Shown here: positions 1-64,000 of the stretch, piece after piece
Numbering within the stretch: the stretch's first letter is position 1
Layout of the letters: each line of letters opens with the position of its first letter
IMG/VR virus record: IMGVR_UViG_2541047857_000009
Source of the DNA: a virus
Taxonomy: Duplodnaviria; Heunggongvirae; Uroviricota; Caudoviricetes
DNA length: 64,000 nucleotides
Direction: 5' to 3' (one strand)
Notes under the pieces: model-generated
The model's input: the letters and a program-made list of their open reading frames with translations, nothing else
Databases searched by the model: none
Told to the model about the DNA's origin: nothing
Made by a program: the position numbers and the translations under genes

Positions 1-216
1 TTATTGGTTATCCGCTTTAGAAGCATTGACCTGATCTTCCCATGATGCGATCTCAGATTCCCGCCAGCGCTTAGGGTTGCCGGGAATCGTTGGTTTAGGG
101 AAGGGGCAGGTGAAGCTCGAAGGCATGCGCGCCGGTGTACTCCAAAAGTACAGCGTACTCCGGGAAATTTTGTATCGAGCCAGGATGTCACTGGTAAACA
201 AGATGCCGTCATTCAT
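1..216 (-). CDS. AlpA/excisionase-like small DNA-binding protein
   Basis: 71-aa ORF; FPKP...NPKRWRESEIASW resembles AlpA/Xis family. Confidence 0.5.
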   Translation of the reverse strand: MNDGILFTSDILARYKISRSTLYFWSTPARMPSSFTCPFPKPTIPGNPKRWRESEIASWEDQVNASKADNQ

Positions 217-325
217 TATTCTTTACTCCAGGCAAAAAAATGCCCTCGCAATGGAGGGCAAATGGGGGATAACGTGGCAGTGCATTCGCACCCAATAGCC
301 AGCTCATAACTGGCTATCAGTTACG

Positions 326-550
326 TCATGATGTTGGTGGTTTCGGTAGAGGTATCCAGTGCGTTACATTAATCGGATACCATTCGATGCCGTAGTTTTG
401 CTCATACACCTGAGCGTACCAGCCGTCGCCTTTGGGATGGCATTCGCAGTACTGACCAATATGCAATTCAACGCCAAATTCTGGGCGTGGCCAGATATAG
501 ACAAAGTCATCGTCCTCCGGTAATCGCTCACTACAAGGCACCCATTCCAT
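326..550 (-). CDS. DUF551-like phage protein
   Basis: 74-aa ORF, W..P.SERLPEDDD N-terminus typical of DUF551 prophage proteins. Confidence 0.45.
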   Translation of the reverse strand: MEWVPCSERLPEDDDFVYIWPRPEFGVELHIGQYCECHPKGDGWYAQVYEQNYGIEWYPINVTHWIPLPKPPTS

Positions 551-559
551 AATATCTCC

Positions 560-799
560 TCATGCCGCCCGCATAGCGCGGAGGCGTTTTAAGTGTTCTG
601 CTGTTTCGATTTCTTCGGCGATCCGCTCAGCCTGTGCTTTGGTAAGCGGCTCGAATTCATGCTGAAAGCGGCCCATGCTGGCGATACAGGTGCGACCGTT
701 TCTGATGTAGTGGATGACTTCGTTGGTAGCGCGGAGGATTTTGCAGGGCGCCCCGTGGGGATCTGCGTACCAGGTATTAGGCTGGATTATCCTGAACAT
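560..799 (-). CDS. hypothetical protein
   Basis: ORF; internal Met chosen to limit overlap with upstream gene. Confidence 0.35.
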   Translation of the reverse strand: MFRIIQPNTWYADPHGAPCKILRATNEVIHYIRNGRTCIASMGRFQHEFEPLTKAQAERIAEEIETAEHLKRLRAMRAA

Positions 800-1448
800 T
801 GGGCACCACCTTAAATTCGATAACCCAAACCCATGGGTTAGCTTCCCAGTTGTCGGCACCGTAGATGCTCATCCAAAGGTCACGGAAGTTAATGCGATAT
901 TCCCATCCGGGAAGAACCCCGCCGGAAGGCGGCGTAATGCCTTCTGACTTTGCATCGTCCTCACTCAGATCTCTAAGTCGCTCAACACGCACGCCGGTAA
1001 TCTCCAGAGTTAGACGACTGGCCCAGCGCGGCATGTGAATCGAAGGCGTCCAGCGTATTTCATCAGCCGGCGGCACATTCTCGTAATGAGTTGGAAGGTG
1101 CTCAGGATAATCCGCGCGATAAAGTTTCAGGTCCGGCGCGCCAGCACCAGCTTCAGCCCACGTTTCGCGCACCCAGATGCGATCGCCGACGGCACCGAAC
1201 GGGCAGGTGTAGCCTTCATTCTCATCTGCAACGCCAAACACATCTTTCTTTGCAGGCTGCAGGTATCCGTTTTTATCGACCACGCCAGGCGTGTACCAGT
1301 GTGCGTTTAAATCCAGATCGTAACCGTTATGCGTTGGGTGGAAGCCATCAGACGGCTGAATTTTCATGATGCGCCGCGTCTGCGTCTTCCGGCCGTCGAG
1401 GATGGCGCGCACCATCTCGCCGTTAAAAATCATTCCGCGCTCTTTCAC
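777..1448 (-). CDS. ASCH-like domain phage protein
   Basis: N-terminus MIFNGEMVRAILDGRKTQTRR matches the G-[RK]-KT-x-T-x-R hallmark of ASCH/PUA-like domains. Confidence 0.45.
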   Translation of the reverse strand: MKERGMIFNGEMVRAILDGRKTQTRRIMKIQPSDGFHPTHNGYDLDLNAHWYTPGVVDKNGYLQPAKKDVFGVADENEGYTCPFGAVGDRIWVRETWAEAGAGAPDLKLYRADYPEHLPTHYENVPPADEIRWTPSIHMPRWASRLTLEITGVRVERLRDLSEDDAKSEGITPPSGGVLPGWEYRINFRDLWMSIYGADNWEANPWVWVIEFKVVPNVQDNPA

Positions 1449-1672
1449 TGGATTCCCCTCTGCTTATTCTTCAGCTCGATGACGGATTGGCAATCCGCGC
1501 ACGTCTGGCAACCGGGAACGGCAGAGCGCCGCGGCTCGGGAATTGGTTCGTCGCATTCTTCACAACGCTCAGCTGATACGGCGTTACGGTTGAGGCGGTG
1601 AGCGGAAAGGGCAGCGTTACGCTGAAGCTCTTCAATCTCTGCTGCGGTGTCTATGATGTCGGCCATGGTCAA
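1445..1672 (-). CDS. TraR/DksA-family C4 zinc-finger protein
   Basis: 75 aa with CEECDEPIP...CQTCADCQ four-Cys motif. Confidence 0.6.
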   Translation of the reverse strand: MTMADIIDTAAEIEELQRNAALSAHRLNRNAVSAERCEECDEPIPEPRRSAVPGCQTCADCQSVIELKNKQRGIQ

Positions 1673-1757
1673 TGCTCCCGGAACTGTCGGTTAATTCGGT
1701 TGAAGGTGAACGCCAGCAATAAAAAAGGCCGACTAAGCGACCTAGTGATTAGTGCCT

Positions 1758-1949
1758 TCATGCTGCACCGCCTTCATTCTTCTCGGCTTCGACCGCCATC
1801 TGCTCAAGCCGTCGCGATAGCTCGGCGGCCAGTTTCTGGAATTCTTCTTCGGTCGCCACCGGGATCGGCACAAAGCGAATCCCTATGTGCGCCAGGTGGT
1901 TGGCGATTTCGAGGCTTTTCCTCAAATCAACTGGTGAGGCTCTGTTCAT
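1758..1949 (-). CDS. hypothetical phage protein
   Basis: 63-aa ORF in operon, ATGA-coupled to neighbour. Confidence 0.35.
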   Translation of the reverse strand: MNRASPVDLRKSLEIANHLAHIGIRFVPIPVATEEEFQKLAAELSRRLEQMAVEAEKNEGGAA

Positions 1950-2242
1950 GCGGCGCGATCCTCTTCCTGGAAGATAATTTCCATTTCAAGCTTCTCGGCC
2001 AACGCATTCTCCGCTCGGGCACCAGCGGAGTGCTCCCAGCCTTCAAGCATGTAGATAGCATCAGCACAGCGAAGCATAGACAGGCAGATGTCCATGTACT
2101 CGGCCTGGGTTAATCCATCTGGTAGACGGGCGGGATTCAGAACAATATGGCCTTTCGACCAGAGATGAAAATGCGCATGGTTAAAAGCGGCGCGGTTAAA
2201 ATTAGGTAGGCCGCTCATGGGCCCGGCAATATAAACTTTCAC
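1946..2242 (-). CDS. DUF4406 / nucleoside 2-deoxyribosyltransferase-like protein
   Basis: MKVYIAGPMSG N-terminus and LEGWEHSAGA motif typical of DUF4406. Confidence 0.55.
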   Translation of the reverse strand: MKVYIAGPMSGLPNFNRAAFNHAHFHLWSKGHIVLNPARLPDGLTQAEYMDICLSMLRCADAIYMLEGWEHSAGARAENALAEKLEMEIIFQEEDRAA

Positions 2243-2457
2243 GATTCCACTCCGAAGCGGCGATTAAGCCGCCCTGTGTATACGACGAACTCCAGGAGGC
2301 TAACTCCCATAGCTTCAATTTTCTTATGATGCTTGTTGATGATGGGAGGCACCGTTTCGTTCCAGTTAGGCTTTGGCTTCTTGCGCATGGCCTGCTGGAT
2401 TTCTTCGGTGCAGCGGCGGCAGGCGGAGCGGATGGCGTTGTCAGTTTCTGGCGTCAT
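2239..2457 (-). CDS. hypothetical protein (CxxC-containing)
   Basis: ORF with start overlapping methyltransferase stop (ATGA). Confidence 0.3.
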   Translation of the reverse strand: MTPETDNAIRSACRRCTEEIQQAMRKKPKPNWNETVPPIINKHHKKIEAMGVSLLEFVVYTGRLNRRFGVES

Positions 2458-3005
2458 GCAGCCTCCCGGCGGGCGAGAAGTTTCGCCCCGAAAGCCATCA
2501 GCTCGTCCCGGTCCACAGTTGCGAAGTGGCAATGCGTTCGGGGGTATGGCCGCCAAATAATCAGGATGGATCCTTTGCTATTTCCCGATACCGGCTTACC
2601 GGTGACCGGGTTAATAAATGCCAGCCGCCCGGCGGTGATGAAGCGAACATCGCTGGCGGTCTGGATTGCCTCCTTGAACCAGCCAACCGAAGTGTCAGCT
2701 GGGACAAGCATGACCGTGCCGATCTGATTGGCGCTCTCGGCGGCGGCCTTCTTAACAAACGGTGTAATGTCGCTGTATGGCGGGTTCAGCCAGACGTAGC
2801 CGGGAATGTTCAGGTAATCAGCCCAGGGCGTTTCCAGCGTGTTCTGCTCGGCGGTGATGAACTTGCGGCAAAGGGCGTTATGCGGGGCCGCGGCGGCATC
2901 CAGTTGGAAGCAGAACTCAGCATCAAGGGAGGCGAAGAGGGCGGGTGGAGTGCGCCATAGGTCACGCTGATCCGCTGGGGTGTTGCTGCCGGTGTAATCA
3001 GTCAT
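2454..3005 (-). CDS. phage DNA N6-adenine methyltransferase
   Basis: 183 aa with NPPY catalytic motif (LNPPYS) characteristic of N6-adenine MTases. Confidence 0.7.
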   Translation of the reverse strand: MTDYTGSNTPADQRDLWRTPPALFASLDAEFCFQLDAAAAPHNALCRKFITAEQNTLETPWADYLNIPGYVWLNPPYSDITPFVKKAAAESANQIGTVMLVPADTSVGWFKEAIQTASDVRFITAGRLAFINPVTGKPVSGNSKGSILIIWRPYPRTHCHFATVDRDELMAFGAKLLARREAA

Positions 3006-3154
3006 GCCGCCTCCTGCCTTTCCCGATATTCCTCAGCGAGCCGCTGCGCCTTTAATGGATTGCTTACCACTTCACCCCATGGCATTAGCCAGCCGTTACC
3101 AATGAAGGGAAGGCACACAGTGCCAACCCTGATGTCGTCGTGAGCGTGAGTCAT
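3002..3154 (-). CDS. small hypothetical protein (50 aa)
   Basis: ATGA-coupled at both ends within the operon; not in ORF track (<60 aa). Confidence 0.3.
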   Translation of the reverse strand: MTHAHDDIRVGTVCLPFIGNGWLMPWGEVVSNPLKAQRLAEEYRERQEAA

Positions 3155-3585
3155 AGGATGGACTCCATTTCGTCGATGTAGAGGCCCTGAGCAATCAGGC
3201 GACTACGGCGGGCGGCACGTTCAATGCACTCCTGCCGTCTACCTTCCTGCGATTGTTCAATGGCGCGCCGGGTGAACAGCCGCGATTTACCCTGTGGCGT
3301 AATGACCTTTGGCTTCGTGACCAGGTCGAAAGTCCGGTCGCAGATTCCGTCCTCGTTGATCCATTTCTCAGACTCAACTATCTGCGCTATCTGTCCGGTG
3401 CCGCGGGTGATGCCGTTGGCGACCCGGTTAAACTCAATGAGCGTTACGCCAAACTTCTCAGCGATTTCACTACCGGTTACCGGGCGGCCGCGCGTCTGAA
3501 TCATCCAGATAACGCGCTCACGGAGACCGGAGAATTGCCCGGTTCGCCCGGGCCGACGGTAGAAGGGTGTGCGTTTCATTTCCAC
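3151..3585 (-). CDS. hypothetical protein, possible winged-helix DNA-binding
   Basis: 144-aa ORF in early-left operon. Confidence 0.4.
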
Positions 3586-4256
3586 TGCTCCCCGAACGTG
3601 AAGCCGATCTCCGCCAGCGCCTCGTCCATCTTCTCGATGAACTCCGGCACCATTTCTTTGAAATCGGTCATGTACTGTGGATCCCGCTCAACGACGACGT
3701 GGTGAATACCTTCGCGCTTCATGCGCGGGTCGTAGTTGGCAAAGAACCAGGCGTCTTTTCCGGTAACCCACATGCTGTACTGCACCTGGGCCATGTACGC
3801 AGACTTGATGGCTTCGAAACCGCCAAGGCGGAACTTCATGAAGTCGCGAGAGGTGAAAGGGCATTTAAGCTCAAGGCCGAACCCGTTACTGCACAGGCCG
3901 TCAGGGGAGCACGCGGTGCGCATGCTCTCGTCACGGAACAGGATCGGCGACTCCGTGACTTTCACGTCGGTGGTGAACTCGAAGAGGGTACGAGCGTCTT
4001 CCTCGTACTGCTTACCCCAGGCCAGCGCCTTAGCGTTAACCTCTGGCGCTACGCCTGTGCATACCTCGGCGAGCAGCGTGTGGAAGTAGGACATTTTCAT
4101 ATCTGTCCACTTCTTCCCCGATCTTGGCTTGGATATGACGTTGTGTACTTCTGAGGCAGTAATGACACCGAGGCGCAGCCGGTGCCACGCCTCATCGCCC
4201 TGTTGGATAGTGGTTACGTCAATGCCGGTCCGAGCTAGGATAATTTTCGGTGTCAT
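3576..4256 (-). CDS. exo: lambda exonuclease (Red-alpha) homolog
   Basis: 226 aa, near-colinear with lambda Exo as I recall it (MTP.IIL.RTGIDV...[31 protein letters not shown]). Confidence 0.85.
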
Positions 4257-4459
4257 AGTTTTACCCTGTATACGTTCTGCTTATTTGAACGGGTGCCATC
4301 GTGAAACCATATTGCGCACCTGGTGACTTCTATCCATTTACGCCGCTCAAGCTCGGCGATGAACCATGAAACGCGAGACCTTGAAATGCCTAAAATCTTT
4401 GCCATGTCGCGAATGCTGTGCTTTCCGCTTCGCAACAGTGAAAGCAGGGAGGGTGTCAT
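4253..4459 (-). CDS. small HTH protein
   Basis: 68-aa ORF between bet-like and exo; [24 protein letters not shown]-like. Confidence 0.4.
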
Positions 4460-5316
4460 GCTGCCGCCTTAGCTTTTTTCTGAAGGAAGTTGAACCCTTT
4501 CTGTGCCTCTTCTTCAGTGAGGTCGGACGCCTCAAGAATTGGCCGTTTGAAGATGTCGCTGCACACTGGGAGGAAGTCTTCCTCCCAGTCTTTATTCAGC
4601 GATGTTAAGAGATCGGTGATCGCCTGAAGCGTTTCTTCGCTTGCTGCTGGTGGAAGTGCTTCTGTGGTGCTGCGCGGCGTGACGTCACGGATATCAACGT
4701 CCAGTGATTTGCCTTCCATTTCTTCGGCGGTAGGCTGCTGTCCAATCTCAGGCCATGCCTTACGCAACGCCTGAGCTTCCGCGCATTTCGCCAGCTGTCC
4801 GTATGGGCGCTTTTTCCACATCGCATTCGGCGCCGTTGTTTCGCGGCCGCCGGTGGCATAGTTTTCAATCCAGTATTCTTTGGCGCTGAACTCGACGATC
4901 TCGCCGCTGGGCATGCGCTTGAAAACGGTGTATTTGCACCACTGAGGGAAGGTCACCTCGACACCAGTAAGCGTCTGAGTTACATCGGGCCCGAACTCAG
5001 GCTCCCGTGCCCCGGCATAATCGCCAGAGCGGTCTGCCTGAATGCGGTAAAGCCCGATTCCTGGCATGACCACGTCGCGCCAGTCACCTTTACCTGTTTT
5101 CGAGTCTTTGACGTACATCGGAACGAGGTGGACAGGTTTGAGCAACGGATCCAGCTGGCGGGCGCGGCAGTAGTCAAGCGCCATCATTACCGATTCGTCT
5201 TTGGCGCCAGGGTAGATGCTGTTCTTCAGTGCACTCCAGGTGGAGACGTCGACGCCTATCTCCTGAAGCGACTTCGCTGTGATTGTTAATTCGTTTGCCA
5301 TCGTTAATCCCCTCAA
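4456..5316 (-). CDS. Red-beta/Bet-family single-strand annealing protein
   Basis: C-terminal 60 aa closely resemble lambda Bet C-terminus (ETLQAI..LL..L.K.W..D.LP.CS.IF.R); sits upstream of exo. Confidence 0.7.
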   Translation of the reverse strand: MRGLTMANELTITAKSLQEIGVDVSTWSALKNSIYPGAKDESVMMALDYCRARQLDPLLKPVHLVPMYVKDSKTGKGDWRDVVMPGIGLYRIQADRSGDYAGAREPEFGPDVTQTLTGVEVTFPQWCKYTVFKRMPSGEIVEFSAKEYWIENYATGGRETTAPNAMWKKRPYGQLAKCAEAQALRKAWPEIGQQPTAEEMEGKSLDVDIRDVTPRSTTEALPPAASEETLQAITDLLTSLNKDWEEDFLPVCSDIFKRPILEASDLTEEEAQKGFNFLQKKAKAAA

Positions 5317-5319
5317 AAA

Positions 5320-5604
5320 TTAAAACGGGCAGCCGGTACGGTGTTCCCAGTCGTATTCCGCCTGGGCGTAAGCAACTACCGAAATGAAATCGTTGTAGGC
5401 CTCGCCAGCTTTATCGCTGCGAAGCCCTTCGTATGGGCTGGAGTCTATCGGGATCGTGAAGTGGAAGAGGCCGGACGGCTCTTTAGGCATCATGTCGATG
5501 ATTTTCTGCGCCCGGTCGTCGATCCACTTCTCTTTCTCGTCGGTGATCTGCTGCTCAGCCCAGCGCCGATCTTCGATGCGGTCGTAAGTGAGGTATGCGT
5601 TCAT
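5320..5604 (-). CDS. hypothetical protein
   Basis: 94-aa ORF. Confidence 0.4.
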   Translation of the reverse strand: MNAYLTYDRIEDRRWAEQQITDEKEKWIDDRAQKIIDMMPKEPSGLFHFTIPIDSSPYEGLRSDKAGEAYNDFISVVAYAQAEYDWEHRTGCPF

Positions 5605-5611
5605 GGTTGCC

Positions 5612-6583
5612 TCAGTAATGAATTTTCGCGCAGGGGATCAGGTCATCTTTCAGAGCGGTAAGCACTTCGATAGCCTGCTCGCGGGTTAAGCTGGTTTGGC
5701 TGGTGAGCGCGTTAACGATGTTGGTGCCGACCGTCTTGCGGTGCTTAACGTCAGCTTCACGCTTTGCCTGCTCATCGGCGAGGCGCTTCTCTTCGGCCAG
5801 GCGGGCATCTTCGGCCTGTTTGGCCTTCAGGCGCTCGGCTTCAACCGCCGCGGCTTTTTCGCGTTCCGCCCGGGCTTCCGCTTCCTGCTTCTCGCGAGCT
5901 GCACGCTGTTCCGCTTCGACGCGCTGGCGCTCCGCCAGTTCAGCGCGGGCTTTCTCTTCGGCTTCACGGCGCGCTGCGGCTTCAATCTCCGCTTTGTGCT
6001 TCGCTTCGGCATCGCGGCGGGCTTGTTCTGCTGCTTCCTGTTTCAGCCGCTCATCACGTTCACGCTGAGCCTGTTCCGCCAGACGGCGCTGCTCTTCGCG
6101 GTCACGGTCAAAATCCTTGTTCATCAGTAGAGCCATTTCGTGGTCCGCTTCGAACTTGGCAGCCAGCTCCTGATCGAACCTGATGTTCATCTCCAGCGCT
6201 TCGGCGTGCATCGCGTTCATGGCTTCTTCAGCCTTAATGCGTTCCTGCTCGGCTTCCCATTCGGTGAGTGGGCGGCGGGTCGCATCGCGCAGCTCGTCGC
6301 AGGCATCAACGAATCGCTTAATTTCGGCCTCAGCCGGACGCACAGCCTCTTTCAGGCGCTTCAGGTACTCACGGCCCGGCTTTTCGATTGCCGTCTTGCT
6401 GCGGGACACCTGCGCTGCCAGAGAGGCAACACGGTCACGGCCTTTCTTCGTGGACAGGTCCGGCACTTCGTTTACAGCCTGGCGGATTTGCTCAAGGTAC
6501 GCGTCAAGGCCGCCCGCTACGTAAAGCACTGGGGCCTGTTCCGGCTTGATTTCGATGACAGTTAAGTCCGTTACTTCGCTCAT
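5612..6583 (-). CDS. hypothetical charged coiled-coil protein
   Basis: 323 aa; central about 150 aa of E/R/A/K/Q-rich repeats. Confidence 0.45.
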   Translation of the reverse strand: MSEVTDLTVIEIKPEQAPVLYVAGGLDAYLEQIRQAVNEVPDLSTKKGRDRVASLAAQVSRSKTAIEKPGREYLKRLKEAVRPAEAEIKRFVDACDELRDATRRPLTEWEAEQERIKAEEAMNAMHAEALEMNIRFDQELAAKFEADHEMALLMNKDFDRDREEQRRLAEQAQRERDERLKQEAAEQARRDAEAKHKAEIEAAARREAEEKARAELAERQRVEAEQRAAREKQEAEARAEREKAAAVEAERLKAKQAEDARLAEEKRLADEQAKREADVKHRKTVGTNIVNALTSQTSLTREQAIEVLTALKDDLIPCAKIHY

Positions 6584-6652
6584 GGTTTCTCCTGAAATTT
6601 GGATGTGCAGATCCCGCCCGCAGAAGCCAGGCCGATCGGTTTAATAGGATGG

Positions 6653-6862
6653 TTAGTGCTGGATAGGGTTGCCGTGACCGTCCAGAAGGACGTCAATCAC
6701 GCAGTCACTGAGGCGGATAATTTCTGCATCGGTGTGCAGGTACACCCATTTGCGCTCCTGAATGACTGCTGAGACGCGATAGGTTCGGCCTTCATGCATT
6801 GCCATCATTCCGGGCGTGACGCACTGGCGAATGAGCGGGGTGGTACCGTAGTGGTGCATCAT
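6653..6862 (-). CDS. hypothetical protein
   Basis: 69-aa ORF, ATGA-coupled. Confidence 0.35.
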   Translation of the reverse strand: MMHHYGTTPLIRQCVTPGMMAMHEGRTYRVSAVIQERKWVYLHTDAEIIRLSDCVIDVLLDGHGNPIQH

Positions 6863-7017
6863 ACCTTCACCTCAACCTGTTCCAGGAGGCCAGCCATATG
6901 CATCTGCCAGCGGTTAAGCGTCAGCTTTTCACGCGGTGCCGATACGGACGTCAGCTGCCACTCGTTATCGTTGAGCTTTTTGTCGGTGTACTGCTTGCCG
7001 TTGTGGGTGACTGTCAT
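6859..7017 (-). CDS. small hypothetical protein (52 aa)
   Basis: GGGAGG RBS, ATGA overlaps on both sides. Confidence 0.3.
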   Translation of the reverse strand: MTVTHNGKQYTDKKLNDNEWQLTSVSAPREKLTLNRWQMHMAGLLEQVEVKV

Positions 7018-7523
7018 GATGCCTCCCGAGCTTTGGCGTTTGCCGCATTGATGGCGTCAATGTTCATCAGGCAGTAGATAGCGCATTCAGCGTCGTAATC
7101 ACTCAACCCGCCGCTTGCCAGCTTATTAAGTGCGGTGCCAGTTAAACCGATCTTGAAGCAGATAGAGCCGTGTTTAGGGCCATATCCATAGCGATGGTCT
7201 TCACGCTGATCGCTCCATTGGGCGTAGTTTTTTGTGCCAAAATAACGCTCGCTCAGACGGTTGAACCCCGACGCAATGTCGTTAATCGCGTCTTCAACAC
7301 ACCCGCGCCGTTCCGTGCTTTGTTTCGGGTCTCCGAAGTTAATGATCGTCATGCCATGCCGAACCATCTCAACCGTTAGGCCTTTATTGGCATAGTTGAT
7401 ACCTTCAGCCACGGCAATCAACTCCTTGCCGATGCGTGAGGTGTCATCAACAAACTTCGCCTTCAACTGAGCCAGCTCGGCTTCAATTGCCATTTTCTTC
7501 TTGGTCAATTCGATAAGAGTCAT
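7014..7523 (-). CDS. hypothetical early protein
   Basis: 169-aa ORF, no family recognised. Confidence 0.45.
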   Translation of the reverse strand: MTLIELTKKKMAIEAELAQLKAKFVDDTSRIGKELIAVAEGINYANKGLTVEMVRHGMTIINFGDPKQSTERRGCVEDAINDIASGFNRLSERYFGTKNYAQWSDQREDHRYGYGPKHGSICFKIGLTGTALNKLASGGLSDYDAECAIYCLMNIDAINAANAKAREAS

Positions 7524-7656
7524 AATTGTCTCCGCGCTTAAGGCCGCGCCGCCGAACGGTTAATACAAGACTTCAACGCATTTATTCAGTGTTTCAATGG
7601 GCGGTGGATGGCCGCCGGTTGTCATAACTTGAGCCACTCGTAAATGACCCCAGGTA

Positions 7657-7682
7657 TGAAAAAAGCCGCTGGTTAGGCGGCT
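7657..7682 (-). terminator. rho-independent terminator downstream of first early-left gene (tL1-like)
   Basis: AGCCGC/GCGGCT stem with T-tract on minus strand. Confidence 0.5.
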
Positions 7683-7897
7683 CTGTTAATCCATTCTCGT
7701 GCGTTGCGTCGGCACATCCATGCCAGCTTTACCCAAAGGTCATGAAACCCATCACCACGCACTGATGCTCGACATTTTTTGCGGTACTGCCTGTAATCTT
7801 CACTGCACTCGGCAGCATATTTATCAGTTGTGCTTTGCATGCTCTTACCCTCTGTCGTTACCCGCTGATGCGGGAGAAATTCTTTATCTATCAGCTG

Positions 7898-8110
7898 CTA
7901 CAACTCATCACGAATCTGTGAGAGTGTGCTGATCGCCTGGTAATGACCGCGACGCTGCTCTTCTGTTTTGAACGCGCGCATATCGTCTTTTATCGATGCG
8001 ATTGCCTTATTCAGAACTTCCACTTGCGCTTCTTTAATCGCCTGTTTGCGTGGCTTCTGACGCTTCTTAGGAAGGTCTCTTAAACACGCCGGAATGTATG
8101 TCTGAGTCAT
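7898..8110 (-). CDS. small basic protein at the N-antiterminator position
   Basis: 70 aa, KKRQKPRK basic N-terminus; first gene leftward of OL; no nut sites found. Confidence 0.35.
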   Translation of the reverse strand: MTQTYIPACLRDLPKKRQKPRKQAIKEAQVEVLNKAIASIKDDMRAFKTEEQRRGHYQAISTLSQIRDEL

Positions 8111-8325
8111 AAAAAATCCTCTTGTGATTCAGCACAGCCCACTCAGCTTCGAATGGACTGGAATAAATCTTTTTTTCGCTTTGCCATAATTGCCGCTCTC
8201 CCTGAGCCCGCCTATGGTCCGACGCATGGTTTACTGTCGCGCCGTTCGACTGACCGAATCTCCACTTCGCCGCTGGCTAACTTCGCTCAGCTGTCGATGT
8301 TTCGTTTCGATGGGCTAACAATAGC

Positions 8326-8380
8326 TAAAGCGATTATTTCAGTCAATCGCCAAAACGATATTTATCATCGATAAAGTGAT
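8326..8380. promoter_or_regulatory. OL-like operator region
   Basis: GCGATT-N9-AATCGC and CGAT-N7-ATCG palindromes sharing the ATCGC half-site with OR. Confidence 0.4.
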
Positions 8381-8483
8381 AATTCATTGAATGTTAAAGC
8401 GATATTTTTTTTAAATGAAGTGGAAAAAAGTGATGTTGAAGGCGGTTTGATGGGAGCGAATTGGAGGTAGTAGATGGAGGTAT

Positions 8484-8506
8484 AAAAAAACCGGCTTTCG
8501 CCGGTT
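8484..8506 (-). terminator. rho-independent terminator ending the cI-lipoprotein operon
   Basis: CCGGC-tttc-GCCGG hairpin plus T7 on minus strand, 6 nt after lipoprotein stop. Confidence 0.65.
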
Positions 8507-8512
8507 GGTTAA

Positions 8513-8989
8513 TCAGTTGCAGTTAACTTTCCTGCCTACGAAGATCAAGTCTCCGTACTCGTCATTGGTATTCTTAAACCTAAGAACCTGTCCATTACGG
8601 ATAAAGGCCCAGTAGAGTTGCTTACCTGTGTATCCGCCATAAGAATTTTTTGCGTTCACGAAAACACACGTTGAGTAACCGTAAACAAAGTTCCTGTTCT
8701 CAACCATAACCTCTTTGCGGAGTGGAGAGAAGTCGCTGAATTTCGCGGAATCAGGATCCTTTAAGGCATCCTTGATTGTTTCCTGAACCAGCTCTTTATA
8801 GTTCTTTGGCTTTTCACCGACATCGGCTGTTTCAAGATTGATATTTCTAACCTTCTCGGCAAACTCGGCATCATGTTTTTTAGCCTCAGCCATCTTCTGA
8901 TCGTAATCAGAAGCAATACGGGCATAAGGTGGTTGCGCACACGCGCTGAGCAATGCAGAGGCGATAACTACAGCTGCTAATTTTTTCAT
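8513..8989 (-). CDS. lipoprotein (moron co-transcribed with cI)
   Basis: 158 aa; signal peptide with lipobox LLSAC; lower GC than flanks. Confidence 0.6.
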   Translation of the reverse strand: MKKLAAVVIASALLSACAQPPYARIASDYDQKMAEAKKHDAEFAEKVRNINLETADVGEKPKNYKELVQETIKDALKDPDSAKFSDFSPLRKEVMVENRNFVYGYSTCVFVNAKNSYGGYTGKQLYWAFIRNGQVLRFKNTNDEYGDLIFVGRKVNCN

Positions 8990-9024
8990 CTTCCCATCCC
9001 AGAGTAATTACTGTGTAAATTTTG

Positions 9025-9723
9025 TTATGCGAATCTTTTATAATCGACTGACTGTCTCAGCAGTACTTTAGCCATGACGTAGAACGCGTCCTCATCTTCA
9101 GGCTCGACGTACCATTTTTCGTAAATCGGGTTATCGGATATTACTGCCAGCCTGTCTCGCTGCATCTGCAGGCGCTTAACGTGCAGTGTCTTCCCAAATA
9201 CAAAGACGTATACACCGTCACCATCAAAGTGCGTAACACCGGTATCAACGAAGATCTGATCACCTGGTGAAATAGTGCCGTCCATGCTGTCACCATTAAC
9301 TGTGATCACTTTGACATGCGCAGCTGGACGATTGCCGAACAAGGCTCGCGCCTGCTCAGTCGTGTATTCAATGGCTCGGATAGTTTCAATGAAATCGCTG
9401 GTGACAATGCTGCCCGGCCCAGCGCTGGCTTTAACGTCGAGTACATCCACGCGGTAAATCCCATTCAGTGACGGCTTAACCTGGTATAGCGCAGACGGTT
9501 CTCTTGCGCTACTTGAAGCCATTTCCCCTTCACCAGTAGACAGCCACTCCGGCCGCACACCCAGAACAGAGGCAATCTCAACAGTTTTACGGGAGCCGTT
9601 CGCTTCCTTGAGTAGCTTATTGACGCTGGACTGAGCCATGCCGACATCTTTGGCTAACCGGCCCTGTGTATATCCAGCATATTTCATTGCCTGCGCCAGG
9701 CGCTCCGAGAATCCCATATTCAC
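9025..9723 (-). CDS. cI-like repressor (HTH + S24 LexA-like peptidase)
   Basis: N-terminal HTH; C-terminal VNGDSM serine and HVKRLQ lysine of Ser-Lys dyad. Confidence 0.8.
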   Translation of the reverse strand: MNMGFSERLAQAMKYAGYTQGRLAKDVGMAQSSVNKLLKEANGSRKTVEIASVLGVRPEWLSTGEGEMASSSAREPSALYQVKPSLNGIYRVDVLDVKASAGPGSIVTSDFIETIRAIEYTTEQARALFGNRPAAHVKVITVNGDSMDGTISPGDQIFVDTGVTHFDGDGVYVFVFGKTLHVKRLQMQRDRLAVISDNPIYEKWYVEPEDEDAFYVMAKVLLRQSVDYKRFA

Positions 9724-9748
9724 CTCTGTTAATGACTCCTTTAACTCT

Positions 9749-9790
9749 ATCGCTCAAGCGATTATTTAGCAAAAAATCGCCTATGCGATT
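9749..9790. promoter_or_regulatory. OR-like operators between cI and cro
   Basis: Perfect palindromes ATCGCTCAAGCGAT and AATCGC-CTAT-GCGATT. Confidence 0.5.
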
Positions 9791-9844
9791 GACATTCGCT
9801 AAAGTGATAACCATAATCGCTTTAAACTGATAGCTGAGGTGATT

Positions 9845-10096
9845 ATGAAGACCCCAACAGTAGAGAAGAACTCCGCAGTAGAGAAAGCGATTGCCATCGC
9901 TGGCAGCCAGAAAGAACTGGCAAAACGTTGCGGTAAAGCCCAGTCCACTATCTGCGACTGGCTTAACGGAAAGAAACGCATCTCCCCAGTTCACGTTCCT
10001 GAGCTGGTGAAAGCGGTTGGTGGTGAAATCCAGGCTCATGAATTCCGCCCGGACCTGCCTTCCATCTTTCCACACCCTGACAACCATGCCGCTTAA
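9845..10096 (+). CDS. Cro-like HTH regulator
   Basis: Divergent from cI; GSQKELAKRCGKAQSTICDWLNG HTH; GAGG RBS. Confidence 0.65.
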   Translation: MKTPTVEKNSAVEKAIAIAGSQKELAKRCGKAQSTICDWLNGKKRISPVHVPELVKAVGGEIQAHEFRPDLPSIFPHPDNHAA

Positions 10097-10125
10097 CGGC
10101 GGCCCTAACCACGAAAGGGAAAGCA

Positions 10126-10692
10126 ATGCATTCACTTGCGTATCAACAGAGTACCGGACTTGAACAACGTCCGTTGATTTCGATTTATCAAAGTGTTCCG
10201 CGTAATAACCGTAAGCTAACTCGAATACGGGAGGCAGTTAAGGCCTGGCAAAAAGCTACGCCGGGCCAGTCTCAGGTTCACATTTCTCAGCTGGTTGCGA
10301 AAGAGTGGCTGGCGCGCGGCGGGAAGGGGTTGTTACTGGCAGGTTCTGAACACAACACGAAGCAGAACTTCTTCCGGATGATTAACGATCCGGGCCCGAA
10401 GAACGACAAGGGGTTGATGCTACTGATCCCCGTCATTATCGACGTGATGGCGCGGGATAACGAGAAAGTGGCGAGAGAGTTCGGTCTGGTCGCAAAGACT
10501 GAGGCCGAACTGATAGCCGAGGCCATGAAAGAGTGCACTGAAGCGCATCAGGCGAAGTTACTTGGTCAGCCGATACAACGCCTTGAGAAAGAGGTGAGAG
10601 AAGCTGCTGAAGCACTTCTGCGCTTTCTGCCCACTGAATCAATCGCCGCGGTGGTGACAAGTCTGGCCGCTATGGCGCCGGGAGTTATGTGA
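10126..10692 (+). CDS. hypothetical regulator at the cII position
   Basis: 188-aa ORF immediately after cro. Confidence 0.35.
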   Translation: MHSLAYQQSTGLEQRPLISIYQSVPRNNRKLTRIREAVKAWQKATPGQSQVHISQLVAKEWLARGGKGLLLAGSEHNTKQNFFRMINDPGPKNDKGLMLLIPVIIDVMARDNEKVAREFGLVAKTEAELIAEAMKECTEAHQAKLLGQPIQRLEKEVREAAEALLRFLPTESIAAVVTSLAAMAPGVM

Positions 10693-10928
10693 TGGGAAGT
10701 ATCAAAAACGGCGAAAGCCAGTCTGCTCGAACAGAACTGGCCTTCAGATGCAAATCGTGTGCACTCATTGCAGGAGGAATAATGGCAAAAAATCCACGCT
10801 ATTACCATACCGCTGTACATAAAAACATAACCCGCGACCGCTTCATCCGCTCGGTTAACCCGATTGTGGCAGAGAAGATGCGCGCCATCCTGGAAGAACT
10901 GAAACGTAAGGAGAGTGGCCGTGGGTAA
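10689..10928 (+). CDS. hypothetical protein
   Basis: 79-aa ORF. Confidence 0.3.
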   Translation: MMGSIKNGESQSARTELAFRCKSCALIAGGIMAKNPRYYHTAVHKNITRDRFIRSVNPIVAEKMRAILEELKRKESGRG

Positions 10929-11820
10929 CGTATCCAATTTAGCCGAAGCCAGAGAGGCCAGAAGGCTCCAGAAACCGCGCACGAATGACGGTAAGGGGTT
11001 TGCCTTGCTGCACCGTAAAATTATGGATGTGCCGTTCTACAAGGACGCTGAGGCGGCTCATTTATGGGTTCACCTGCTCCTGCGCGCTAATCATGAACAG
11101 ACACTGGTATCGACTGATGTCGGCGATGTGATCTGCGAGCGCGGAGAGTTCATTACCGGGCGAAACACGCTGGCAATGGAAACGGGTTTGACCGCTGATC
11201 GCGTTAAATCACTGCTCCGTAAATTCCAGAACCTGGGCATGATCACCACCAAATCGAACAACCGTTTTACTGTTCTAAAAGTGGTCAAATATGACGAATA
11301 TCAGTCAAATTTTTGTCCAGCCGATGTCCAGCCAGTGTCCAGCGCAAACGCAGCTATATCAATGCCTGCGGAGGCGGAGTGTCCAGCCGATGTCCAGCCA
11401 GTGTCCACAGATAACAATATATTAAATAACTTACTACCTAACGGTAGTAAGTATGTCGCAAATGACCAGAAACCCGCTGAAGAGAAAAAGTCCCGTTTGT
11501 CATGCGATGAAGTATGGCAATGCCTGAAAGACGAACTGCCTGAAGCCCGGGGATGGAGATGCCTCACTGATGAGCGACGCAATCTGATCCGCACCTTCTG
11601 GGGTAAGGCTAACAAAATTGCCCGCAACCTGGACGGCAAGCCGATGGATATGGACGGTTTCAGAAGCTATCTGCGCTACATCGCTCAGAACTGCCGCTGG
11701 ATGCTTGAAGACCGACCAGACCAGAAATCCGGGAAGACCTGGCGCCGCATGAAATTCGATAAGTTCCTGACCGAAAAGCTCTACATCGAAGTGCGCGAAG
11801 GGGATCGTGATGACCGCTGA
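10915..11820 (+). CDS. replication initiator (lambda O-like) containing the origin
   Basis: AAGGAG RBS then GTG; iterons plus AT-rich inverted repeat inside the gene, as in lambda O. Confidence 0.6.
   Translation: MAVGNVSNLAEAREARRLQKPRTNDGKGFALLHRKIMDVPFYKDAEAAHLWVHLLLRANHEQTLVSTDVGDVICERGEFITGRNTLAMETGLTADRVKSLLRKFQNLGMITTKSNNRFTVLKVVKYDEYQSNFCPADVQPVSSANAAISMPAEAECPADVQPVSTDNNILNNLLPNGSKYVANDQKPAEEKKSRLSCDEVWQCLKDELPEARGWRCLTDERRNLIRTFWGKANKIARNLDGKPMDMDGFRSYLRYIAQNCRWMLEDRPDQKSGKTWRRMKFDKFLTEKLYIEVREGDRDDR
11314..11451. repeat. origin-like iterons (six 11-bp TGTCCAGCC repeats in two triplets) plus AT-rich inverted repeat
   Basis: Repeats at 11314, 11325, 11336, 11380, 11391, 11402; ACTTACTACC/GGTAGTAAGT inverted repeat 11428-11451. 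Confidence 0.65.
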
Positions 11821-13243
11821 TTTCATGGCTGTACCACAAAACCTCGAAGCAGAGCAGAGCGTTATCGGTGGCCTGCTGCTGGATGATGACAACAGCGAGC
11901 GAGTCCAGAAGGTTCTGGCGATGCTCAAGCCTGAATCGTTCTACAGCCGACCTCACCAGCTGATCTTTGCCGAGATGCGCCAGATGTTCCGCGACAACAA
12001 GCCAGTCGATGGTCTGACATTGTTCGACGCGCTCGAAGGCAAAGGGCTCGCGGAGCAGGTAGGTGGCTTTGCTTACCTGGCGGAGATCGCCAAGAACACT
12101 CCCAGCGCTGCAAACATCGTGGCATACGCTGCGTCAGTCCGGGAAGCCGCAATGGAGCGCTACGGTATCAGCCGCCTGACCGAAGCTACTGAGCTGCTGT
12201 ATTCCCGCAATGGCATGAGCGCCACGCAGAAGTACGAGGCCATTCAGGGTATTTTCACCCAGCTCGCAGACCATTCAAAAACCGGTAGTCGCCGTGGGTT
12301 GCGGTCGTTCGGCGAGGTTATGGATGACTGGGTAGCAGATCTGGAGAAACGCTTTGACCCTTCAGGCGAACAGCGCGGCATGAGCACCGGCATCCCGTCA
12401 CTCGACCGGCTGCTGGCGCCGAAAGGTCTGGTTAAAGGCTCTCTGTTCGTGATTGGCGCAAGGCCAAAGATGGGCAAGACAACCCTGTACGGTCAGATGG
12501 CGATCAACTGCGCGGTTCGTGAGAAAAAGCCAGCGCTGATGTTCAGCCTCGAAATGCCGGGCGACCAGATCCTCGAAAAACTGGTTGGTCAGAGGTCTGG
12601 AGTTAACCCGAGCATTTTTTACATGCCAGCCACGGATGACGCCGATGACCAGTACCAGGGCGATTACGACGGCGACTTTAAGAAGGCGATCGCCACCGCC
12701 GGGCGATTGAGTGAAATCGACATGCTGTACATCGACGATACTCCTGGCCTGTCACTGGCGCACATCGTTAGCGAAAGCCGCCGAATCAAGCGCGAGAAGG
12801 GCTGCGTAGGAATGATTCTGGTTGACTACCTGACTCTAATGACCGCCGAAAAAGCCGACCGTAATGACCTGGCCTACGGGATGATCACCAAAGGTCTGAA
12901 GAATCTCGCCAAAGAGCTTGGCTGCGTCGTCGTGCTGCTGACCCAGCTCAACCGCGAACTGGAGAAGCGAGTGAATAAACGCCCGTTGCCGAGCGATTCC
13001 CGCGACACAGGGCAGATTGAGCAGGACTGCGACTACTGGGTTGGTATCCACCGGGAAGGTGCTTTCGATGACAGCGTGCCGCCGGGAGAAACCGAGTTAA
13101 TCCTGAGACTCAACCGCCACGGCAGCACCGGAACGGTTTATTGCAATCAGATCAACGGGGCAATTTACGACACAGACCAGCAGGCCGCCGCCGCAGAACG
13201 CCGCGGGCGCGAGCAGCAGCCGAAAAAGAAAGGGGGCTTCTGA
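11807..13243 (+). CDS. DnaB-like replicative helicase
   Basis: 478 aa; Walker A GARPKMGKTT and DnaB-family C-terminal domain. Confidence 0.8.
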   Translation: MMTADFMAVPQNLEAEQSVIGGLLLDDDNSERVQKVLAMLKPESFYSRPHQLIFAEMRQMFRDNKPVDGLTLFDALEGKGLAEQVGGFAYLAEIAKNTPSAANIVAYAASVREAAMERYGISRLTEATELLYSRNGMSATQKYEAIQGIFTQLADHSKTGSRRGLRSFGEVMDDWVADLEKRFDPSGEQRGMSTGIPSLDRLLAPKGLVKGSLFVIGARPKMGKTTLYGQMAINCAVREKKPALMFSLEMPGDQILEKLVGQRSGVNPSIFYMPATDDADDQYQGDYDGDFKKAIATAGRLSEIDMLYIDDTPGLSLAHIVSESRRIKREKGCVGMILVDYLTLMTAEKADRNDLAYGMITKGLKNLAKELGCVVVLLTQLNRELEKRVNKRPLPSDSRDTGQIEQDCDYWVGIHREGAFDDSVPPGETELILRLNRHGSTGTVYCNQINGAIYDTDQQAAAAERRGREQQPKKKGGF

Positions 13244-13542
13244 TGAAAGGCAAACAGGCAATTCTTCGTTATCTCGAAACGCACCGGACCTTCACTGCGA
13301 AGGATGTGGCCACAGAGTGTGGCATGACCATCAACTGCATCACGAAGAACGCTATCGATCTGGAGCGGGCCCGGAAGATTGTGCGCGTGAGCAAGGTCTG
13401 GCGAACGGTGACTTATCGCCAGGCGACGCCGGAAGAGCAGGACGGCACCGCGCGCAGCTGCACCAACGGAATATTTCAGGGGTGCCGGAACAGTCCTGCG
13501 ATGAAGCGAGTATTGATGGTTTGGGGGAGGGAAGGGGTATGA
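13243..13542 (+). CDS. hypothetical protein
   Basis: ORF, internal ATG start abutting helicase stop. Confidence 0.4.
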   Translation: MKGKQAILRYLETHRTFTAKDVATECGMTINCITKNAIDLERARKIVRVSKVWRTVTYRQATPEEQDGTARSCTNGIFQGCRNSPAMKRVLMVWGREGV

Positions 13543-13736
13543 AAATCGAAGATATCAAAAACGTTGCGGTGTTCTTCAATTTTAACGGTAAAACGGTGGC
13601 TTTGCGCATGGATCCTGAGCAGAAGCGAATCGTCGCATTAATGGCGCTTAACACGGCTGATGCCCGGGCAGAACTGATTGAGGTGCCGCACATGACTTTA
13701 CCAGCAGACCCAGCCATGCAGGAGGCCGCCCAATGA
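13539..13736 (+). CDS. hypothetical protein
   Basis: 65-aa ORF with GGGG-containing RBS. Confidence 0.35.
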   Translation: MKIEDIKNVAVFFNFNGKTVALRMDPEQKRIVALMALNTADARAELIEVPHMTLPADPAMQEAAQ

Positions 13737-14338
13737 GCAACATCAACAAACAGGAGCTGCGTGAAGCGGCGGAGAGAGCAGAATCCGATAGTTGGGGTTA
13801 TGATCGCGATGAATTCAATGAGGCTCTAACCCCGTCCACCGTGCTGGCACTGCTAGATGAGTTGGAAGCCAAAGATTCCATGATAGCAGCACAACAACAT
13901 GAGATCCGTACGTTACTGAATGCGCTTGAGGGCAGACCATGCCCTAAATGCAACGACACAGGCATGGCTGATAGTGGCGGTACGCAACCCTGGGGCGAGC
14001 CAATAAGCGTTCCATGTGATTGCGCCGCCCCGCCATCGCCGGTAGCTGTGCCTGAAGGATACAGGTTGCAGCCAATTTCTGAATATGACGCAATGTGCGC
14101 CGCCATGCTTCAGGGTGCCGAAAACGCCGAGTCGCGCTGCACCATCAAGACCGCGCCAGCACTGGATTCTTTGACAAAAAATGCCGAGTCGCGCTGCGGC
14201 AACTCTCCGGTGATTCAGGATGGTTGGGTGCTGGTGCCAGAAGAACCCACCCATGAAATGCTTGAGGCTGGTGATGAACAATTCGGAACTTACGATGTGT
14301 ATCGCCGGATGATAGCAGCATCACCGCAGCAGAAGTGA
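13733..14338 (+). CDS. Ead/Ea22-like protein
   Basis: 201 aa; N-terminal coiled coil; internal NAESRC repeat. Confidence 0.4.
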   Translation: MSNINKQELREAAERAESDSWGYDRDEFNEALTPSTVLALLDELEAKDSMIAAQQHEIRTLLNALEGRPCPKCNDTGMADSGGTQPWGEPISVPCDCAAPPSPVAVPEGYRLQPISEYDAMCAAMLQGAENAESRCTIKTAPALDSLTKNAESRCGNSPVIQDGWVLVPEEPTHEMLEAGDEQFGTYDVYRRMIAASPQQK

Positions 14339-14371
14339 TCTATAATCCCCTCAAATAACCGAGGGGGTTTT

Positions 14372-14554
14372 ATGTCTAACGAAGAAATGACTCCAGCAGA
14401 AAAATATAAAGCTTCAATGAAAAGACATAAAAAGTTCTGGAGTAAATCACAAATTGCAAATGCGAAACGGTTTGATGCTGGAGAGGTTGAATCTGTTGAT
14501 GGTTTTAGATCTCCTTATGAGACCAGAAAGAAGAGAGGGAGGACTGCTGACTAA
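14372..14554 (+). CDS. hypothetical protein
   Basis: 60-aa ORF in AT-richer nin-region segment. Confidence 0.3.
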
Positions 14555-14808
14555 TGTCTGACTGGAACATTGCAGCAAAGCCGCAGGAAGAACGCGACAA
14601 GGTTAATGTTGACCTGGCAGCCTCCGGCGTGGCCTACAAAGAGCGCCTGAATATGCCGGTTATCGCCGAGCAGGTAGCTCGTGAGCAACCAGAGCATCTA
14701 CGAGAGTATTTCATGGATCGCGTGCGGCACTATCGCGAGCAGAGCGTTGCATTGCCTAAGGCATCTGATCCTCGCTACATTGAAATGACTGAGCAAAATG
14801 CAAAATAA
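14554..14808 (+). CDS. hypothetical protein
   Basis: 84-aa ORF. Confidence 0.35.
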
Positions 14809-14824
14809 ATTTTAGGAGATTCAA

Positions 14825-15085
14825 ATGGAAAATAGCATGAGCATCACAACGATTCTTGAAAGAGAAAGGGAGCTTGATGATCTTGTTAAGGTGTGCCTCG
14901 ATGAGCTTGAGGTGATTGACATCCATGGACAGGTTTACTCAATTCCTCTTTCCCACCTAACGAACGCAGAGCAGGTGGTACATTGGGTCTGGAAGATTGC
15001 TGAGAGAGGTGATTTCGCCATGGATGTTGTTCGTAAATTTACTGAAGTTGCGTCCCATCATGTGGGGTTTGACGCTAAAAAATAA
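14825..15085 (+). CDS. hypothetical protein
   Basis: 86-aa ORF with AGGAG RBS. Confidence 0.35.
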   Translation: MENSMSITTILERERELDDLVKVCLDELEVIDIHGQVYSIPLSHLTNAEQVVHWVWKIAERGDFAMDVVRKFTEVASHHVGFDAKK

Positions 15086-15155
15086 ATCGCCAAGGACCGA
15101 TTTAATAGCTATACACATGTTTTACATTCCGCTCGCATCTTAACCAAATCTTTCT

Positions 15156-15164
15156 TGGTATAAT
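15156..15164 (+). promoter_or_regulatory. extended -10 promoter (TGgTATAAT) for the zinc-ribbon moron
   Basis: Perfect TATAAT with TG at -15/-14, 40 nt upstream of ATG 15204. Confidence 0.45.
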
Positions 15165-15203
15165 GATTTTTTACAGGCGAATGACGTGTGAGGTCCGGGA
15201 TTT

Positions 15204-15401
15204 ATGACTTGTGAAGTATGTAACAAACAACCCCTTGGACGAAGGGACCCGCCTCTTCCATGCATGGTCTTGCAAGGCGATAAATCCGTTAACTTCAGCC
15301 ATCACGGACGCGAAGCAAACGAGCGTTATTACAAATGCTCGGAATGCGGTCATGAGTGGATGAGAGAGACAGGAAATTGCGGCGAAGGCTGGATTCCTTA
15401 A
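15204..15401 (+). CDS. small zinc-ribbon protein
   Basis: 65 aa with CEVC...CSEC Cys pairs; own promoter. Confidence 0.4.
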   Translation: MTCEVCNKQPLGRRDPPLPCMVLQGDKSVNFSHHGREANERYYKCSECGHEWMRETGNCGEGWIP

Positions 15402-15604
15402 CTATATATTGTCGCTATTCGCAAATTGATTTTCTCAAATCATCCCGCCATAATTAAGTCGCAGTCGGCCTGAACACCCGATTGTGACTTCTGCGCATTT
15501 AAGGGGACTTAAATGCGACCACAATCTGAAATCCTCACCTTGTCACAGATGCAGAAATGCACCTGCGATTTTCTGCATTCTGCGGTTTCCGTTAAGGAGG
15601 CCGT

Positions 15605-16060
15605 ATGACTCTTCCAGTAGACGGCATCAAGCTCCATCGCGGCAACTTCGCAGCCATCGGTCAGCAGATTCAGCCCTTGCTTGATGCCGGGCAATGCTTT
15701 CGCCTTCAGGTTAAGCCGTGGCGCGAGAAGCGCAGCCTGTCGCAGAACGCTCTCAGCCACATGTGGTACACGGAAATCAGCGAATGCCTCATCACCCGCG
15801 GCAAGACCTTCGCTACGCCTGAATGGGTCAAAGACGCGATGAAGCACACCTATCTCGGCTACGAAAGCAAGGACAGGGTAGACGTCGTGTCCGGAGAGGT
15901 AACCACGGTCCAATCCCTCCGCCATACGTCAGAGCTGGAAACCGGCGAGATGTACATCTTCCTGTGCAAAGTCGAAGCCTGGGCGATGAATATTGGATGC
16001 CACCTGACCATTCCGCAGAGCTGCGAGTACCAGCAGCTGCGCGATAAGCAGGAGGCCTGA
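15605..16060 (+). CDS. ybcN: YbcN-like (NinB-position) protein
   Basis: RSLSQNALSHMWYTEIS and C-terminal CEYQQLRDKQEA match DLP12 YbcN as recalled. Confidence 0.55.
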   Translation: MTLPVDGIKLHRGNFAAIGQQIQPLLDAGQCFRLQVKPWREKRSLSQNALSHMWYTEISECLITRGKTFATPEWVKDAMKHTYLGYESKDRVDVVSGEVTTVQSLRHTSELETGEMYIFLCKVEAWAMNIGCHLTIPQSCEYQQLRDKQEA

Positions 16061-16230
16061 TGTCTACTCCACTTTCCCGCGTCATCACCAACGAAATCTT
16101 CCGCGTTCCGGCGCGCCGCAAGCGTAAGCCAGCGGTTAAGCCGTCCGACATCCCGACTTTCAAGGACTACACCGCCCGCCTGGTCGATCAGAAATGGCTG
16201 CGTCTCGCGGCGAGGAGAGCGCATGGCTAA
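16060..16230 (+). CDS. ninE: NinE-like protein
   Basis: 56 aa; RRKRKP...SD..TF.DY.A.L.D.KWLR pattern as in lambda NinE; ATGA overlap. Confidence 0.45.
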   Translation: MSTPLSRVITNEIFRVPARRKRKPAVKPSDIPTFKDYTARLVDQKWLRLAARRAHG

Positions 16231-16513
16231 TTTATGCAAAGCCGCACGCGGCCGCGAATGTCAGGTGCGGATCCCCGGCGTCTGTAATGGAAATCCTGAA
16301 ACAACTGTACTGGCGCATATTCGGCTTGCTGGTCTGTGTGGTACGGGAATCAAGCCGCCTGACCTGATCGCCACAATCGCATGCAGCAGCTGCCACGACG
16401 AGATTGATCGACGCACCCGTCTGGTCGATGCGGAATATGCAAAGGAGTGCGCGCTGGAGGGCATGGCCCGCACGCAGGTTATCTGGCTGAAAGAGGGGCT
16501 CGTGAAATCATGA
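16223..16513 (+). CDS. ybcO: DUF1364 / YbcO-like protein
   Basis: [24 protein letters not shown]...CSSCHD close to DLP12 YbcO as recalled. Confidence 0.55.
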
Positions 16514-16872
16514 ACCAATACCGTATCTCATTGCCATGGCCGCCGAGCAACAACCGCTACTACCGGCATAACCGCGGGCGCACGCATATCAGCGTAGAAG
16601 GGCAGGCGTACCGCGACAGTGTCGCCAGAATCATCAAAGACTCAATGCTGGATATCGGCCTGTCCACGCCGGTGAAAATTCGCATCGAGTGCCACATGCC
16701 GGATCGCCGCCGCCGTGACCTGGACAACCTGCAAAAGGCAGCGTTCGACGCGCTGACTAAATCAGGGTTCTGGCTCGATGACCAGCAGGTTGATTACTAC
16801 AGCGTGAAGAGAATGCCTGTCGTCAAAGGCGGAAAGCTTGAACTGACAATCACTGAACTGGAGGCAGCATGA
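16510..16872 (+). CDS. rusA: RusA Holliday-junction resolvase
   Basis: 120 aa with RRRDLDN catalytic motif. Confidence 0.75.
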
Positions 16873-17009
16873 AGCCAGAAGCGCTCGAGATAATCCGCAC
16901 TCGTTGGCAGCGACTCCGTATTTACCGCCGCCCTGGATCCGTGCTGGTTGACTACCGAATCCTTCGAAACTTCGTCCGCATTTATCATCAAGCAGGAGCC
17001 ACACAATGA
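16869..17009 (+). CDS. YlcG-like small protein
   Basis: 46-aa ORF, ATGA-coupled to rusA. Confidence 0.3.
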
Positions 17010-17695
17010 ACAGTCAGCAACTGGAATACGTACGTCAGCAGCTCATTGTGGCGACCGCCGATCTGAGCGGGGCGACGAAAGGCCAACTGGTAGCTTTCGC
17101 CGAGAACGCGCAATTCACCGCTACAGCGCGTAGCCGGGGCCGGAAGAAAGTTTATGATGTGCAGAAAAAGCGCATGGTTAACCCTGATAGTCCGCCGATG
17201 AGCGGCAGCCAGTCCCGCGCCAAGGGATCGTCAATCGCTCTGGTGTGCCCGGTAGAGTTCATGACAGCATCATGGCGCCGCGCTGTCTTGTCTCTTGACG
17301 ACCATCAGAAAGCGTGGCTGCTGTGGAACTACAGTGAGAACATCCGCTTCGAGTACCAGGTGGCGATCACCCATTGGGCGTGGTCAGAATTCCGGGAGCA
17401 ACTTGGCGCGAAGAAGGTGGCTGGCAAGACGATGGAGCGCCTGAAGAAGCTTATATGGCTGGCGGCGCAGGACGTTAAAGCGGAGCTGGCGGGGCGCGAG
17501 ACGTACGAATATCAGGCGCTGGCGGAACTAGCGGGTGTTGCAAAATCAACCTGGACAGAGACGTATCTGCCTCACTGGCTGGCAATGCGTAACAGCTTTA
17601 AGCGACTCGATAGCGGTGCGCTTATCTCAGTAACGCGATCACGTTCACAACAAAAGGCGACAAATTTGGATGTAAGTCTTGCAAAACCGAACTGA
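17006..17695 (+). CDS. putative late antiterminator (Q position)
   Basis: 229-aa ORF between nin genes and lysis cassette, followed by terminator-like hairpin; family not verified. Confidence 0.4.
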   Translation: MNSQQLEYVRQQLIVATADLSGATKGQLVAFAENAQFTATARSRGRKKVYDVQKKRMVNPDSPPMSGSQSRAKGSSIALVCPVEFMTASWRRAVLSLDDHQKAWLLWNYSENIRFEYQVAITHWAWSEFREQLGAKKVAGKTMERLKKLIWLAAQDVKAELAGRETYEYQALAELAGVAKSTWTETYLPHWLAMRNSFKRLDSGALISVTRSRSQQKATNLDVSLAKPN

Positions 17696-17761
17696 AACGC
17701 ATATATTTCATGTAAATATGATATCGTCGCCATAGCTTTGATTGTCGACTGAATATAAAAA

Positions 17762-17790
17762 CCTCGCCACCGTGCGGGGTTTTGTCGTTT
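17762..17790 (+). terminator. tR'-like terminator downstream of Q-like gene
   Basis: CCTCGC/GCGGGG stem (one G.U) plus T-rich tract. Confidence 0.4.
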
Positions 17791-17801
17791 CTGGAGCCAA
17801 C

Positions 17802-18128
17802 ATGTCCGAGAAAATCACAGAGCAATTGGTCTTTCGCCCTGCCAGTGAAAAACTGACAAAGGATCTGGATGGTGAGTGGGTGATTCTGCTCAATCCATGC
17901 GATGGCTGGCATATTGCCCATGTGGTGGCGCTGGAAGAGGATGGCGAGGTCTACCATGTCGGAGCATATCAATTTGCAGGCGGCGAGTTCGAGCCGCACG
18001 AATTTTATGTTGCCTGGGCTTTGCTTCCAGACTCAATAAAACTGTCTGATCGCTTTGAAGATCAGAGGATGAGTCAAGAAATTAGAGACGCTCGCTGGCG
18101 TGAATGGACAGCCAGCATCAATAAGTGA
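17802..18128 (+). CDS. hypothetical late moron protein
   Basis: 108 aa with GGAG RBS; sits between Q and lysis genes. Confidence 0.4.
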   Translation: MSEKITEQLVFRPASEKLTKDLDGEWVILLNPCDGWHIAHVVALEEDGEVYHVGAYQFAGGEFEPHEFYVAWALLPDSIKLSDRFEDQRMSQEIRDARWREWTASINK

Positions 18129-18143
18129 TTTCAAACCAAATTC

Positions 18144-18218
18144 GCCGGTCTAGTTCAGTGGCAGAACGGCAGCCTTGTAAGCTGCGCGTCAGAGGTTCGA
18201 TTCCTTTGCCCGGCACCA
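18144..18218 (+). tRNA. tRNA-Thr (anticodon UGU)
   Basis: Cloverleaf read by hand: acceptor 6/7 pairs, D-arm GTTC/GAAC, anticodon stem GCAGC/GCTGC with loop CTTGTAA, T-loop TTCGATT, CCA encoded. Confidence 0.7.
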
Positions 18219-18275
18219 GAACCCACTGCCTGGGACCCTTCGGCCATAGAGCCGGCATTGCCTTACCCTCACATT

Positions 18276-18298
18276 GCCAGCCTGTCGCTGGCTTTTTT
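18276..18298 (+). terminator. rho-independent terminator after tRNA
   Basis: GCCAGC-ctgtc-GCTGGC plus T6. Confidence 0.7.
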
Positions 18299-18382
18299 AT
18301 TTTCAGGCTCCGGGAACCATCATCGACACGCCTACTTGTTAAATCGTCCCGAGGGCCTGAACCAACTACACACGGAATAAAT

Positions 18383-18784
18383 ATGTCTGAGACCTTCACT
18401 ATCGTAGGCGTTGGTCTTACATCGTCATCAGTCGGTGTAACCTTTGCCACGCTGTTTCCGGAGGCGACTCCAGCAGTGATGCTCGGATCACTCGCCGGAA
18501 CTGCGCTATACGTTCTGACCTCAGATCCCCATCAACTCTGGAAGCAGGCTATCTTTGCGCTGATATCGTTTATCAGTGGCGTGTTCTTCTCCGTACCCAT
18601 GGCGAAAATCATGGCCGGAATCATCAACACGCCGTTAAGCCTGATGAAGCCACCAGCCAGCATTGAGGTATCGCCAGCTGTCGGTGCAATTGTCACTGCT
18701 TCCATTTCCGTGGCAGTCCTGCTGCGTATTCTCCGCAAATCCAAAAGCGGGAAGATGCCGGGGCTGGGGGAGGAAGATAAATGA
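18383..18784 (+). CDS. holin-like membrane protein
   Basis: 133 aa with hydrophobic segments, first gene of lysis cassette. Confidence 0.5.
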   Translation: MSETFTIVGVGLTSSSVGVTFATLFPEATPAVMLGSLAGTALYVLTSDPHQLWKQAIFALISFISGVFFSVPMAKIMAGIINTPLSLMKPPASIEVSPAVGAIVTASISVAVLLRILRKSKSGKMPGLGEEDK

Positions 18785-19056
18785 CATGGCAGCTTCTTCT
18801 GATGGATGCAAACGCCATAGTTTGCCTGTTAATCATGGTCAGGCTGATGTTTTTCCGGAAAGAGGGAAAGCGTCATCGCCTGAGTGTCGCGGTGCTGGCC
18901 TACCTGGTCATACTTGCCGCCGGATTCAACGCCTTCAACATTCTGCTCGGCCACTACGTTCAGGTTAACCTTGGCGACCTGCTGCTGAACTCCGTCATAT
19001 GCATGGCGGTGTGGCTGGCGCGTGGGAACCTGGCGAAGGTCGTTATAACGGAGTAG
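18781..19056 (+). CDS. holin/antiholin-like membrane protein
   Basis: 91 aa, two to three TM segments, overlaps neighbours. Confidence 0.45.
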   Translation: MTWQLLLMDANAIVCLLIMVRLMFFRKEGKRHRLSVAVLAYLVILAAGFNAFNILLGHYVQVNLGDLLLNSVICMAVWLARGNLAKVVITE

Positions 19057-19059
19057 TCC

Positions 19060-19500
19060 ATGCAAACCAGCGAAAAGGGCATTGCCCTAATCAAAGAATT
19101 CGAAGGCTGTAGACTCACTGCTTACCAGGACAGCGTGGGCGTATGGACGATCGGCTATGGCTGGACTCAACCTGTGGATGGAAAACCAATCCGCGCCGGG
19201 ATGACTATCAAGCAGGAAACAGCAGAACGTCTGCTGAAGACCGGGCTGGTCAGCTATGAAAACGACGTGTCCCGCCTGGTTAAAGTCGGCTTGACTCAGG
19301 GGCAATTCGACGCCCTGGTGTCGTTCACGTATAACCTCGGCGCTCGGTCATTGTCGACATCGACACTCCTGCGAAAACTCAATGCCGGTGATTACGCTGG
19401 TGCTGCTGATGAGTTCCCGCGCTGGAACAAAGCAGGTGGCAAAGTCCTGAACGGGCTAACCCGTCGGCGTGAGGCGGAGCGCGCTCTGTTTCTGTCGTGA
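19060..19500 (+). CDS. endolysin (GH24 lysozyme)
   Basis: IKEFEGCRLTAYQD...WTIGYG catalytic region of T4/P22-type lysozymes. Confidence 0.8.
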   Translation: MQTSEKGIALIKEFEGCRLTAYQDSVGVWTIGYGWTQPVDGKPIRAGMTIKQETAERLLKTGLVSYENDVSRLVKVGLTQGQFDALVSFTYNLGARSLSTSTLLRKLNAGDYAGAADEFPRWNKAGGKVLNGLTRRREAERALFLS

Positions 19501-19883
19501 TTAGCGCACTGGTTAAGCGTTACTGGCTGCAACTGATTGTGGTGGCGGTAATCGGCGTGCTGGCGTTCTTCGTGAACCACTACCGCGACAACGCCATTAC
19601 CTACAAAGACCAGCGCGACAAGGCGACGGTCAGGGCAGATACATCGGAGGCGATCACCAGCAACGTGATCACCACGATGAACCTCATCCGTGACATTTCA
19701 CAGGCTACCCAGAATGCAAAGAACGAACTGGCCCATAAAGGCGAAACGCGCATTGTCTACATCAGGCAGGCGCTTGAAGGCGATCCGTGCGCTAACCAGC
19801 TTGTTCCTTCTGCCGCTGCTGACAGCCTGCGGGAATACGCAGACAGTTTACGTTCCGGCCCCGGTGGTTCCGATAAGCGCTGA
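19497..19883 (+). CDS. Rz-like i-spanin
   Basis: N-terminal TM helix then coiled-coil periplasmic domain. Confidence 0.55.
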   Translation: MISALVKRYWLQLIVVAVIGVLAFFVNHYRDNAITYKDQRDKATVRADTSEAITSNVITTMNLIRDISQATQNAKNELAHKGETRIVYIRQALEGDPCANQLVPSAAADSLREYADSLRSGPGGSDKR

Positions 19884-20034
19884 CCTGACAGCTGACACGC
19901 CGATCCCCGGAATTACGGTTCCGTTCACGTGGCAGGCAAGTCTGGAGTTAAACGCTCAGCTCTACACGGCGCTGGGGCAGTGCAATCTGGATAAGGCTGC
20001 GATCAGGAAAATTGAAGAAGCGAGAAAAAAATAA
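19714..20034 (+). CDS. Rz1-like o-spanin lipoprotein (start uncertain)
   Basis: +1 frame overlapping Rz; lipobox LLTAC then Pro-rich segment; TTG start at 19774 also possible. Confidence 0.45.
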   Translation: MQRTNWPIKAKRALSTSGRRLKAIRALTSLFLLPLLTACGNTQTVYVPAPVVPISADLTADTPIPGITVPFTWQASLELNAQLYTALGQCNLDKAAIRKIEEARKK

Positions 20035-20127
20035 ATTGAATTCGAGAAATGAAAGTAGTAAAAGTCAGTCATGCTGTGAGCAGACCAGCTGAAGAGAAAT
20101 CACCAAGTATCAAAAACAAAATTCTGA

Positions 20128-20153
20128 GCCTCGGCAATCGCCGGGGCTTTTTT
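20128..20153 (+). terminator. rho-independent terminator after lysis cassette
   Basis: GCCTCGGC-aatc-GCCGGGGC plus T6. Confidence 0.6.
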
Positions 20154-20306
20154 GTATCCGCATTTCACCGCGCACCGCAGCGCATTCAACCCACGTCGAA
20201 CCATACCCTTTGAAATGAGCCTTTGAGGAAGTCAGTTAGTGCTGGCGAGCCTCGACGGGCTGATTTCCTATGCGGCAAAGGTTCATCTCAAAGAAAGGTA
20301 CACGCT

Positions 20307-20852
20307 ATGACATATCCAACTGTGATCGTGAATGGTGTCTCTGTCCGAGTGGACGAGAAGGGGCGCTATAGCCTGAATGATCTTCATGCCGCCGCTGTCC
20401 TGAAAGGTGAGGCTACTGAGTCACAAAAGCCGGGCAAGTTTATTCGTAGTGCATCAGTAAAGCGTTTCGTTCAGGCGCTGGCAGGCAAAGGACAAAAATG
20501 TCCTTTGGAAGATAACCAGGCACTTAGAGTAATTCGCGGTGGTGACGAGCCCGGCGTATGGGCTGCAGAGCTACTCGCTATTAGATATGCCGCCTGGATT
20601 AAGCCGGAGTTTGAAATCCGCGTTTATGAAACCTTCCGCGAGGCTGTGCTCAACGGTCTTAGCAATATGAACCGACTCAACCGACTTGACCTGCTGATCG
20701 CCAATGAGACCAAAGAGGTCAGCGCATGTGCCCGGGCAATGAATAAGTGGGGCGTCGGTGGTCGCAAGAAGCTTCTCAATTGCGCTCGTGAGCGGATCGT
20801 CAGCCAGATGGACCCTGACATGGTCACGCTTATGGAAGCGAAAGCAGGGTAG
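20307..20852 (+). CDS. KilA-N domain protein
   Basis: N-terminal VRVDEKGRYSLNDLHAAA...KPGKFIRS pattern typical of KilA-N. Confidence 0.5.
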   Translation: MTYPTVIVNGVSVRVDEKGRYSLNDLHAAAVLKGEATESQKPGKFIRSASVKRFVQALAGKGQKCPLEDNQALRVIRGGDEPGVWAAELLAIRYAAWIKPEFEIRVYETFREAVLNGLSNMNRLNRLDLLIANETKEVSACARAMNKWGVGGRKKLLNCARERIVSQMDPDMVTLMEAKAG

Positions 20853-21081
20853 CCAACGCAGAATTGCGTCGGCAAATAGCGGCATTACAGAAGCTCTTCA
20901 CTGAGGGGCTTCGATAATGACAAGCAGAGGTAAATTATGATTGGCACCCTAACCTATAAAATGACACTTCGCCCATACATGAAGCCCTTGCTGTTTGTCG
21001 CGGCAATGACTAACTGGCACTGGTTAACCGATATCTGCTTCAAGAAAGAGATTGTCGCAGAAGGCGCGAAGGTGGAGCTAA

Positions 21082-21300
21082 ATGGCTGACATCTACCAAA
21101 TCACGCTAACCACCCAAACAGGCGAAACCTTCACGGGCAAGATGTCACGACGTCAGCCTGAGCTGGTTAACGGCTTTGTGCCGCTGGCGACCGAAACGGG
21201 GCAGTGGCTGTACTTCGCTCCTGCTGATGTAAAGCGTGTGGAGTTCACGCCAGTACCTGAAGAGCAGACCGAACAGCCAGAAGAACAAACAACGGAGTAA
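21082..21300 (+). CDS. hypothetical protein
   Basis: 72-aa ORF. Confidence 0.35.
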   Translation: MADIYQITLTTQTGETFTGKMSRRQPELVNGFVPLATETGQWLYFAPADVKRVEFTPVPEEQTEQPEEQTTE

Positions 21301-21303
21301 CTC

Positions 21304-21936
21304 ATGGCAAGCGACGAAGAGAAAAGGCCACTGCCGAGTTCAGCATTCGTCGAAGAGTTCGCGCCATACACAAGACTGATTCCAGCTGATGGCGTGTGGC
21401 AGTGGGTACAAGCGAACATCATTGCCGAATCAGGCCACCTGCATAACCCCGACCATATTCATCTGGCAGATGCTGATATCGGCTTCCTTTGGGCTGCTAA
21501 TGCTTTCTCAAAGAAAGGGCGCACTGTTCTCGGGCAGGCCGAAGAAGTTATGTTTCGCGCTGGCGGGTGGCAAAAAGCCCGCATGGAGCAGCAGATGTAT
21601 GAATGGTTCGGGCATAAGCCGGATTACATCATTACCCTTGCTGGCGACTTCTGCCTTAAGTGCTCTGATCTGGAATTCTGCGCCCTGATTGAACATGAGC
21701 TTTACCACATCGCCCAAGAGGTTGATGAGTTCAGCGCTCCCAAGTTCTACAGAGACAGTGGTTTGCCAAAACTTTGCATGCGTGGTCATGACGTCGAAGA
21801 GTTTATCGGCGTGGTTCGCAGATACGGCGCAAGCTCTGATGTGCAGGAATTGGTAGACGCTGCAAACAACCCCGCCGAAGTGGCGAAAATTAACATAGCC
21901 AGAGCATGCGGAACGTGCATGCTGAAGCTGGCTTAA
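21304..21936 (+). CDS. HExxH-motif protein (putative zinc metallopeptidase-like)
   Basis: 210 aa containing IEHELYHI. Confidence 0.4.
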   Translation: MASDEEKRPLPSSAFVEEFAPYTRLIPADGVWQWVQANIIAESGHLHNPDHIHLADADIGFLWAANAFSKKGRTVLGQAEEVMFRAGGWQKARMEQQMYEWFGHKPDYIITLAGDFCLKCSDLEFCALIEHELYHIAQEVDEFSAPKFYRDSGLPKLCMRGHDVEEFIGVVRRYGASSDVQELVDAANNPAEVAKINIARACGTCMLKLA

Positions 21937-21966
21937 ATTTGTAATGCTTTGGAAGGATGGTGATTC

Positions 21967-22422
21967 ATGGCTGCACTAAAACCAGAGGTGAAAGCCGCCA
22001 TCGTTCAAATGCTTGCGTGCTATGACACCCTGTCGATTGTGGTCGACTCCGTCCAAAAAGATTACGGGATAAAAGTCACCCCGCAGCAAGTCGAATCGCA
22101 CGACCCGACTAAGGCCAGCGGGAAAGGGCTGGCGCAGAAATGGGTAGAACTATTCAACGAAACCCGCAAGCGCTTCCAGACAGAAATCAGCGACATCCCG
22201 ATCGCTAACAAAGCCTATCGTCTGCGCGCGCTCGACCGGATGATGACCAACGCCGAGAAGATGCGAAACATGGCTCTTGCCGCATCGCTAATGGAGCAGG
22301 CGGCGAAAGAGGTTGGCGATGCGTACAGCAACAAACAGAAGGTCGAGCACACCAGTCCGGACGGAAGCATGACGCCGAAGCCGACCATTATCCAGTTACT
22401 ACCCGTTGAGCCTAAAGCATGA
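21967..22422 (+). CDS. putative terminase small subunit
   Basis: 151-aa ORF immediately upstream of and overlapping large terminase. Confidence 0.45.
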   Translation: MAALKPEVKAAIVQMLACYDTLSIVVDSVQKDYGIKVTPQQVESHDPTKASGKGLAQKWVELFNETRKRFQTEISDIPIANKAYRLRALDRMMTNAEKMRNMALAASLMEQAAKEVGDAYSNKQKVEHTSPDGSMTPKPTIIQLLPVEPKA

Positions 22423-23666
22423 GTGAAGCCGTTCAACTGCCGATCCCAGCGAAGCTTGCACCGCTGTTCACTGCTGTGAATAAGCGCTACCGGTGCTCGC
22501 ACGGAGGACGTGGTAGCGCCAAGACGAGAACATTCGCCTTGATGACTGCCGTAAAGGCGTATCAGGCGATGATGAACGGTGAAAGCGGTGTGGTGCTCTG
22601 CGCTCGCGAATTTATGAACTCGCTGGAAGAGTCGAGTATGCAGGAGGTGAAACAGGCGATCCTGTCTGTTCCGTGGCTGGCTTCCAACTTTGATATCGGC
22701 GAGAAGTACATCCGCACCATCGACAAGAGCGTTAACTACGTGTTCTGCGGTCTGCGGCATAACCTCGACAGCATCAAGTCGAAAGCGCGCATCCTGCTGT
22801 GCTGGGTTGATGAAGCGGAATCAGTCAGCGAAATTGCCTGGCAGAAGCTGAGCCCGACCGTTCGTGAAGAGGGGTCAGAGATTTGGGTGACGTGGAACCC
22901 GGAGCGAGACGGTAGCGCCACGGATAAGCGTTTCCGCAAAGAGGCAGGCGACGACTGCATCACCGTTGAAATGAACTATACGGATAACCCGTGGTTCCCT
23001 GATGTGCTGGAAGGCGAGCGACAGAACGATCAGCGCCGCCTCGACCCGGCAACATACGCATGGGTGTGGGAAGGGGCTTATCTCGAAAACTCCGATAAGC
23101 AGGTACTGGCCGGGAAATACCGGATTGCTGAGTTCTCGGACCAACTATGGAAAGAGGCCGAACGTCTGTTCTTCGGTGCTGACTTCGGTTTCGCCAAAGA
23201 CCCTAACACGTTGGTGCGTTCGTTCATCCTGCATAACCGGCTGTACATCGAATACGAGGCATACGGTCAGCAAACTGAGCTCGACCACATGCCAAAGCTG
23301 TACGACACGATTCCAGGTGCGCGTGACTGGCCCATTAAAGCCGACTCCGCTCGACCCGAGACGATCAGCTATCTAAAGCGGCAGGGCTTCAACATCTCAG
23401 CCGCTGAGAAATGGCAAGGAAGCGTTGAGGACGGGATCGCACACCTTCGCGGATTCGACGAAATCATTATCCATCCGCGCTGCAAGAATGTGGCGCGAGA
23501 GGCCCGCATGTGGTCGTACAAAACAGACCGCATTACTGGCGAGGTGCTGCCGAAACTGGCCGACGGCTATGAACACTGCTGGGACGGTATCCGCTACAGC
23601 CTAGACGGGCACATTAAGCGTAAAGGCCAGATGGCCGGGATGATGATCCCAAAACGGCTGCGATAA
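22419..23666 (+). CDS. terminase large subunit
   Basis: 415 aa; ATPase Walker A-like GGRGSAKT, conserved LCAREFMNSLEES and C-terminal nuclease region. Confidence 0.8.
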   Translation: MSEAVQLPIPAKLAPLFTAVNKRYRCSHGGRGSAKTRTFALMTAVKAYQAMMNGESGVVLCAREFMNSLEESSMQEVKQAILSVPWLASNFDIGEKYIRTIDKSVNYVFCGLRHNLDSIKSKARILLCWVDEAESVSEIAWQKLSPTVREEGSEIWVTWNPERDGSATDKRFRKEAGDDCITVEMNYTDNPWFPDVLEGERQNDQRRLDPATYAWVWEGAYLENSDKQVLAGKYRIAEFSDQLWKEAERLFFGADFGFAKDPNTLVRSFILHNRLYIEYEAYGQQTELDHMPKLYDTIPGARDWPIKADSARPETISYLKRQGFNISAAEKWQGSVEDGIAHLRGFDEIIIHPRCKNVAREARMWSYKTDRITGEVLPKLADGYEHCWDGIRYSLDGHIKRKGQMAGMMIPKRLR

Positions 23667-23725
23667 TTTGTACGAATACCAAGCGAAGTCATAATTAAAC
23701 TCCCGCCATATGATTCGGAGGTTTT

Positions 23726-23959
23726 ATGCATAGCTTTGAGCACTTGGTTGCAGAAATAAGAGAAGAGTTAAGGCTTAGAGGGCTTGAGCATTCATCGCTA
23801 ATTTTTACTAAGCTTGCTCAGCAATACGCCCCTTACTATCAATCATTCGAACCTGAAAGAAAAGAGGCGTTACTGCTAAAGCTTAAGGCGCTTGAGAGAA
23901 GCGTGGGGCTACAGAAACCATTTGATTGGGAATCAGCCCTCTCAACGAAAAAAGAATAG
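23726..23959 (+). CDS. hypothetical protein (AT-rich insert)
   Basis: 77-aa low-GC ORF between terminase and portal. Confidence 0.35.
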   Translation: MHSFEHLVAEIREELRLRGLEHSSLIFTKLAQQYAPYYQSFEPERKEALLLKLKALERSVGLQKPFDWESALSTKKE

Positions 23960-24009
23960 GTCGCTCAGGCGGCCTTTTTTATTGCCATAAATCCACCACC
24001 GGACAATCC

Positions 24010-25359
24010 ATGAATGACAAATTAACTCTCGCCGTCAACCATGCGTTGAACGATGCGCGGATGGCTCGCGCCCGTATGGGGCTGATGGCGCCTACAATGG
24101 GGCTGGACAACAAGCGCCACTCTGCATGGTGCGAGTATGGATTCCCTGAGCAGGTAACCTACGAAAACCTTTATGCCCTGTACCGACGCGGTGGTATTGC
24201 CCACGGCGCAGTAGAGAAACTGGTGGGCAAGTGCTGGCAGACTAACCCGGAAATCATCGAGGGTGATCAGGCAGACAAAAAGCGCAAAGAAACCGCCTGG
24301 GAGAAAAAGGCCAAACAGGTATTCACCAACCGATTCTGGCGCTCATTCTCTGAGGCCGATCGCCGTCGTCTGGTGGGCCGTTATGCTGGCATCCTTCTGC
24401 ACGTCCGCGATGAAAAAGACTGGAACCTTCCGGTAACCAAAGGGCGAGGTCTTCAGAAAATATCGGTGGCGTGGGCAGGATCGCTTACGGTGAGCGAGTG
24501 GGACACTGGCCTGAACTCGAAGACGTACGGCCAGCCTCAGATGTGGCAGTACGCCGAACGCTTGCCGAATGGTTCAAGTCGCCGCGTCAATATCCACCCC
24601 GATCGCGTTTTCATCCTTGGTGATTACTCAGACGATGCTATTGGCTTCCTTGAGCCAGCTTATAACGCCTTTGTAAGCCTGGAGAAGGTAGAGGGTGGAT
24701 CCGGCGAGTCATTCCTGAAGAACGCCGCGCGCCAGCTTAATGTCAACTTTGAGAAGGAAATCGACTTCAACAATCTTGCGTCACTTTATGGCGTGAGCAT
24801 TGACGAGTTGCAGGATAAGTTTAACGAAGTTGCCGGGGAAATGAACCGTGGCAACGATGTTTTGATGACAACCCAAGGGGCCACGGTCACACCGCTGGTG
24901 ACTGCTGTAGCTGATCCTTCAGCGACCTATAACGTCAACCTGCAAACGGCTGCCGCCGGTGTTGATATCCCGACGCGCATTCTGGTTGGTAATCAGCAGG
25001 CCGAGCGCTCCAGCACCGAAGACCAGAAATACTTTAATGCTCGTTGTCAGTCGCGACGCGTAGACCTCTCTTTCGAAATAGAGGACTTCTGCGACAAGCT
25101 TATCGATCTACAAATCGTAGACTCAGTCAGTCAGAAGGCTGTTATCTGGGATGACCTTAACGAACAGACCGGTACTGAGAAGCTCACTAACGCCAAGACC
25201 ATGGGCGAAATTAACCAGACCATGCAGGGCAGCGGCGAAGAGCCAGCGTTCAGCCGTGAAGAGATTCGTACAGCTGCGGGTTATGACAATGACGACGAAG
25301 AGCCGTTAGGAGAAGAGGATGGCGACGAACAAGACGAAGCCACCAATTCTACCGCGTAA
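24010..25359 (+). CDS. portal protein
   Basis: 449-aa ORF after terminase; acidic C-terminus. Confidence 0.65.
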   Translation: MNDKLTLAVNHALNDARMARARMGLMAPTMGLDNKRHSAWCEYGFPEQVTYENLYALYRRGGIAHGAVEKLVGKCWQTNPEIIEGDQADKKRKETAWEKKAKQVFTNRFWRSFSEADRRRLVGRYAGILLHVRDEKDWNLPVTKGRGLQKISVAWAGSLTVSEWDTGLNSKTYGQPQMWQYAERLPNGSSRRVNIHPDRVFILGDYSDDAIGFLEPAYNAFVSLEKVEGGSGESFLKNAARQLNVNFEKEIDFNNLASLYGVSIDELQDKFNEVAGEMNRGNDVLMTTQGATVTPLVTAVADPSATYNVNLQTAAAGVDIPTRILVGNQQAERSSTEDQKYFNARCQSRRVDLSFEIEDFCDKLIDLQIVDSVSQKAVIWDDLNEQTGTEKLTNAKTMGEINQTMQGSGEEPAFSREEIRTAAGYDNDDEEPLGEEDGDEQDEATNSTA

Positions 25360-26245
25360 CTATCAGGATCCTACCGGAGCCGATGCGCTGGAACGACGGA
25401 CAATGAAAGACTTCGCCAGGCGGATGAAAAAGATTGGCAAGGCGTACAAATCAGCACTCGACAAAATACCTTCCTCCCTCGCAGTAAACGCCAGATACGA
25501 ATACCAGTTAAACCCAACGCTACTCTCCATCATCCTGAACGATGCCAGTTACCTGGTGGATCAGGTGCTGCTTGAAGGTGGCGATTATGACCTGTGGTTT
25601 TACGAGTACATCGATCTGGCTTCGGAGAAGGGGACCGGGCAGTCATTCTACAACCTCAGCCAGCAGTCGCCGGTGTACGCCGCCGGTCGTGAGTCGCTGG
25701 CCTCCATCCTCGCAAGCGACCCTTACCAGCAACGCATGGCGCTGGTGCATGCCCGTGTGTTTGAGGAAATGAAGGGGCTGACGGCTGACGTTAAGCGCGA
25801 CATGGCGCGCGTGCTGACTGATGGTGTGGGGCGCGGTCTCAATCCGCTGGACATTGCCCGCAACCTCACAGAACAGACCGGCATCGAGAAGCGCCGGGCG
25901 AACCGGATAGCGCGCACTGAAGTGACTACCGCGCTGCGCCGGGCCAAGTGGGATGAAGACCAGGAGGCGAATGACCTCTTCGGCCTGAAAACTCTGCTGG
26001 TTCACATCTCGGCTCTGTCGCCGACAACGCGACATACCCACGCAGTGCGCCATGCCCACCTCTACACCAACGAAGAGGTGCGTGACTGGTACAGCAAAGA
26101 TGGCAACTCCATCAACTGCAAATGCAGCCAGCAGTCGGTGCTGGTGGATGCGGACGGCAAGCCGGAATACCCGGACACCATCACGAAACTCAAACAGGAA
26201 TATAAATCGATGCAGGCGAGCGGTTACGCCTGGGCGGAGAAATAA
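25319..26245 (+). CDS. head morphogenesis / minor head protein
   Basis: 308-aa ORF overlapping portal end. Confidence 0.5.
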   Translation: MATNKTKPPILPRNYQDPTGADALERRTMKDFARRMKKIGKAYKSALDKIPSSLAVNARYEYQLNPTLLSIILNDASYLVDQVLLEGGDYDLWFYEYIDLASEKGTGQSFYNLSQQSPVYAAGRESLASILASDPYQQRMALVHARVFEEMKGLTADVKRDMARVLTDGVGRGLNPLDIARNLTEQTGIEKRRANRIARTEVTTALRRAKWDEDQEANDLFGLKTLLVHISALSPTTRHTHAVRHAHLYTNEEVRDWYSKDGNSINCKCSQQSVLVDADGKPEYPDTITKLKQEYKSMQASGYAWAEK

Positions 26246-26248
26246 CTC

Positions 26249-27571
26249 ATGAAATTCCAGGTAAACCACGAAGCACAGCGTCCAATCCAGGCACCGAAAC
26301 ATGGTGAGCATATTCAGGTCAACATCACCACAAAGGTGAACAGCCAGTCTATCCGGCGCGAAACATACAACGGGCGTGAGCACCTGGTGCTGCCGAGCTA
26401 CACACTTCCAGCTAACGTCGTCATGAATGGCGGCTTGTACACGCAAGAGCAAATCGACGCCCACTATAAGGGGCTGGAAGGTACCCTGGCGCCGCTGGGT
26501 CACCCTCAGGTTAACGGTCAGTTCGTGTCTGCTTTCTCTCCTGAGGGGATTAACGCAGGCCATATCGGCGCGTGGAACCGCAACGTTAAGAAGTCCGGTA
26601 ATCGTATCTACCTCGAAAAGTGGGTTGATGTGGCCCGTGCCAGCGAGTCGGAAGGTGGCAGGGAACTGCTTGAGCGTGTCGCTGCCATTGAGCGCGGTGA
26701 AAACGTTCCGCCGATTCACACCAGCGTCGCTGCTTTCCTCGACCAGCTTGAACCAAACGAACAGCAACGGGCCACTGGCGCTGAGTGGGTTGCGAAGATT
26801 TACAGCATGGATCACGACGCGATCCTGCTGCACGAAGTCGGAGCCGCCACCCCTGAGCAGGGCGTTGGCCTGATGGTAAACGCCGATCTGGCGCAGCCGC
26901 TTAAAGCGAACTCCGGCGCGCTGGTGGGTGAATCCTACCGGGAGCGCGAACAGCGTCTTGATCGCGCAGCCAAAGCGAAGTTTGCGGCGGGCGCGGATGA
27001 ATATGCCTGGGTTGCTGACTTCACTGATTCGCAGGTAGTTATCGTGCGAAATGGCGGCGATGCGCAGGTTTACGGCTATTCCGCTGATGGCGGGAAGATC
27101 GCTATCGACGATACCGGCACCGCAGTAGCGCGCCAGGAGTCGTGGGTGGCAGTCGTCGCTAACAAATTCAAAGCTCTATTCACACCGCAGGAACAGCCTG
27201 CACCAAACCACAAAACGGAGGGCGACATGCCTTTAACCAAAGAAGAACTGGAACAAATCGGCAGCATGATCGGCCAGGCTGTTGCGACCAATACTGAAGC
27301 GGCTATTAAGCCTCTCGCGGAAAAGGTTGATGCGCTGCAGGCCAATCAGAAGCAACTCGCGGAAACCCTGACCGCGAACTCCCGTGCCGAAGAGAAAGCA
27401 AAGCGCGAAGCGGTTGCGAAGGCCCATGGCGATATCGTCGCGAACGCTCTGTCAGGCGAAGCTCTGGACGCGATGTTCAAGTCGCTGGGCGAAGCTGCGC
27501 CGCTGGGCACCAACAATGCTCAGCAGCACAAAGAAACCGGCGCACCAGCCGCAGACGAACACTTCAAGTAA
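26249..27571 (+). CDS. capsid scaffolding-like protein
   Basis: 440 aa, coiled-coil C-terminal half, precedes capsid gene. Confidence 0.45.
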   Translation: MKFQVNHEAQRPIQAPKHGEHIQVNITTKVNSQSIRRETYNGREHLVLPSYTLPANVVMNGGLYTQEQIDAHYKGLEGTLAPLGHPQVNGQFVSAFSPEGINAGHIGAWNRNVKKSGNRIYLEKWVDVARASESEGGRELLERVAAIERGENVPPIHTSVAAFLDQLEPNEQQRATGAEWVAKIYSMDHDAILLHEVGAATPEQGVGLMVNADLAQPLKANSGALVGESYREREQRLDRAAKAKFAAGADEYAWVADFTDSQVVIVRNGGDAQVYGYSADGGKIAIDDTGTAVARQESWVAVVANKFKALFTPQEQPAPNHKTEGDMPLTKEELEQIGSMIGQAVATNTEAAIKPLAEKVDALQANQKQLAETLTANSRAEEKAKREAVAKAHGDIVANALSGEALDAMFKSLGEAAPLGTNNAQQHKETGAPAADEHFK

Positions 27572-27583
27572 GGAGCCGGAATA

Positions 27584-28033
27584 ATGCCACGTTATCGTCG
27601 CGTTAATATCGACGGTCAGTCTCTGTACAAGACCGAAACCCGCACTACGGCCGCCGCGCTGCTTCCCGGTACTGCGGCAACTATCAACTCATCCGATAAA
27701 TTCGCTCAGGCCACCGCGCTAACCGGTCGCCTGTACATCATCGATGTTGGTTACCACCAGGGCCTGACCATCACTGAATCAATCCCTGCCGGTGATTCTG
27801 CTGTCGGCAACTACGTCGAAGAAGGTCGTGAGCTGGCGCTGCGCTGCCTGCCTGGTGCGTATAAGAAAGACAGTCCGATCAAGCTGGGTACTGCCGGTCA
27901 GTTTACCCTGGCAACCGATGATACTGATTCAGTGATCGGCTACAGCCAGGATGAATACACCATCGCGGCCAGCACCACTGACTTCATTCGCGTGCGTATG
28001 CGCGTTGGCACTGTCGCCGCAGCTGGCGCGTAA
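27584..28033 (+). CDS. head decoration-like protein
   Basis: 149-aa ORF between scaffold and major capsid. Confidence 0.35.
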   Translation: MPRYRRVNIDGQSLYKTETRTTAAALLPGTAATINSSDKFAQATALTGRLYIIDVGYHQGLTITESIPAGDSAVGNYVEEGRELALRCLPGAYKKDSPIKLGTAGQFTLATDDTDSVIGYSQDEYTIAASTTDFIRVRMRVGTVAAAGA

Positions 28034-28050
28034 CAAAAGGACAAACACAT

Positions 28051-29127
28051 ATGTACTTCTCTAAAGAGACGCTGGCGACTAACTCCCGCCTCGGCGGGCA
28101 CTGGAGCGAACTGTGGGCAAACCGCAACATGTGGAACCTTCAGAACGATTCCATCATCGCGGCTAACCGCGCAATCATGACGCCTGACATGCTGGCATGT
28201 AACGCCGTTGGCGGTTTCTCCCGTGACTTCTGGGCTGAGATTGACAATCAGGTGCTGCAACTGCGCGATCAGGAAGTTGGCATGGAAATCGTGAACGACC
28301 TGATCGGCGTTCAGACCGTGCTGCCGGTCGGTAAAACCGCCAAGCTGTATAACGTCGTTGGCGACATCGCTGACGACGTGTCAGTAAGCATCGATGGTCA
28401 GGCGCCGTTCTCCTTCGATCACACCGACTACGCGAGCGACGGTGACCCGATTCCGGTGTTCACTGCTGGTTACGGTGTTAACTGGCGTCATGCTGCTGGT
28501 CTGAACTCTGTTGGCATTGACTTGGTGCTGGACTCGCAGATGGCGAAGATGCGCAAGTTCAACCAGAAGCGCGTTAACTACTACCTGAACGGCGATTCAA
28601 AAATTCAGGTTCAGTCCTACCCGGCGCAGGGCATCAAGAACCACCGCAACACCAAGAAGATTAACCTCGGTTCTGGTGCTGGTGGTGCGAACATCGACCT
28701 GACAACCGCTGACATGACCGCGATCTTTGCATTCTTCGGTAAAGGCGCATTCGGCACCACCGCACGCACGAACAAAGTCGCCGCCTACGATGTGATGTGG
28801 GTTTCCCCGGAAATCTGGGCAAACCTGGCGCAGCCGTACGTGGTGAATGGCGTCGTAAGCGGCACTGTGTTGCAGGCTGTTCTGCCTTTCGCGCCGGTGA
28901 AAGAAATCCGCATGAGCTTCGCACTGAGTGGTAACGAGTTTATCGCGTACGTTCGTCGTCGTGACGTGATCTCCCCACTGGTTGGTATGGCTGTCGGCGT
29001 TGTTCCGCTGCCGCGCCCACTGCCTAACGTTAACTACAACTTCCAGATTATGTCTGCTGAAGGTCTGCAAATAACCGCAGACGATCAGGGCCTGTCTGGC
29101 GTTGTCTACGGCGCTAACCTGGCGTAA
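28051..29127 (+). CDS. major capsid protein
   Basis: 358-aa ORF with strong RBS in canonical position. Confidence 0.6.
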   Translation: MYFSKETLATNSRLGGHWSELWANRNMWNLQNDSIIAANRAIMTPDMLACNAVGGFSRDFWAEIDNQVLQLRDQEVGMEIVNDLIGVQTVLPVGKTAKLYNVVGDIADDVSVSIDGQAPFSFDHTDYASDGDPIPVFTAGYGVNWRHAAGLNSVGIDLVLDSQMAKMRKFNQKRVNYYLNGDSKIQVQSYPAQGIKNHRNTKKINLGSGAGGANIDLTTADMTAIFAFFGKGAFGTTARTNKVAAYDVMWVSPEIWANLAQPYVVNGVVSGTVLQAVLPFAPVKEIRMSFALSGNEFIAYVRRRDVISPLVGMAVGVVPLPRPLPNVNYNFQIMSAEGLQITADDQGLSGVVYGANLA

Positions 29128-29136
29128 GGAAACAGC

Positions 29137-29430
29137 ATGGCTAAATACGAAGTTGTGCGCCCATGGTTCGGCGTGAAGATTGGCGACGTGGTGGAGTTGA
29201 AAGAGCTTCACCCGGCGCTGAAGTCTAACGTCCGGCTGATGAAAGGCGAGGCTGGTGGCGAGCTGAAACCTGCAACACCTGATGCCGGTACCGGTGAGAA
29301 ATCACGCAAAGAGGCTATCCAGGCTCGTTTGACTGAGCTGGGCATCGAGTTCAAAGGCAATCTGGGCGAAGAAAAGCTCAGTGAGCTGTTGCCTGACGGT
29401 GAGCTCGAAAAGCTTTTCCCTGCTGAATAA
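29137..29430 (+). CDS. hypothetical head-associated protein
   Basis: 97-aa ORF. Confidence 0.35.
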   Translation: MAKYEVVRPWFGVKIGDVVELKELHPALKSNVRLMKGEAGGELKPATPDAGTGEKSRKEAIQARLTELGIEFKGNLGEEKLSELLPDGELEKLFPAE

Positions 29431-29492
29431 CAGCCGCCGCTAAGGCGGTTTTTTTATGCCCCGCTCCGGCGGGGTATTTCACGGAGTCGATA

Positions 29493-29894
29493 ATGGTAAC
29501 TCTCGAACAGGCGAAGGAGTATCTGGAGAGCCAGGGAATTACCATTCCCGATTTTGTTCTTCAGGCTCTCGTCGACCAGGCCAACAGCATTCAGGAGTGT
29601 CTCGATGCGCATTATCCGGCATCGACCTCGCTGTTGATTCAGCTCTATCTGCTGGCGCTTATGGGGCTCGGGCAGGGGGACAAATACATCTCCAGCCAGA
29701 CGGCTCCAAGCGGGGCGTCCCGCTCTTTCCGGTACCAGTCGTTCACCGACCGCTGGAAAGCATCAGTGAACCTGTTGCGGGGGCTGGATAAGTACGGTTG
29801 TGCAACCTCCCTTATTCCTGCCGACCCTACCGCCACCCCGGCATTCGCTGGTATCTGGATCGGTAAGGGCGGCTGCATGTGCGGGGATAAGTGA
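29493..29894 (+). CDS. head-tail connector-like protein
   Basis: 133-aa ORF. Confidence 0.4.
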   Translation: MVTLEQAKEYLESQGITIPDFVLQALVDQANSIQECLDAHYPASTSLLIQLYLLALMGLGQGDKYISSQTAPSGASRSFRYQSFTDRWKASVNLLRGLDKYGCATSLIPADPTATPAFAGIWIGKGGCMCGDK

Positions 29895-30067
29895 TGACGT
29901 ATAAATCAGTGACGGAAGGCAAGCCGAAGCCGCTCACTCGCGTATGGGTTGAAACCGACACCCGGCGGGAGACTACCGCCTACGTGAAATCGGACGGCGA
30001 GTGGCATATAAACTGCCCGCGCATACGGGCTACTGGCGCGAAGGTGTTGAGGTGGAAAGATGGCTGA
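29894..30067 (+). CDS. small hypothetical protein (57 aa)
   Basis: ATGA-coupled to neighbours. Confidence 0.25.
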   Translation: MTYKSVTEGKPKPLTRVWVETDTRRETTAYVKSDGEWHINCPRIRATGAKVLRWKDG

Positions 30068-30293
30068 ACGATACGATGCGCATGCCTTTAAGTGCGAAGA
30101 CAACTGGTCGCTGTTCATCTGGATGAACGACTCCGGAGTTAAGTTTATTGGCCGCCATGCTGAAACTTACGAGAAAGCCAAAGCTGACTTTCTGGAGCAG
30201 GCTGATGCTAAGCGCCTCGCCAGTCAATCAGGCTCGATGCGGCCTCTTGATGATTTCAGAATCGTTGAGAAGGTGGAGGTATTCACTCTATGA
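30060..30293 (+). CDS. hypothetical protein
   Basis: 77-aa ORF. Confidence 0.35.
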   Translation: MAERYDAHAFKCEDNWSLFIWMNDSGVKFIGRHAETYEKAKADFLEQADAKRLASQSGSMRPLDDFRIVEKVEVFTL

Positions 30294-30640
30294 GCAGCGT
30301 GGCCAACTGGTCTTACACCGCCACGGCGACAATCTGGCGAAAGCTGGAAGGCAATGACGAATACGGCGATCCGCTGGGTTATGCCGAACCTGAGCAAATC
30401 CTCTGTGATTACGAGGGCGGGCTCAGCAAGAAGTTAGCCAGCCTGGGCGCTGAAATCGTCGTGAAAAATACCGTCTGGACGGAGTTCGCGCTGGCGGCCG
30501 CGGGGGATTACCTGCTGATTGGTGTATCGACTGAAGAAGACCCGGTTGTGGCCGGTGCCGACGAGGTGAGGCAAGTTATTCGCTATGCCGACACGTTCGA
30601 GCGCCTGGCGGATGATTACGCCATCCTGACGGGAGTGTAG
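30290..30640 (+). CDS. head-tail adaptor-like protein
   Basis: 116-aa ORF overlapping neighbours. Confidence 0.4.
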   Translation: MSSVANWSYTATATIWRKLEGNDEYGDPLGYAEPEQILCDYEGGLSKKLASLGAEIVVKNTVWTEFALAAAGDYLLIGVSTEEDPVVAGADEVRQVIRYADTFERLADDYAILTGV

Positions 30641-30642
30641 CC

Positions 30643-31107
30643 ATGGGCATAAAAGTGAAGGGCATCAGCCAGGCGAAGAAGCACCTGAACGATGTCATCA
30701 ACGACGTTAAGGGCCGTAAGGTAATTCGCGCGTTGCAGTCAGCGATGATGCTTATCGGTACCCGGGCGGCATATTACACCCCGATCGACACCTCTACCTT
30801 GGTTAACAGCCAGTTCCGTGAAATCGACGCTGGCGGGGTGCTCATCACCGGGCGCATCGGTTACTCAGCCAACTATGCCGCGTACGTGCACGAGGCGTCA
30901 GGCAAGCTGAAAGGCCAGCCGCGCGCGCATTTTGGTGTGACCAGTAACCGGTCTGAGTTCGGCCCGCAGAAACCGAAAGAATTCGGTGGCGGGACAGGAA
31001 AGGGCAACTACTGGGATCCGCATGGTGAGCCGCAATTCCTGACCAAAGGCGCAAATGACGAGCGCGATAACGTTGACGCGGTGATGCGCAAGGAGCTTTC
31101 GCTATGA
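30643..31107 (+). CDS. tail completion/neck protein
   Basis: 154-aa ORF. Confidence 0.4.
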   Translation: MGIKVKGISQAKKHLNDVINDVKGRKVIRALQSAMMLIGTRAAYYTPIDTSTLVNSQFREIDAGGVLITGRIGYSANYAAYVHEASGKLKGQPRAHFGVTSNRSEFGPQKPKEFGGGTGKGNYWDPHGEPQFLTKGANDERDNVDAVMRKELSL

Positions 31108-31487
31108 CACCCATGATGCACGAGCGGGTGCGCAACATGTTCGGCGACGCCGGGCTAACGACCGGCTTCACGGTGCAGCAGTTGATGTACGACGACCCGG
31201 GCGACCAGTCGAAGGCGATCATGGTGTTCAGGCCAAACGGTGGTTCGAATATCCGCACTGATCTTGGCTCTGAGTACCACGTCTTGGTCGACGTTGTCGG
31301 CGCGAAAGATAAGCGCAGAGACGCGCTCAATGCAGTGCAGCGTATCGTCGATTATGTCCAGGCTAACCCAATGGCTGACGAATGCGTCGGCTACATCCAG
31401 AACATGGGCGCAATTCCCGCGCCGGTGCTCACAGAAGAAGGGCGAATAGTCTTCCGACTCCAGTTCGCCTGCACTTACGGCGAATAG
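31104..31487 (+). CDS. tail component protein
   Basis: 127-aa ORF followed by hairpin. Confidence 0.4.
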   Translation: MTPMMHERVRNMFGDAGLTTGFTVQQLMYDDPGDQSKAIMVFRPNGGSNIRTDLGSEYHVLVDVVGAKDKRRDALNAVQRIVDYVQANPMADECVGYIQNMGAIPAPVLTEEGRIVFRLQFACTYGE

Positions 31488-31549
31488 CCATCCCAACCAA
31501 ATAACCCGCTCCGGCGGGTTTTCTTTTATACGTCAAAGAGGAGTTTCAC

Positions 31550-32293
31550 ATGGCTAATTGCCAGAACTCGAACGAGCGCCTGTTCGGCGGTGCGGTCGTG
31601 CTGGAAGTCGCCGATGGCTGCCCTGACGTCAAGCCACTTGAATCTGAGTGGATGGCGCTGGCGGCTGGTACGTCGAAGGGCTTCGACTTCAACCCGAACT
31701 CGGTTACCTCTGATGCAGATGACGGCGGCGGCTATGTCGAGACCATCATCACCAACAGTGACTTCACCCTGAGCTTTGAAGGCGAAGTGCGCAAGAAGGA
31801 CAAGCTGGATCAGTACGGTGTCGGTAAGTTCATCAAGTATTTTGCTGATGAACTGAAGGCCAAGCGCCAGCCCGGTATCTGGGTGCGCATGGACTACGGC
31901 CCGGTCGAATTCATCGGCTACATGAATATCACGGCGCTGAGCTCTGACGGTGGCACGAACGATATCGTCACGTTCTCCACTGAGTTCAAAGTCGGCGACG
32001 CTAGCACCATCGAAGTGAACGAAATCACTGCGGTAGCGGTGACTGGCGTGACGGTAACACCGGCAACCAGCACTGGCGCGGCGGGTGGTACCAGCACCTT
32101 CACGGTGAATATCGCACCAACCGGCGCAACAAACACAGGCTTCACCGTTGCATCAACTGATCCAGCCAAAGCCACTGCCACAGCATCCGGTACCACCGTC
32201 ACGGTGAACCGCGTCGCCACCGGCAGCGCGCAGATCATCATCAATACCGAAGACGGCAACTTTGTGGCCGTGCATACGGTTACCGTTACCTAA
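31550..32293 (+). CDS. major tail protein with C-terminal Ig-like domain
   Basis: 247 aa; C-terminal T/V/A-rich Big_2-like segment. Confidence 0.55.
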   Translation: MANCQNSNERLFGGAVVLEVADGCPDVKPLESEWMALAAGTSKGFDFNPNSVTSDADDGGGYVETIITNSDFTLSFEGEVRKKDKLDQYGVGKFIKYFADELKAKRQPGIWVRMDYGPVEFIGYMNITALSSDGGTNDIVTFSTEFKVGDASTIEVNEITAVAVTGVTVTPATSTGAAGGTSTFTVNIAPTGATNTGFTVASTDPAKATATASGTTVTVNRVATGSAQIIINTEDGNFVAVHTVTVT

Positions 32294-32350
32294 CGGACAT
32301 TCCAAAGGGCGGCGTGCTGCCCTTGATAATGACCGTTTACTGGAAGGCAT

Positions 32351-33019
32351 ATGACCGCTTTAACCGATATTGGCGAACTCTCTATCAGCGACAGCCGCGC
32401 AGGCGGTAAAGACTACCTGCTCAGGCCCTCATTCGAGGCTATGACGAGGATCGGCGCTCCAGAGGAGATTGTGCAGGCGTATGCCACCATCCACGGCAAA
32501 GACGTCGCACAGCTGGTTGAGGTGTGCGCTGGCATGCTGGGGCGCTTTCCTGAATGGCTATCACCTTCATTCAACCGTGCAGCCGAGAAGCTGTTATCGA
32601 CGTGCATGCTTGTGCTACAGGCGTGCTGTGAGGACGACCTGACGCCAATGATCGGCGAATGGAAAGGATGGCGGCATTGTGTCGTCTACCGCCCGGGCCA
32701 GATGCCTAAGAACGACATTATCGTACTGGCGCAGCACCTCATGCAGCACGGCATCGTCGGAAAGGCAAAGGTTCGCCAGTTGCAGCGCCACGAGACTGGC
32801 GAGCGCACTACGGAGTTCAAAGCCTTCGACTACATCAGCGCAGCACGTAGTCACTTTGGAATGAACCGCGCCGAAGCCTCTCAGTTAACGATGACCGAAT
32901 TTCAGATGCTGCTGGCGGCGAAATACCCCGATCAGAAAGGTTTCACTCGCGATGAGTATGACAGCATCGCCGACGAATACCTGGCTAAACAGGCTGCACG
33001 TAGAAAGAAAGCCCAATAA
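32351..33019 (+). CDS. tail assembly chaperone-like protein
   Basis: 222-aa ORF between major tail and tape measure. Confidence 0.4.
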   Translation: MTALTDIGELSISDSRAGGKDYLLRPSFEAMTRIGAPEEIVQAYATIHGKDVAQLVEVCAGMLGRFPEWLSPSFNRAAEKLLSTCMLVLQACCEDDLTPMIGEWKGWRHCVVYRPGQMPKNDIIVLAQHLMQHGIVGKAKVRQLQRHETGERTTEFKAFDYISAARSHFGMNRAEASQLTMTEFQMLLAAKYPDQKGFTRDEYDSIADEYLAKQAARRKKAQ

Positions 33020-33032
33020 ATTGGGCTCTATT

Positions 33033-33245
33033 TTAGAAAACCAACGTCAAATGCTCTCTACCAATCCGGGCTAAATCACTGACGTTCATTGGTACTCGGC
33101 CCCTAACGTCGATTTTAATGTGACCACCGGCATTAGCTACGGTTCTTATTAAGTCAGAAATATTCATTGGAATTGCACAATCGGCAGTAATTTCTATATG
33201 AACTCCAGTTCTGGCTATATCACTAATATTCATTGGTAACGGCAT
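33033..33245 (-). CDS. antisense small protein with three PMN[IV]SD repeats
   Basis: 70-aa minus-strand ORF; repeat codons differ synonymously (AGTGAT vs TCTGAC for Ser-Asp); GGAGG RBS. Confidence 0.35.
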   Translation of the reverse strand: MPLPMNISDIARTGVHIEITADCAIPMNISDLIRTVANAGGHIKIDVRGRVPMNVSDLARIGREHLTLVF

Positions 33246-33359
33246 AAATCCTCCATTGTTTTAAAAACAGCAATCATTTCAGCACGTTCATTACTTTTCT
33301 ATTGTGATGAGCCTTAAGATTCAGCGAAATACCATCGTCAGTACTATTTGGAGAATGAC

Positions 33360-36290
33360 ATGGCTGGTGAGAAGAACGCCGGTAGCATCGTTTATGAAAT
33401 CAGCGCTGACGTTGAGCCGCTGCTGCAGGGCGGGAAGCAGGCCATTGATGCTCTGGATAAATTGGATGCGGCAGCTCAGCAGTCCGGCAAGGGAATGGAT
33501 AACCTCGATCAAAGCACGTCTCAAACCGGATCCGCGTTTACTGAACTGGCTGGTTATGCCAACTCGATGGATAACCAACTGCGCAAGCTTAACACCAATG
33601 TGAGCGGGATCGCCCGCGCAATGGAAGAGGCCCGCAGCGGGACCGGTGGCGCCAACAGTGAGTTCAATCGCGCTGAATCCATCATCGAGGCGCTGGGTAA
33701 CCAACTCGCTGTGCTGGACGAAGCACAGGAGAATGGCGCTCGCAGTGCTGCCGTTCTGGCTGCCCAGTTGCGCGCCGGGTCAAAAGCGACCGATGAAGAG
33801 AAGCAGAAGATCGGCGAATTGACCGGCCGACTGTATGACATGAAAACAGGCGTGGAAACCGGAGCGAAAGGAACTGGAGCCTGGAAAAACAGCATGCAAC
33901 AGGCTGGGTACCAGGTTCAGGACTTTATCATTCAGGTTCAGGGCGGCCAGTCCGCGCTGGTAGCGTTTGCACAGCAGGGCTCTCAACTTGCCGGTGCATT
34001 CGGGCCGGGTGGTGCGGTAATTGGTTCTGTTATCGCACTGAGTTCTGTCCTGGCCGGTGTGCTCATCACTTCTCTGAATGGCGGCAAGAACGCCATGGAT
34101 GCGCTGAAAGACGCAGCCGAGGCGATGGACAAGGTCATTACCATTTCCCAAAATGGCGTGGCCGCTCTGTCTGATAAATACGCATTGCTCGCGAAAACGA
34201 ATACCGAAGTAGCAACGCTGATGCGTAACCAGGCACTGCTGGAATACAACGAGGCTATCAACAAGATACCGAAGGCGATTAGCGATGCTTCGAGCTCGTT
34301 ACTTTCCTTCGGCGATAAGGCACTTTCTGCATTTTCCGGTGGTTATGCGTCAGTCGATGGCTTTAACGATCGTCTGGCTACTCTTGAAATCACCACGGAT
34401 AACTATTCCGAGGCGATGAAGCAGGCATACGGTGCCGGGCAGGCATTCCAGGCGACCGCAAACAGCATTGGCAACACCGTCGGAGCCGTTGCCGACAAGT
34501 TCGGGATATCAGAGCAGAAAGCCTTCGAGTTCAGCAAGCAACTTTCCGATATTGCCAAAAACCCAACACCGGAAGCCCTGCAGCGACTTGCTACTGAACT
34601 GCAGAACACTCAGAGCTCAACCGAGAAAGGGCAGACTGCGCTCACGGCATTTGTTGGGAAACTGGTTGAGTTATCACGTGAAGCCGTCATTGCTAAAGGT
34701 AATGTTGCTGCTCTGAAGCAGGAAACGGATAACCTTACCGCCGGGCAGAAGAACCTTATCAAGCAGTCAGAGCGTAACCTTGCGCTGTCAAAACTGCAGG
34801 GTGAGGCTCGCGCCCGACTTCAGGCGCAATATGCCGCTGAAGATGCGGGGTTTGCAAAAGATGATCCGCACGCCAAACAAATGGAAAATGACGCTGCCGC
34901 TACGTACAAAAATACGCAGGCGCAGAAGACACTTCAGTCCGAGCAGAAGAAAGGTGCTTCCCAGGCTGATTCTATTGCTCAGAAACTGGCGAACCTGAAA
35001 CAGCAATCAGAGCTCGCTGCCGACTCAACAAGCAAGCTGAGCCGGGAACAAGCGATCCTGAATGCTCAGCAGTCACTTGGTAAAGGCGCAACGAAGGAGC
35101 AGATCGCGCTGGCTGGGCAGTACGCCGCAACAAAATGGGACACTGCTAACGCCATTAAAGCGCAAGCGGCAGCTGAGAAGCTTCTCCCTGAGGCGCGTGA
35201 GAATGCCAGTTACAAGCAGGATGTAGAGGATCTGAACACCGCTCTGGCTGCGAAGAAAATCAGTCAGGAGCAGTTCAATCAGACTTCCGAGCGACTGGAG
35301 GCAACTCACCAGGCAAACCTCGCCAAAATCCGCGCCCAGCAGGCTGTGACGCCACAGCAGGATGCAGTCGGTGGAGTTGACCCTGTTCAGCAACTTGCTA
35401 ACGAGAACGCTCGCAAGCTAGCGCTCATTCAGGCATTCGAACAGCAGGGGCTTATCACTCACCAGAATGCGCTCATGCTGCGCGCTACAGCTGACAAGGA
35501 GTATGAGCAGGCTCGCATCGCTGCCCAATGGGAGATCTTCCGCAATCAGAGCGCAGGTAATGAAGCACTGGCGGCGTCCTTCGATGCACTGGCCGGTAAT
35601 GCGTCCAACGCCTTAACCGGCATCATTACCGGGAGCATGTCAGCGTCTGATGCCCTGCGCTCGATCGGGAATACCGTACTGAACAGCCTCATCAACACCT
35701 TCGTTCAGATGGGCGTTGAGTGGGTGAAGTCAGCCATCATGGGGCAGACGGCCACCACTGCTGCAGTTGCAGCATCGACCACTGCTCAGGCGGCAGGCAT
35801 TGCCACTACCACGGCGACGTCTACCGCGGCGGCGGCGGCTACGACAGCGGCCTGGACTCCGGCAGCCATTATGTCATCCATCGCCTCATTCGGTGGTGCG
35901 GTGGCGATCGGCATCGGAGCTATGGCTGGCATCCTGGCGCTGTCTGGCAAGCGAAAGAACGGCGGGCCCGTTTCGGCTGGCGGAATGTACCAGGTCGGCG
36001 AAGGCGGGATGCCTGAGATTTACCAGGCCAGCACCGGAAAGCAGTACATGATACCGGGCGACAACGGTCGAGTGATCAGCAATAAGGACATGGCTTCAGG
36101 AGGTGGTGGCGGGGTGGTAATCAACATCCAGAACTACACGTCATCCTCGGTCGATGCGCAAGCTGGCACGGATGCCAATGGGGGCGTGACCGTCGATGTC
36201 ATCGTCGCTGACCTGAATAATGGCGGGCCGATTAGCAGCGGTATAACCAGCAACTTCAATGTCAAACGCAAGCCAAGGGGGCAGGGCTGA
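33360..36290 (+). CDS. tail tape measure protein
   Basis: 976 aa, alpha-helical/coiled-coil rich with Ala/Gly C-terminal segment. Confidence 0.8.
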   Translation: MAGEKNAGSIVYEISADVEPLLQGGKQAIDALDKLDAAAQQSGKGMDNLDQSTSQTGSAFTELAGYANSMDNQLRKLNTNVSGIARAMEEARSGTGGANSEFNRAESIIEALGNQLAVLDEAQENGARSAAVLAAQLRAGSKATDEEKQKIGELTGRLYDMKTGVETGAKGTGAWKNSMQQAGYQVQDFIIQVQGGQSALVAFAQQGSQLAGAFGPGGAVIGSVIALSSVLAGVLITSLNGGKNAMDALKDAAEAMDKVITISQNGVAALSDKYALLAKTNTEVATLMRNQALLEYNEAINKIPKAISDASSSLLSFGDKALSAFSGGYASVDGFNDRLATLEITTDNYSEAMKQAYGAGQAFQATANSIGNTVGAVADKFGISEQKAFEFSKQLSDIAKNPTPEALQRLATELQNTQSSTEKGQTALTAFVGKLVELSREAVIAKGNVAALKQETDNLTAGQKNLIKQSERNLALSKLQGEARARLQAQYAAEDAGFAKDDPHAKQMENDAAATYKNTQAQKTLQSEQKKGASQADSIAQKLANLKQQSELAADSTSKLSREQAILNAQQSLGKGATKEQIALAGQYAATKWDTANAIKAQAAAEKLLPEARENASYKQDVEDLNTALAAKKISQEQFNQTSERLEATHQANLAKIRAQQAVTPQQDAVGGVDPVQQLANENARKLALIQAFEQQGLITHQNALMLRATADKEYEQARIAAQWEIFRNQSAGNEALAASFDALAGNASNALTGIITGSMSASDALRSIGNTVLNSLINTFVQMGVEWVKSAIMGQTATTAAVAASTTAQAAGIATTTATSTAAAAATTAAWTPAAIMSSIASFGGAVAIGIGAMAGILALSGKRKNGGPVSAGGMYQVGEGGMPEIYQASTGKQYMIPGDNGRVISNKDMASGGGGGVVINIQNYTSSSVDAQAGTDANGGVTVDVIVADLNNGGPISSGITSNFNVKRKPRGQG

Positions 36291-36787
36291 TGCCAATTAT
36301 AGACTATCCCGACTGGCTGCCGCTGGCGCAGAAGGCCAGCAAAAACATGACTCTCGATACCGGGTTCCAGGCCGATCAGCCAGCGGTCGGCCCGGCCATC
36401 TTCGAGAATCAAACCGACGACCTGAAAGTGACCTGGTCGCTGACGTGGATATTCACCCTGGCGCAGGAGCGCGCTTTCCAGCAGTGGCTGCGCAGCCCGA
36501 ACTATCTCAACCGGGGCCTGAACTGGTTCCGGATGAATATCAACCTGGGCGGCAGTGGCCTCCAGCTGCAGGAGCTTCATTTCACGCAGATGCCGGTGCA
36601 AACCAGTATCGACGGCGGGGTGGTGACCTGGACGGGAACCGTTATTGCGAACCACCTCTACAATGCCGACGACGAATTTGACGACATCATTGTTGAACTG
36701 CCGCCGCCGTGGGATTCCTGGCTGGATATCGTTGTCACTGGCTATCCGGACGGACGCGATCCTGAATCACTACCGAGGGTGCCGTAA
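36290..36787 (+). CDS. minor tail protein (M-like)
   Basis: 165-aa ORF after tape measure. Confidence 0.5.
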   Translation: MPIIDYPDWLPLAQKASKNMTLDTGFQADQPAVGPAIFENQTDDLKVTWSLTWIFTLAQERAFQQWLRSPNYLNRGLNWFRMNINLGGSGLQLQELHFTQMPVQTSIDGGVVTWTGTVIANHLYNADDEFDDIIVELPPPWDSWLDIVVTGYPDGRDPESLPRVP

Positions 36788-37257
36788 TGCCGAGCTTCAG
36801 GGAGTATAAGCAGCAGCGGCCGACGCGCGGGCTGTACGACACCATCACGTTCTACCATCCATCCTTTGGCTACGTCCGCCTGGTCGACAAGCAGTTCTTT
36901 CCGAAGACGCTCGGCGGCCAGACGTATATGCCAGCGCGCTTTGAAATCGAAGAGAGCCAGCAGAGCGGCACGCCGGTGATCGACGCGACGGTGAAGTTAG
37001 GGCGGCTTTCGTCGGACATCAAAGCGCTGATGAAGCAGTGGAAGGGCGCGGCCCGGCTGACGGCCATCACGGCCACAAGGCAGATCTTCGATAGCGGGGA
37101 CGTGTCTGTGCCGATTAAGTCCTGGCAGTTATACGTCAAGACAGTGGACATCGATGCTGACTCCGCGTCGGTCACTCTGTCCGTCACCAACCCGCTGAAC
37201 AACAACATCGGAAGGCTCTATGACCCAACGGAATATACCGGCCTGCAGTACCTCTGA
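36787..37257 (+). CDS. minor tail protein (L-like)
   Basis: 156-aa ORF. Confidence 0.5.
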   Translation: MPSFREYKQQRPTRGLYDTITFYHPSFGYVRLVDKQFFPKTLGGQTYMPARFEIEESQQSGTPVIDATVKLGRLSSDIKALMKQWKGAARLTAITATRQIFDSGDVSVPIKSWQLYVKTVDIDADSASVTLSVTNPLNNNIGRLYDPTEYTGLQYL

Positions 37258-37636
37258 TTTTGCTCGGAAGGTGATCGGCGTGCCGTGGGCTAACCGGGCC
37301 TGCTCGTTCGATAGGGTCGACTGCTGGGGCTTGTGCGTGCTGTATTACCGGCACGTTCTCGGCATTGAACTGCACCAGACGCCGGACTACGAAGCCGGTG
37401 AGGACTTCTTCACCTGCTATCAAAGTGATGTCGTTTTCTGGCACCCGGTGGATAAGCCGGTCGAGGGCGGGATATTCGTCGGGTACCGCGGCGCGCAACC
37501 GGCGCATGTTGGCCTGGTACTGAACCGGCAGGCGCTGCACTCGCGCGGCGAGAACGGAAGCGTACGCATGGACTCGTTGCTGGTCATTCAGCGGGCATTC
37601 ACCAAAGTGGAGTTTTTCGAATATGGCGCTGGTTGA
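37220..37636 (+). CDS. tail protein with NlpC/P60-like peptidase motif (K-like)
   Basis: 138 aa with DCWG cysteine motif. Confidence 0.5.
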   Translation: MTQRNIPACSTSDFARKVIGVPWANRACSFDRVDCWGLCVLYYRHVLGIELHQTPDYEAGEDFFTCYQSDVVFWHPVDKPVEGGIFVGYRGAQPAHVGLVLNRQALHSRGENGSVRMDSLLVIQRAFTKVEFFEYGAG

Positions 37637-40100
37637 GATATCGAATTTTCCAGGAACGCCTAAGCTGCGTTGCAGGGTGCCAAACGGCACCCTTTTTTAT
37701 GACTGGCTGGCGGCCAATGATGGTAACTTTCACCGCGATCTGCTGATCGTCCGCAACGGCGTAAAGTTGGGCGAAGATGATGAGCTGGCGTTTGAGCTAT
37801 GCGAACTGGACACCGTCCAGATATTCGACCAGCCGAAGGGCATCATTGGCGACATTCTCAGCCCGATCTTCAAAGTTGTCGGCGCGGTATTCTCTTTCCT
37901 TGCGCCAAAGCCGGCGATCGCCAATACAGGCGGCAACACGATTGACTCGCCAAACAATAGCCTGACCGGCCAGACGAATACGGCGCGCGTCTACAAAGCA
38001 AAACCGGACATCTACGGACAAATCCGTTCGTTCCCGGACCTGATTCAGGAGTCGCTTTTCGAATACGTGCGCCAGAGCGACACGGATGGCGGCCTGAAGT
38101 ACGTTACTGAGTGGATGTGCATCGGGATCGGCAAATATGATTACGAGTCTGTGCGTTATTCAGAGTCCAGCCTAGGAAGTATGGCCGGTGCAGAGTTCCA
38201 GTTTTACCAGCCGGGTGAAGTGATCCCTACCATCAACGAAGGCTACGGGTTCGACGACGTGGATGGCCAGGAAGTGCCCGGGCAAAACGAATCGGATAAT
38301 TTCCCGATCGAGACTGCTACGGCTACTACGGTTGTGAGCGGAACTTACTCCGGCGGGCAGATTGCGGTAAAAATTATCAAGCAGGCTGAGTTTGATTACT
38401 TCATGGGCCTGGTCCTGCCGCACGCCGTTACTTTTACGATTAACGTCACCTACAGCACGCCAACCGGCAACGTAACGCAGGATGTCGATTTCTCCGGCAC
38501 GCTGATATCGGCTGTCGAAACAAACGACGGCGCGGTGGTTAACCCGGTCCGGTGGTACACATTCACGATGAGGGATCTAATTGGCCCTCCTGACGTGCCG
38601 GCAACGGCGACTATTAACACGACGAAGTTCATCCTTAACGATAACGAAGCGCTAGTGGTAGGCCCGTTCTTCTCGCCGGTCGAATCTGCCCAGTTATGGC
38701 TGCACACTCAGGTGCAGCTGGGCGGCAAAAAGTCCGCTGACTGGAAGGTCACGATCTGGAAAATTGACGATTACTACAACCAGGTGCCGGGTACTCAGCA
38801 GACGTTCACGTATCATCAGGGGACGCCGCACAAATCATCGAGCGAAGTATTTTACCGTACCGATAAGCTGACGCCGACCGGCGGTTTCGGCAAGTACGCT
38901 ATTAACTTCCAGCGCACAGATAACTCGAGTGATGCCTCTATCCTGAAGGTTGAGGAGATCCACTCGGTCAACGTCAGAACCAACGTCGTGCATCCAACCG
39001 ATACGCTGGTGCGCGTGAAGGTAAGGGCGACGGAGAACGCCCTGGGCAGCCGTGACCGCAAGTACAACGCACTGGTGACGCGTCAGACCATCAGTTACAA
39101 CCTGACGACGCAATCGGTGGATTACACCCTGCGGGCCTCGCGCTCGTTCGCTGATGCAGTGGCGCATACCTGGCTGATTATGGGCGAGCAGCCGGTAAGT
39201 AGCATTGACCTGTACGGGCTGTACTCGATTGCCGAAAGTCTGCCGGATGAGCGCCTGGGTTACTTCGACTACACGTTTGACGACGAGAACGATTCGTTGG
39301 GCGACAGGGTGCAGGCTATCTGCAATGCGGCCTCTGTCATTGCGTACTGGGACGATGGCGTGCTGACGTTTACTCGCGATCAGAAGGTTGAGTACCCGGC
39401 GGCCGTATTCAACCGGGCCAACATGAAGACGGACGAGTACAAAATGACGTACGAGGCCACTCTTCCTGGCGGTTACGACGGCGTGCAGGTGTCCTATGTT
39501 CACCCGACCACGAACAACAAGACGTACATCAACTATCGCGTGCTGAACGGCGCCATTGTCGAACAGGAAGCGCAGAACCCGAACAAGCTCGAGATTGTCG
39601 GCTTCCGTAACGAGTATCAGGCGCGTGAGCGCGCGCTGCGAGAAACCAAACGCCTGATTTACTCACGCGTGAATATGAACGCAAAAGTGTTCGAGGACGG
39701 CATTATCCAGGTCGGTAGCGTCATTCAGATGCCCGACATCTACGACAGCAACCAGCAACAGGGTTACATCACCGGGCGCGCCGGTAATAACTTTGATACC
39801 AGCGAGCCGATCACGTTTACCGGTTCGATGTATGTGCTGGTGACAGACAGCCTGGGTAACCCGACGCTGCGCTATCCAGCGGCGGCGCGTGGCGACACGA
39901 AGTACGGATTCACCGCGGCTATCCCAAACATTCAGCTCAATATCTGGAACGGAGACACTGTGCAGCTCCCGTCGCGCTATCTCATTGCGACAGAGGAGGA
40001 ACTGGACAGCCAGCTATGGACGGTCAACAGCATCAAACCGAACACAGATAACACGGTATCTCTGACAGTCGCGGAATACAGCGACGCCATCTACGAATAA
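37623..40100 (+). CDS. tail tip / host-specificity protein (J-like)
   Basis: 825-aa ORF in distal-tail position. Confidence 0.6.
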   Translation: MALVEISNFPGTPKLRCRVPNGTLFYDWLAANDGNFHRDLLIVRNGVKLGEDDELAFELCELDTVQIFDQPKGIIGDILSPIFKVVGAVFSFLAPKPAIANTGGNTIDSPNNSLTGQTNTARVYKAKPDIYGQIRSFPDLIQESLFEYVRQSDTDGGLKYVTEWMCIGIGKYDYESVRYSESSLGSMAGAEFQFYQPGEVIPTINEGYGFDDVDGQEVPGQNESDNFPIETATATTVVSGTYSGGQIAVKIIKQAEFDYFMGLVLPHAVTFTINVTYSTPTGNVTQDVDFSGTLISAVETNDGAVVNPVRWYTFTMRDLIGPPDVPATATINTTKFILNDNEALVVGPFFSPVESAQLWLHTQVQLGGKKSADWKVTIWKIDDYYNQVPGTQQTFTYHQGTPHKSSSEVFYRTDKLTPTGGFGKYAINFQRTDNSSDASILKVEEIHSVNVRTNVVHPTDTLVRVKVRATENALGSRDRKYNALVTRQTISYNLTTQSVDYTLRASRSFADAVAHTWLIMGEQPVSSIDLYGLYSIAESLPDERLGYFDYTFDDENDSLGDRVQAICNAASVIAYWDDGVLTFTRDQKVEYPAAVFNRANMKTDEYKMTYEATLPGGYDGVQVSYVHPTTNNKTYINYRVLNGAIVEQEAQNPNKLEIVGFRNEYQARERALRETKRLIYSRVNMNAKVFEDGIIQVGSVIQMPDIYDSNQQQGYITGRAGNNFDTSEPITFTGSMYVLVTDSLGNPTLRYPAAARGDTKYGFTAAIPNIQLNIWNGDTVQLPSRYLIATEEELDSQLWTVNSIKPNTDNTVSLTVAEYSDAIYE

Positions 40101-40122
40101 GAACCGTCCCCGACAAACCTAA

Positions 40123-40147
40123 CCCGGCCATCGCGCCGGGTTTTTTT
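40123..40147 (+). terminator. rho-independent terminator between tail-tip gene and tail fibre gene
   Basis: CCCGGC-catcgc-GCCGGG plus T7. Confidence 0.65.
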
Positions 40148-40158
40148 ATGGAATAAAT

Positions 40159-42741
40159 ATGGCCACTACACCTACTAATCTGCCAGTACCTAGCGAATCC
40201 CCGCGCGACCTGAAATTTAACGCAGGGAAAATTGATGAGTTCGTGACTTCATTCGCTCTTAGTTATATTGACCGCTTTGGAGATGAACACTACACGATTG
40301 AAGGATTAAGATGGCTTGCACAGCGGGCTATAGCTGAATTTGGATGGATACCTATCGGGACATTTCAGAGCGGCGCTGTTATAACTCTACCAAATCAAAT
40401 ATTAAAAGATGAAAATGATGGAGAATACTATAGATGGGATGGGCCGCTTCCTAAAATCGTTTCTCCTAATTCAACACCTGATAGTGCCGGGGGAATAGGT
40501 AAAGGCAAATGGATAGGTGTAGGCGATGCCAGCTTACGTAGTGCTATTACTGAGACAACGAAAAAATACACTACATTTACAGACGCCATCAATTCTACTA
40601 TTGATCTAGTTATCGGGTGCGTTATTACTGGTGGAAGAGTTTCCATCAATGACGGAGGTGGCGGCATATACGTCAGGAACGGAACTGGCACGGCAGGAGA
40701 TACAGATGGAGGAAGTTACTTTGTTACCCCTGATGGGTCAAGGTTTGACTTAGTATCACCTGCAAATATTTCAACTTTTGGCGGCGTTCCTGGGCATGAC
40801 TACCGTGCTGCTCTTGACGGTATAAAATCGTATGTTTCAACAAGAGATAAGGTAATTAGAATTAATTCTAAAACTATTGTTAGTATGGTATTTACACCAG
40901 AGATTCCTGCTGGATACTGGAATGGATTCATACTTGACGTAGATGATAGCGTGACAATTAATACCGCAAGCGATGAAGCTGTCAAATCACCATTGGTAAA
41001 ACTTGTCAGACCTGTAAAATTCTTTTTTACTGGTAATAGCACCAGTTATTTATTACGTTCAAGTGTTGGAATTACAAAAGGTGAATATACACCACTTGTT
41101 CCAGGTACATTACCAACTCCGCCGATCATAAAAAATGCAAACTACACAGATAATAAAACGTTATTTTGTGATATTCAGGATAAAGAAACTCCGGTCTTGA
41201 CGGTTTTTACCTCTGGATGGTCTTTTCTGTCAGGTGTATGGCCTATGGGTGTTGTTGCGGATACACCTGCAGCGTCACTGGCTGGGGATGCAGTATCAAT
41301 TCCAGCCCCTACAGGGAATCTTGTTTTTGCTGCATACAGCAGAGTGAAGCCGTGCTCTGAATATTTCTTGTCGATGTATGAGGGTGACAACACCGGTGGT
41401 CTGCCATGCGTTGTGGTTGAAGCTGAAAGTATGCGTTGGATCTATTACGAGGATCATTTTGGACATGGTAATTTAATTGAGGGAACAATTGGCGGAGCAT
41501 ACTCTACAAAAAGCATTGCATATGCTGGATCTGATACTCATGCTTCACAATGGCTAAAAAACAGTATTGCATCCGTTCGTGTTGATACGCTTAAGTCATT
41601 CACTATCCTGGTTAACGGGATAGAGCGAGTTACAATTCGTCAAACCGGGAGAATCATTGGTCGTGTAGGATTTGGATCACTTGGCGATGGCGGTAAGTAT
41701 ATGTCTGTCTTCTATCCATACATTATCGAAAATCGACAATACCGCTCTGCAAAACCGATAAATATCGCTGTTGTAGGCGATTCAATCACTGATGCCTCTA
41801 TGGGAAATGGATGGGTACAGTTCGCGCAACAAGCACTAGAAGGAACTCACGGCATTCGCGTTGGACGTATGCAGACAATTGCAATAAATGGGTATGCATC
41901 AGGAGATATCGCTAATATATTTAATGTCACATCGTTGGATGATATCGATGTAGTGCTTTTCCAAATCGGAGTGAATGATATTCAAAGGCAATCCGGACGA
42001 GAGGCATTACGAAATAACGTTAAGCAGATGATGCTGACTGCAAATAACCTTGGGATTCCCTGCATTGTATCTTTGCCTACACAGTTCTATACCAGAGATC
42101 AGAGTGTTACGTTAACCGGGGTTGCTGGTTATGGACAGCCTTCGGCAAATTACGAGCTTGGGGCGCTTTACAGGGCGATACTTGCCAGCACAGTAGCTGT
42201 TCGTAATACAGAGGTTAATCAGCCGCTTAATGCCCTGAATACTGGTTCTCTTGACGATCTCGGACCAATCGTAGCCGAATATCTCCTGACAAATCAGGAC
42301 CCTGTTGTTATGGACAACATTCACCCGACCACATACGGAAGAATTCTTCTCGGCTTGTCAAATGCCAGAGCTATTGCATCACATATGTTCGGTAGACGTA
42401 ATGATCCTATAATTAACCACTGGATGCCAGGTGCGTGGGGGGCAAATAACTGGTCAGTAACTTCACTGGTTCGTGCTGCTGTAACATCATATCCCGATGG
42501 TAAAATTGCATTAACTGGCACTATCGCTAACATCGGAACAGGTATAACCGCCGACGGTACGACAGTATGCAACCTTCCGTTGAGCATCTCGCCAGTTAGG
42601 AAAATGGCATTTTCTGTTACAAAACTTGATGCAAGTGGCCTCCCTATTGGACAGGGTAATATTGTTATTGATACAAATGGAACTGTTAAAATATACGGAT
42701 TTCAAACGGGGAATGTGTCACTAGACGGGGTGTTATATTGA
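40159..42741 (+). CDS. tail fibre/tailspike with C-terminal SGNH (GDSL) esterase domain
   Basis: 860 aa; SGNH blocks IAVVGDSITD, QIGVNDI and DNIHPT; low GC. Confidence 0.65.
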   Translation: MATTPTNLPVPSESPRDLKFNAGKIDEFVTSFALSYIDRFGDEHYTIEGLRWLAQRAIAEFGWIPIGTFQSGAVITLPNQILKDENDGEYYRWDGPLPKIVSPNSTPDSAGGIGKGKWIGVGDASLRSAITETTKKYTTFTDAINSTIDLVIGCVITGGRVSINDGGGGIYVRNGTGTAGDTDGGSYFVTPDGSRFDLVSPANISTFGGVPGHDYRAALDGIKSYVSTRDKVIRINSKTIVSMVFTPEIPAGYWNGFILDVDDSVTINTASDEAVKSPLVKLVRPVKFFFTGNSTSYLLRSSVGITKGEYTPLVPGTLPTPPIIKNANYTDNKTLFCDIQDKETPVLTVFTSGWSFLSGVWPMGVVADTPAASLAGDAVSIPAPTGNLVFAAYSRVKPCSEYFLSMYEGDNTGGLPCVVVEAESMRWIYYEDHFGHGNLIEGTIGGAYSTKSIAYAGSDTHASQWLKNSIASVRVDTLKSFTILVNGIERVTIRQTGRIIGRVGFGSLGDGGKYMSVFYPYIIENRQYRSAKPINIAVVGDSITDASMGNGWVQFAQQALEGTHGIRVGRMQTIAINGYASGDIANIFNVTSLDDIDVVLFQIGVNDIQRQSGREALRNNVKQMMLTANNLGIPCIVSLPTQFYTRDQSVTLTGVAGYGQPSANYELGALYRAILASTVAVRNTEVNQPLNALNTGSLDDLGPIVAEYLLTNQDPVVMDNIHPTTYGRILLGLSNARAIASHMFGRRNDPIINHWMPGAWGANNWSVTSLVRAAVTSYPDGKIALTGTIANIGTGITADGTTVCNLPLSISPVRKMAFSVTKLDASGLPIGQGNIVIDTNGTVKIYGFQTGNVSLDGVLY

Positions 42742-42777
42742 AGGTAAGGGGTGATAAAACACCCCTATTTTATTGCA

Positions 42778-43863
42778 CTAAATAAAACGCCTTGTAAATT
42801 TTGCTATTTTTTTCTCAATCAACGAGTGAACTAAGCACCCTGTAATAATGCTAAATAACACATAAAAAGCAAGGTACATAAATACACTGGTATGCAGATG
42901 TAGTTCCAGTCGCTCCCACCAGTGCGCAAGCAATGATGTAAATAAGCCATGTATGAGGTATATGCAGTACGAAGCATTACCTAAGTAAACTAATATATTC
43001 GGAGTCTTTACTTTACCCTCAAGGCTAATTGTTGCCCATACGATGTAAAAAGAAAACGCTCCCCATATAAGAGGTCTGTGCCATAAGTTCCCTACATACG
43101 TAGTTATTAAATATTTTTCAAGGATATAAAATAAAGGCAACGAACAAATCAATATAGCAGTAGCAAGTTTGGCGTTAAGAAATATTTTTGATATGTACAG
43201 TCTGTACATAAACATACCCAAAGCAAACTCAATCATTACTGGCTGAGAGATTACCTCAATTGGAGGGAAATACGCTTTAATAAAATTTGCGGCATGCTCG
43301 TTTTTAACTAAAATGTTACAAACGATAACTATTGTCACAAATGAAATTTCTATTTTCTCTATTTTTGAAACGCCAATTGCAATAAAAATAGCGAAGATAG
43401 CATAAAAGAAAAATTCAAACTGAAGAGTCCACCCAACACCTAGTATTGGTCCCTTATCCCAATGGGTGAACGTTATGCTCCTAAAAAAATACACTAAATC
43501 TATTTTATCAGATGGAAACCAAAAAAGTAACGGTCTTGCTGGGGAGGTGATTTGGTATGAAACCAAATAAGAGACATAAACAGCACATGCCGTAAGGATA
43601 ATATATAAAGGAAGTATCCTAACCAATCTTCTTAAAAAGAACTTTGCCGCTGAAATATTAAATGGCCCATCAGCTTTTTTACCTCCATAAGCAATAAAAG
43701 GCATTATAAACCCACTAATTATAAAAAATATATCAACACCTATACCACCAAGGCCTGACATCCTTATTCCATACATTACAATCTCAGAATGTGCAATGAC
43801 GACAATCAATGCGGCAAAGAAGCGCAATACCTGTATGTTATAAATTGTTTGTTTGTTATCCAT
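42778..43863 (-). CDS. acyltransferase family 3 (OafA/OatA-like) integral membrane protein
   Basis: 361 aa, about 10 TM helices, N-terminal LRFFAALIVVIAHS motif; AT-rich; convergent with tail fibre. Confidence 0.7.
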   Translation of the reverse strand: MDNKQTIYNIQVLRFFAALIVVIAHSEIVMYGIRMSGLGGIGVDIFFIISGFIMPFIAYGGKKADGPFNISAAKFFLRRLVRILPLYIILTACAVYVSYLVSYQITSPARPLLFWFPSDKIDLVYFFRSITFTHWDKGPILGVGWTLQFEFFFYAIFAIFIAIGVSKIEKIEISFVTIVIVCNILVKNEHAANFIKAYFPPIEVISQPVMIEFALGMFMYRLYISKIFLNAKLATAILICSLPLFYILEKYLITTYVGNLWHRPLIWGAFSFYIVWATISLEGKVKTPNILVYLGNASYCIYLIHGLFTSLLAHWWERLELHLHTSVFMYLAFYVLFSIITGCLVHSLIEKKIAKFTRRFI

Positions 43864-44177
43864 TTTTTAATAATTGGTAATTACGTGCTTAAGGTTCCAA
43901 AAGATTCCAGTTATTCACTGGGGCTGTAAGATTTTAACATCAATGCTTGATGGTTGACACACTGAATGCAGTTTAATATTTAATAACAACAAAATAATAA
44001 CCAACTGTAATTAGCATGCTATAAATAACGTTGAAGATTACATCTCATGCTTCTATATCGCAGTAAAGTCAACATAGATTAACTTCTGCTTTTCCATCCA
44101 CAACTTTATCTCAAGCTACAACAACAAGTTGCATGCTAACTATTTCACGGTACTTGATGTGCGCTCTGTAAGAGTAG

Positions 44178-44197
44178 TACTGTATGTATAAACAGTA
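44178..44197. promoter_or_regulatory. LexA (SOS) box upstream of umuD'
   Basis: TACTGTATGTATAAACAGTA fits CTGT-N8-ACAG. Confidence 0.8.
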
Positions 44198-44215
44198 TTT
44201 ATGGGAGTGCAAATC

Positions 44216-44587
44216 ATGGAGTCCCAATTCCCCGCAGCAGATTATGCAGTAGAGCGTATCTCACTGGACGGCAGGATCATTACAAGCCCAGCGTCGACAT
44301 ATTTGATGCTGGCAGCAGAGACTATCTGGCGCGCAGGCATTATGAAAGATGCAATGCTTGTCGTGGACAGCGCTGTACATCCCATTGATGGTTCTATTAT
44401 CGTATGCCAGTTCAACGGTGAACTTCGTCTTAAGCGCTTGAGGTTAGCTCCTGCTCGATGCCTTGAAGATCTTAACTATCCAGACCGGCATCAGATGCTG
44501 ACGTCTGAAACTCTCATTATGGGAGTTGTGACATATATCATCAACGATGCCCGTAGTGGTGAGTTTGACGACAGCCCGGTGATCTGA
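44216..44587 (+). CDS. umuD: UmuD'-like protein lacking N-terminal cleavage segment and catalytic Ser
   Basis: Aligns with UmuD from about residue 26; GDSM replaced by ETIW; Lys retained (LKRLRL); GGGAG RBS. Confidence 0.65.
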
Positions 44588-45855
44588 TGTTTGCCCTGGT
44601 TGATGTAAATTCATTTTATGCGAGTTGTGAGACGGTATTCAGGCCTGACCTGAAAGGAAAACCGGTTGTTGTGCTGTCGAATAACGATGGCTGCGTGATT
44701 GCGCGCTCTGCTGAAGCGAAACTGCTCGGCGTCAAAATGGGTGACCCGTACTTCAAACAGAAAGACCTGTTCACGCGGTGCGGAGTTGTCTGCTTCAGCA
44801 GCAATTACGAGCTCTATGCGGACATGTCCAACCGGGTGATGACAACGCTCGAAGAGATGTCGCCGCGCTGCGAAATATACTCAATAGACGAGGCTTTCTG
44901 TGACCTTACCGGGGTTCGTAATTGCAGAGTTCTGGAAGACTTTGGACAGGAACTAAAGGACGCTGTATACCGTAACACGCGGCTTGCTGTCGGCGTTGGG
45001 ATAGGGCAGACAAAGACACTGGCGAAACTGGCAAATCATGCTGCAAAACGATGGCAGCACAAGACAGGTGGAGTTGTTGACCTGTCTAACGTCGAGCGTC
45101 AGCGCAAACTGATGGCAGCACTTCCTGTTGATGAGACATGGGGAGTGGGCCGGCGCATTACCAAAAAGCTCGAGGCTATGGGGATCAAGACGGTTCTCGA
45201 CCTGGCTGATACTGACATACGATTTATTCGTAAACATTTTAATGTGGTTTTGGAAAGGACTGTGCGTGAGCTGCGAGGAGAGCAGTGTCTAGAACTGGAA
45301 GAGTTTGCACCCGTAAAACAAGAGATTGTATGTAGCCGCTCATTCGGCGAACGAGTCACTGAATACGATGCAATGCGGCAGGCTATCTGTAGCTACGCGT
45401 CGCGAGCAGCGGAGAAGTTGCGTGGAGAGCATCAGTATTGCCGGTTTATCTCTGCGTTCGTCAAAACGTCACCATTCGCGCTTAATGAGCCATATTACGG
45501 TAACAGCGCATCGGTGAAGTTGCTGACACCGACGCAAGATAGCCGGGACATCATTGCGGCGGCCACTAAGTGCCTTGATGCTATATGGAAAGATGGTCAC
45601 CGATACCAGAAAGCGGGCGTGATGCTCGGAGACTTCTTCAGTCAGGGCGTCGCACAACTTAACCTGTTTGATGACAATGCACCTCGCGTCGGAAGTGAGA
45701 AGCTGATGGAAGTTCTGGATCAACTCAACACTAAAGGCGGGAGAGGTACGCTGTATTTTGCAGGGCAGGGCATCCAGCAGCAGTGGGCGATGAAACGAGA
45801 AATGCTTTCGCCGCGGTACACAACAAGATTTTCCGATCTGCTGCGCGTTAAGTAA
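44587..45855 (+). CDS. umuC: UmuC, Y-family translesion DNA polymerase subunit
   Basis: 422 aa; [15 protein letters not shown]...SIDEAF Y-family signature; ATGA-coupled to umuD'. Confidence 0.85.
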
Positions 45856-46519
45856 CGAGTTCAATCAACTCCGGCCCCTGATTTTTCACATTACCAACGG
45901 AGCGCGTCACGGCGTGCCAGATAAACTTGTCGGCGGAAACCGCTCCGTCGGCTGCTATCTCTTCCGCTTCTTTCCCGCCTATATCCTGGCGCATCCACTC
46001 ACGGGCCGCTTCAGGTGACAGAACAAGCGGCCGTCTGTCGTGAATGTCGACCAGTCCTTTATCAGCTGCAGATGTCACTATCAGAAAGCCCTCAGCGTCA
46101 TCACCGCGCTCAAATGGCGTGCTGCCTATAGCTGCCATAAAGATTGGCTGACCGTCGGCACGGTGAATGAAGTAGGGCTGTTTCTTGTCGCCTTCCTTTT
46201 TCCATTCGAACCAGCCATCAGCAAAGCAGATCGCCCGGCCATGTTGCCAGAGAGGTTTGAACATTCGGCTGGTGGCTGCGGTTTCGACGCGTGAGTTAAT
46301 CAGCGGCGGTTTATCCCACCACCCGGGAGCGTATCCCCAGAACACTGGATCGAGATGCAGCTGCTCGTCGCGTTCGCTCAGCAGCAGAACTTTGGTGCCT
46401 GGCGCAACGTTGTAGCGTCCAATCGGCTCCGGGTCGTACGCGATGTCGCGATCGGCTTCATCCGCCAGGTAAGCCAGGTATTCTTCACGCGTTTGAGCTT
46501 GTGCAAAACGTCCACACAT
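45848..46519 (-). CDS. SOS response-associated peptidase (SRAP/YedK family)
   Basis: 223 aa starting MCGR with catalytic Cys2; 3' end overlaps umuC by 8 bp. Confidence 0.75.
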
Positions 46520-46681
46520 AGGAACCTCCAGCCAGATGTCAGACTGAAAGTATAGGGTAGGGAGAAAAAACTGGTGCGCACCGAAACTCTATGATTTTGA
46601 AACAGGGGCATGATGATGGAAGTCATCGAGGCGGTAAAGCGGGGTTTTGCGAAACTGGAAGGAGCTACGCAAAACGCAGCT

Positions 46682-46726
46682 GAAAAAAAAGCACGCTTCG
46701 TACAAAGTGTACATTAAAGCGTGCTT
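46682..46726 (-). terminator. terminator downstream of yciB
   Basis: 10-bp stem AAGCACGCTT/AAGCGTGCTT with nested GTACA..TGTAC loop, T-tract on minus strand. Confidence 0.6.
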
Positions 46727-46793
46727 TTAATCATAATTTCATGTCAATATCATAACTAACTAATTGAAATTGATGTGTTTTAAGTGTTATTTA

Positions 46794-47330
46794 TTACTTC
46801 TCTTCCTGCGGCATGTGGCGGTAGATATAGATACCGCTTAACAATGTGAAGATTAAGGTAAGGGCGGTCAGGCCAAAGACTTTAAAGTTGACCCAAATAT
46901 TTTGCGGCAGCCAGAATGCGATGTAGATGTTTGCCAGACCGCAAAGGATAAAGAAAACAGCCCAGGCCAGATTCAGCTTCGACCATACCGATTGCGGCAG
47001 GGTGAGTTCTTTACCCAGCATCCGCTGAATTAGCGGCTTTTTCATCACCCATTGGCTGACTAACAGGGCACCCGCAAACAGGGCATAAATGACAGTAACC
47101 TTCCATTTAATAAACTCATCATTGTGGAAGAACAGCGTCAAGCCACCGAAGACGACCACCAGAACAAAAGTGATCAGGGCCATCTTCTCAACCTTACGAA
47201 AGCGAACCCAGCTATATATAAGCACAATCGCCGTGGCGACGATGAGCGCCGCAGTAGCCGCATAGATGTCATAAATCTTGTAAAACGCGAAAAAGACAAC
47301 CAGCGGTAAAAAATCAAGAAACTGCTTCAT
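46794..47330 (-). CDS. yciB: YciB intracellular septation protein
   Basis: 178 aa, near-identical to E. coli YciB as recalled. Confidence 0.85.
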
Positions 47331-47359
47331 TTTACGATTCCGTAATCAAATGCTTAAGG

Positions 47360-48103
47360 TTATTGGCGAATCAACATATACAGGCGGAACAGATAGATGA
47401 GCAATACGGCTGAAATCAGGTTGCTCAAGGTGTTCGCCAGTACGGCACCAATTTCCGGGGTTAATGCGGCAAAAGAAGAGGCAAAAAGCAGCAACAGTGT
47501 TTTTGCCAGCAACCAGCTCAGTACTGCGGGTGCCACCAGACGCATATTCGCCCATGTCAGCCGCATACTGCTACGCATCGAGGCAAAAACGCCCATTTTG
47601 TCCTGTACCAGCATCACCGGTGCCAGAGCCAGTAAAATGGCCATGATAATTCCCGGAACGACCACCAGCATGATGCCAATCTGTACTAAAAGGGTAGTCA
47701 GAAAAATCAGAATAAATAACTTTGGTAATATCGGCGCACTGGCACCAATAGCTCGCAGCGCACTGACTCTCTGACCCGCAGACACCAGCTGGATAATTAA
47801 TATTACGCCCCCGGCGAGAATGGCGTTACCGATTAATCCTGAAAAAGTGGACGCCGCTGAAGCCTGCAGCAAAATTTGTTGCTGTTCCGGTGACATATTC
47901 TGAACCAGGTCGAACAACCCACTACTGCCGCTAACGGGTACGCCGTCATTGAGCTGCGCAAGCTGTGCATCACTGGGTGAGAAAACATGCCCTAACACCA
48001 CTGTGATAAACGCACATAGCAACGATACCAACAGAATGGTCATAAATTGATTACGGAAAAAATTTCCGGTGTCACGGTATACGGACTGCGCCGTGATAGA
48101 CAT
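47360..48103 (-). CDS. yciC: YciC (UPF0259) inner membrane protein
   Basis: 247-aa polytopic membrane protein in conserved position. Confidence 0.8.
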
Positions 48104-48458
48104 GCACTCTCCTTGAGTTTTATGCAGGTGTTAATTAGCGGGCAATTGTACCCTGGTTAAGCCCCGGGTGGCAGCATCAGGTCTTGTATGGAAAAGCATA
48201 TCTTTGTAAAGCGGAGGTAATTGCTGGCCTTCAGGCGTGGGCAAACCGCTGAAAGTGGCGAGCGAGTTAATATTTGCGTAGCGAAATATATAAAAATTGA
48301 TTTAAATCACATTAACCAGGATTTTCAATGCAACTTCTAAATTAATCCAGATCAATAAAGGGTGAATTACCATATGTAATGTGATCTGTGTAGGATCATT
48401 TGTTACCCCAATGTGGGTATATTCGTCACGTTTTTATAACCATAACGACGGAGCGGAT

Positions 48459-49097
48459 ATGAAAAAGTTAACAGTGGCGGCTTTGGCAGTAGCAACTCTT
48501 CTCTCTGGCAGTGCCTTTGCACATGAAGCCGGCGAATTTTTTATGCGTGCAGGTTCTGCAACCGTACGTCCAACAGAAGGTGCTGGTGGTACGTTAGGAA
48601 GTTTGGGTGGATTCAGCGTGACCAATAACACTCAACTGGGCCTGACGTTTACTTATATGGCGACCGACAACATTGGTGTGGAATTACTGGCAGCAACGCC
48701 GTTCCGCCATAAAATCGGCACCCGGGCGACCGGCGATATTGCAACCGTTCATCATCTGCCGCCAACACTGATGGCGCAGTGGTATTTTGGTGATGCCAGC
48801 AGCAAATTCCGTCCTTACGTTGGTGCAGGTATTAACTACACCACCTTCTTTGATAATGGATTTAACGATCATGGCAAAGAGGCGGGGCTTTCCGATCTCA
48901 GTCTGAAAGACTCTTGGGGAGCTGCCGGGCAGGTGGGGGTTGATTATCTGATTAACCGTGACTGGTTGGTTAACATGTCAGTGTGGTACATGGATATCGA
49001 TACCACGGCTAAGTACAAATCTGGTGTTACTACCGTAAAAGACTCGGTACGACTGGATCCGTGGGTGTTTATGTTCTCCGCAGGATATCGTTTTTAA
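48459..49097 (+). CDS. ompW: outer membrane protein W
   Basis: Signal peptide MKKLTVAALAVATLLSGSAFA, beta-barrel body, C-terminal GYRF. Confidence 0.85.
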   Translation: MKKLTVAALAVATLLSGSAFAHEAGEFFMRAGSATVRPTEGAGGTLGSLGGFSVTNNTQLGLTFTYMATDNIGVELLAATPFRHKIGTRATGDIATVHHLPPTLMAQWYFGDASSKFRPYVGAGINYTTFFDNGFNDHGKEAGLSDLSLKDSWGAAGQVGVDYLINRDWLVNMSVWYMDIDTTAKYKSGVTTVKDSVRLDPWVFMFSAGYRF

Positions 49098-49101
49098 TTT
49101 T

Positions 49102-49136
49102 CTCTGCAAAACCTCTGCAAAACCCCTCTGCAAAAC
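49102..49136. repeat. three direct 11-bp repeats CTCTGCAAAAC
   Basis: Copies at 49102, 49113, 49126 between ompW stop and int stop. Confidence 0.6.
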
Positions 49137-49162
49137 TGGTCATCAAATGACCAGTTTTTTCC
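49133..49162 (+). terminator. ompW terminator hairpin overlapping int stop codon (candidate attL core)
   Basis: Palindrome AAACTGGTCAT-CAA-ATGACCAGTTT plus T-tract; int stop codon lies inside it. Confidence 0.6.
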
Positions 49163-50273
49163 ATTCCTTACCGCGTGCGTCGTTGTAAATATCGGTCATT
49201 TTTTGATTCGAATGGCCCAGCAAAATTTTGGTATCAACCCCCTGCTCTCTGAACAATCGCTCTGATAAAGATCTCTGCTCATGGAAAGAGGGTGGGGTGC
49301 CATTAGCACGCCAGTTGTAATCCACAGAATCCCGGGCTTTTTTAAATGCAACGGTTAATGTTGCTGGCTTAACCATCCCGCCGCGCTTAGCTGTCCCTTT
49401 CGCGTGATGGTGGTGCAATAGCCACGGACTAAGAACGCAATCGCGGCAGGATGACACCACATCATCTAGGGTGAGATTTAATTTATCGCAACGCAGAGCC
49501 AGAGGGATGGCAATCCGGGTTCCTGTTTTTTGCTGTTCGACATGAAGATAACCATCCCGGATATCCGAAAATTGCATTTTGCAAATATCTGAAAGGCGCT
49601 GGCCTGTCATCAGTGCCAGCAGCATACCGCGCTGTAAAAAGTAACCATCCTTTTCCGCTGCGTTATAAATCATCATCCACTCATCAAAAGTCAGTCGCTG
49701 TCTTGATATCCGCACCTGCGGTTTTTTTGCCGATTCTGCAGGGTTAAAGCCTGGCGGGACATCGCCCGTTTGCTGAGCTTCCCGGAAAACATCGATCAGT
49801 ACTTTCCTGAAAATTTGTCCCATTCTGTTATGTCCTCTGGCCTTGTACTCTTCCAGTACTGATACCACATCTTTTACGGTTATGGCATCTAACGGTCTGG
49901 TGCCAAAACGTTCATCAAATACCCTGAGAGGGGCCGCTTTCTGTTTCAGCGTGTTGAGTTTGATCTCGCCGTTTTCATATCTTTCCTGTTGAATTTTTCT
50001 GTAATTATTCAGAAAAATGGTAACGGTTGATGAACCGCCGGTGTCACTAATAATTTTCTCCTGCAGACTGAGCATTTGTTCCATTTGCTGCCGGGCAAGA
50101 CGGCTGTTCGCTTCTGCTGCAATAGTTTCTGCCAGTTTCTGGTCAATACTGCCGAGACCGTGATTTTTGCCTGTTATGGGATGCCTGTAACGCCAGTAAA
50201 CTTTGTTATTTCTTTTGTCAAAATACGGAGATAATCCCGGAACATCGGTTTTATATTTTCGCGGGCGCGCCAT
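49143..50273 (-). CDS. int: tyrosine integrase
   Basis: 376 aa; C-terminal catalytic region with LLGHSNQKMTDIY tyrosine motif. Confidence 0.8.
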   Translation of the reverse strand: MARPRKYKTDVPGLSPYFDKRNNKVYWRYRHPITGKNHGLGSIDQKLAETIAAEANSRLARQQMEQMLSLQEKIISDTGGSSTVTIFLNNYRKIQQERYENGEIKLNTLKQKAAPLRVFDERFGTRPLDAITVKDVVSVLEEYKARGHNRMGQIFRKVLIDVFREAQQTGDVPPGFNPAESAKKPQVRISRQRLTFDEWMMIYNAAEKDGYFLQRGMLLALMTGQRLSDICKMQFSDIRDGYLHVEQQKTGTRIAIPLALRCDKLNLTLDDVVSSCRDCVLSPWLLHHHHAKGTAKRGGMVKPATLTVAFKKARDSVDYNWRANGTPPSFHEQRSLSERLFREQGVDTKILLGHSNQKMTDIYNDARGKEWKKLVI

Positions 50274-50499
50274 CTTCCAGTATCCTCTTCAAAGCAGGGT
50301 GATCTGTGGCGATCACCTCCGGCTTGTTTACCATTCCGACAAAGCGAGCTTGCGGATCCACTCGCCAGCGTCTTCCAACTTTTTTGGGGAGAGGAAATAT
50401 CATTCCGGCTTTAGCGTATTTACTTAACGTACTCGGGGTAGGGACCGGTTCACTGAATTCCTCCTTTGCCCACTCAGTGAGCAGAATAAGTCTTGCCAT
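50251..50499 (-). CDS. xis: excisionase-like protein
   Basis: 82-aa ORF overlapping int start, upstream in same operon. Confidence 0.5.
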   Translation of the reverse strand: MARLILLTEWAKEEFSEPVPTPSTLSKYAKAGMIFPLPKKVGRRWRVDPQARFVGMVNKPEVIATDHPALKRILEDGAPAKI

Positions 50500-50563
50500 G
50501 AGCGTCGTTCGCTAATCATGGTCGCCGCCACTATAGCTGGTGGGCAACGACCGGGGTTGAACA

Positions 50564-53035
50564 TTAAAAATCAGCCTGATTTGGGATCAGTTTTTGCCAG
50601 ATAGCTGAAACGTATTTTGCCTGGTAACGGGCGTCATCAAGTGCATTATGGCGCTCACCTTCGAATGGAATAGCCGTTCTGGCATCGAAGTCTATGGCTT
50701 TCCCCAGCTCAACGATTGTGCGTACATCGCGATCGTTGTAGTAACGCCACGGGCAGGGGATCCCCTGCCGTTCGTATGAACGGCGCAAAATCGTGTTGTC
50801 GAAGTTGGCTCCATTTCCCCAAACCTGAACAAAAAATTCACCGGAGTTTTCGTCGATAAATTCCCGCAATTGTAACAGTGCATCATCTAACGGGATTTCA
50901 TCGGTCATAATGGCAGATTGCGCTTCGCGTGATTGCTTAAGCCACCATTTAATGGTGTCCCGATCAATGACTCCGCCAGCAGTTTCCAGATCGATAGTCT
51001 TACTAAATTCCGGTCCCATATCTCCGGTTTGCGGATCGAAAAATATTGCACCTATTGAGATGATCGGGGCATCAGGATTTTTTCCCATGGTTTCAAGGTC
51101 GATCATTAGATGGTCACACGTCCTGCTGGTGGATGTGATTTCGTGATGACCGTTCACCTTAATTGGGTGATCTGCCGTCTCGCCAGTTTCATTATCGCTA
51201 TTGTGATGCTGATTGCCGCCAGTGTTCTCCTTGTGTGGATGTTCAGCGCCTTCCATTTCCTCCGGATCATCTTCCTGAACTTCAACCTGATACTCTTCAT
51301 CGAATGTTTCTTGGTATGTTGCGTCGCCCATCACCGCGCCACAATCAGGACAGTTGCCGCCGCCGGTCTGACCGCAGGCGGTGCAGGCTTTTTCCACTTC
51401 CTGGTGCGCCACTGGTTCAGGCTGTTTCGTTTCTGGCTCGTTTTGTAACGCATTTGGACTGTTTTGTTCCGCTTTTTGGTAGTTCCGTTCCGATTCATGC
51501 TGGTTCTGGCTCACAGAATCGCGGGTCTGGATCCCCTTAATCCATTTCGGATCATTCGGGTCACTAATCCCTTCAACAAATTCACCACGTGATGCAGCAA
51601 GCAACTTATCGGCGTCAGGCTGGCTGATATTGGCTGCCTGCATAATTTTGTTTACTTCGTCAGCGGTAACTTTTATCGGCTCTGGTTGTTCTGAATCTTC
51701 AGCGGTATCTACATTTTGCGGTAAGCCCGTGTATGTGCCATTTTTTCGGGCAAAATATTCTTCTTTTGTGATTTCAGTGGCGCCAGCAGCCAGTGCCTTA
51801 TCCAGACCAGAAAGTTTGTTTGCGCGACCGTATTTTTCTCCGTCCTTATCTGCGAAGAGGAAATAGAACGGCCCCTCACGCTCTACAGATGGTTCAGCTT
51901 CCGGCGCGGTTTCATTTTTTGGGATATCAGATACCTCAGTTTCCACTGCATCAGTTTGTGTTTCTGATGACTGGAGAACATCAACAGTGCCCAGGTCTGT
52001 TTCTTCATTCTCAAACACGCCCTTTGTCGTCAGGTATTCGCAGATATATTTGTTCAGTGCTACGGGATCTTTGTGAATGTCGATCGGACGCTCACGGACA
52101 AGGCCAAAAATAGTTTGGCGGTCGTAGCGAAGGGCATCAGGCTGTTTGCGCATTGATGCCGAGATACGCTTCCAGTCTTCGCGGTCGTTGTCGATAACTT
52201 CTTTTTTTGCCCAGCGATGGATGCTGCCGTCAATGTTTCCGGCATCCACATCACCAGGCCAGAGAGCGTAGGCCAGTTCGTCATCCAGTGTTTTCCATGT
52301 CTGCTTGTATTCGCGATGAATGGCAGCAATGACCGGGCTGATTTTTCCTGTTGAATTTTCAGTGTACTGTTGATTGGCTCTGGCGCGGGCGAGATCAACA
52401 ACAGACGTGTATTTTCCGGTTTCCTTGCGTTCACCTTCGCGACGTTTTTTCCAGATGCGCATCTCTGCCTGAATTTCGGGCCATTTAGCACCAGGAATAC
52501 ATTTATGCTTAACCCACCCAATGGCGTGCAACTTAAGCTCCGGATACATGGCGTTAACTTCTGGCATTTTCATCAACGCTTCAACGATATGTCCGTCGAA
52601 TGTTGCCATGTCTTCCTGCAACAATTCCTGTGCGCTAATAACCATATCAACGGTGATGTTTTCACATGTGTCGAACTTAACCATGACAGCGTTCTGTACT
52701 TCAGGGGCCAGCTTGTCAAAAGTGACGTTCATCGGATCGGATTCAGTCTCGACCGGAACAAAGGAAGCAGACGCCTCATCCCAGCGGTTTTCCTGCATAT
52801 ATTCAGCATCCCAGGAATCGAGGGCAGGGCGGGGTATACCGGGTTTATCCTCGCAAACAAGAAATTTATAAGCGCAGTCCTGAGCAGCCGGATAATGTTC
52901 CAGGAATTGCCAGTGAAATTTTGCGCGGGCGCGACGTTCATCACCGGCTTCAATGGCAGTGGCTACAGCGACGGCACCTTCTTCCTTTATTGCCTGTTCG
53001 TCCGGAATGGCGGCGCAAATAAAGACTTTACTCAT
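50564..53035 (-). CDS. large exonuclease with C-terminal DEDDh (DnaQ-like) 3'-5' domain
   Basis: 823 aa; MIDLETMG, VWGNGANFD and HNALDDARYQ motifs; internal CTACG..CPDCG zinc-ribbon-like pair. Confidence 0.6.
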   Translation of the reverse strand: MSKVFICAAIPDEQAIKEEGAVAVATAIEAGDERRARAKFHWQFLEHYPAAQDCAYKFLVCEDKPGIPRPALDSWDAEYMQENRWDEASASFVPVETESDPMNVTFDKLAPEVQNAVMVKFDTCENITVDMVISAQELLQEDMATFDGHIVEALMKMPEVNAMYPELKLHAIGWVKHKCIPGAKWPEIQAEMRIWKKRREGERKETGKYTSVVDLARARANQQYTENSTGKISPVIAAIHREYKQTWKTLDDELAYALWPGDVDAGNIDGSIHRWAKKEVIDNDREDWKRISASMRKQPDALRYDRQTIFGLVRERPIDIHKDPVALNKYICEYLTTKGVFENEETDLGTVDVLQSSETQTDAVETEVSDIPKNETAPEAEPSVEREGPFYFLFADKDGEKYGRANKLSGLDKALAAGATEITKEEYFARKNGTYTGLPQNVDTAEDSEQPEPIKVTADEVNKIMQAANISQPDADKLLAASRGEFVEGISDPNDPKWIKGIQTRDSVSQNQHESERNYQKAEQNSPNALQNEPETKQPEPVAHQEVEKACTACGQTGGGNCPDCGAVMGDATYQETFDEEYQVEVQEDDPEEMEGAEHPHKENTGGNQHHNSDNETGETADHPIKVNGHHEITSTSRTCDHLMIDLETMGKNPDAPIISIGAIFFDPQTGDMGPEFSKTIDLETAGGVIDRDTIKWWLKQSREAQSAIMTDEIPLDDALLQLREFIDENSGEFFVQVWGNGANFDNTILRRSYERQGIPCPWRYYNDRDVRTIVELGKAIDFDARTAIPFEGERHNALDDARYQAKYVSAIWQKLIPNQADF

Positions 53036-53127
53036 TTTGTTTTACCTCATTACAGATTTAAGGGTGAACAAATCCCTGCCATTGCTGGCATATAAGAATG
53101 AAATCGGATGTTTATTACGGAACTGTT

Positions 53128-53319
53128 TTAAAGACCTGCCGGGATTTCGTTATTATCCTGGTGAATAACTTTATCGACCGGGTAACAGTTACCGGGAATT
53201 TTCTGTTCGGTTGCTGCAGTCACACACTCCTGCATTGTCCTGTGAACACTGACTGCAGTATCAACTGGCTCTCCGGAAACAAGAAAAACTGTCAGAACAA
53301 GTGCAAATGCTGTATTCAT
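53128..53319 (-). CDS. ydfD: YdfD-like small secreted/membrane protein
   Basis: 63 aa from internal Met; signal-like N-terminus; ATGA-coupled to dicB. Confidence 0.45.
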   Translation of the reverse strand: MNTAFALVLTVFLVSGEPVDTAVSVHRTMQECVTAATEQKIPGNCYPVDKVIHQDNNEIPAGL

Positions 53320-53504
53320 TGCCAGCATCCTTTTTGTATCGGACGTAAACGGGCCAACATTGAAAGAATGCATATTTTATTTAATAGCTCCCGTTCGTGT
53401 TTTCTCTTGTTAATGGCATCTTCAGTAAATACAGGGTTACTGATAGTGACACCAATTTCAAAACAACCTTCAGACGTATTAACGTTTGGTAATAACGTTT
53501 CCAT
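53316..53504 (-). CDS. dicB: DicB cell-division inhibitor
   Basis: 62 aa; METLLPNVNTSEGCFEIGVTISNPVFTEDAINKRK near-identical to K-12 DicB as recalled; GAGGA RBS. Confidence 0.7.
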   Translation of the reverse strand: METLLPNVNTSEGCFEIGVTISNPVFTEDAINKRKHERELLNKICILSMLARLRPIQKGCWQ

Positions 53505-53673
53505 TATCGCGTCCTCAACAATGAATTTTGTGATGCGGTGCCTGGTGCTTCCAGGTGACGTTAACCAGTTAACAATTAACGCCGGATACAGAGAATCCAC
53601 CCATAACACTGTTTTTGGTTTTAACTGTTCCGCGTGCGCTTAGCCGCATTCACCGCATCACAAAATTCACTTT

Positions 53674-53731
53674 AAAAAGGGCGGCAGAGCAGTCACGGAG
53701 TAAAACTGATACCGCCAAACGTCACCAGAAA
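53674..53731 (-). ncRNA. dicF: DicF small RNA
   Basis: Minus strand reads UUUCUGGUGACGUUUGGCGGUAUCAG...CUGCCGCCCUUUUU, matching DicF as recalled. Confidence 0.55.
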
Positions 53732-54069
53732 ATTGATAACAGAGGGCGTTGCAGCGGGGTTGTCACTTAAGCGTATGGTCAACCTGACAACCCGGTGTCC
53801 TCAACGGTGGAAGGAATAACCCCGCCATACTTACCGCCGCGCCATTTCGCGGATTGCCACAACCGGAAGCGCACGGTCGACGAAAATTTAACGACAGGCT
53901 ATCTATGAACCAGCTACCTCGCCGTGCGCTTTCGCGTTATGGTCTGACTTTTCAGGGAAATATCCTTTCAGTAAACTGTCAGTGCCGGATGCTCACCCGT
54001 GTCCGGCGCACGCACTCCACCTCACCCGTGGAGAACTCCTTAATTACCAACCTTAGCTTCGTTGGTTAG

Positions 54070-54291
54070 CTATTCACGCGGGTATGTAATCATTCTGGCA
54101 ATGCTTAATGCCGCTGCTTTTTCCAGATTGGTGATATCCTGCTCCAGAGCGGACAGATTTTCAGCCTGCTTAGCCCTGGCTTCATTGGCCCATTTCAAAT
54201 CCTGCGCTGCATTAATTTTCTGGCGCATCCACTCATAAAGTTCATCATTGGTATAGTCTGGCGCGATGATGACGGGTTCTCGTTTCTGCAT
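54070..54291 (-). CDS. ydfC: YdfC-like protein
   Basis: 73-aa ORF in ydfC position. Confidence 0.45.
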   Translation of the reverse strand: MQKREPVIIAPDYTNDELYEWMRQKINAAQDLKWANEARAKQAENLSALEQDITNLEKAAALSIARMITYPRE

Positions 54292-54320
54292 ACTGATTCC
54301 TCGCGGTGCTGCTTCGCTTA

Positions 54321-54449
54321 TCAGCCGTTAGATTTTGCCGAGCTGGAAAGCGCCTGTTTAAACTCACTGAAGCTGAGAGCTTCTTCGCCTTCGGCAAGGC
54401 CTTCGAAGTATTCTTCGTAAGCCTTTTCCATGATTGTGTCGAAATCCAT
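54321..54449 (-). CDS. ydfB: YdfB-like small protein
   Basis: 42-aa ORF (MDFDTIMEKAYEEYFEGLAEGEE...) found by manual translation. Confidence 0.4.
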   Translation of the reverse strand: MDFDTIMEKAYEEYFEGLAEGEEALSFSEFKQALSSSAKSNG

Positions 54450-54450
54450 A

Positions 54451-54609
54451 TCACTCACCTGAGTTTCTTTCCAGCCAGCGACGGGCACCATTTTCGGTTT
54501 TAAACGTTTTGCTTTTGGTATACGTCATCGCGGTGAACGTACCGTCCTGGTTGGGGAACACGCCACATACCAGAGATTCGCTGTTGCCAAGATCGATAGT
54601 ATCCATGCT
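54451..54609 (-). CDS. ydfA: YdfA-like small protein
   Basis: 51 aa from internal Met (MDTIDLGNSESLVCGVFPNQDG...). Confidence 0.45.
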   Translation of the reverse strand, partial: SMDTIDLGNSESLVCGVFPNQDGTFTAMTYTKSKTFKTENGARRWLERNSGE

Positions 54610-54898
54610 GACCTCATTTCCCCTTAACGCCGGGGTAGCGGAACAAAAACCTGCTGCATAGTTATTAAAGTTGAACCCTGCCGTCATGTTCTTACGCCTC
54701 GGGCTGGCTACTTAACCCCTGACCACTGCCTGGTAACTAGAAGTATTGCCCTGCATTCTGTGGGGTGGGGAGAGGGAATGAATTAAGTTTAGAAAAATGA
54801 ACTTTTCAGGTCAATGTTTTTTTATCAAAACATTTTAAGCAGGCAGCTGTTAAGCCATCACCACGATGGCATACAGTTAATCAAATAGATGAGGTCGG

Positions 54899-55537
54899 TT
54901 AAATATTTTGTTGAATTTTAAAGCATACGCCCAATATGCAAGATAGATCATCCAGCATAATTGAAGGGTAGCGAGGATTCGTGGGGACTAAAAGAATATC
55001 CGGCCCTTCTATCTCCAGTTTACGAATGACAGGTGTTGTGGTCCCTTTGGGTAAGGCAAGGACAATATTTCCTGGTTGTACGGTTCGATCGGGATCAACA
55101 AAAACTGTTGAACCATTTGGGATGGAAACTCCCCCACCAGATGTTGACATACTGTCACTCTCTAGAACAACTGCAAAGGTATTGGCCGGGATTTCTCCGA
55201 CAAGCTGCACACAAGAGGTTATTGAGGAATTTTTCATATAATCACTCCAGCTTGCTGCCTGCTGAAGTGATAGTAGCGGAACCGTTTTTATCGGCGGTAA
55301 AGATAGATCAAGCGAATCACCTGTATTTAACTCTCCTCCATTAAGAAGCCAATTTTCGTTTACTTTCAATATTTTTGCCAGTGAACTTATGTAACGCGAG
55401 GACGGCGCTCCTCCACCGTTCATCCATTGACTTACGGAGCCTTTTGATGCGCCAGTGGCATTGACAAGGTCTTTGCCTTTCAGGTTTAGCGCATGCATAC
55501 GTTGGGTTATGCGTTCAGATATTGTTTGCTTGTTCAT
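54899..55537 (-). CDS. cI-like repressor (HTH + S24 peptidase)
   Basis: 212 aa; N-terminal HTH; C-terminal peptidase domain with ESDSM serine motif. Confidence 0.75.
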   Translation of the reverse strand: MNKQTISERITQRMHALNLKGKDLVNATGASKGSVSQWMNGGGAPSSRYISSLAKILKVNENWLLNGGELNTGDSLDLSLPPIKTVPLLSLQQAASWSDYMKNSSITSCVQLVGEIPANTFAVVLESDSMSTSGGGVSIPNGSTVFVDPDRTVQPGNIVLALPKGTTTPVIRKLEIEGPDILLVPTNPRYPSIMLDDLSCILGVCFKIQQNI

Positions 55538-55628
55538 GTTTTGATTTTAAAACACAGATGGTTTTGTTTCTTGACTTTCTTTGGTTTTGATTATTAAACT
55601 TTTGGCGTTCAGTTTTATGGAGCGACTC

Positions 55629-55871
55629 ATGAAAAAATCAGAAGTATTAGGCTATTTTGGCGGAGTTGTTAAAACAGCCGCAGCTCTAGGAACGTCAAAA
55701 ACCACAGTCAGCATGTGGGGGGAAGAGGTTCCGTGGAAATGGGCGTTGCTAATTCAGGCAGTCACTGCCGGGGCGCTCAAATATGAGTTACACATACCGA
55801 CGGTTGTCATTCCCGGTTCTGATCATAATCCGCCTTCTAACCAAGGGGGGATTCATGAAAATCAAGCATGA
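55629..55871 (+). CDS. Cro/YdaS-like HTH regulator
   Basis: 80 aa divergent from cI; GGAG RBS; HTH GTSKTTVSMW. Confidence 0.55.
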   Translation: MKKSEVLGYFGGVVKTAAALGTSKTTVSMWGEEVPWKWALLIQAVTAGALKYELHIPTVVIPGSDHNPPSNQGGIHENQA

Positions 55872-56280
55872 ACACATCCGCATGGCGATGAATGCCTGGG
55901 CGCGTCCTGATGGCGAAAAAGTTCCGGCAGCTGGAATAACCCAGGCTTATTTTGAGTTGGGTATGACGTTTCCTGAACTGTACGACGACAGCCATCCGGA
56001 AGCCCTGGCTCGCAATACCCAGAAAATTTTCCGCTGGATAGAGAAAGACACCCCTGATGCAGTTGAAAAAATTCAGGCGTTGTTACCAGCGATCGAAAAG
56101 GCAATGCCACCTTTGCTGGTGGCCAGAATGCGCAGCCACAGTTCAGCTTATTTTCGGGAGCTGGTGGAGACGCGGGAGCGACTGGTGAGAGACGCTGATG
56201 ATTTTGTCGCAGTGGCAATCGCCGGTTTCAATCAGATGAACCGTGGTGGCCCGGCAGGAAATGCTGTGGCAGTACATTGA
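55855..56280 (+). CDS. ydaT: YdaT-like protein
   Basis: 141 aa starting MKIKHEHI as in Rac YdaT as recalled. Confidence 0.5.
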   Translation: MKIKHEHIRMAMNAWARPDGEKVPAAGITQAYFELGMTFPELYDDSHPEALARNTQKIFRWIEKDTPDAVEKIQALLPAIEKAMPPLLVARMRSHSSAYFRELVETRERLVRDADDFVAVAIAGFNQMNRGGPAGNAVAVH

Positions 56281-56351
56281 CTGACAATAGCCATATCGAA
56301 TCGCTTCCGGCAACTCGTGAGTAAAAAGATTCGGTATCAGAAGAGGTGAGT

Positions 56352-57422
56352 ATGGCTAACGCCTGGCTCAGATTATGGCATGACATGCCAAATGACCCTA
56401 AGTGGCGAACAATTGCCAGGGTGTCAGGGCAGCCAATTGCAACAGTGATGGCAGTGTATATCCACCTCCTGGTGAGCGCGTCACGAAATGTCACGCGAGG
56501 TCACATTGATGTCACGACAGAAGATTTGGCAAGTGCGCTCGACGTGACAGAAGAGGTAATTGATTCAATTTTGCAGACGATGCAGGGGCGGGTACTTGAT
56601 GGTGATTTAATCACTGGATGGGAAAAACGCCAGGTGCTTAAAGAGGACAACGGCAATATTTCGCAAACCGCAAAATCTCCTGCAGAGCGCAAGAGGGCGC
56701 AGCGAGAGAGGGAAAGAAAGCGGGAACAAAATGGCGATTGTCACGGCGCGTCACGAAATGTCACGCACATGTCACGACGAGTCACGACAGATAAAGATAC
56801 AGATAAAGATACAGATCAAGAAGATCAAAACACTATGGTCCATGGCGTAAAAAACGCCACGAACCAGGCAGGGGATGTTCAGACCGTCAATCTTGGTCAG
56901 CCAGCAGGCACGACACCGGAAGCCGATTCAGCGTATGCGCTGAAAGCCGATTCGGGCGCTGTGCAGCAGGTGATGACCGCAAGGCCGGAGCAATCACACC
57001 AACTGCAGCAGCCCGAAGCCGATTCCGCCATTCAGCGGGAAGCCGATCGGGTAGTCCCGGAAAACACCGGGCAGTCTGTGGGACGAGTGGATTATCCGGA
57101 TGTGTTCGAACAGGTCTGGCGGGAGTACCCGTTGCGTGCTGGGGCAAACCCGAAGAAATCCGCTTTCAGTGCCTGGAAGGCCAGATTACGCGAGGGGGTG
57201 CCACCAGAGGCCATGCTGGATGGCGTGAGGCGTTACGCAAGATACTTGGCGGCTACCGGGAAAACGGGAACGGAATTTGTTCAGCGAGCGACGACGTTTT
57301 TTGGACCGGACCGGAATTTTGAGAACCCCTGGTTGCTCCCGGTAAGCGGCACGAACAACCAGCGTTGTGTGAATCATATTTCTGAACCGGATAACGAAAT
57401 TCCGCCGGGCTTCAGGGGGTAA
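56352..57422 (+). CDS. YdaU-like replication protein (DUF1376) containing iterons
   Basis: N-terminus MANAWLRLWHDMPNDPKWRTIARVSG; GTCACG iterons inside gene. Confidence 0.55.
   Translation: MANAWLRLWHDMPNDPKWRTIARVSGQPIATVMAVYIHLLVSASRNVTRGHIDVTTEDLASALDVTEEVIDSILQTMQGRVLDGDLITGWEKRQVLKEDNGNISQTAKSPAERKRAQRERERKREQNGDCHGASRNVTHMSRRVTTDKDTDKDTDQEDQNTMVHGVKNATNQAGDVQTVNLGQPAGTTPEADSAYALKADSGAVQQVMTARPEQSHQLQQPEADSAIQREADRVVPENTGQSVGRVDYPDVFEQVWREYPLRAGANPKKSAFSAWKARLREGVPPEAMLDGVRRYARYLAATGKTGTEFVQRATTFFGPDRNFENPWLLPVSGTNNQRCVNHISEPDNEIPPGFRG
56480..56793. repeat. origin-like iterons: two clusters of GTCACG repeats at 10-11 bp spacing
   Basis: GTCAC at 56480, 56490, 56500, 56511 and 56748, 56758, 56768, 56779, 56789; followed by GATAAAGATACA x2. 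Confidence 0.55.
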
Positions 57423-57462
57423 GTGTTAATTTCTGGTCATGAGGTAATTTTCAGGAGGGCTT

Positions 57463-57885
57463 GTGGCAAAAGTTTTTACACAAGAAGAGCGGGAAAAAAT
57501 TAAAGGACAGGTTGTTGAACTCGTACGCCAGAGTGGGCGTGAGACGTTACGGCAACTGGAAGTCAAGACAGGTGCGACAAGATATCTGATGAGCGTTCTC
57601 GCAAGAGAGCTGGTTGCCAGCGGCGATGTATGCAACTCTGGTTACGGGTTATTCCCGTCTGAACAGGCGCGTAAGGACTGGCAAAATGCCAGTAAAAAGC
57701 TCTCAAGGGCAAAGCTGAAGAAACCATCTGCGGTTGATCCGGACCTTATCTGGTCATTACCTGACGGAGAAATACGTCGCTACGACAGGCGTCAGAACAT
57801 AATCTGTCGCGAGTGCCGGAAGAGTGAAGTTATGCAGCGCATATTGTCGTTTTATCAGGGTGATGTTCGGTATTTATTGAAGTGA
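57463..57885 (+). CDS. hypothetical protein
   Basis: 140-aa ORF, GTG start, CRECRK motif. Confidence 0.4.
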   Translation: MAKVFTQEEREKIKGQVVELVRQSGRETLRQLEVKTGATRYLMSVLARELVASGDVCNSGYGLFPSEQARKDWQNASKKLSRAKLKKPSAVDPDLIWSLPDGEIRRYDRRQNIICRECRKSEVMQRILSFYQGDVRYLLK

Positions 57886-58034
57886 CGAGATTAAAGTGCA
57901 TTAGTTCAGATGCAAATTGACATTTTGTGGCACAGGGTAGAGCTAGCGTGGTTGTCCGCTTTGTGCCAATAGCGGACATTGCTGGCTCATGGTATGTTAG
58001 TTTAAGGAGGCAGGTTATGCCCTGTATTTCGCTG

Positions 58035-58043
58035 TGGTATAAT
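58035..58043 (+). promoter_or_regulatory. extended -10 promoter (TGgTATAAT) for the AT-rich cassette
   Basis: Perfect TATAAT with upstream TG, then AGGGAG RBS and GTG 58077. Confidence 0.45.
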
Positions 58044-58076
58044 AGTTGCGCAATTGATACAAGGGAGCGTTACATC

Positions 58077-59039
58077 GTGAAAATTGTTTTCGAGGTTAAT
58101 GGAAAGAAAGTTCCACTAAAATCTTTAAAATACATAAGCAAAAAAGATCAACTCGAAGTAATGAAAAACTGGTTCTTTGAAAACTTTGAAGATCCGGCAA
58201 ATGCTTGTCCGTATGAAAGTAGAGAAGGTGGCTATGCTTACATATATGGCGGGCCGTATGATGCGAGCGAAGAACTACAATCCATCTTCGGTCAATATGT
58301 TAAATCTGAGTATATTGAGGAATTAGTAGATGAATTACAAACACAATGTTTTGACTGGTCTGGAAACTCAAATAATATAGATGATTGGTACGATGATGAT
58401 ATCTACGACGCTGTAACGTCTTCCGGTAATCCGTATTTAAAATTCATTGATAATATCGATAAAATAAAAAAACTTGCAAAAGATAAAACTGAACAACAGC
58501 AAAAAAACCACTTGCTTAGTTTGCTCTACACGAATGTTATTACAGCTTTGGAAACGCTTTATGTTGAGCTATTCATTAATTCTATAGAGAAAGATGATGT
58601 CTACATAGCCAATTGTATAGAAAAAGGTAAGACTGAATTTAAAGTAAGCAAAGATATTGCTGCGTTGCCTTTCAAGGGTGAACCCATCGAGAAAATTAGG
58701 GGAGAGCTAATCAGGTCAATCAAGGAACACTTGATCAGTGCAAGCTGGCATAGCACTAAAAAGGTAATCGACCGCTATGAAGCTACATTCGATATAAAAG
58801 TACAAAAAGACTGTCCGATAGAAGCTATTGAATTGGCAACCCTCAATCGAAATCACTTAGTGCATCGTGGTGGAAAGGATAAAGAAGGGAACCTCGTAGT
58901 GATTACAGACCAGGATCTTGAAACGCTGATTGAAAATGCATCGAACCTGGCAATTATGCTCTACAACAGTTTAAATGTAGCAACGAATAAAACCACCATT
59001 TTGCAACCAGATGACAAACCGTTCATTCATGAATTTTAA
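58077..59039 (+). CDS. cassette gene A: protein with C-terminal HEPN-like Rx4H motif
   Basis: 320 aa from GTG 58077 (alt ATG 58017); GC drops here; C-terminal LNRNHLVHRGG fits HEPN R-N-x3-H. Confidence 0.5.
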   Translation: MKIVFEVNGKKVPLKSLKYISKKDQLEVMKNWFFENFEDPANACPYESREGGYAYIYGGPYDASEELQSIFGQYVKSEYIEELVDELQTQCFDWSGNSNNIDDWYDDDIYDAVTSSGNPYLKFIDNIDKIKKLAKDKTEQQQKNHLLSLLYTNVITALETLYVELFINSIEKDDVYIANCIEKGKTEFKVSKDIAALPFKGEPIEKIRGELIRSIKEHLISASWHSTKKVIDRYEATFDIKVQKDCPIEAIELATLNRNHLVHRGGKDKEGNLVVITDQDLETLIENASNLAIMLYNSLNVATNKTTILQPDDKPFIHEF

Positions 59040-59054
59040 TAGCGCAGGTCATAC

Positions 59055-60056
59055 ATGGATATTCGCACACGAAAGACAAAATTTTTAGAGTCGTTAGATT
59101 CAACTGAAGTGATACGCAAAGCAGTAAGTCTCGCTATAGATTGCATTATTGATAATCATAATAGTAATGAAGATACCCCCTTAGTTATTACCAGCTATGA
59201 TGATCTCTGTAGAATCCAGGTGCTAAATTATGTACAGGAGTTTTGCGAAGCTGCATTCCCTGATATGGATGAATATTACTTTAGTCCTAACATACTTCGC
59301 ATCAACGGCAAGACTAGTGAAGAAGCTTGTATTAACTTAATTAAACTCTTAAGAAGTACAAAAGGCATGCTATTCTGGTCCGATGCCCCATCGTGGTTCG
59401 CTAGCCTCCCCGACGGATTATTCCATGTTGTTAACATTGATCAAAAAATCGTTACTCGCGGCCTTAATAAGAAAAACTCTAAGCCGACAATAATCAATAA
59501 AGATTACAGTGTAGATACACTACTATCAGAGCTATTTTTGAATGGCGCACACATGGAGCAACCCAACGTACACAACGTTTCTGAGGGAAACATGAAGTTC
59601 TATGATGAATGCCATGCTGGATTAATCAGACCAATACCCGCTCCAATAGGCGCGTCATACGATGAAGAGATCACAATTAATTCTCCAGATTGGCAAAAGC
59701 TCGCGTGTGTAGCTTTACGCCGCTATCAGTCGAAGGAATGTCATGACGGAATGCAATGGGATACAACCGATCATGGTTGGACTGATGTAATCGCGTATCC
59801 ATTCGTCGAAGAAATACAATCAATGGATAATAGTGGTTATCGACAATGTTTAGTTGGGCTGGTCACAATAAACAATTCAAATGCAAATTCTCCGTACCTA
59901 TCTACCGTTTGGATACATCCATTTTATCGCAGGAGAGGGTTATTAAGTAAGTTATGGCCAAAATTACAAGAGTTATATGGAAGTAACTTCGAAATTGAGC
60001 GACCTAATGAAAATATGAAAGCATTTCTGAAAAGTGCGAAACACGCAGATTACTAA
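59055..60056 (+). CDS. cassette gene B: protein with C-terminal GNAT-like acyltransferase fold
   Basis: 333 aa, 15 nt after gene A; C-terminus CLVGLVTIN...WIHPFYRRRGLLSKLW resembles GNAT motif A region. Confidence 0.45.
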   Translation: MDIRTRKTKFLESLDSTEVIRKAVSLAIDCIIDNHNSNEDTPLVITSYDDLCRIQVLNYVQEFCEAAFPDMDEYYFSPNILRINGKTSEEACINLIKLLRSTKGMLFWSDAPSWFASLPDGLFHVVNIDQKIVTRGLNKKNSKPTIINKDYSVDTLLSELFLNGAHMEQPNVHNVSEGNMKFYDECHAGLIRPIPAPIGASYDEEITINSPDWQKLACVALRRYQSKECHDGMQWDTTDHGWTDVIAYPFVEEIQSMDNSGYRQCLVGLVTINNSNANSPYLSTVWIHPFYRRRGLLSKLWPKLQELYGSNFEIERPNENMKAFLKSAKHADY

Positions 60057-60372
60057 TTTATGAATCAGTCTGTGGAGTTAGGGTTGGTGTCAACAAGTAG
60101 GGTAAGAGCCTCAACGTGATGCTATGCCGACCTGCTCCCTGAGAATTCACACAGAAGGCTGCTAGCAATGTCTGCAGATCGCTCAAAGCGGACTAGAAGG
60201 TTAGCTTGCGTCGGACTTGGCGTATTTAAAGAAGTGCTGGTGGTGACTGGTTGTTGTGTTCCATTTCTACAGAACAAAATCACAGAAACTATACCCAATA
60301 GTTATATTGAATCAATGATGAGACAGCCTCATATTTATCAGAACTGGTGTACGTCCAATACAGGAGGTTGTC

Positions 60373-60462
60373 GTGCTGGTTCTCAAATGTGCGCTAGCTA
60401 TTGCGGCTGTAATGGCAATTTATTGTCTTGCTGTTGTTCTTATGGATCGCCTTTCTGATTGA
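60373..60462 (+). CDS. candidate small hydrophobic peptide (29 aa)
   Basis: AGGAGG RBS 5 nt before GTG; MLVLKCALAIAAVMAIYCLAVVLMDRLSD; not in ORF track. Confidence 0.25.
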   Translation: MLVLKCALAIAAVMAIYCLAVVLMDRLSD

Positions 60463-60673
60463 TTTTATATTGGCGAGGTGACGGGAGTTAAGTAGAATTG
60501 CTGCGGGTGCTTGAGGCTATCTGCCTCAGGCATGAACACCAAAGGCAGATAGAGAAAAGCCCCAGTTAATATTACGCGTCCTGCAAGACGCTTAACATTA
60601 ATCTGAGGCTCAATCTATGAACGGCAAATCTAGGTTAGCCTCTTACGTGCCGAAAGGCAAGGAGAAGCAGGCT

Positions 60674-60829
60674 ATGAAGCAGCAAAAGGCGATGTTAATC
60701 GCCCTGATCGTCATCTGTTTAACCGTCATAGTGACGGCACTGGTAACGAGGAAAGACCTCTGCGAGGTACGAATCCGAACCGGCCAGACGGAGGTCGCTG
60801 TCTTCACAGTTTACGAACCTGAGGAGTAA
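60674..60829 (+). CDS. hok: Hok/Gef-family type I toxin (in-frame Mok extension from 60617)
   Basis: MKQQKAMLIALIVICLTVIVTALVTRKDLCEVRIRTGQTEVAVF close to HokC/Gef as recalled; 70-aa in-frame upstream ORF as for mokC. Confidence 0.75.
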   Translation: MKQQKAMLIALIVICLTVIVTALVTRKDLCEVRIRTGQTEVAVFTVYEPEE

Positions 60830-60898
60830 GAGACCCGGCGAGGGAGAAATCCCTCGCCACCTCTGATGTGTCAGGCATCCTCAACGCACCCGCACGTA

Positions 60899-60925
60899 AC
60901 CCGCTTCGGCGGGTTTTGTTTTTTC
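60899..60925 (+). terminator. rho-independent terminator after hok
   Basis: CCCGC-ttcg-GCGGG plus T-rich tract. Confidence 0.65.
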
Positions 60926-60996
60926 CTGGCATTCTGGTTTACAATTCGCACGCCAGCCTGAACAACTGGCACCTGCTGCGCCAGCAGAGACAACCG

Positions 60997-61275
60997 ATGG
61001 CGCACGATACCAAATTACACAATTCTGATGATTCTGCCGTCTTTGCCAGCAGGCACGGGCGGCGTTCCCGCACTTTCAAATCTGACTGGTTCCAGCATCC
61101 CCCATGCACTGAAGAACAGGCCGAGTGGCTAATTCAGTGCTACCGCAGACACGGATACGAGATTAAGAAAGCCCTCAGCCTCGATTATCGTCACTGGATA
61201 ATCTCCGTCAGGCTTCCTTACTCCGAACGATCACCGCGTCCGTCCCGCACATTCCAGCAACGCATCTGGAGGTAA
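60997..61275 (+). CDS. hypothetical protein (Rem-position)
   Basis: 92 aa from internal Met downstream of hok terminator. Confidence 0.35.
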   Translation: MAHDTKLHNSDDSAVFASRHGRRSRTFKSDWFQHPPCTEEQAEWLIQCYRRHGYEIKKALSLDYRHWIISVRLPYSERSPRPSRTFQQRIWR

Positions 61276-61276
61276 C

Positions 61277-62323
61277 GTGCGAGTATTACTTCGACCTGTT
61301 CTGGTACCGGAACTCGGGCTGGTGATCGTTAAGCCGGGCCGTGAATCCATGCCGGTATTCCACAATACCCGGGTACTGGTGGAGCCGGAACCGAAAAGCA
61401 TGCGTAATCTGCCGTCCGGGGTTGTTCCTGCCGTTCGCCAGCCGCTAGTGGAAGACAAAACATTGCTGCCGTTTTTCAGTAACGCACGGGTGATTCGTGC
61501 TGCTGGTGGTGCTGGTGCATTGTCTGACTGGCTGTTGCGCCATATTAAATCCTGCCAGTGGCCACACGGCGATTATCATCACAGCGAAACCGTCATTCAC
61601 CGTTATGGTACCGGCGCAATGGTGTTGTGCTGGCACTGCGACAACCAGCTGCGTGACCAGACATCCGAATCACTCGAGCAACTTGCTCATCAAAACCTGT
61701 CAGCATGGATGATTGACGTCATACTCCATGCAATGAATGGCTCGCAGGAACGGGAATTATCGCTGGCTGAATTATCCTGGTGGGCGGTCCGCAATCAGGT
61801 GGCGGACGCGCTACCGGAAGCGGTATTACGTCGTTCGCTGGGGTTGCGTGCGGAAAAAATCCGCTCAATGTACCGTGAAAGCGACATCGTACCGGGAGAG
61901 CAGACCGCCACCAGCATACTGAAGCAGCGCACAAAAAATCTTGCGCCGCTGCCTCACGCCCACCAGCAAAACCCGCCACAGGAAGAGACGGTGGTCAGCA
62001 TTGCCGTTGATCCTGAGTCTCCGGAATCTTTCATGAAACGACCTAAACGTCGCCGCTGGGTTAACGAGAAATACACACGCTGGGTGAAGACACAGCCGTG
62101 TGCGTGTTGTGGTAAGCCAGCCGACGATCCCCATCACCTGATTGGTCATGGTCAGGGCGGAATGGGGACAAAATCTCACGATATTTTCACGCTACCGCTG
62201 TGTCGGGAGCATCACAACGAGCTTCATGCGGATCCTCTGGCGTTCGAAGAAAAGCATGGTTCTCAGGTTGATTTAATTTTTCGTTTTCTTGATCACGCCT
62301 TTGCAACTGGCGTGCTTGGGTAA
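61277..62323 (+). CDS. YdfU-like protein (DUF968) with C-terminal HNH/zinc-finger-like motif
   Basis: 348 aa; C-terminal CACCGK...HHLIGHG...CREHHNELH; GGAGG RBS. Confidence 0.55.
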   Translation: MRVLLRPVLVPELGLVIVKPGRESMPVFHNTRVLVEPEPKSMRNLPSGVVPAVRQPLVEDKTLLPFFSNARVIRAAGGAGALSDWLLRHIKSCQWPHGDYHHSETVIHRYGTGAMVLCWHCDNQLRDQTSESLEQLAHQNLSAWMIDVILHAMNGSQERELSLAELSWWAVRNQVADALPEAVLRRSLGLRAEKIRSMYRESDIVPGEQTATSILKQRTKNLAPLPHAHQQNPPQEETVVSIAVDPESPESFMKRPKRRRWVNEKYTRWVKTQPCACCGKPADDPHHLIGHGQGGMGTKSHDIFTLPLCREHHNELHADPLAFEEKHGSQVDLIFRFLDHAFATGVLG

Positions 62324-62335
62324 AAGAGGTGACTG

Positions 62336-62710
62336 ATGCTCATAGATTTGGTTTTACCTTACCCGCCGACGGTGAACACTTACTGGCGACGCCGTGGCAG
62401 CACATATTTTATCTCGGAGGAGGGAAAGCGTTATCGCCGGGCTGTGGCGCTTATTGTTCGCCAGCAGCGGCTGAAATTAAGCCTGTCCGGAAGGCTGGCG
62501 ATAAAGGTGATTGCAGAGCCACCGGATAAGCGTCGTCGCGACCTGGACAATATCCTGAAAGCACCGCTGGATGCGCTGACGCATGCGGGAGTGTTAATGG
62601 ACGATGAGCAGTTTGATGAAATCAATATCGTTCGTGGTCAGCCAGTATCTGGTGGACGTATGGGGGTGAAGATTTACCCCATAATGCATGAAGAGCAGGT
62701 CAAAAAATGA
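62336..62710 (+). CDS. rusA: RusA Holliday-junction resolvase
   Basis: 124 aa with RRRDLDN motif. Confidence 0.75.
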   Translation: MLIDLVLPYPPTVNTYWRRRGSTYFISEEGKRYRRAVALIVRQQRLKLSLSGRLAIKVIAEPPDKRRRDLDNILKAPLDALTHAGVLMDDEQFDEINIVRGQPVSGGRMGVKIYPIMHEEQVKK

Positions 62711-63528
62711 AACTGGAAGATTTACCGAAATACTACTCCCCAAAATCCCCTGGCCTGACCGATGCATCGGCCTCAACGTCAAAAGATGCGCTGAGTATCA
62801 CTGATGTGATGGCCGCGCAGGGCATGACACAGAATCGGGCTGAGATGGGGTTTTCTGCGTTCCTGGGGAAAATGGGCATCAGTATGAATGACAGGGCGCG
62901 GGCAACAGAATTACTGGCAGATTATGCACTCAGTCGGTGCGATCGTGTGGCGGCGTTGAGAAAACTTCCGGCAGAAATAAAACCGGTAGTGATGCGCATT
63001 ATGGCTTCGTATGCGTTTGAAGATTATGCCCGTAGCGCGGCGAGCAAAAAACAGTGCCCTTGCTGTCACGGAAAAAAATTTATTGAAAGCGAGGTTTTTA
63101 CAAACAAGATCCAGTATCCGGATGGTAAGCCACCAGTGTGGGCAAAGTGCACAAAAGGCGTGTATCCGTCTTACTGGGAAGAATGGAAAAAAGTCAGGGA
63201 GGTGGTAAAAGTTGCCTGTCCGGAGTGTGGCGGAAAGGGTGAGGTTTCCACCGCCTGTAAGGATTGCCGTGGGCGTGGTGTCGCCATTCATCGTGAAGAG
63301 TCGGTAAAACGTGGTATGCCTGTTATCAGAGATTGCCAGCGTTGTGGTGGTCGTGGCTGTGAAAGGCTGCCATCAACGGAGGCATTTAATGCCATATGCA
63401 AAGTGACGAGTGCTATCACGCTTGATACGTGGAAAAAATCAGTGAAACGCTTTTACGATACGTTGGTGGTTCGGTTTGACATTGAAGAGGCATGGGCGGA
63501 GCGGCAGTTAAAGAGGGTAACGCGATAG
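62707..63528 (+). CDS. Q-like late antiterminator
   Basis: 273 aa with multiple CxxC zinc-binding pairs; followed by short terminated leader. Confidence 0.55.
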   Translation: MKLEDLPKYYSPKSPGLTDASASTSKDALSITDVMAAQGMTQNRAEMGFSAFLGKMGISMNDRARATELLADYALSRCDRVAALRKLPAEIKPVVMRIMASYAFEDYARSAASKKQCPCCHGKKFIESEVFTNKIQYPDGKPPVWAKCTKGVYPSYWEEWKKVREVVKVACPECGGKGEVSTACKDCRGRGVAIHREESVKRGMPVIRDCQRCGGRGCERLPSTEAFNAICKVTSAITLDTWKKSVKRFYDTLVVRFDIEEAWAERQLKRVTR

Positions 63529-63609
63529 TGTTGTTGATTTTTCCCGAATCTGTGGTAAATTTGCTCTAACGATGGGCGTTTTATGCCTGACGTTAGAAGA
63601 TTTTTTACA

Positions 63610-63632
63610 CCCCGCCGCCTGGCGGGTTTTTT
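63610..63632 (+). terminator. tR'-like terminator downstream of Q
   Basis: CCCGCC-gcct-GGCGGG plus T6, about 100 nt after Q stop. Confidence 0.55.
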
Positions 63633-63752
63633 ATGACTGAAATCGCGTCAGTACAGTAAACGCGCTGGTGGCGGTGAATACCTGTCTTTCAGCTTGCTGG
63701 CTTTTTCGACAAGAGTTATTGGTGTGTCACGTTAACCGGAAAAGGAAAAGAC

Positions 63753-63950
63753 ATGCTAAAACAGCAGGATATGACAGAAACCGCCAGAGTGGTGTTTAAT
63801 GAATTAAGCGTTACCGACCCGGCGACAGTCGGGGAGATAGCGCAGAATACTTACCTTTCACGCGAACGCTGCCAGTTAATACTGACTCAGCTGGTTATGG
63901 CGGGTCTGGCAGACTATCAGTTCGGTTGTTACAGACGCCTTCCGCAGTGA
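63753..63950 (+). CDS. hypothetical protein
   Basis: 65-aa ORF with GGAAAAG RBS-like region. Confidence 0.35.
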   Translation: MLKQQDMTETARVVFNELSVTDPATVGEIAQNTYLSRERCQLILTQLVMAGLADYQFGCYRRLPQ

Positions 63951-64000
63951 AGGCTTTTTTATTTGTGGTAAATGGGCGGCTGGTGGGTGTTAGGGGCACC

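Follow-up and report, generated by a model that had tools for sequence, protein, structure and literature searches.

An orphan Dam methylase, a DUF4406 protein, and an Orf73/TraR homolog in a lambda-type exo-xis region of an Escherichia coli prophage

Judged from its sequence, the interval from 1445 to 3154 is the exo-xis accessory stretch of the early-left operon of a lambda-like (lambdoid) prophage in Escherichia coli. It lies in a window (the whole stretch of DNA analyzed, 64,000 nucleotides) that is 100% identical to the chromosome of E. coli 20A24, where the prophage adjoins yciA. The interval holds six genes, encoding a TraR homolog, a DUF1382 protein, a DUF4406 protein, a 72-aa protein (p72), a Dam methylase, and a DUF1317 protein. 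All the genes reported in a preliminary description of this DNA were present, every one on the minus strand, and what had been listed as three tiny ORFs are genuine family members, also called by NCBI PGAP in the E. coli 20A24 record, which is identical to this DNA. We consider it likely that the account as a whole, a lambda-type exo-xis region made of coupled cassettes with the part functions assigned below, is correct.

The cluster is located between the gene for a lambda-type exonuclease (exo; 3576 to 4256, minus strand), whose product is 86% identical to lambda Exo, and the excisionase gene (xis; 1 to 216, minus strand). To its right are divergent genes and a CI-like repressor gene (9025 to 9723, minus strand; Peptidase_S24 and Phage_CI_repr). 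A promoter scan found a candidate early-left promoter, TTGACT-17-TATTGT, downstream of the repressor gene (8318 to 8346, minus strand); it may be pL, an assignment that depends on a consensus match at 9 of 12 positions. The interval would be transcribed leftward from such a repressor-controlled early promoter upon induction or infection.

[quoted passage not shown] The lambda genes are expressed early, and their influence on the lysis-lysogeny decision is documented (PMC8614690, PMC3824215). The preliminary description had not recognized the cluster as this well-studied region. In the window, the DUF1317 protein (50 aa; 3002 to 3154, minus strand; PF07026, 4e-16) is an ortholog of Orf60a (49% identity), and the DUF1382 protein (63 aa; 1758 to 1949, minus strand; PF07131, 2e-31) is an ortholog of Orf63 (61% identity). 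The similarity to Orf61 is partial: residues 1 to 23 of p72 (2239 to 2457, minus strand; phrog_303, 7e-27) align with residues 33 to 55 of Orf61 at 43% identity (E 5e-5, for a 23-aa alignment against a 14-protein database). A tblastn search with p72 returned no lambda or Stx phage at an E value of ≤1e-3, and its predicted model of three helices (pLDDT 88) had no significant structural match in the PDB. The Orf60a-, Orf61-, and Orf63-like proteins would be small developmental modulators of the lambda type. The gene order is 60a-[Dam]-61-like-[DUF4406]-63-73 in the window and 60a-63-61-73 in lambda; Dam and DUF4406, together with a 142-aa protein, are extra in the window. Conversely, Ea22 and Ea8.5 of lambda are missing (no window protein matched Ea22); their place before xis is taken by a phrog_874 ASCH-like protein, DUF4222, and DUF551.

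The nine genes that run from bet to DUF1382 are joined by eight consecutive 4-nt start/stop overlaps, in the order bet, wHTH, exo, p142, Orf60a-like, Dam, p72, DUF4406, and Orf63-like. The upstream remainder of this chain (3151 to 5301, minus strand), which has the same 4-nt overlaps, comprises, besides exo, the genes for Bet/RecT (4456 to 5301), a 68-aa winged-helix (wHTH) protein (4253 to 4459), and the 142-aa protein (p142; 3151 to 3579; phrog_1680), all on the minus strand. The junction is ATGA between DUF1317 and Dam, between Dam and p72, and between DUF4406 and DUF1382; it is GTGA between p72 and DUF4406, GTG being the start codon of the latter. A GGAG(G) motif is found 5 to 9 nt upstream of the starts in the chain, inside the preceding gene, and the junctions follow the pattern …GGAGG-CNGC-ATGA…, with the ribosome-binding site encoded by the 3' end of the previous gene. 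Because this site is combined with the stop/start overlap, the run from bet to the Orf63-like gene is probably translationally coupled. The earlier statement that successive genes overlap by ATGA therefore holds from DUF1317 to DUF1382, with GTGA once, but it fails for the TraR gene. The latter had been placed within the coupled cluster; it overlaps no neighbor there and is separated from the DUF1382 gene by a 91-nt spacer (1667 to 1757, minus strand).

This non-coding spacer is conserved. It consists of a hairpin, a T-run, and a leader with the ribosome-binding site of the TraR gene; a terminator scan placed the terminator-like hairpin at 1726 to 1743 and the T-run at 1717 to 1725 (both minus strand). 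Relatives carry 27 distinct versions of the spacer, and the versions of about 110 nt among those listed have one of two alternative GC stems, in either case followed by a T-run. The same element of hairpin, T-run, and leader is also found directly upstream of lambda orf73. The hairpin dG ranged from -6.9 to -12.9 kcal/mol across the versions, the one in the window being the weakest (-6.9 kcal/mol). Such an intrinsic-terminator-like hairpin would part the coupled run from the Orf73/TraR homolog, and expression of the TraR gene and of the genes beyond it would require read-through (antitermination). A mechanically called 30-aa ORF (1669 to 1761) was rejected as a gene, with no family match, no PGAP call, and its ATG lost in one relative.

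The TraR homolog (73 aa; 1445 to 1666, minus strand; phrog_54) is a C4 zinc-finger protein of the TraR/DksA family and an ortholog of lambda Orf73, with 62% identity over 71 aa. It matched PF01258 (5e-10; 39.5 bits against a cutoff of 24.9) and TIGR02419 (65.7 bits against a curated cutoff of 59.7). Its ATG start is at 1666, with GGAG 8 nt upstream. As hallmarks of the family we used the DxxDxA motif, the CxxC-17-CxxC arrangement (the zinc site), and the RR pair (rim helices and beta'Si3), which matter for RNA polymerase binding by lambda Orf73 and F TraR (PMC9239242, PMC8614690). In the translation these correspond to D3-I-I-D6-T-A8 at the N terminus, C35xxC38-17-C56xxC59, and R46R47, the last equivalent to R48/R49 of TraR; the length of 73 aa and the TIGR02419 score above the cutoff are likewise as in F-plasmid TraR and lambda Orf73. 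In contrast, the window protein has five cysteines (the extra one being C53), whereas lambda Orf73 has six and F TraR has four, and the ExxRK/ExxRL motif reads ExxRS in it. Binding of lambda Orf73 to RNA polymerase and inhibition of rRNA promoters without ppGpp have been demonstrated (PMC9239242). The retention of each of the hallmarks of Orf73/F TraR binding favors the earlier proposal that the homolog could reprogram the host RNA polymerase. From the identity to Orf73 and the intact motifs, we infer that the protein would occupy the secondary channel of the enzyme, shut off rRNA and ribosomal-protein promoters, and raise phage yield.

The methylase (183 aa; 2454 to 3005, minus strand; phrog_111) is a phage-type N6-adenine DNA methyltransferase of the Dam type. 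It matched PF05869 (1e-57; 194.8 bits against a cutoff of 28.1) over model positions 1 to 168 of 169 and the TIGR01712 equivalog model (167.8 against a cutoff of 97.05), and its catalytic motif NPPY is found at residues 74 to 77 (W-L-N74-P-P-Y77-S). It had been described as an orphan, and it is one: no restriction nuclease was found among the 15 neighboring products with Pfam and PADLOC, nor any restriction enzyme from xis to the gene beyond gamL in Pfam, PHROG, NCBIfam, and PADLOC scans, and the best PADLOC model was oMTase ("orphan methyltransferase"; 5e-31). In its full-length PF05869/TIGR01712 match, its NPPY motif, its phage-borne location, and its lack of a partner nuclease, the enzyme resembles T1 Dam, M.EcoVT2Dam of the Stx2 prophage VT2-Sa, and damL of phi80, the last a frameshifted dam pseudogene at the same locus. 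The dam copies of Stx phages adjoin ninE, whereas that of the window is in the exo-xis region. M.EcoVT2Dam is reported to be a GATC methylase (PMC6602927). Since identity is just 48.6% to the Stx-phage homologs and 41 to 43% to Dam of T1-like phages, the target is not fixed by sequence; it is probably GATC-like, and a GATC methylase would be redundant in a Dam+ host. M.EcoGI and M.EcoGII of E. coli O104:H4 are also prophage-borne orphan adenine methylases, thought to be active only on prophage induction (PMC5778455), but they are beta-class, N6_N4-type, and non-specific enzymes, and nothing suggests non-specificity of the window Dam. By analogy with lambda (PMC9239242) and with comparable prophage methylases that are silent in lysogens (PMC5778455), Dam would be made early in lytic growth and would pre-methylate replicating phage DNA, so that the progeny would escape restriction in the next host.

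Because the Orf73/TraR homolog and the orphan phage Dam are both of known kinds, the locus, another lambdoid exo-xis example with these two genes, is of value mainly for annotation. The only mildly new point is that the methylase position is a swappable "methylase slot," flanked by the DUF1317 gene, its usual left-hand neighbor, and by p72, its conserved right-hand neighbor. We surveyed 79 loci of near-identical relatives in which p72 was ≥94% identical. The gene upstream of p72 was a methylase in about 85% of them and belonged to at least five families; clustering of the abutting ORFs gave MT-A70 (28), Dam (18), Dcm-Dam fusions (9), C5 (7), and N6_N4 (4), and the other occupants were HNH_3 homing-type endonucleases or fragments. 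These HNH genes are of the NUMOD4/HNH_3/AP2 homing type and replace the body of dam in frame, with its first 14 and last 8 residues kept. Nearly all slot ORFs meet p72 at an identical GGAGGCCGC-ATGA junction, and nearly all of those in the 79 loci end in GGAGGCCGCATGA. Klebsiella phage Chronis and a minimal locus (L168) likewise have the order DUF1317-methylase-p72. The region would thus be a string of small cassettes, each exchangeable independently, and the turnover among MT-A70, Dam, C5, N6_N4, and fused methylases in close relatives is what would be expected of an anti-restriction locus. The occurrence of at least five unrelated methylase families at one fixed position, with an identical ribosome-site/ATGA adaptor, is a clean natural case of function-specific cassette exchange, and the slot might serve the prediction of anti-restriction cargo and the engineering of phage methylation.

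The DUF4406 protein (98 aa, GTG start; 1946 to 2242, minus strand; phrog_355) matched PF14359 over the whole model (2e-33; 115 bits against a cutoff of 22; positions 1 to 91 of 91). Its AF2 model (pLDDT 91.9, pTM 0.85) has a minimal, Rossmann-like nucleoside deoxyribosyltransferase (NDT)/DNPH1-like fold: almost all of the top 50 Foldseek matches in the PDB were NDT, DNPH1, Rcl, or MilB, the best being 2a0k, 6qai, 8qhr, 4fyi, 4jem, and 1t1j, with probabilities near 1 and TMq values of 0.67 to 0.79. S72, G74, A75, and E78 were invariant in 40 divergent relatives and form an S-x-G-A-x-x-E loop at the junction of strand 62-65 and helix 73-84 in the model. In the NDT/DNPH1/MilB superfamily, the catalytic Glu nucleophile is on a (D/S)-x-G-x-x-x-E loop that follows the third strand. 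The spacing from S72 to E78 equals that from S98 to E104 of DNPH1, and D92…E98 would be the counterpart in NDT; over the aligned stretches, the PDB chains agreed with the expected sequences, 8qhr_A being one residue off. No sequence-level match to the solved structures was obtained, and hhalign to DNPH1 and NDT gave no signal; the mapping of catalytic residues therefore rests on the fold match and the motif spacing. The protein (about 95 aa in this comparison) has four strands and lacks the strand/helix at the C terminus with which the active site of NDT and DNPH1 is completed. On the model, it would be a minimal DNPH1/NDT-like enzyme, most likely cleaving the N-glycosidic bond of a (modified) nucleoside monophosphate in a nucleotide-pool role. 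The protein is strongly conserved, and the earlier hint at nucleotide or DNA modification chemistry agrees with the predicted fold, but its adjacency to Dam in the window is no evidence of joint chemistry. About 13 different cargos, DUF4406 among them, can follow p72, and in these close relatives DUF4406 was found there in 5 of 18 loci with Dam versus 15 of about 60 with other slot cargos; the two genes thus occupy independently assorting cassette positions.

Across diverse phages, a methylase was directly upstream of DUF4406 in 19% of cases (13.8% after cluster weighting), against 0 to 10% at other positions, a modest excess. Other neighbors of DUF4406 include NTP pyrophosphohydrolase and dUTPase, and in some records it is the DUF4406 gene that bears the label MazG-like. 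The recurrent methylase-DUF4406 and methylase-p72 adjacencies in distant phages hint at functional links that the independent-cassette view underplays. The family has more than 11,000 clusters at 50% identity and is essentially unstudied: we found almost no literature and no experimental data on it. With its DNPH1-like loop and its modest link to DNA methylases and nucleotide house-cleaning enzymes, it is a tractable target for biochemistry.

These adjacencies bear on a rather unlikely alternative, in which the Orf60a-like protein, the methylase, p72, and DUF4406 form a single DNA-modification/anti-restriction module, with p72 as a family-independent methylase accessory (regulatory, or protective against modification-dependent restriction) and DUF4406 removing a by-product or modified nucleotide tied to methylation. 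Consistent with it, p72 abuts the methylase in about 85% of the 79 loci despite the unrelated families; the trio DUF1317-Dam-p72 persists where the remainder of the region is missing; and distant p72-like genes lie directly upstream of a methylase, in reversed order, in Serratia phage ZDD2 and Erwinia phage 49. Methylases are also the commonest class adjoining DUF4406 (9 of 90 neighbor clusters, with a peak at position -1), as in Dam>DUF4406>NTP-PPase of Vibrio phage 1.087.A and N6_N4>DUF4406>ASCH-like of Pseudomonas LESphi3. However, because the 79 p72 loci come from close relatives, much of the pattern is explained by shared synteny and a recombination junction; T1-like phages have p72-like genes with no methylase nearby, and p72 has no recognizable fold relative. 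Moreover, DUF4406 is missing after p72 for 75% of slot methylases, it is no commoner after Dam than after other types, and a methylase neighbor is lacking for more than 80% of DUF4406 genes. Less likely again is the broader proposal that the Orf60a-like/methylase/p72 trio, often followed by DUF4406, is a plug-and-play anti-restriction module of temperate enterobacterial phages. If it were true, a pair of conserved adaptor junctions (…GGAGGCCGC-ATGA…) could take up any DNA methylase between them, p72 would assist methylases of whatever family, for example by limiting methylase toxicity or blocking modification-dependent (type IV) restriction, and DUF4406 would be a DNPH1-like glycosidase clearing methylated nucleotides or S-adenosylhomocysteine from the methylation burst.

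Returning to independently exchanged cassettes with a phage-protecting methylase, an epigenetic role in the lysogen, altering host expression rather than protecting phage DNA, had been put forward in the preliminary description, and orphan Dam-type enzymes can have regulatory effects on genes, a subject treated in PMC6602927. We consider this role improbable for the window Dam. Its gene is situated about 5 kb into the leftward operon under repressor control, where the scan showed no separate promoter-like site for it, and stop/start overlaps couple it to genes for recombination. Comparable methylases of other prophages are silent in lysogens (PMC5778455), and the turnover of methylase families at one site is more in keeping with an arms race than with a constant regulatory function. 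It is very unlikely that the methylase belongs to a restriction-modification pair in which the 142-aa or 218-aa protein, or another unannotated neighbor, would be the nuclease. Several neighbors are of no known function, and in relatives an HNH endonuclease is sometimes beside or inside the methylase gene, but no neighbor matches a restriction-enzyme or PADLOC model, in-frame replacement of the dam body by a homing-type HNH gene is typical of a selfish insertion and not of a partner nuclease, and the genes for the 142-aa and 218-aa proteins are present at many loci where the methylase is of another type or missing. We give equally little credence to the cluster being decaying, non-functional cargo of a cryptic prophage. 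Dam is frameshifted at this position in phi80, and so is p72 in many database copies; however, none of the six ORFs is broken; each spans the full length of its family model and retains the conserved residues, and identical copies are present in IMG/VR viral contigs. In addition, free-living phages, CobraSix and ENT1 among them, are the nearest relatives that have been sequenced, and the window has ORFs of head/tail-gene size, as judged by size alone.

The 218-aa phrog_874 protein, encoded downstream of the TraR gene (777 to 1433, minus strand; 8e-82), is weakly ASCH-like, its Pfam ASCH match being below the threshold (E 0.04). It is 40% identical (E 1e-42) to a protein of the Pseudomonas phage LESphi3 annotated as an ASCH-domain N4-acetylcytidine amidohydrolase, which adjoins DUF4406 in that phage.

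According to the ORF listing and our reading of the sequence, every gene of the segment from 1445 to 3154 lies on the minus strand. In the order of transcription, these are genes for a DUF1317 protein (50 aa, 3002-3154), a phage N6-adenine methyltransferase (Dam, 183 aa, 2454-3005; PF05869 at 1e-57, a TIGR01712 equivalog match and an NPPY motif), p72 (72 aa, phrog_303, 2239-2457), a DUF4406 protein (98 aa, GTG start, 1946-2242), a DUF1382 protein (63 aa, 1758-1949) and a TraR/DksA zinc-finger protein (73 aa, 1445-1666), with all six assignments coming from family scans. The chromosome of Escherichia coli strain 20A24 is 100% identical to the window; these genes belong there to a prophage adjoining yciA, and the PGAP gene calls are exactly the same six genes. 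To the right of the cluster are a lambda-type exo, a small winged-helix gene, bet and gamL, and farther right a CI-like repressor (Peptidase_S24 plus a CI HTH) followed by divergent rightward genes. The cluster was therefore assigned to the early-left operon. Upstream of gamL, a 323-aa protein (5612-6583, minus) has a long, highly charged middle region rich in Glu, Arg and Ala; no match to it was found in Pfam, NCBIfam or PADLOC.

BLASTP against the lambda proteins gave identities of 62% between TraR and Orf73, 61% between DUF1382 and Orf63, 49% between DUF1317 and Orf60a and 86% between the two Exo proteins, and residues 1 to 23 of p72 were 43% identical to residues 33 to 55 of Orf61. Judged from these matches, the cluster corresponds to the lambda exo-xis region, known from work in the Wegrzyn and Donaldson laboratories (PMC8614690, PMC3824215) but missed in the preliminary description. 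Compared with lambda, the window adds Dam, the DUF4406 protein and a 142-aa protein (gene at 3151-3579) and is without Ea22 and Ea8.5. In addition, bet and exo are adjacent in lambda, whereas in the window the 68-aa winged-helix gene (MarR/HTH_24-like; 4253-4459, minus), overlap-coupled at both ends, sits between them. The preliminary description also suggested that the TraR homolog could reprogram host RNA polymerase. Action on the polymerase is already established for its ortholog, lambda Orf73, which binds RNA polymerase, inhibits rRNA and r-protein promoters and raises the phage yield about 4-fold (Gopalkrishnan et al., PMC9239242). The window protein would be expected to act likewise, as it retains the DxxDxA motif, the CxxC-17-CxxC site and the RR pair.

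The cluster had been described as translationally coupled throughout. The computed junctions showed eight consecutive 4-nt overlaps running from bet through the winged-helix gene, exo, the 142-aa gene, DUF1317, Dam, p72 and DUF4406 to DUF1382 (seven ATGA and one GTGA), with GGAG(G) a few bases 5' of the overlapped starts, within the preceding gene. The chain ends at DUF1382, and a 91-nt spacer (1667-1757) separates it from TraR. A terminator scan found a GC hairpin followed by a T-run in this spacer, whose nucleotide sequence is strongly conserved among relatives. There, two alternative stems occur, of the GGTCGC/GCGGCC and GGGAGC/GCTCCC types, differing in register by one base, so that no one consensus structure would represent both faithfully, and each followed by T5-6; all variants fold, at -6.9 to -12.9 kcal/mol. 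The whole spacer folded no better than its shuffles (z = +0.8), the short hairpin alone standing out, and an Rfam scan of 1-10500 gave no match. The same element lies immediately 5' of orf73 in lambda (locus L003, 3115-3215), and the hairpin is probably an intrinsic terminator within the pL operon. A 30-aa ORF called in the spacer by a mechanical scan was rejected as a gene, having no family support and losing its ATG in one relative. Coupling thus probably holds from bet to DUF1382, and TraR is excluded from it because of the hairpin-bearing spacer, its 30-aa ORF being taken as noncoding. A conserved leader of about 50 nt follows the hairpin and T-run, in lambda too, and some relatives have additional genes inserted downstream of it. 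Between the DUF551 and excisionase genes, another terminator-like hairpin was seen (TGCCCTC…GAGGGCA plus T7; 241-260, minus).

The window Dam is full length and, as had been proposed, an orphan: neither Pfam nor PADLOC revealed a restriction nuclease among its neighbors, and of the PADLOC models it matched "orphan methyltransferase" best. Its identity is 48.6% with Stx-phage homologs and 41 to 43% with the Dam of T1-like phages. M.EcoVT2Dam is reported to be GATC specific (PMC6602927); at 41 to 48.6% identity to homologs, naming a target for the window enzyme would be a mere guess. Comparing the methylomes of a lysogen and a cured strain would be an unfair test, because the gene lies within a repressed early operon and lysogens do not express comparable prophage methylases (PMC5778455). 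No base-composition discontinuity marking Dam or DUF4406 as a recent insertion was found.

The position of Dam, between DUF1317 and p72, was then surveyed in 80 viral contigs with p72 at ≥94% identity, in 79 of which the abutting gene was found. It encoded an MT-A70 methylase in 28 loci, a PF05869 Dam in 18, a C5-Dam fusion in 9, a C5 methylase in 7, an N6_N4 methylase in 4, a PAPS-reductase-like-Dam fusion in 1 and an HNH_3/NUMOD4 homing-type endonuclease in a few. Though unrelated, nearly all of these genes terminate in …E-A-A-stop via an identical GGAGGCCGC-ATGA, which comprises the p72 ribosome-binding site and the overlapped p72 start. About 13 unrelated cargos were found at the next position, beyond p72, many of them likewise terminating in -(G/R)-A-A-stop/ATGA. 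The DUF1317-methylase-p72 order was also found in Klebsiella phage Chronis, the minimal trio occurs immediately before int in another element, and in phi80 a frameshifted "damL" occupies the corresponding position. Restriction of the position to methylases, with turnover of the methylase family, is consistent with selection from host restriction systems that change over time and so with an anti-restriction role. A literature search for a methylase slot beside DUF1317 returned nothing relevant, and a methylase-specific cassette slot with a shared adaptor is worth following up.

The endonuclease ORFs at this position in three relatives (L118 and L147, 3513-4004; L087, 3486-4004) open with the N terminus of Dam (MTDYTGSNTPADQR) and close with its C terminus (…KLLARREAA); a homing-type endonuclease has taken the place of the dam body in frame, leaving the first 14 and last 8 residues. 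Being of the homing type, the HNH endonucleases were rejected as restriction partners. In two other relatives (L134 and L159), Dam remains only as C-terminal fragments. Large fusion methylases also occupy the slot (L132, 2037-4004; L126, 1812-3998; L161, 2397-3770; L154, 2712-4004; and gp41 of CobraSix, L001, 5653-7566). The types seen were C5 (PF00145) joined to PF05869 Dam or to a D12-class Dam, and a PAPS-reductase-like N-terminal region or an unknown 240-aa domain joined to Dam.

A functional link between p72 and the methylases is conceivable but unlikely. In Serratia phage ZDD2 and Erwinia phage 49, distant p72-like genes lie immediately upstream of a methylase; those of T1-like phages have no methylase nearby. 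More simply, p72 can be read as a conserved flank whose start region would serve as a recombination and translation adaptor. Within the searches made, p72 was confined to Enterobacteriaceae (143 clusters). It has no Pfam family, and its model, a three-helix bundle (pLDDT 88), had no significant match in the PDB. For Orf61 of Stx phages, a homeodomain-like nature has been proposed. Many database copies (P0364, P0372, P0376, P0379, P0383 and P0384 in alignment A3) shift after about residue 38 (…VPP) to an overlapping frame (…LKLWELASWSS…; window 2202-2318). These switches may reflect recurrent frameshifts or errors in sequencing; programmed slippage at the CCC run is another possibility.

The DUF4406 family is very large (11,357 clusters at 50% identity, E ≤ 1e-3; 524 records in phages of Vibrio, actinobacteria, Pseudomonas and enterobacteria) and essentially unstudied, with three passing mentions found in the literature. 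The AlphaFold model (pLDDT 91.9) resembles nucleoside 2-deoxyribosyltransferases (NDTs), DNPH1/Rcl, the MilB/BcmB CMP glycosidases and 1t1j (TMq 0.67 to 0.79), as a truncated, four-strand version of the NDT/DNPH1 fold. Single-sequence and profile searches of PDB sequences gave spurious matches only, and hhalign found no meaningful alignment with human DNPH1 and Lactobacillus leichmannii NDT, so the catalytic mapping rests on fold and motif. S72, G74, A75 and E78 are invariant among 40 divergent relatives. By fold and motif, they would correspond to S98…E104 of DNPH1 and D92…E98 of NDT; the DNPH1 and NDT sequences used matched PDB chains wherever aligned, save one residue in 8qhr_A. Ser instead of Asp at that position would favor a 5'-phosphorylated substrate. 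Among 40 longer proteins containing DUF4406, many of which may be overextended gene calls, no recognizable partner domain was found with Pfam. This uncharacterized DNPH1-like protein merits follow-up.

The adjacency of Dam and DUF4406 had been taken as a hint of nucleotide or DNA modification chemistry. This was overread: in close relatives, DUF4406 followed p72 in 20 of the 79 loci, namely, 5 of the 18 Dam loci versus 15 of the approximately 60 with other cargos, and the adjacency is not meaningful there. In enterobacterial relatives at 64 to 73% identity, DUF4406 is located in the replication/nin region. A wider survey, seeded from enterobacterial, Vibrio and Pseudomonas genes, covered 237 loci (44 clusters). 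A methylase was immediately upstream of DUF4406 in 19% of these (13.8% cluster weighted) versus 0 to 10% at other positions, and methylases were the commonest neighbor class (9 of 90 clusters). For example, Vibrio phage 1.087.A has the order Dam, DUF4406, NTP pyrophosphohydrolase, and Pseudomonas phage LESphi3 has N6_N4, DUF4406, ASCH-like protein. The last (L175, 2779-3489), annotated as an ASCH-domain N4-acetylcytidine amidohydrolase and directly following DUF4406, is 40% identical to the 218-aa phrog_874 protein encoded downstream of TraR (777-1433, minus); neither protein reaches the Pfam threshold for ASCH. The association is modest and nonobligatory and could not be told apart from a general clustering of accessory genes.

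The GC content of the early-left region (1-9000) is 51 to 64%, and that of E. coli is typically about 51%. The nearest sequenced phages are the Enterobacter phages CobraSix and ENT1 (about 90% identity, patchy coverage). Together, the elevated GC and the Enterobacter relatives suggest a recent transfer between genera. Past the long ORFs presumed to encode tail proteins, an Acyl_transf_3 gene occupies 42778-43863 (minus), and a UmuD-like/UmuC-like pair lies at 44201-44587 (Peptidase_S24) and 44587-45855 (IMS, IMS_C and DUF4113); in CobraSix, a similar pair adjoins the integrase gene.

What the first reader, a model, noticed from the sequence alone, without database searches (positions are those of the whole stretch)
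8484..8989. Low-GC lipoprotein gene co-transcribed with cI in the rexAB position
A 158-aa lipoprotein (lipobox LLSAC) lies directly downstream of the cI-like repressor on the same strand and is followed by a clean terminator before OL. This is where lambda carries rexAB, expressed in the lysogen from pRM. Its GC content is below the flanks, suggesting a moron. The most plausible role is superinfection exclusion at the envelope, but I do not recognise the family.
Basis: partly seen in the sequence, partly recalled or inferred. Interest (0 to 1): 0.6.

Follow-up and report, generated by a model that had tools for sequence, protein, structure and literature searches.

The report
Prophage lipoprotein cassette behind the repressor
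A small gene inserted just after a prophage's repressor gene encodes an envelope lipoprotein of a very large, unstudied family that temperate phages repeatedly pick up, probably to block infection by other phages, although no function has been tested.

Summary
A 158-aa lipoprotein gene (8513-8989, minus strand) lies 35 bp downstream of a cI-type repressor. A strong terminator (8506-8489) follows it, then OL/pL. A related prophage of the same immunity type has 116 bp between cI and OL where this window has 640 bp, so the gene is an insertion.

The protein matches no Pfam, NCBIfam, PADLOC or PDB entry. It belongs to phrog_2320 (function unknown) and is 71% identical to Salmonella phage ES18 gp20. 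The wider family has about 7,900 clusters at 50% identity. Most members are lipoproteins with the motifs LKDPDSAKF and VNAKNSYGGYTG and a conserved cysteine pair.

In phage contigs the family sits in a few slots:
- directly upstream of the tape-measure gene (22 of 78);
- elsewhere among tail genes (19);
- directly after an S24 repressor (11), an arrangement also seen in Pseudomonas and an alphaproteobacterium.

The cassettes carry their own terminator and have about 8 points lower GC than their flanks.

Function is inferred only. I favour envelope-level superinfection exclusion acting in the periplasm rather than masking of one receptor, because carrier phages have different tail tips and ES18 also encodes Cor. 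Non-phage chromosomal copies keep a general envelope role open.

The parts
8513..8989 (-). Lipoprotein gene, 158 aa, of the ES18 gp20 / phrog_2320 family
   Evidence: ORF; phrog_2320 E=3e-37; 71% identity to ES18 gp20; confident AlphaFold2 model, mean pLDDT 88.9
8939..8989 (-). Signal peptide and lipobox (MKKLAAVVIASALLSA|C). The Cys17 codon is 8939-8941; Ala follows at +2.
   Evidence: Read directly from the sequence. Cys17 is invariant or nearly so in the family alignments. None of the 23 aligned sequences displayed has Asp at +2.
8990..9024 (-). 35-bp spacer between the cI stop codon and the lipoprotein start. It holds the ribosome-binding region TGGGATGGGAAG and a 16-bp near-palindrome (9000-9015).
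   Evidence: The ribosome-binding region resembles the GGGGATAGGGAT leader conserved in tail-slot cassettes of the family.
8489..8506 (-). Intrinsic terminator ending the cI-lipoprotein transcript (the counterpart of lambda timm)
   Evidence: 7-bp stem with 5 G-C pairs, GAAA loop, T7 tail. Terminator-like sites follow 28 of 28 and 13 of 14 family cassettes in two context classes, against 19% of other ORF ends.
9025..9723 (-). cI-type repressor (HTH + Peptidase_S24); probable start at the ATG at 9717
   Evidence: Pfam PF00717 E=2.6e-18 and Phage_CI_repr; phrog_4. Gene calls on other contigs give 230 aa.
8318..8405 (-). OL operators and pL-like promoter
   Evidence: Operator-like repeats at 8321, 8346, 8367 and 8390; promoter-like site 8346-8318; 86.6% identical to the OL region of relative L109
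9749..9843 (.). OR operators with a pR-like promoter (9789-9817, plus strand). pRM is not identified.
   Evidence: The two perfect ATCGC-N4-GCGAT sites in the window lie here; an 11/12 sigma-70 match
9839..10096 (+). Cro-like regulator (YdaS/HTH_3), divergent from cI
   Evidence: Pfam PF15943 E=9.4e-14

Best explanation
The gene is a self-contained cargo cassette (a moron) inserted between the cI stop codon and OL of a lambdoid E. coli prophage, so it is made in the lysogen on the repressor transcript.

[quoted passage not shown] From there a ~22-residue helix and a compact, probably disulfide-stabilised alpha+beta domain project into the periplasm.

I propose that this domain protects the lysogen from superinfecting phages at the envelope. 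The likeliest point of action is after adsorption: binding a conserved periplasmic or peptidoglycan-associated component, or the incoming tail tip or tape-measure protein, so that the DNA conduit cannot form.

Shown: gene, lipobox, operon layout, insertion, terminator, family distribution, fold class. Inferred: localisation, disulfide, expression, and the whole anti-phage function.
For: 1. Layout for expression in the lysogen. The gene lies 35 bp after cI, with no intervening promoter or terminator, and is followed by a strong terminator and then OL.

2. Insertion. Relative L109 matches the window at cI-cro (9025-10090) and at OL (8304-8384). It has 116 bp between them, against 640 bp here. 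The identical protein always travels with this cI in the places read.

3. The repressor-then-lipoprotein order recurs at deep divergence. It appears in Pseudomonas loci L065 and L077, and by eye in L071 (whose upstream HTH gene shows no significant similarity to this cI), and in a Xanthobacteraceae locus, L094. In the three loci with a recognisable repressor it is 23-27% identical to this cI. The lipoproteins of all four are 31-38% identical to this one, and the gaps are 2-56 bp.

4. Position in phage contigs. In 78 IMG/VR loci, 22 members lie immediately upstream of the tape-measure gene, 19 elsewhere in the tail cluster, and 11 after a repressor. The same slots appear in isolated phages ES18, KpF5, Fraca, Medea1, AUS531phi and Pkon1.

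5. Cassette hallmarks.
- GC is about 8 points below the flanks in 28 of 28 and 14 of 14 loci.
- Terminator-like sites follow 28 of 28 and 13 of 14 cassettes, against a 19% background.
- An extended -10-like element (TGnTAnnnT) lies upstream of 24 of 60 tail-cluster cassettes, against 5.9% of controls. A conserved TAGGAT lies 36-39 nt before the start codon in most of the 13 cassettes that have it.

6. Periplasmic signals. There is an invariant Cys pair (C108/C157). Fusions occur to SPOR, PG_binding_1, PDZ, and an ECF-sigma factor followed by a hydrophobic stretch.

7. Precedents.
- HK97 gp15 is a moron in the same slot, between the tail chaperone and tape-measure genes. It blocks genome entry and has mostly non-phage bacterial homologues (PMC3594210).
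- Lpp021 and Lpp010 are lipoproteins encoded in a structural-gene cluster that exclude phages (PMC11893012).

8. Rate. In two sister cassettes the lipoprotein has diverged more than its cI partner: 83% and 75% identity, against 92% and 89%.
Against: - No experiment or paper bears on any member.
- There is no PADLOC hit.
- Many members are not in recognisable phage DNA. The Cronobacter sakazakii copy lies between a thioesterase gene and queC. 54 of 78 species-level loci have no labelled phage neighbour, although my labelling set is enterobacterial and would miss distant phages.
- Motifs invariant from Proteobacteria to Planctomycetota suggest a housekeeping ligand.
- Tail-gene clusters also host cargo genes unrelated to exclusion, such as lambda lom (PMC3594210).
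- No pRM was identified, so co-transcription with cI is an inference from layout.
- The promoter-like elements are consensus matches only.
Confidence: 0.4

Rival explanations
1. Receptor masking. The lipoprotein would bind a specific outer-membrane receptor from the periplasmic side, as T5 Llp and phi80/N15 Cor do with FhuA. Adsorption or triggering of phages that use that receptor would then fail.
For: - It is predicted to be an outer-membrane-anchored lipoprotein.
- Known receptor blockers are small lipoproteins encoded near tail genes. Cor lies next to the tail-fibre genes in ES18. Lpp021 and Lpp010 lie in a structural cluster (PMC11893012). Llp binds FhuA (abstract of bioRxiv 10.64898/2026.03.26.714494, listed).
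- The family is enriched in tail clusters.
Against: - Carrier phages have unrelated tail tips and hosts.
- ES18 carries Cor as well as gp20.
- Similarity to Cor stops at the signal peptide.
- The motifs are invariant across phyla, whereas receptor blockers would be expected to track variable receptors.
- The preferred slot is next to the tape-measure gene, not next to the receptor-binding protein.
Confidence: 0.15
2. Lysogenic conversion unrelated to phages. The domain would be a general periplasmic binding or inhibitor module that phages borrow to improve host fitness. Possible targets are peptidoglycan hydrolases or lysozymes, delivered toxins, or an envelope-stress signal. Serum or stress resistance, as with lambda Bor, is another possibility.
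For: - The family is very large: 7,865 clusters at E<=1e-3.
- Many chromosomal, non-phage contexts exist.
- Polar motifs are invariant.
- Fusions occur to SPOR, PG_binding_1, PDZ and an ECF-sigma/anti-sigma-like architecture.
- One member is named an integron cassette protein by its source.
Against: - It gives no account of the strong bias for the tape-measure and tail-tip slots.
- HK97 gp15 shows that mainly bacterial homologues do not exclude an exclusion function (PMC3594210).
- There is no sequence match to the known inhibitor families held in Pfam.
Confidence: 0.3
3. A role in the phage's own lytic cycle. Made late from the tail operon, it might prevent progeny or their DNA being wasted on lysing cells and debris. 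Alternatively it might assist tail or tape-measure function.
For: - Most phage copies lie on the coding strand inside the late tail operon, often directly before the tape-measure gene.
- The strict consensus scan found no promoter before ES18 gene 20.
Against: - In this window and 13 other loci the gene is in the repressor operon, which is off during lytic growth.
- The cassettes carry their own terminators and promoter-like -10 elements.
- Closely related phages lack the gene, so it is not essential for virion production.
- A lipoprotein exported to the periplasm would not be expected to take part in cytoplasmic tail assembly.
Confidence: 0.1
4. Neutral hitch-hiker: a mobile gene with no benefit to phage or host in this position.
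For: No phenotype is known. Low GC and cassette structure show mobility only.
Against: - The exact protein is listed in 753 collection blocks, and its cluster entry records 331 contigs.
- There is strong amino-acid conservation and a confidently folded model.
- The same two slots have been captured repeatedly in distant taxa.
Confidence: 0.05

Closest known systems
Salmonella phage ES18 gp20 (YP_224158), PHROG phrog_2320
   Same: Same protein family: 71% identity, lipobox, both signature motifs and the C-terminal cysteine. The depositors annotated it as a 'possible moron' flanked by terminators. The window prophage also shares ES18-like terminase, portal and head genes and the C-terminal part of the tape-measure protein.
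   Different: In ES18 the gene lies between the tail chaperone region and the tape-measure gene, not after the repressor. Its function is unknown there too.
Lambda rexA-rexB
   Same: Same position: cargo downstream of cI, ahead of a terminator and OL, expressed from the repressor promoters (layout; lambda map from my own knowledge).
   Different: No homology. This is one exported lipoprotein rather than a cytoplasmic sensor plus an inner-membrane protein, so Rex-type abortive infection is not expected.
HK97 gp15 moron
   Same: It occupies the slot between tail-assembly chaperone and tape-measure genes, which is the commonest slot of this family in phage contigs. It is expressed from the prophage, is an envelope protein, and has mostly non-phage bacterial homologues (PMC3594210).
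   Different: gp15 is a small inner-membrane protein of the YebO family, not a lipoprotein. I made no sequence comparison between gp15 and this family.
Ltp of Streptococcus thermophilus phage TP-J34
   Same: A lipoprotein encoded in the lysogeny module and transcribed in the prophage. It blocks DNA injection. [quoted passage not shown]
   Different: Gram-positive host, with the anchor on the cytoplasmic membrane. The Pfam scan at E<=0.1 returned only a below-threshold DUF6491 match and no lipoprotein exclusion family. I did not check that Pfam holds an Ltp model.
Cor (phi80, N15, ES18 gp32), T5 Llp, mEp Lpp021 and Lpp010
   Same: Phage-encoded lipoproteins that confer superinfection exclusion and are encoded in or near tail genes (PMC11893012; PMC3594210).
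   Different: Similarity to Cor stops at the signal peptide. This protein is about twice as large, with a conserved folded domain found across phyla. It co-occurs with Cor in ES18.

Membership tests
Bacterial lipoprotein (signal peptidase II substrate) | N-terminal basic region, hydrophobic core, and lipobox [LVI][ASTVI][GAS]C | tested here: met
   MKKLAAVVIASALLSAC, with L-S-A-C ending at residue 17. The Cys is conserved in the family. Most of the 80 distant homologues also carry a lipobox.
Bacterial lipoprotein (signal peptidase II substrate) | Actual lipidation, cleavage by Lsp, and outer-membrane sorting | not testable with these tools
   Only the +2 rule can be applied. Ala is at +2, and none of the displayed relatives has Asp there.
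ES18 gp20 / phrog_2320 family | Significant full-length similarity and shared signature motifs | tested here: met
   phrog_2320 E=3.1e-37 over residues 1-158; 71% identity to gp20; invariant D78, P79, S81, A82, N112-N115, G118-Y120, C108 and C157
Moron (sense of Juhala/Hendrix) | Absent from the same site in close relatives | tested here: met
   L109 has 116 bp between cI and OL, against 640 bp in the window. L109 and L110 have no gene there.
Moron (sense of Juhala/Hendrix) | Base composition differs from the flanks | tested here: met
   43.8% against 53.5% GC, the 6th percentile. Family-wide, GC is about 8 points lower.
Moron (sense of Juhala/Hendrix) | Own terminator | tested here: met
   Terminator at 8506-8489. 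Enrichment is 28/28 and 13/14 against a 19% background.
Moron (sense of Juhala/Hendrix) | Own promoter active in the prophage | tested here: not met
   No promoter-like site lies between cI and the gene in the window; it depends on the cI promoters. Tail-slot relatives do have TGnTAnnnT or TAGGAT elements upstream: 24 of 60, against 5.9% of controls.
Cor superinfection-exclusion lipoproteins | Sequence or profile similarity beyond the signal peptide | tested here: not met
   hhalign of the family profile against ES18 gp32 aligns 21 columns, all in the signal peptide.
Lambda RexAB | Homology to RexA or RexB; two-gene abortive-infection system | tested here: not met
   There is a single gene. 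No Pfam or PADLOC match appears at permissive thresholds. Only the genomic position is shared.
Known anti-phage defence systems (PADLOC-DB v2) | Match to any defence-protein model | tested here: not met
   0 families at E<=1
NTF2-like / VirB8-like / cystatin-like fold | Structural similarity of the folded domain | tested here: inconclusive
Superinfection-exclusion protein (functional class) | Reduces infection by other phages when expressed | not testable with these tools
   Needs plating, adsorption and DNA-entry assays.

The most novel reading that the evidence does not exclude
The family is a previously unrecognised, phylum-spanning periplasmic module with a conserved binding or catalytic site (DPxSA...NAKNxxGxY plus a disulfide). 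It would act at the peptidoglycan layer to stop phage tails from opening a DNA channel, for example by neutralising the ejected tape-measure or tail-tip proteins or their wall-degrading activity. Bacteria would use it as a chromosomal defence, and temperate phages would carry it as a portable promoter-gene-terminator cassette dropped into the repressor operon or beside the tape-measure gene.
Probability: 0.2. Interest if true: 0.75.

Novelty: new variant of a known kind. Interest (0 to 1): 0.55.

Why it matters
Prophage cargo genes expressed with the repressor are a productive source of new phage-resistance mechanisms. This one belongs to a family with thousands of sequence clusters and no Pfam model, no solved structure and no assigned function. 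Its placement is strikingly regular: next to the tape-measure gene, or directly after the repressor, in phages of several bacterial orders.

If it blocks genome entry in the periplasm, it would add a widespread Gram-negative counterpart to Ltp and HK97 gp15. It would also give a handle on how siphophage tails cross the periplasm, which is poorly understood.

The gene is small, and the prophage occurs in sequenced E. coli isolates, so the hypothesis can be tested directly.

Tried and rejected
- Sequence libraries. Pfam, NCBIfam and PADLOC gave no match for the protein; the only listings were below-threshold hits driven by the signal peptide. None of the 52 family members hit Pfam.
- Solved structures by profile search: nothing except a signal-peptide match to TrwH.
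- Literature. Searches by accession, PHROG id and topic found nothing on the family. The Tai paper's 'gp20' is a different protein.
- Cor membership: rejected.
- o-spanin or another lysis role: not pursued. The only lysis-gene similarity to ES18 (endolysin, Rz) lies near 19.0-19.7 kb. The protein is a folded 141-residue domain, not a short spanin-like peptide.
- The terminator-like hit at 9790-9775: rejected as a terminator. It is one of the OR operator palindromes.
- The idea that the gene tracks one tail-tip type (self-exclusion through the phage's own receptor): rejected after comparing ES18, Klebsiella locus L010 and the window.
- I could not read the model coordinates. The Cys108-Cys157 disulfide and the clustering of conserved residues on the surface are therefore inferences.

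Full report
**1. The observation**

The ORF at 8513-8989 on the minus strand encodes 158 residues. It begins MKKLAAVVIASALLSAC: a lysine-rich start, a hydrophobic core and the lipobox L-S-A-C, with Cys17 followed by Ala-Gln.

It is 35 bp downstream of a 230-232-aa repressor with an HTH and a Peptidase_S24 domain (9025-9723; PF00717 E=2.6e-18, phrog_4) on the same strand. The divergent gene at 9839-10096 is a Cro-like YdaS/HTH_3 protein.

Six bases after the stop codon lies a hairpin, AACCGGC-GAAA-GCCGGTT, followed by seven T (8506-8489).

Operator-like ATCGC-N4-GCGAT sites cluster at 8321-8380 and overlap a pL-like promoter (8346-8318). A second cluster lies at 9749-9843, between cI and cro, and holds the only two perfect copies in the 64 kb.

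The order cI - cargo - terminator - OL is that of lambda's cI-rexAB-timm-OL (lambda map from my own knowledge).

GC is 43.8% for the gene, 50.9% for cI and 53.5% for the prophage, which puts the gene at the 6th percentile of equal-sized windows.

All parts of the observation are confirmed.

**2. The gene is an insertion**

The window is an E. coli chromosome; several complete genomes match this region at 100%.

A prophage with a cI region about 75% identical in DNA (locus L109) aligns with the window from exactly the cI stop codon through cro (9025-10090), and again at OL (8304-8384). L109 has 116 bp between the two blocks. The window has 640 bp. The extra DNA is the spacer, the gene and its terminator.

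In the seven places shown for the identical protein, it always follows this cI, while the genes to the left of pL vary.

A second lambdoid prophage in the same window has nothing in the corresponding slot. That prophage has its integrase at 49143-50273 and an S24 repressor at 54899-55537.

**3. What the protein is**

No library gives a function:
- Pfam, NCBIfam and PADLOC give no match.
- PHROGs places the protein in phrog_2320, function unknown (E=3e-37).
- The nearest isolated-phage relative is ES18 gp20, 71% identical, annotated 'possible moron; function unknown'.
- All 446 close homologues in Enterobacterales, Pasteurellaceae and other groups are unnamed or 'hypothetical', with no precomputed Pfam domain.

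A profile search of 1.84 billion representative proteins found 7,865 clusters at E<=1e-3 and 1,824 at E<=1e-10.

Across 52 aligned members the following positions are invariant: L76, D78, P79, S81, A82, G104, C108, N112-A113-K114-N115, G118-G119-Y120, G122 and C157. The motifs LKDPxSAxF and VNAKNSxGxYxG persist in distant phage copies.

Most of the 80 distant homologues drawn from species-representative genomes are also 125-170-residue lipoproteins. They come from Proteobacteria, Planctomycetota, Bacteroidota and Bdellovibrionota.

AlphaFold2 gives a confident model, with mean pLDDT 88.9 and above 90 from residue ~30. It consists of the signal helix, a long helix (27-48), then a helix (64-75) packed on a five- to six-stranded antiparallel sheet.

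Fold searches did not identify a functional relative:
- Foldseek against the PDB finds nothing significant.
- BFVD returns uncharacterised viral proteins.

Several features point to the periplasm. The invariant cysteine pair fits a disulfide formed there; this is an inference. Some members are fused to SPOR or PG_binding_1 domains. Others are fused to PDZ, occur as tandem repeats, or form the C-terminal domain of a protein with an N-terminal ECF-sigma factor followed by a hydrophobic stretch. All of this is consistent with an extracytoplasmic binding module that works near the cell wall.

**4. Where phages keep it**

I called ORFs in 160 related loci and labelled neighbours by BLASTP against proteins from annotated phages.

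| Context | IMG/VR loci (n=78) | Species-representative genome loci (n=78) |
|---|---|---|
| Immediately upstream of the tape-measure gene, same strand | 22 | 6 |
| Elsewhere within three genes of tail genes (between K and I, M and L, I and J, or after the tape measure) | 19 | 13 |
| Directly after an S24 repressor | 11 | 3 |
| Between antirepressor and endolysin (Pseudomonas D3-like phages) | 5 | 1 |
| Other lysogeny or accessory regions | 6 | 1 |
| No labelled neighbour | 15 | 54 |

The labelling set is enterobacterial, so distant phages would go unlabelled in the genome set.

Isolated phages show the same slots:
- ES18 and KpF5: before the tape-measure gene.
- Fraca, Medea1 and AUS531phi: before tail gene I, with K upstream in Fraca and AUS531phi.
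- Pkon1: beside the tape-measure gene.
- P2-like SEN5: between ogr and the integrase gene.
- PAJU2: beside an O-antigen acetylase and the antirepressor gene.

The repressor-then-lipoprotein order also occurs in Pseudomonas loci L065 and L077 and in a Xanthobacteraceae MAG, L094. There the repressors are 23-27% identical to this cI. A third Pseudomonas locus, L071, has the same order by eye, but its upstream HTH gene shows no significant similarity to this cI. In all four loci the lipoproteins are 31-38% identical to this one and the gaps are 2-56 bp. The arrangement is therefore either ancient or has arisen repeatedly.

**5. Cassette anatomy**

In every locus of the two main classes the gene has lower GC than its flanks, by about 8 points on average. 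A terminator-like hairpin lies within 120 nt downstream in 28 of 28 and 13 of 14 loci, against 19% of other ORF ends and 7% of random segments.

Upstream of tail-cluster copies an extended -10-like element (TGnTAnnnT) occurs in 24 of 60, against 5.9% of controls. In 13 cassettes there is a conserved TAGGAT, mostly 36-39 nt before the start codon. It is followed by a conserved leader ending GGGGATAGGGAT-ATG.

The window keeps a recognisable version of that ribosome-binding leader (TGGGATGGGAAG-ATG) but not the promoter-like part. It looks as if the cassette was captured without its promoter and now relies on the cI promoters.

These are consensus matches, not proof of transcription.

**6. Relation to the phage's own tail**

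The window prophage shares several ES18 features:
- ES18-like terminase, portal and head genes (about 73-88% amino-acid identity);
- a DUF6246 tail chaperone;
- the C-terminal third of the tape-measure protein (63% identity).

Its tail tip is different. It resembles that of Klebsiella locus L010: an 825-aa protein, then a tailspike with a GDSL esterase domain, then an Acyl_transf_3 gene on the opposite strand.

ES18 has lambda-type M-L-K-I-J genes and in addition a Cor homologue. The family therefore does not track one receptor-binding apparatus. In ES18 it coexists with the classical receptor blocker.

Its similarity to Cor stops at the signal peptide.

**7. Mechanism**

Shown: an exported lipoprotein gene, inserted in the repressor operon, ending at its own terminator. 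It belongs to a mobile cassette family that temperate phages place where prophage expression or autonomous expression is possible.

Inferred:
- lipidation;
- sorting to the outer membrane, from Ala at +2 and the absence of Asp in the displayed relatives;
- a disulfide bond;
- expression in the lysogen.

The characterised parallels I could read are all exclusion proteins:
- HK97 gp15 sits in the identical slot between chaperone and tape-measure genes, blocks genome entry and has mainly non-phage homologues (PMC3594210).
- Ltp is a lysogeny-module lipoprotein that blocks DNA injection. [quoted passage not shown]
- The mEp lipoproteins Lpp021 and Lpp010, encoded in a structural cluster, exclude phages (PMC11893012).

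On that basis I commit to envelope-level superinfection exclusion, most probably after adsorption and within the periplasm, with confidence about 0.4. Receptor masking gets 0.15.

The main rival, at 0.3, is a non-phage function of a general periplasmic binding or inhibitor module. It is supported by the size of the family, its chromosomal members, its invariant polar motifs and its fusion partners. A role in the lytic cycle (0.1) and neutrality (0.05) are less likely.

**8. Novelty and verdict**

The gene itself has long been in databases as a hypothetical protein, and Casjens' ES18 annotation flagged gp20 as a possible moron. I found no function, structure, family model or literature.

Repressor-operon cargo and tail-operon morons are known kinds. 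This is a new, very large protein family filling those roles, with an unusually regular placement, so I rate it a new variant of a known kind.

It is a good and easily tested lead rather than a surprise: interest 0.55.

Noticed in passing
window 49143-64000: A second lambdoid prophage follows a short stretch of host-like genes. It has an integrase (49143-50273, minus), an 823-aa protein with an Rv2179c-like exonuclease domain (50564-53035), an S24 repressor (54899-55537, minus), a cro-like gene, and antiterminator Q (62707-63528). It has no cargo gene between its repressor and the leftward early genes.
   Followed up: partly
window 40159-43863: An 860-aa tailspike has a TSP1/Gp66 N-terminal domain and a GDSL esterase domain. 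It is followed on the opposite strand by an Acyl_transf_3 gene. This suggests a phage that recognises, and as a prophage modifies, a surface polysaccharide, which would be a second candidate exclusion function in the same prophage.
   Followed up: no
window 9000-9015: A 16-bp near-perfect palindrome (CAGAGTAATTACTGTG) lies in the 35-bp spacer between cI and the lipoprotein gene. It is largely conserved in sister cassette L124. It could be chance, an RNA-processing site or a protein-binding site.
   Followed up: no
window 5612-6583: A 323-aa protein in the leftward early operon has a long, highly charged Glu/Ala/Arg/Lys-rich repetitive stretch and locally raised GC (60-65%). The corresponding 323-aa gene on other contigs has no Pfam hit on record.
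   Followed up: no
related loci L132, L164, L140, L143, L015, L128, L045 (60 nt upstream of the lipoprotein start): Tail-slot cassettes share a conserved leader: a TG-n-TAGGATT element about 37 nt before the start codon and GGGGATAGGGAT directly before the ATG. The window keeps only the second part. This suggests a portable promoter and ribosome-binding unit that travels with the gene.
   Followed up: partly
L096 2959-3648 (Escherichia phage Fraca); also L075, L188, L190: Two different lipoprotein genes sit in tandem between tail genes K and I. The first is a short member of this family. The second is an unrelated 111-aa lipoprotein with no Pfam match; its similarity to Cor covers only the first ~35 residues, mostly the signal peptide.
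   Followed up: partly
L003-L006 5001-5480 (Cronobacter sakazakii): A 64%-identical copy is chromosomal, in a conserved setting downstream of lon, hupB, ppiD and an acyl-CoA thioesterase gene and upstream of a metallo-beta-lactamase-fold gene and queC. No phage genes lie nearby. It is listed in 129 collection blocks.
   Followed up: partly
L007-L009 4019-5477 (Actinobacillus pleuropneumoniae): Between efp and the glutaminyl-tRNA synthetase gene lies a three-gene islet: an HTH regulator (minus strand), a 110-aa ORF and a family member. It looks like a minimal remnant of an immunity region.
   Followed up: no
P0290 (Pseudomonas helleri), P0162, P0219: One family member is named an integron cassette protein by its source. 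Another forms the C-terminal domain of a 470-aa protein with an N-terminal ECF sigma factor followed by a hydrophobic stretch. Others carry a C-terminal PDZ domain.
   Followed up: partly
window 9717-9723: The repressor ORF opens at a GTG (9723), but an ATG two codons later (9717) matches the 230-aa length called on other contigs. The true start is probably the ATG.
   Followed up: no
window 33019-33348: In ES18-like relatives the family member lies between the DUF6246 chaperone gene and the tape-measure gene. In this window that interval is only ~330 bp, and in the one frame I translated it contains stop codons. The family member is in the immunity region instead.
   Followed up: partly
window 44587-46519: Between the two prophages lie a UmuC/ImpB-family polymerase gene (44587-45855) and a gene for an SOS-response-associated peptidase (SRAP, 45848-46519, minus strand).
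   Followed up: no

What the first reader, a model, noticed from the sequence alone, without database searches (positions are those of the whole stretch)
17696..18298. Late-expressed moron plus tRNA-Thr at the Q-to-lysis junction (the classical stx-type cargo site)
Downstream of the Q-like gene is a hairpin plus T-tract (tR'-like), then a 108-aa ORF of unknown function, then a well-formed tRNA-Thr(UGU) with its own terminator, then the holin. In Stx phages this junction carries tRNAs and the toxin genes under Q-dependent readthrough. The unknown ORF would be expressed only on induction.
Basis: partly seen in the sequence, partly recalled or inferred. Interest (0 to 1): 0.45.

Follow-up and report, generated by a model that had tools for sequence, protein, structure and literature searches.

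The report
Prophage late-operon cargo: small gene plus tRNA
Between the late-gene switch (Q) and the lysis genes of an E. coli prophage sit a short leader RNA, a conserved 108-residue gene of unknown function and a phage-type threonine tRNA; all are real, but this is an ordinary swappable cargo slot and carries no toxin.

Summary
Downstream of a phage-82-type Q gene (17006-17695) lie:
- a promoter-like site and a 73-nt leader ending in a hairpin plus T tract (17711-17783);
- a 108-aa ORF (17802-18128);
- tRNA-Thr(UGU) (18144-18218);
- a second terminator (18276-18292);
- two holin-family genes, a lysozyme and a spanin.

New points:
- The "tR'-like hairpin" is the 3' end of a homolog of the Salmonella sRNA IsrJ (Rfam, 64.9 bits). 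It is best read as the pR'-tR' leader transcript.
- ORF108 is a real gene (pN 0.10 against pS 0.76). Its family spans Enterobacterales, matches phrog_17248 and has no Pfam, NCBIfam or PADLOC match. The confident model is a small beta-barrel with no significant structural match.
- In 29 of 30 related places examined, this family sits between Q and the lysis genes. It follows Q of all three Q families, usually right after the terminator.
- Close relatives carry tRNA-Asn (or Asn and Gly) in exactly the ORF108 slot, so it is exchangeable cargo.
- It has no room for its own promoter, so it is not a strict moron, and nothing resembles a toxin.
- The tRNA differs from host thrU at positions 39 and 41, flanking the PARIS AriB cleavage site. 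This is a lead only.

ORF108's function remains unknown. Interest is modest.

The parts
17006..17695 (+). Antiterminator Q gene, phage-82 family (PF06323)
   Evidence: Pfam E 1.1e-83 and phrog_304. PF06323 is the Q82 family according to PMC9388147. Preceded by NinB, YbcO, RusA and YlcG.
17679..17707 (+). Late-promoter-like site (pR' analogue): TTGCAA, 17 nt, TATATT, overlapping the 3' end of Q
   Evidence: Consensus scan, 9 of 12 matches. TTGCAA and the ATATTT core of the -10 are invariant in five related prophages (A5). Activity is inferred, not shown.
17711..17783 (+). IsrJ-family leader RNA, ending in the tR'-like intrinsic terminator (stem-loop 17758-17783, T tract to about 17792)
   Evidence: Rfam RF01393, 64.9 bits (gathering score 37), E 1.1e-10, full model length. 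The same element follows Q in L001, L002 and L003. The predicted fold contains the terminator hairpin.
17802..18128 (+). ORF108: 108-aa acidic cytoplasmic protein of unknown function (phrog_17248); GGAG at 17793-17796
   Evidence: phrog_17248 E 1.7e-66 over its full length. 69 homolog clusters. pN 0.10 against pS 0.76 versus Kosakonia. AlphaFold2 pLDDT 91.7. No Pfam, NCBIfam or PADLOC match.
18144..18218 (+). tRNA-Thr(UGU), phage type, CCA encoded, 15 nt after the ORF108 stop codon
   Evidence: ARAGORN and Rfam tRNA, 59.1 bits. It is 100% identical in ENT1, E. coli M37H and Citrobacter-type prophages whose flanks are only about 80% identical. It differs from host thrU.
18258..18365 (+). Conserved boundary block containing the second intrinsic terminator (stem 18276-18292 plus T run) and a conserved stretch of about 70 nt upstream of the holin
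   Evidence: Terminator scan. Alignment A4 across five loci with different cargo and different holins; two compensatory pair changes in the Kosakonia hairpin.
18383..19056 (+). Two tandem holin-family genes (18383-18784 PF16931; 18781-19056 PF05449)
19060..20034 (+). Rest of the lysis cassette: lysozyme 19060-19500, Rz-like spanin 19497-19883, embedded Rz1-like ORF ending at 20034

Best explanation
The interval is the head of the late operon of a lambdoid prophage in E. coli that uses a phage-82-family Q protein.

Proposed layout and action:
- A constitutive late promoter overlaps the end of Q. From it RNA polymerase makes a leader of about 73 nt that stops at an intrinsic terminator (tR'). 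In the lysogen this would give an IsrJ-like small RNA.
- After induction, Q makes RNA polymerase terminator-resistant. Transcription then continues through a two-part cargo cassette, through a second conserved terminator, and into holin, lysozyme, spanin and the morphogenesis genes.
- The first cargo part is ORF108, whose ribosome-binding site starts 10 nt after the terminator stem. The second is tRNA-Thr(UGU), 15 nt after the ORF stop codon. Host tRNA-processing enzymes would cut the tRNA out of the transcript.
- The cargo slot is bracketed by the two terminators. Any leak through tR' in the lysogen could therefore express the cargo but not the lysis genes.

What ORF108 and the tRNA are:
- ORF108 is a cytoplasmic, acidic, small beta-barrel protein. 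Its family has no Pfam, NCBIfam or PADLOC match and habitually occupies this post-Q position. I take it to be a phage-benefit accessory protein that binds a host or competitor macromolecule during lytic growth. I do not take it to be a toxin or a conversion factor.
- The tRNA supplements or replaces host tRNA-Thr(UGU) during late protein synthesis.

Shown here: the sequence elements, their order, their homology, the conservation of position, and the exchangeability of the cargo.

Inferred: promoter activity, Q-dependence, leakiness of tR', and the biochemical roles of ORF108 and the tRNA.
For: - Order and identity of the parts.
- Q and the IsrJ-like element are conserved together as one unit in E. 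coli prophages.
- Short pR'-tR' transcripts in lysogens are established for lambda, 21, phi80, 82, P22, Stx phages (StxS) and Gifsy-1 (IsrK) (PMC7547250; PMC4825925).
- Exchangeable cargo: Enterobacter phage ENT1 and E. coli M37H match the window up to 17794 and again from 18136. In between they carry tRNA-Asn-Gly or tRNA-Asn.
- ORF108 is a real gene. Homologs occur across Enterobacterales, synonymous sites are saturated while pN is 0.10-0.40, and the structure model is confident.
- Position is conserved. In 17 of the 18 loci the homolog lies in a prophage between Q and lysis genes or next to one of them; the Gilliamella locus L021 is unclear. The same holds in 12 of 12 further places.
- The upstream Q belongs to PF06323, PF06530 or PF03589, usually 85-145 nt away. 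A terminator hairpin, T tract and GGAG directly precede the start codon (A2).
- The second terminator is conserved whatever the cargo, the holin type or the Q family.
- The tRNA is 100% conserved where its flanks are about 80% identical, and its stems show compensatory changes between lineages.
- ORF108 has pI 4.7, net charge about -10 and a hydrophilic N-terminus.
Against: - No expression data of any kind are available.
- The promoter is a 9-of-12 consensus match, and as many such sites are expected by chance in this region. Its support comes from conservation and position only.
- The tR' T tract in the window is interrupted (TTTTGTCGTTT), so its efficiency is unknown.
- In Salmonella Gifsy-1 the named IsrJ lies after anrP, not directly after Q; IsrK follows Q there. 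Equating the IsrJ family with a pR' leader is therefore my inference.
- The family gave no tblastn match in 50,697 deposited phage genomes. It is known only from prophages, some of which may be defective.
Confidence: 0.75

Rival explanations
1. ORF108 is a classical moron or lysogenic-conversion gene. It would be transcribed autonomously in the lysogen and benefit the host, as a virulence or fitness factor like the cargo of Stx phages.
For: - It is present or absent between identical flanks in related prophages.
- Its GC content is slightly lower than the prophage mean, 0.495 against 0.536.
- It is bracketed by two terminators.
- It is found only in prophages, not in deposited phage genomes.
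Against: - Only 10 nt separate the tR' stem from the ribosome-binding site, and no promoter-like site was found there.
- The downstream terminator is shared with relatives that lack the ORF.
- The protein has no signal peptide or membrane segment.
- It shows no similarity to any toxin or effector family.
- The family occurs in plant, insect and environmental Enterobacterales, so it is not linked to pathogens.
Confidence: 0.1
2. The tRNA-Thr(UGU) is a counter-defence tRNA. It would be a variant that escapes host or satellite anticodon-stem nucleases such as PARIS AriB, keeping late translation going when host thrU is cleaved. ORF108 may be a partner anti-defence protein.
For: - AriB cleaves E. 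coli tRNA-Lys(UUU), Thr(UGU) and Asn(GUU) between positions 40 and 41, within the sequence U36-A-A-U-C|A41. [quoted passage not shown]
- Positions 36-41 of the window tRNA read UAAGCU. Host thrU reads UAAUCA and T5 tRNA-Thr reads UAAGCA, so the window tRNA shares U39G with T5 and also differs at 41.
- The slot-mates in close relatives are tRNA-Asn(GUU). They read UAACCG against host UAAUCC.
- The tRNA is perfectly conserved where its flanks have diverged.
- ORF108 is small and acidic, as many anti-defence proteins are.
Against: - Any tRNA that is not a copy of thrU would differ in the anticodon stem, so the substitutions are necessary for the idea but not diagnostic.
- No tRNA-Lys(UUU), the main AriB target, accompanies it in any array seen.
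- A sister lineage keeps U39 and C40, reading UAAUCU.
- Late, Q-dependent expression may be too late for a defence that is triggered early.
- No assay has been done.
Confidence: 0.2
3. The tRNA simply compensates for codon supply. It would raise the capacity to decode ACA (and ACG or ACU) for the burst of late structural-protein synthesis. This is the traditional explanation for tRNAs at the Q-S junction of lambdoid phages.
For: - ACA makes up 16% of Thr codons and 10.9 per 1000 codons in the 24 late genes, and 3 of 3 Thr codons in ORF108.
- From my own knowledge, E. coli K-12 uses about 7-8 ACA per 1000 codons and has a single thrU gene.
- The tRNA is placed at the start of the late operon.
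Against: - The enrichment is modest, roughly 1.4-fold, and early genes show nearly the same usage at 9.2 per 1000.
- Only 8 of 5,426 complete E. coli genomes carry this tRNA, so related prophages do without it.
- Relatives carry different tRNA sets with similar late genes.
Confidence: 0.4
4. ORF108 acts on or with the adjacent tRNAs, for example as a tRNA-binding, protecting or modifying factor. Its small beta-barrel resembles Sm/Hfq and Tudor-type RNA- or peptide-binding folds.
For: - tRNA genes lie within about 1.3 kb downstream of the homolog in the window, the Citrobacter-type prophages, Serratia PL17, Hafnia and several Xenorhabdus loci.
- The ORF108 and tRNA-Thr pair keeps the same 15-nt spacing in the window and in L038-L040.
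- The top weak fold matches include Hfq/Sm and RimP.
Against: - The tRNA species differ between loci (Thr, Met/Gly, Phe).
- Many homolog loci have no tRNA (L004, L005, L016, L041, L044), and many tRNA arrays have no ORF108 (L001, L002, L034-L037).
- tRNAs are common at this junction anyway.
- The protein is strongly acidic, which argues against RNA binding.
Confidence: 0.07

Closest known systems
Lambdoid late-operon control region: pR', Q-utilisation site, tR' and short leader RNA (lambda 6S RNA; StxS of Stx phages; IsrK of Gifsy-1)
   Same: - A Q gene is followed directly by a sigma-70-type promoter, a short leader and an intrinsic terminator, then by late genes on the same strand.
- The leader is about 73 nt. 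StxS-short is 74 nt, but that RNA is the 3' piece that RNase E cuts from a 258-nt PR' transcript (PMC7547250), so the similar length need not reflect a similar origin. IsrK is 77 nt (PMC2330248).
   Different: - The sequence family here is IsrJ (RF01393), not StxS or IsrK.
- No experiment ties this copy to Q.
- A second conserved terminator lies between the cargo and the holin.
IsrJ sRNA of Salmonella Typhimurium Gifsy-1 (Rfam RF01393; Padalon-Brauch 2008, PMC2330248)
   Same: Full-length covariance-model match well above the gathering score. It has the same two hairpins and the same terminator.
   Different: - In Gifsy-1, isrJ lies after anrP within isrK-orf45-anrP-isrJ, not directly after antQ.
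- The reported HilA dependence and the effect on SPI-1 effector translocation are specific to Salmonella and cannot be carried over to this copy.
Stx-phage cargo site (Q, tRNAs ileZ-argN-argO, stxAB, S in 933W-type phages; from my own knowledge and PMC7547250)
   Same: Same position, with tRNA genes plus a non-essential protein gene under Q-dependent read-through.
   Different: - There is no AB5 toxin, no signal peptide and no similarity to any toxin.
- The tRNA species differs (Thr, against Ile and Arg in Stx phages).
- The Q family is that of phage 82.
[quoted passage not shown]
   Same: Same anticodon as a prime AriB target, and the same U39G change next to the cleavage site as T5 tRNA-Thr.
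   Different: - The sequences are otherwise unrelated.
- This tRNA is carried by a temperate phage and placed in the late operon.
- No tRNA-Lys accompanies it.
- Resistance to AriB has not been tested.
DUF551 (PF04448) small domains of phage early-region proteins
   Same: - It is a small beta-rich phage domain, found either alone or at the C-terminus of longer early-region proteins.
- Several DUF551 proteins are among the top, non-significant, Foldseek matches in the viral structure library.
- Remote relatives of ORF108 lie in early-left small-gene arrays next to xis and int.
   Different: - No Pfam DUF551 match for any of 38 + 68 family members, even at E up to 10 for the first set.
- The family motifs FRPASE, NPCDGWH and AWALLP are its own.

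Membership tests
Q-dependent late operon of lambdoid phages | A Q antiterminator gene of a recognised family lies immediately upstream on the same strand | tested here: met
   PF06323, E 1.1e-83. This is the Q82 family according to PMC9388147.
Q-dependent late operon of lambdoid phages | A sigma-70 promoter followed by an intrinsic terminator lies between Q and the late genes | tested here: met
   TTGCAA, 17 nt, TATATT at 17679-17707, and a terminator at 17758-17783. Both are conserved in relatives. This is sequence evidence only.
Q-dependent late operon of lambdoid phages | A Q-binding element and a sigma-dependent promoter-proximal pause; terminator read-through that depends on Q | not testable with these tools
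   The initial transcribed block is nearly invariant in relatives. No Q82 binding-site model or transcription assay was available.
Q-dependent late operon of lambdoid phages | Lysis and morphogenesis genes lie downstream on the same strand | tested here: met
   Holins, lysozyme and spanin at 18383-19883, followed by long + strand ORFs from 21304 to 42741.
Moron (extra transcription unit in a phage genome, in the sense of Hendrix and Juhala; definition from my own knowledge) | The gene is present between the same flanking sequences that are adjacent, or otherwise filled, in related phages | tested here: met
   ENT1 and M37H share the flanks up to 17794 and from 18136 onward. They carry tRNA genes in place of the ORF.
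Moron (extra transcription unit in a phage genome, in the sense of Hendrix and Juhala; definition from my own knowledge) | It has its own promoter and its own terminator, so it is transcribed independently in the lysogen | tested here: not met
   No promoter-like site lies in the 18 nt between the tR' stem and the ATG. The downstream terminator follows the tRNA and is conserved in relatives that lack the ORF. The promoter scan is consensus-based only.
Moron (extra transcription unit in a phage genome, in the sense of Hendrix and Juhala; definition from my own knowledge) | Its base composition deviates from the surrounding genome | tested here: inconclusive
   GC content is 0.495 against 0.536 for the prophage, a small difference over 327 nt.
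IsrJ sRNA family (Rfam RF01393) | The covariance-model score is at or above the curated gathering score | tested here: met
   64.9 bits against 37, covering model positions 1-75 of 75.
IsrJ sRNA family (Rfam RF01393) | A stable Hfq-binding transcript with a role in SPI-1 effector translocation | not testable with these tools
   This is known only for Salmonella (PMC2330248). The host here is E. coli.
Functional elongator tRNA-Thr | A cloverleaf recognised by two independent detectors, with anticodon UGU | tested here: met
   ARAGORN and Rfam tRNA at 59.1 bits. Compensatory changes occur in the anticodon and acceptor stems between lineages. A U6.C67 mismatch is present in all lineages.
Functional elongator tRNA-Thr | ThrRS identity elements G1:C72, C2:G71, G35 and U36 (from my own knowledge of E. 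coli tRNA identity) | tested here: met
   Read directly from the sequence GCCGG...CUUGUAA...CCGGCACCA. Aminoacylation itself was not tested.
Stx-type toxin cargo | A secreted AB5 toxin, or any recognisable toxin or effector gene, lies between Q and the holin | tested here: not met
   ORF108 has no match in Pfam or NCBIfam, only a non-significant PADLOC hit (E 0.021), and no significant match in the PDB. Its N-terminus is hydrophilic.
PARIS-evading viral tRNA (T5 type) | It has the same anticodon as an AriB target and carries substitutions at or beside the 40|41 cleavage site | tested here: met
   Positions 36-41 read UAAGCU, against host UAAUCA and T5 UAAGCA. The criteria come from PMC12409363. 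This condition is necessary but not sufficient.
PARIS-evading viral tRNA (T5 type) | It resists AriB cleavage and rescues infection or toxicity | not testable with these tools
   This needs an in vitro cleavage assay and a plating assay.
DUF551 (PF04448) | A match to the Pfam profile | tested here: not met
   No match for any of 38 close members at E up to 10, or for 68 remote members at E up to 0.01. Only weak fold-level resemblance was seen.

The most novel reading that the evidence does not exclude
ORF108 and tRNA-Thr(UGU) form a two-part counter-defence cassette at the very start of the late operon. The tRNA would be a nuclease-resistant replacement for host thrU, which is a prime target of PARIS AriB. 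ORF108 would be the founding member of an unannotated small beta-barrel family, with motifs NPCDGWH and AWALLP, that neutralises a host or rival-element factor. Selection would have placed it directly after tR' behind all three unrelated Q families.
Probability: 0.15. Interest if true: 0.6.

Novelty: new member of a known kind. Interest (0 to 1): 0.3.

Why it matters
The architecture itself is textbook lambdoid biology: Q, leader RNA, terminator, cargo, lysis genes. Three things are of some use.

- It gives a genomic rationale for the IsrJ sRNA family. In phage-82-type late regions the family sits exactly where a pR'-tR' leader is expected. This adds to the view that antiterminated phage promoters are a source of small RNAs.
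- It defines an uncharacterised protein family. The family keeps one position, first gene after tR', behind three unrelated antiterminator families across Enterobacterales. That makes it a clean candidate for functional screening.
- It points to a temperate-phage tRNA-Thr(UGU), with tRNA-Asn(GUU) in sister phages, whose anticodon stem differs from the host tRNAs at the site cut by PARIS. Testing it would extend the 'viral tRNAs as anti-defence' idea from T5-like virulent phages to prophages.

None of this is established here.

Tried and rejected
- **Family and structure searches for ORF108.** Pfam, NCBIfam and PADLOC gave nothing significant. A profile search of PDB sequences gave only noise.
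- **DUF551 membership.** Not supported by the Pfam profile.
- **Profile search of 1.84 billion representative proteins.** It found 98 relatives, none with a Pfam domain. The contexts of four of them are early-left small-gene arrays, which do not reveal a function.
- **Phage genomes.** tblastn of ORF108 against 50,697 phage records found no match.
- **Second copy in the window.** An HMM search of all window ORFs found none.
- **Weak second isrJ hit at 20079-20150.** At 22.6 bits it is only the terminator after Rz1.
- **Sigma-dependent pause element.** A -10-like TATGAT in the leader looked like one, but the base that creates it is not conserved in relatives, so I make no claim.
- **Codon-usage explanation for the tRNA.** Only a modest ACA enrichment was found.
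- **Covariation count on the tR' hairpin.** Not run, because the hairpins are shifted by one column in alignment A2. Compensatory changes are described by eye only.
Full report
**What is in the sequence**

The + strand reads NinB (15605-16060), YbcO (16223-16513), RusA (16510-16872), a 46-aa YlcG family ORF (16869-17009) and a 229-aa Q protein (17006-17695). The Q protein matches PF06323 at E 1.1e-83. PF06323 is the phage-82 Q family (PMC9388147).

After the Q stop codon come, in order:
- a promoter-like TTGCAA, 17 nt, TATATT at 17679-17707, overlapping the end of Q;
- a hairpin at 17758-17783 followed by TTTTGTCGTTT;
- GGAG at 17793;
- an ATG at 17802 opening a 108-codon frame that ends at 18128;
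- 15 nt later, a tRNA-Thr(UGU) at 18144-18218 with CCA encoded;
- a second hairpin at 18276-18292 with a T run;
- two holin-family genes (18383-18784, 18781-19056), a lysozyme (19060-19500) and an Rz-like spanin (19497-19883).

**The hairpin belongs to an IsrJ-family RNA**

An Rfam scan of 15000-21000 returned a full-length match to isrJ (RF01393) at 17711-17783. The score is 64.9 bits against a gathering score of 37, E 1.1e-10, and the terminator hairpin forms the 3' end of the match.

The same element follows the Q gene in Enterobacter phage ENT1 and in two E. coli prophages. The end of Q, the promoter hexamers and the first 30 or so transcribed bases are almost invariant among five relatives.

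IsrJ is a 74-nt sRNA found experimentally in Salmonella Gifsy-1 (PMC2330248). In Gifsy-1 it is IsrK that follows antQ directly, and isrJ closes the isrK-orf45-anrP-isrJ unit (PMC4825925).

Short constitutive transcripts from the late promoter that stop at tR' are well documented. Examples are lambda 6S RNA, StxS, IsrK and phages 21, phi80, 82 and P22 (PMC7547250).

I therefore read 17679-17792 as the late promoter, leader and tR' of a phage-82-type late operon, with the IsrJ-like RNA as its terminated product. This rests on position, homology and conservation. No transcript data exist here.

**ORF108 is a real, conserved gene without a known function**

Evidence that it is a gene:
- It matches phrog_17248 (function unknown) over its whole length, E 1.7e-66.
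- A search of 5.8 billion protein clusters gave 69 clusters, all named 'hypothetical'. They come from Escherichia, Salmonella, Enterobacter, Klebsiella, Citrobacter, Raoultella, Kosakonia, Serratia, Pantoea, Erwinia, Hafnia, Xenorhabdus, Providencia and Proteus.
- The alignment shows the blocks FRPASE, NPCDGWH and PHxFYVAWALLP.
- Against ten homologs, synonymous sites are saturated (pS 0.73-1.0) while pN is 0.10-0.40. Against Kosakonia the values are pN 0.10 and pS 0.76.

What the protein looks like:
- It is acidic (pI 4.7, net charge about -10) and hydrophilic at its N-terminus.
- AlphaFold2 with the family alignment gives a confident model, pLDDT 91.7. It is a small beta-barrel of four strands followed by two helices.

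What it does not match:
- The matches are generic Sm/Hfq, Tudor and RimP barrels plus several DUF551 proteins.
- Pfam, NCBIfam and PADLOC give nothing significant.

A profile search of 1.84 billion representatives found 98 relatives. Some carry the domain at the C-terminus of proteins of 150-270 aa, and none has a Pfam domain. Four that I looked up lie in arrays of small early-left genes next to xis and int or methylases. No deposited phage genome encodes a relative.

**Position is the most informative property**

- In the 18 species-representative loci, the homolog lies in a prophage between a Q gene and lysis genes, or next to one of them, in all but the Gilliamella locus L021, where the context is unclear.
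- In 12 further places found through four diverse members, it lies between Q and holin or lysozyme every time.
- The upstream Q belongs to any of the three unrelated Q families. PF06323 occurs in the window, L005, L006, L016 and L038-L040. PF06530 occurs in L004, L019, L020, L041-L043 and L047-L049. PF03589 occurs in L008, L009, L011 and L015.
- Where it directly follows Q, the gap is 85-145 nt. The start codon is preceded by a terminator hairpin, a T tract and GGAG in nearly every locus (alignment A2).

ORF108 is thus a habitual first gene after tR'.

**It is exchangeable cargo**

ENT1 and E. coli M37H align with the window from Q to 17794 (82-84% identity). They align again from 18136 onward (97.5% in ENT1; in M37H the tRNA-Thr is 100% identical). 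Between those points they carry tRNA-Asn-Gly (ENT1) or tRNA-Asn (M37H) instead of the 341-bp ORF108 segment.

Another E. coli prophage has a 157-aa hypothetical gene in the slot. E. coli 20A24 shares the first 9 kb of the prophage at 100% identity but has a different nin, Q and lysis module.

The host is E. coli. Window 46.8-64 kb is 100% identical to strain S88 and others. The exact ORF108 and Q proteins occur side by side in E. coli KTE7.

**The second terminator is a boundary element, not the tRNA's own**

The hairpin at 18276-18292 and about 70 nt after it are conserved upstream of unrelated holins and behind unrelated cargo. This includes Kosakonia, where the Q is of the 21 type and the stem carries two compensatory pair changes.

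The cargo slot is therefore bracketed by tR' and this terminator. My inference is that leakage through tR' in a lysogen could express cargo while the lysis genes stay silent, and that Q-modified polymerase reads through both terminators.

**The tRNA**

- Two detectors agree on it.
- It has the ThrRS identity bases as I know them: G1:C72, C2:G71, G35 and U36.
- It carries a U6.C67 mismatch that is kept in all lineages.
- Its anticodon and acceptor stems show compensatory changes between lineages.
- It is 100% identical in the window, ENT1, M37H and three Citrobacter-type prophages whose flanks are about 80% identical. In those three it follows the ORF108 homolog with the same 15-nt spacing.
- It is not a copy of host thrU.
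- It is rare. Eight of 5,426 complete E. coli genomes and four phage records have it, and in every copy I examined it sits between an antiterminator gene and lysis genes.

Two roles are possible.
- Codon supply is the traditional reading. ACA use in late genes is only modestly raised, at 10.9 per 1000 codons.
- Counter-defence is the alternative. PARIS AriB cuts E. coli tRNA-Lys(UUU), Thr(UGU) and Asn(GUU) between positions 40 and 41 within UAAUC|A, and T5 variants changed around that site neutralise PARIS (PMC12409363).

The window tRNA reads UAAGCU at positions 36-41. Host thrU reads UAAUCA and T5 tRNA-Thr reads UAAGCA. The tRNA-Asn of sister prophages reads UAACCG against host UAAUCC.

This fits a counter-defence role but is weak evidence. 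Any unrelated tRNA would differ there, no tRNA-Lys accompanies it, and one sister lineage keeps UAAUC.

**Comparison with what is known, and verdict**

The arrangement is a standard lambdoid late-control region with cargo, positionally analogous to the Stx site, and it carries no toxin. ORF108 fails the strict definition of a moron because it has no promoter of its own and the downstream terminator is shared. It does meet the looser sense of an exchangeable extra gene.

I file the finding as a new member of a known kind. What it offers is a well-defined unknown protein family with a striking positional preference, a genomic reading of IsrJ-type RNAs as late-operon leaders, and a testable anti-defence hypothesis for the tRNA. 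Interest is modest, at 0.3.

Noticed in passing
window 18258-18365: The second terminator and about 70 nt after it form a block conserved upstream of unrelated holin genes and behind unrelated cargo. It is seen in E. coli, Enterobacter phage ENT1 and Kosakonia, whatever the Q family. The purpose of the part after the hairpin is unknown. A promoter-like TTGCCA, 18 nt, TATTTT overlaps the hairpin.
   Followed up: partly
window 20079-20160 and 20223-20852: A strong terminator follows Rz/Rz1 (fold z-score -2.7; weak isrJ hit of 22.6 bits). It is followed by a KilA-N domain protein. The layout recalls the Gifsy-1 isrK-orf45-anrP-isrJ arrangement.
   Followed up: partly
L038-L040 (Citrobacter koseri-type prophages), positions 2501-2917: The ORF108 homolog (80% aa identity) and a 100% identical tRNA-Thr(UGU) keep the same 15-nt spacing. 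They are joined to three different lysis cassettes. The pair therefore travels as a unit with the phage-82-type Q.
   Followed up: yes
window 18144-18218 and relatives L035-L037: The tRNA keeps a U6.C67 acceptor-stem mismatch in every lineage seen, while other stem positions change in a compensatory way. Its significance is unknown.
   Followed up: partly
L026-L033 (remote relatives of ORF108): The broader domain family occurs in early-left arrays of small genes next to xis and int or DNA methylases. In some proteins it is a C-terminal domain of proteins of 150-270 aa. None has any Pfam annotation.
   Followed up: partly
window 46799-64000: This stretch is 100% identical to E. coli S88 and other strains. 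It is annotated there with an integrase, an exonuclease, DUF968 and an antitermination protein. It may therefore be a second prophage-like region directly next to the prophage studied.
   Followed up: no
window 1-16060 compared with E. coli 20A24 (L022): The first 9 kb of the window are 100% identical to a prophage of E. coli 20A24, whose genes run through a YbcN/NinB-family gene like the window's. Its nin, Q and lysis module is entirely different (serine/threonine phosphatase, NinG, another Q family). This is a clear mosaic joint near 16060.
   Followed up: partly
window 18383-19056: Two holin-family genes of different Pfam families (PF16931, 133 aa; PF05449, 91 aa) lie in tandem with overlapping stop and start codons, ahead of the lysozyme.
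   Followed up: no
L015 3162-3339 (Erwinia amylovora): An Rfam STnc100 sRNA match (65.8 bits) lies directly after the ORF108 homolog.
   Followed up: no
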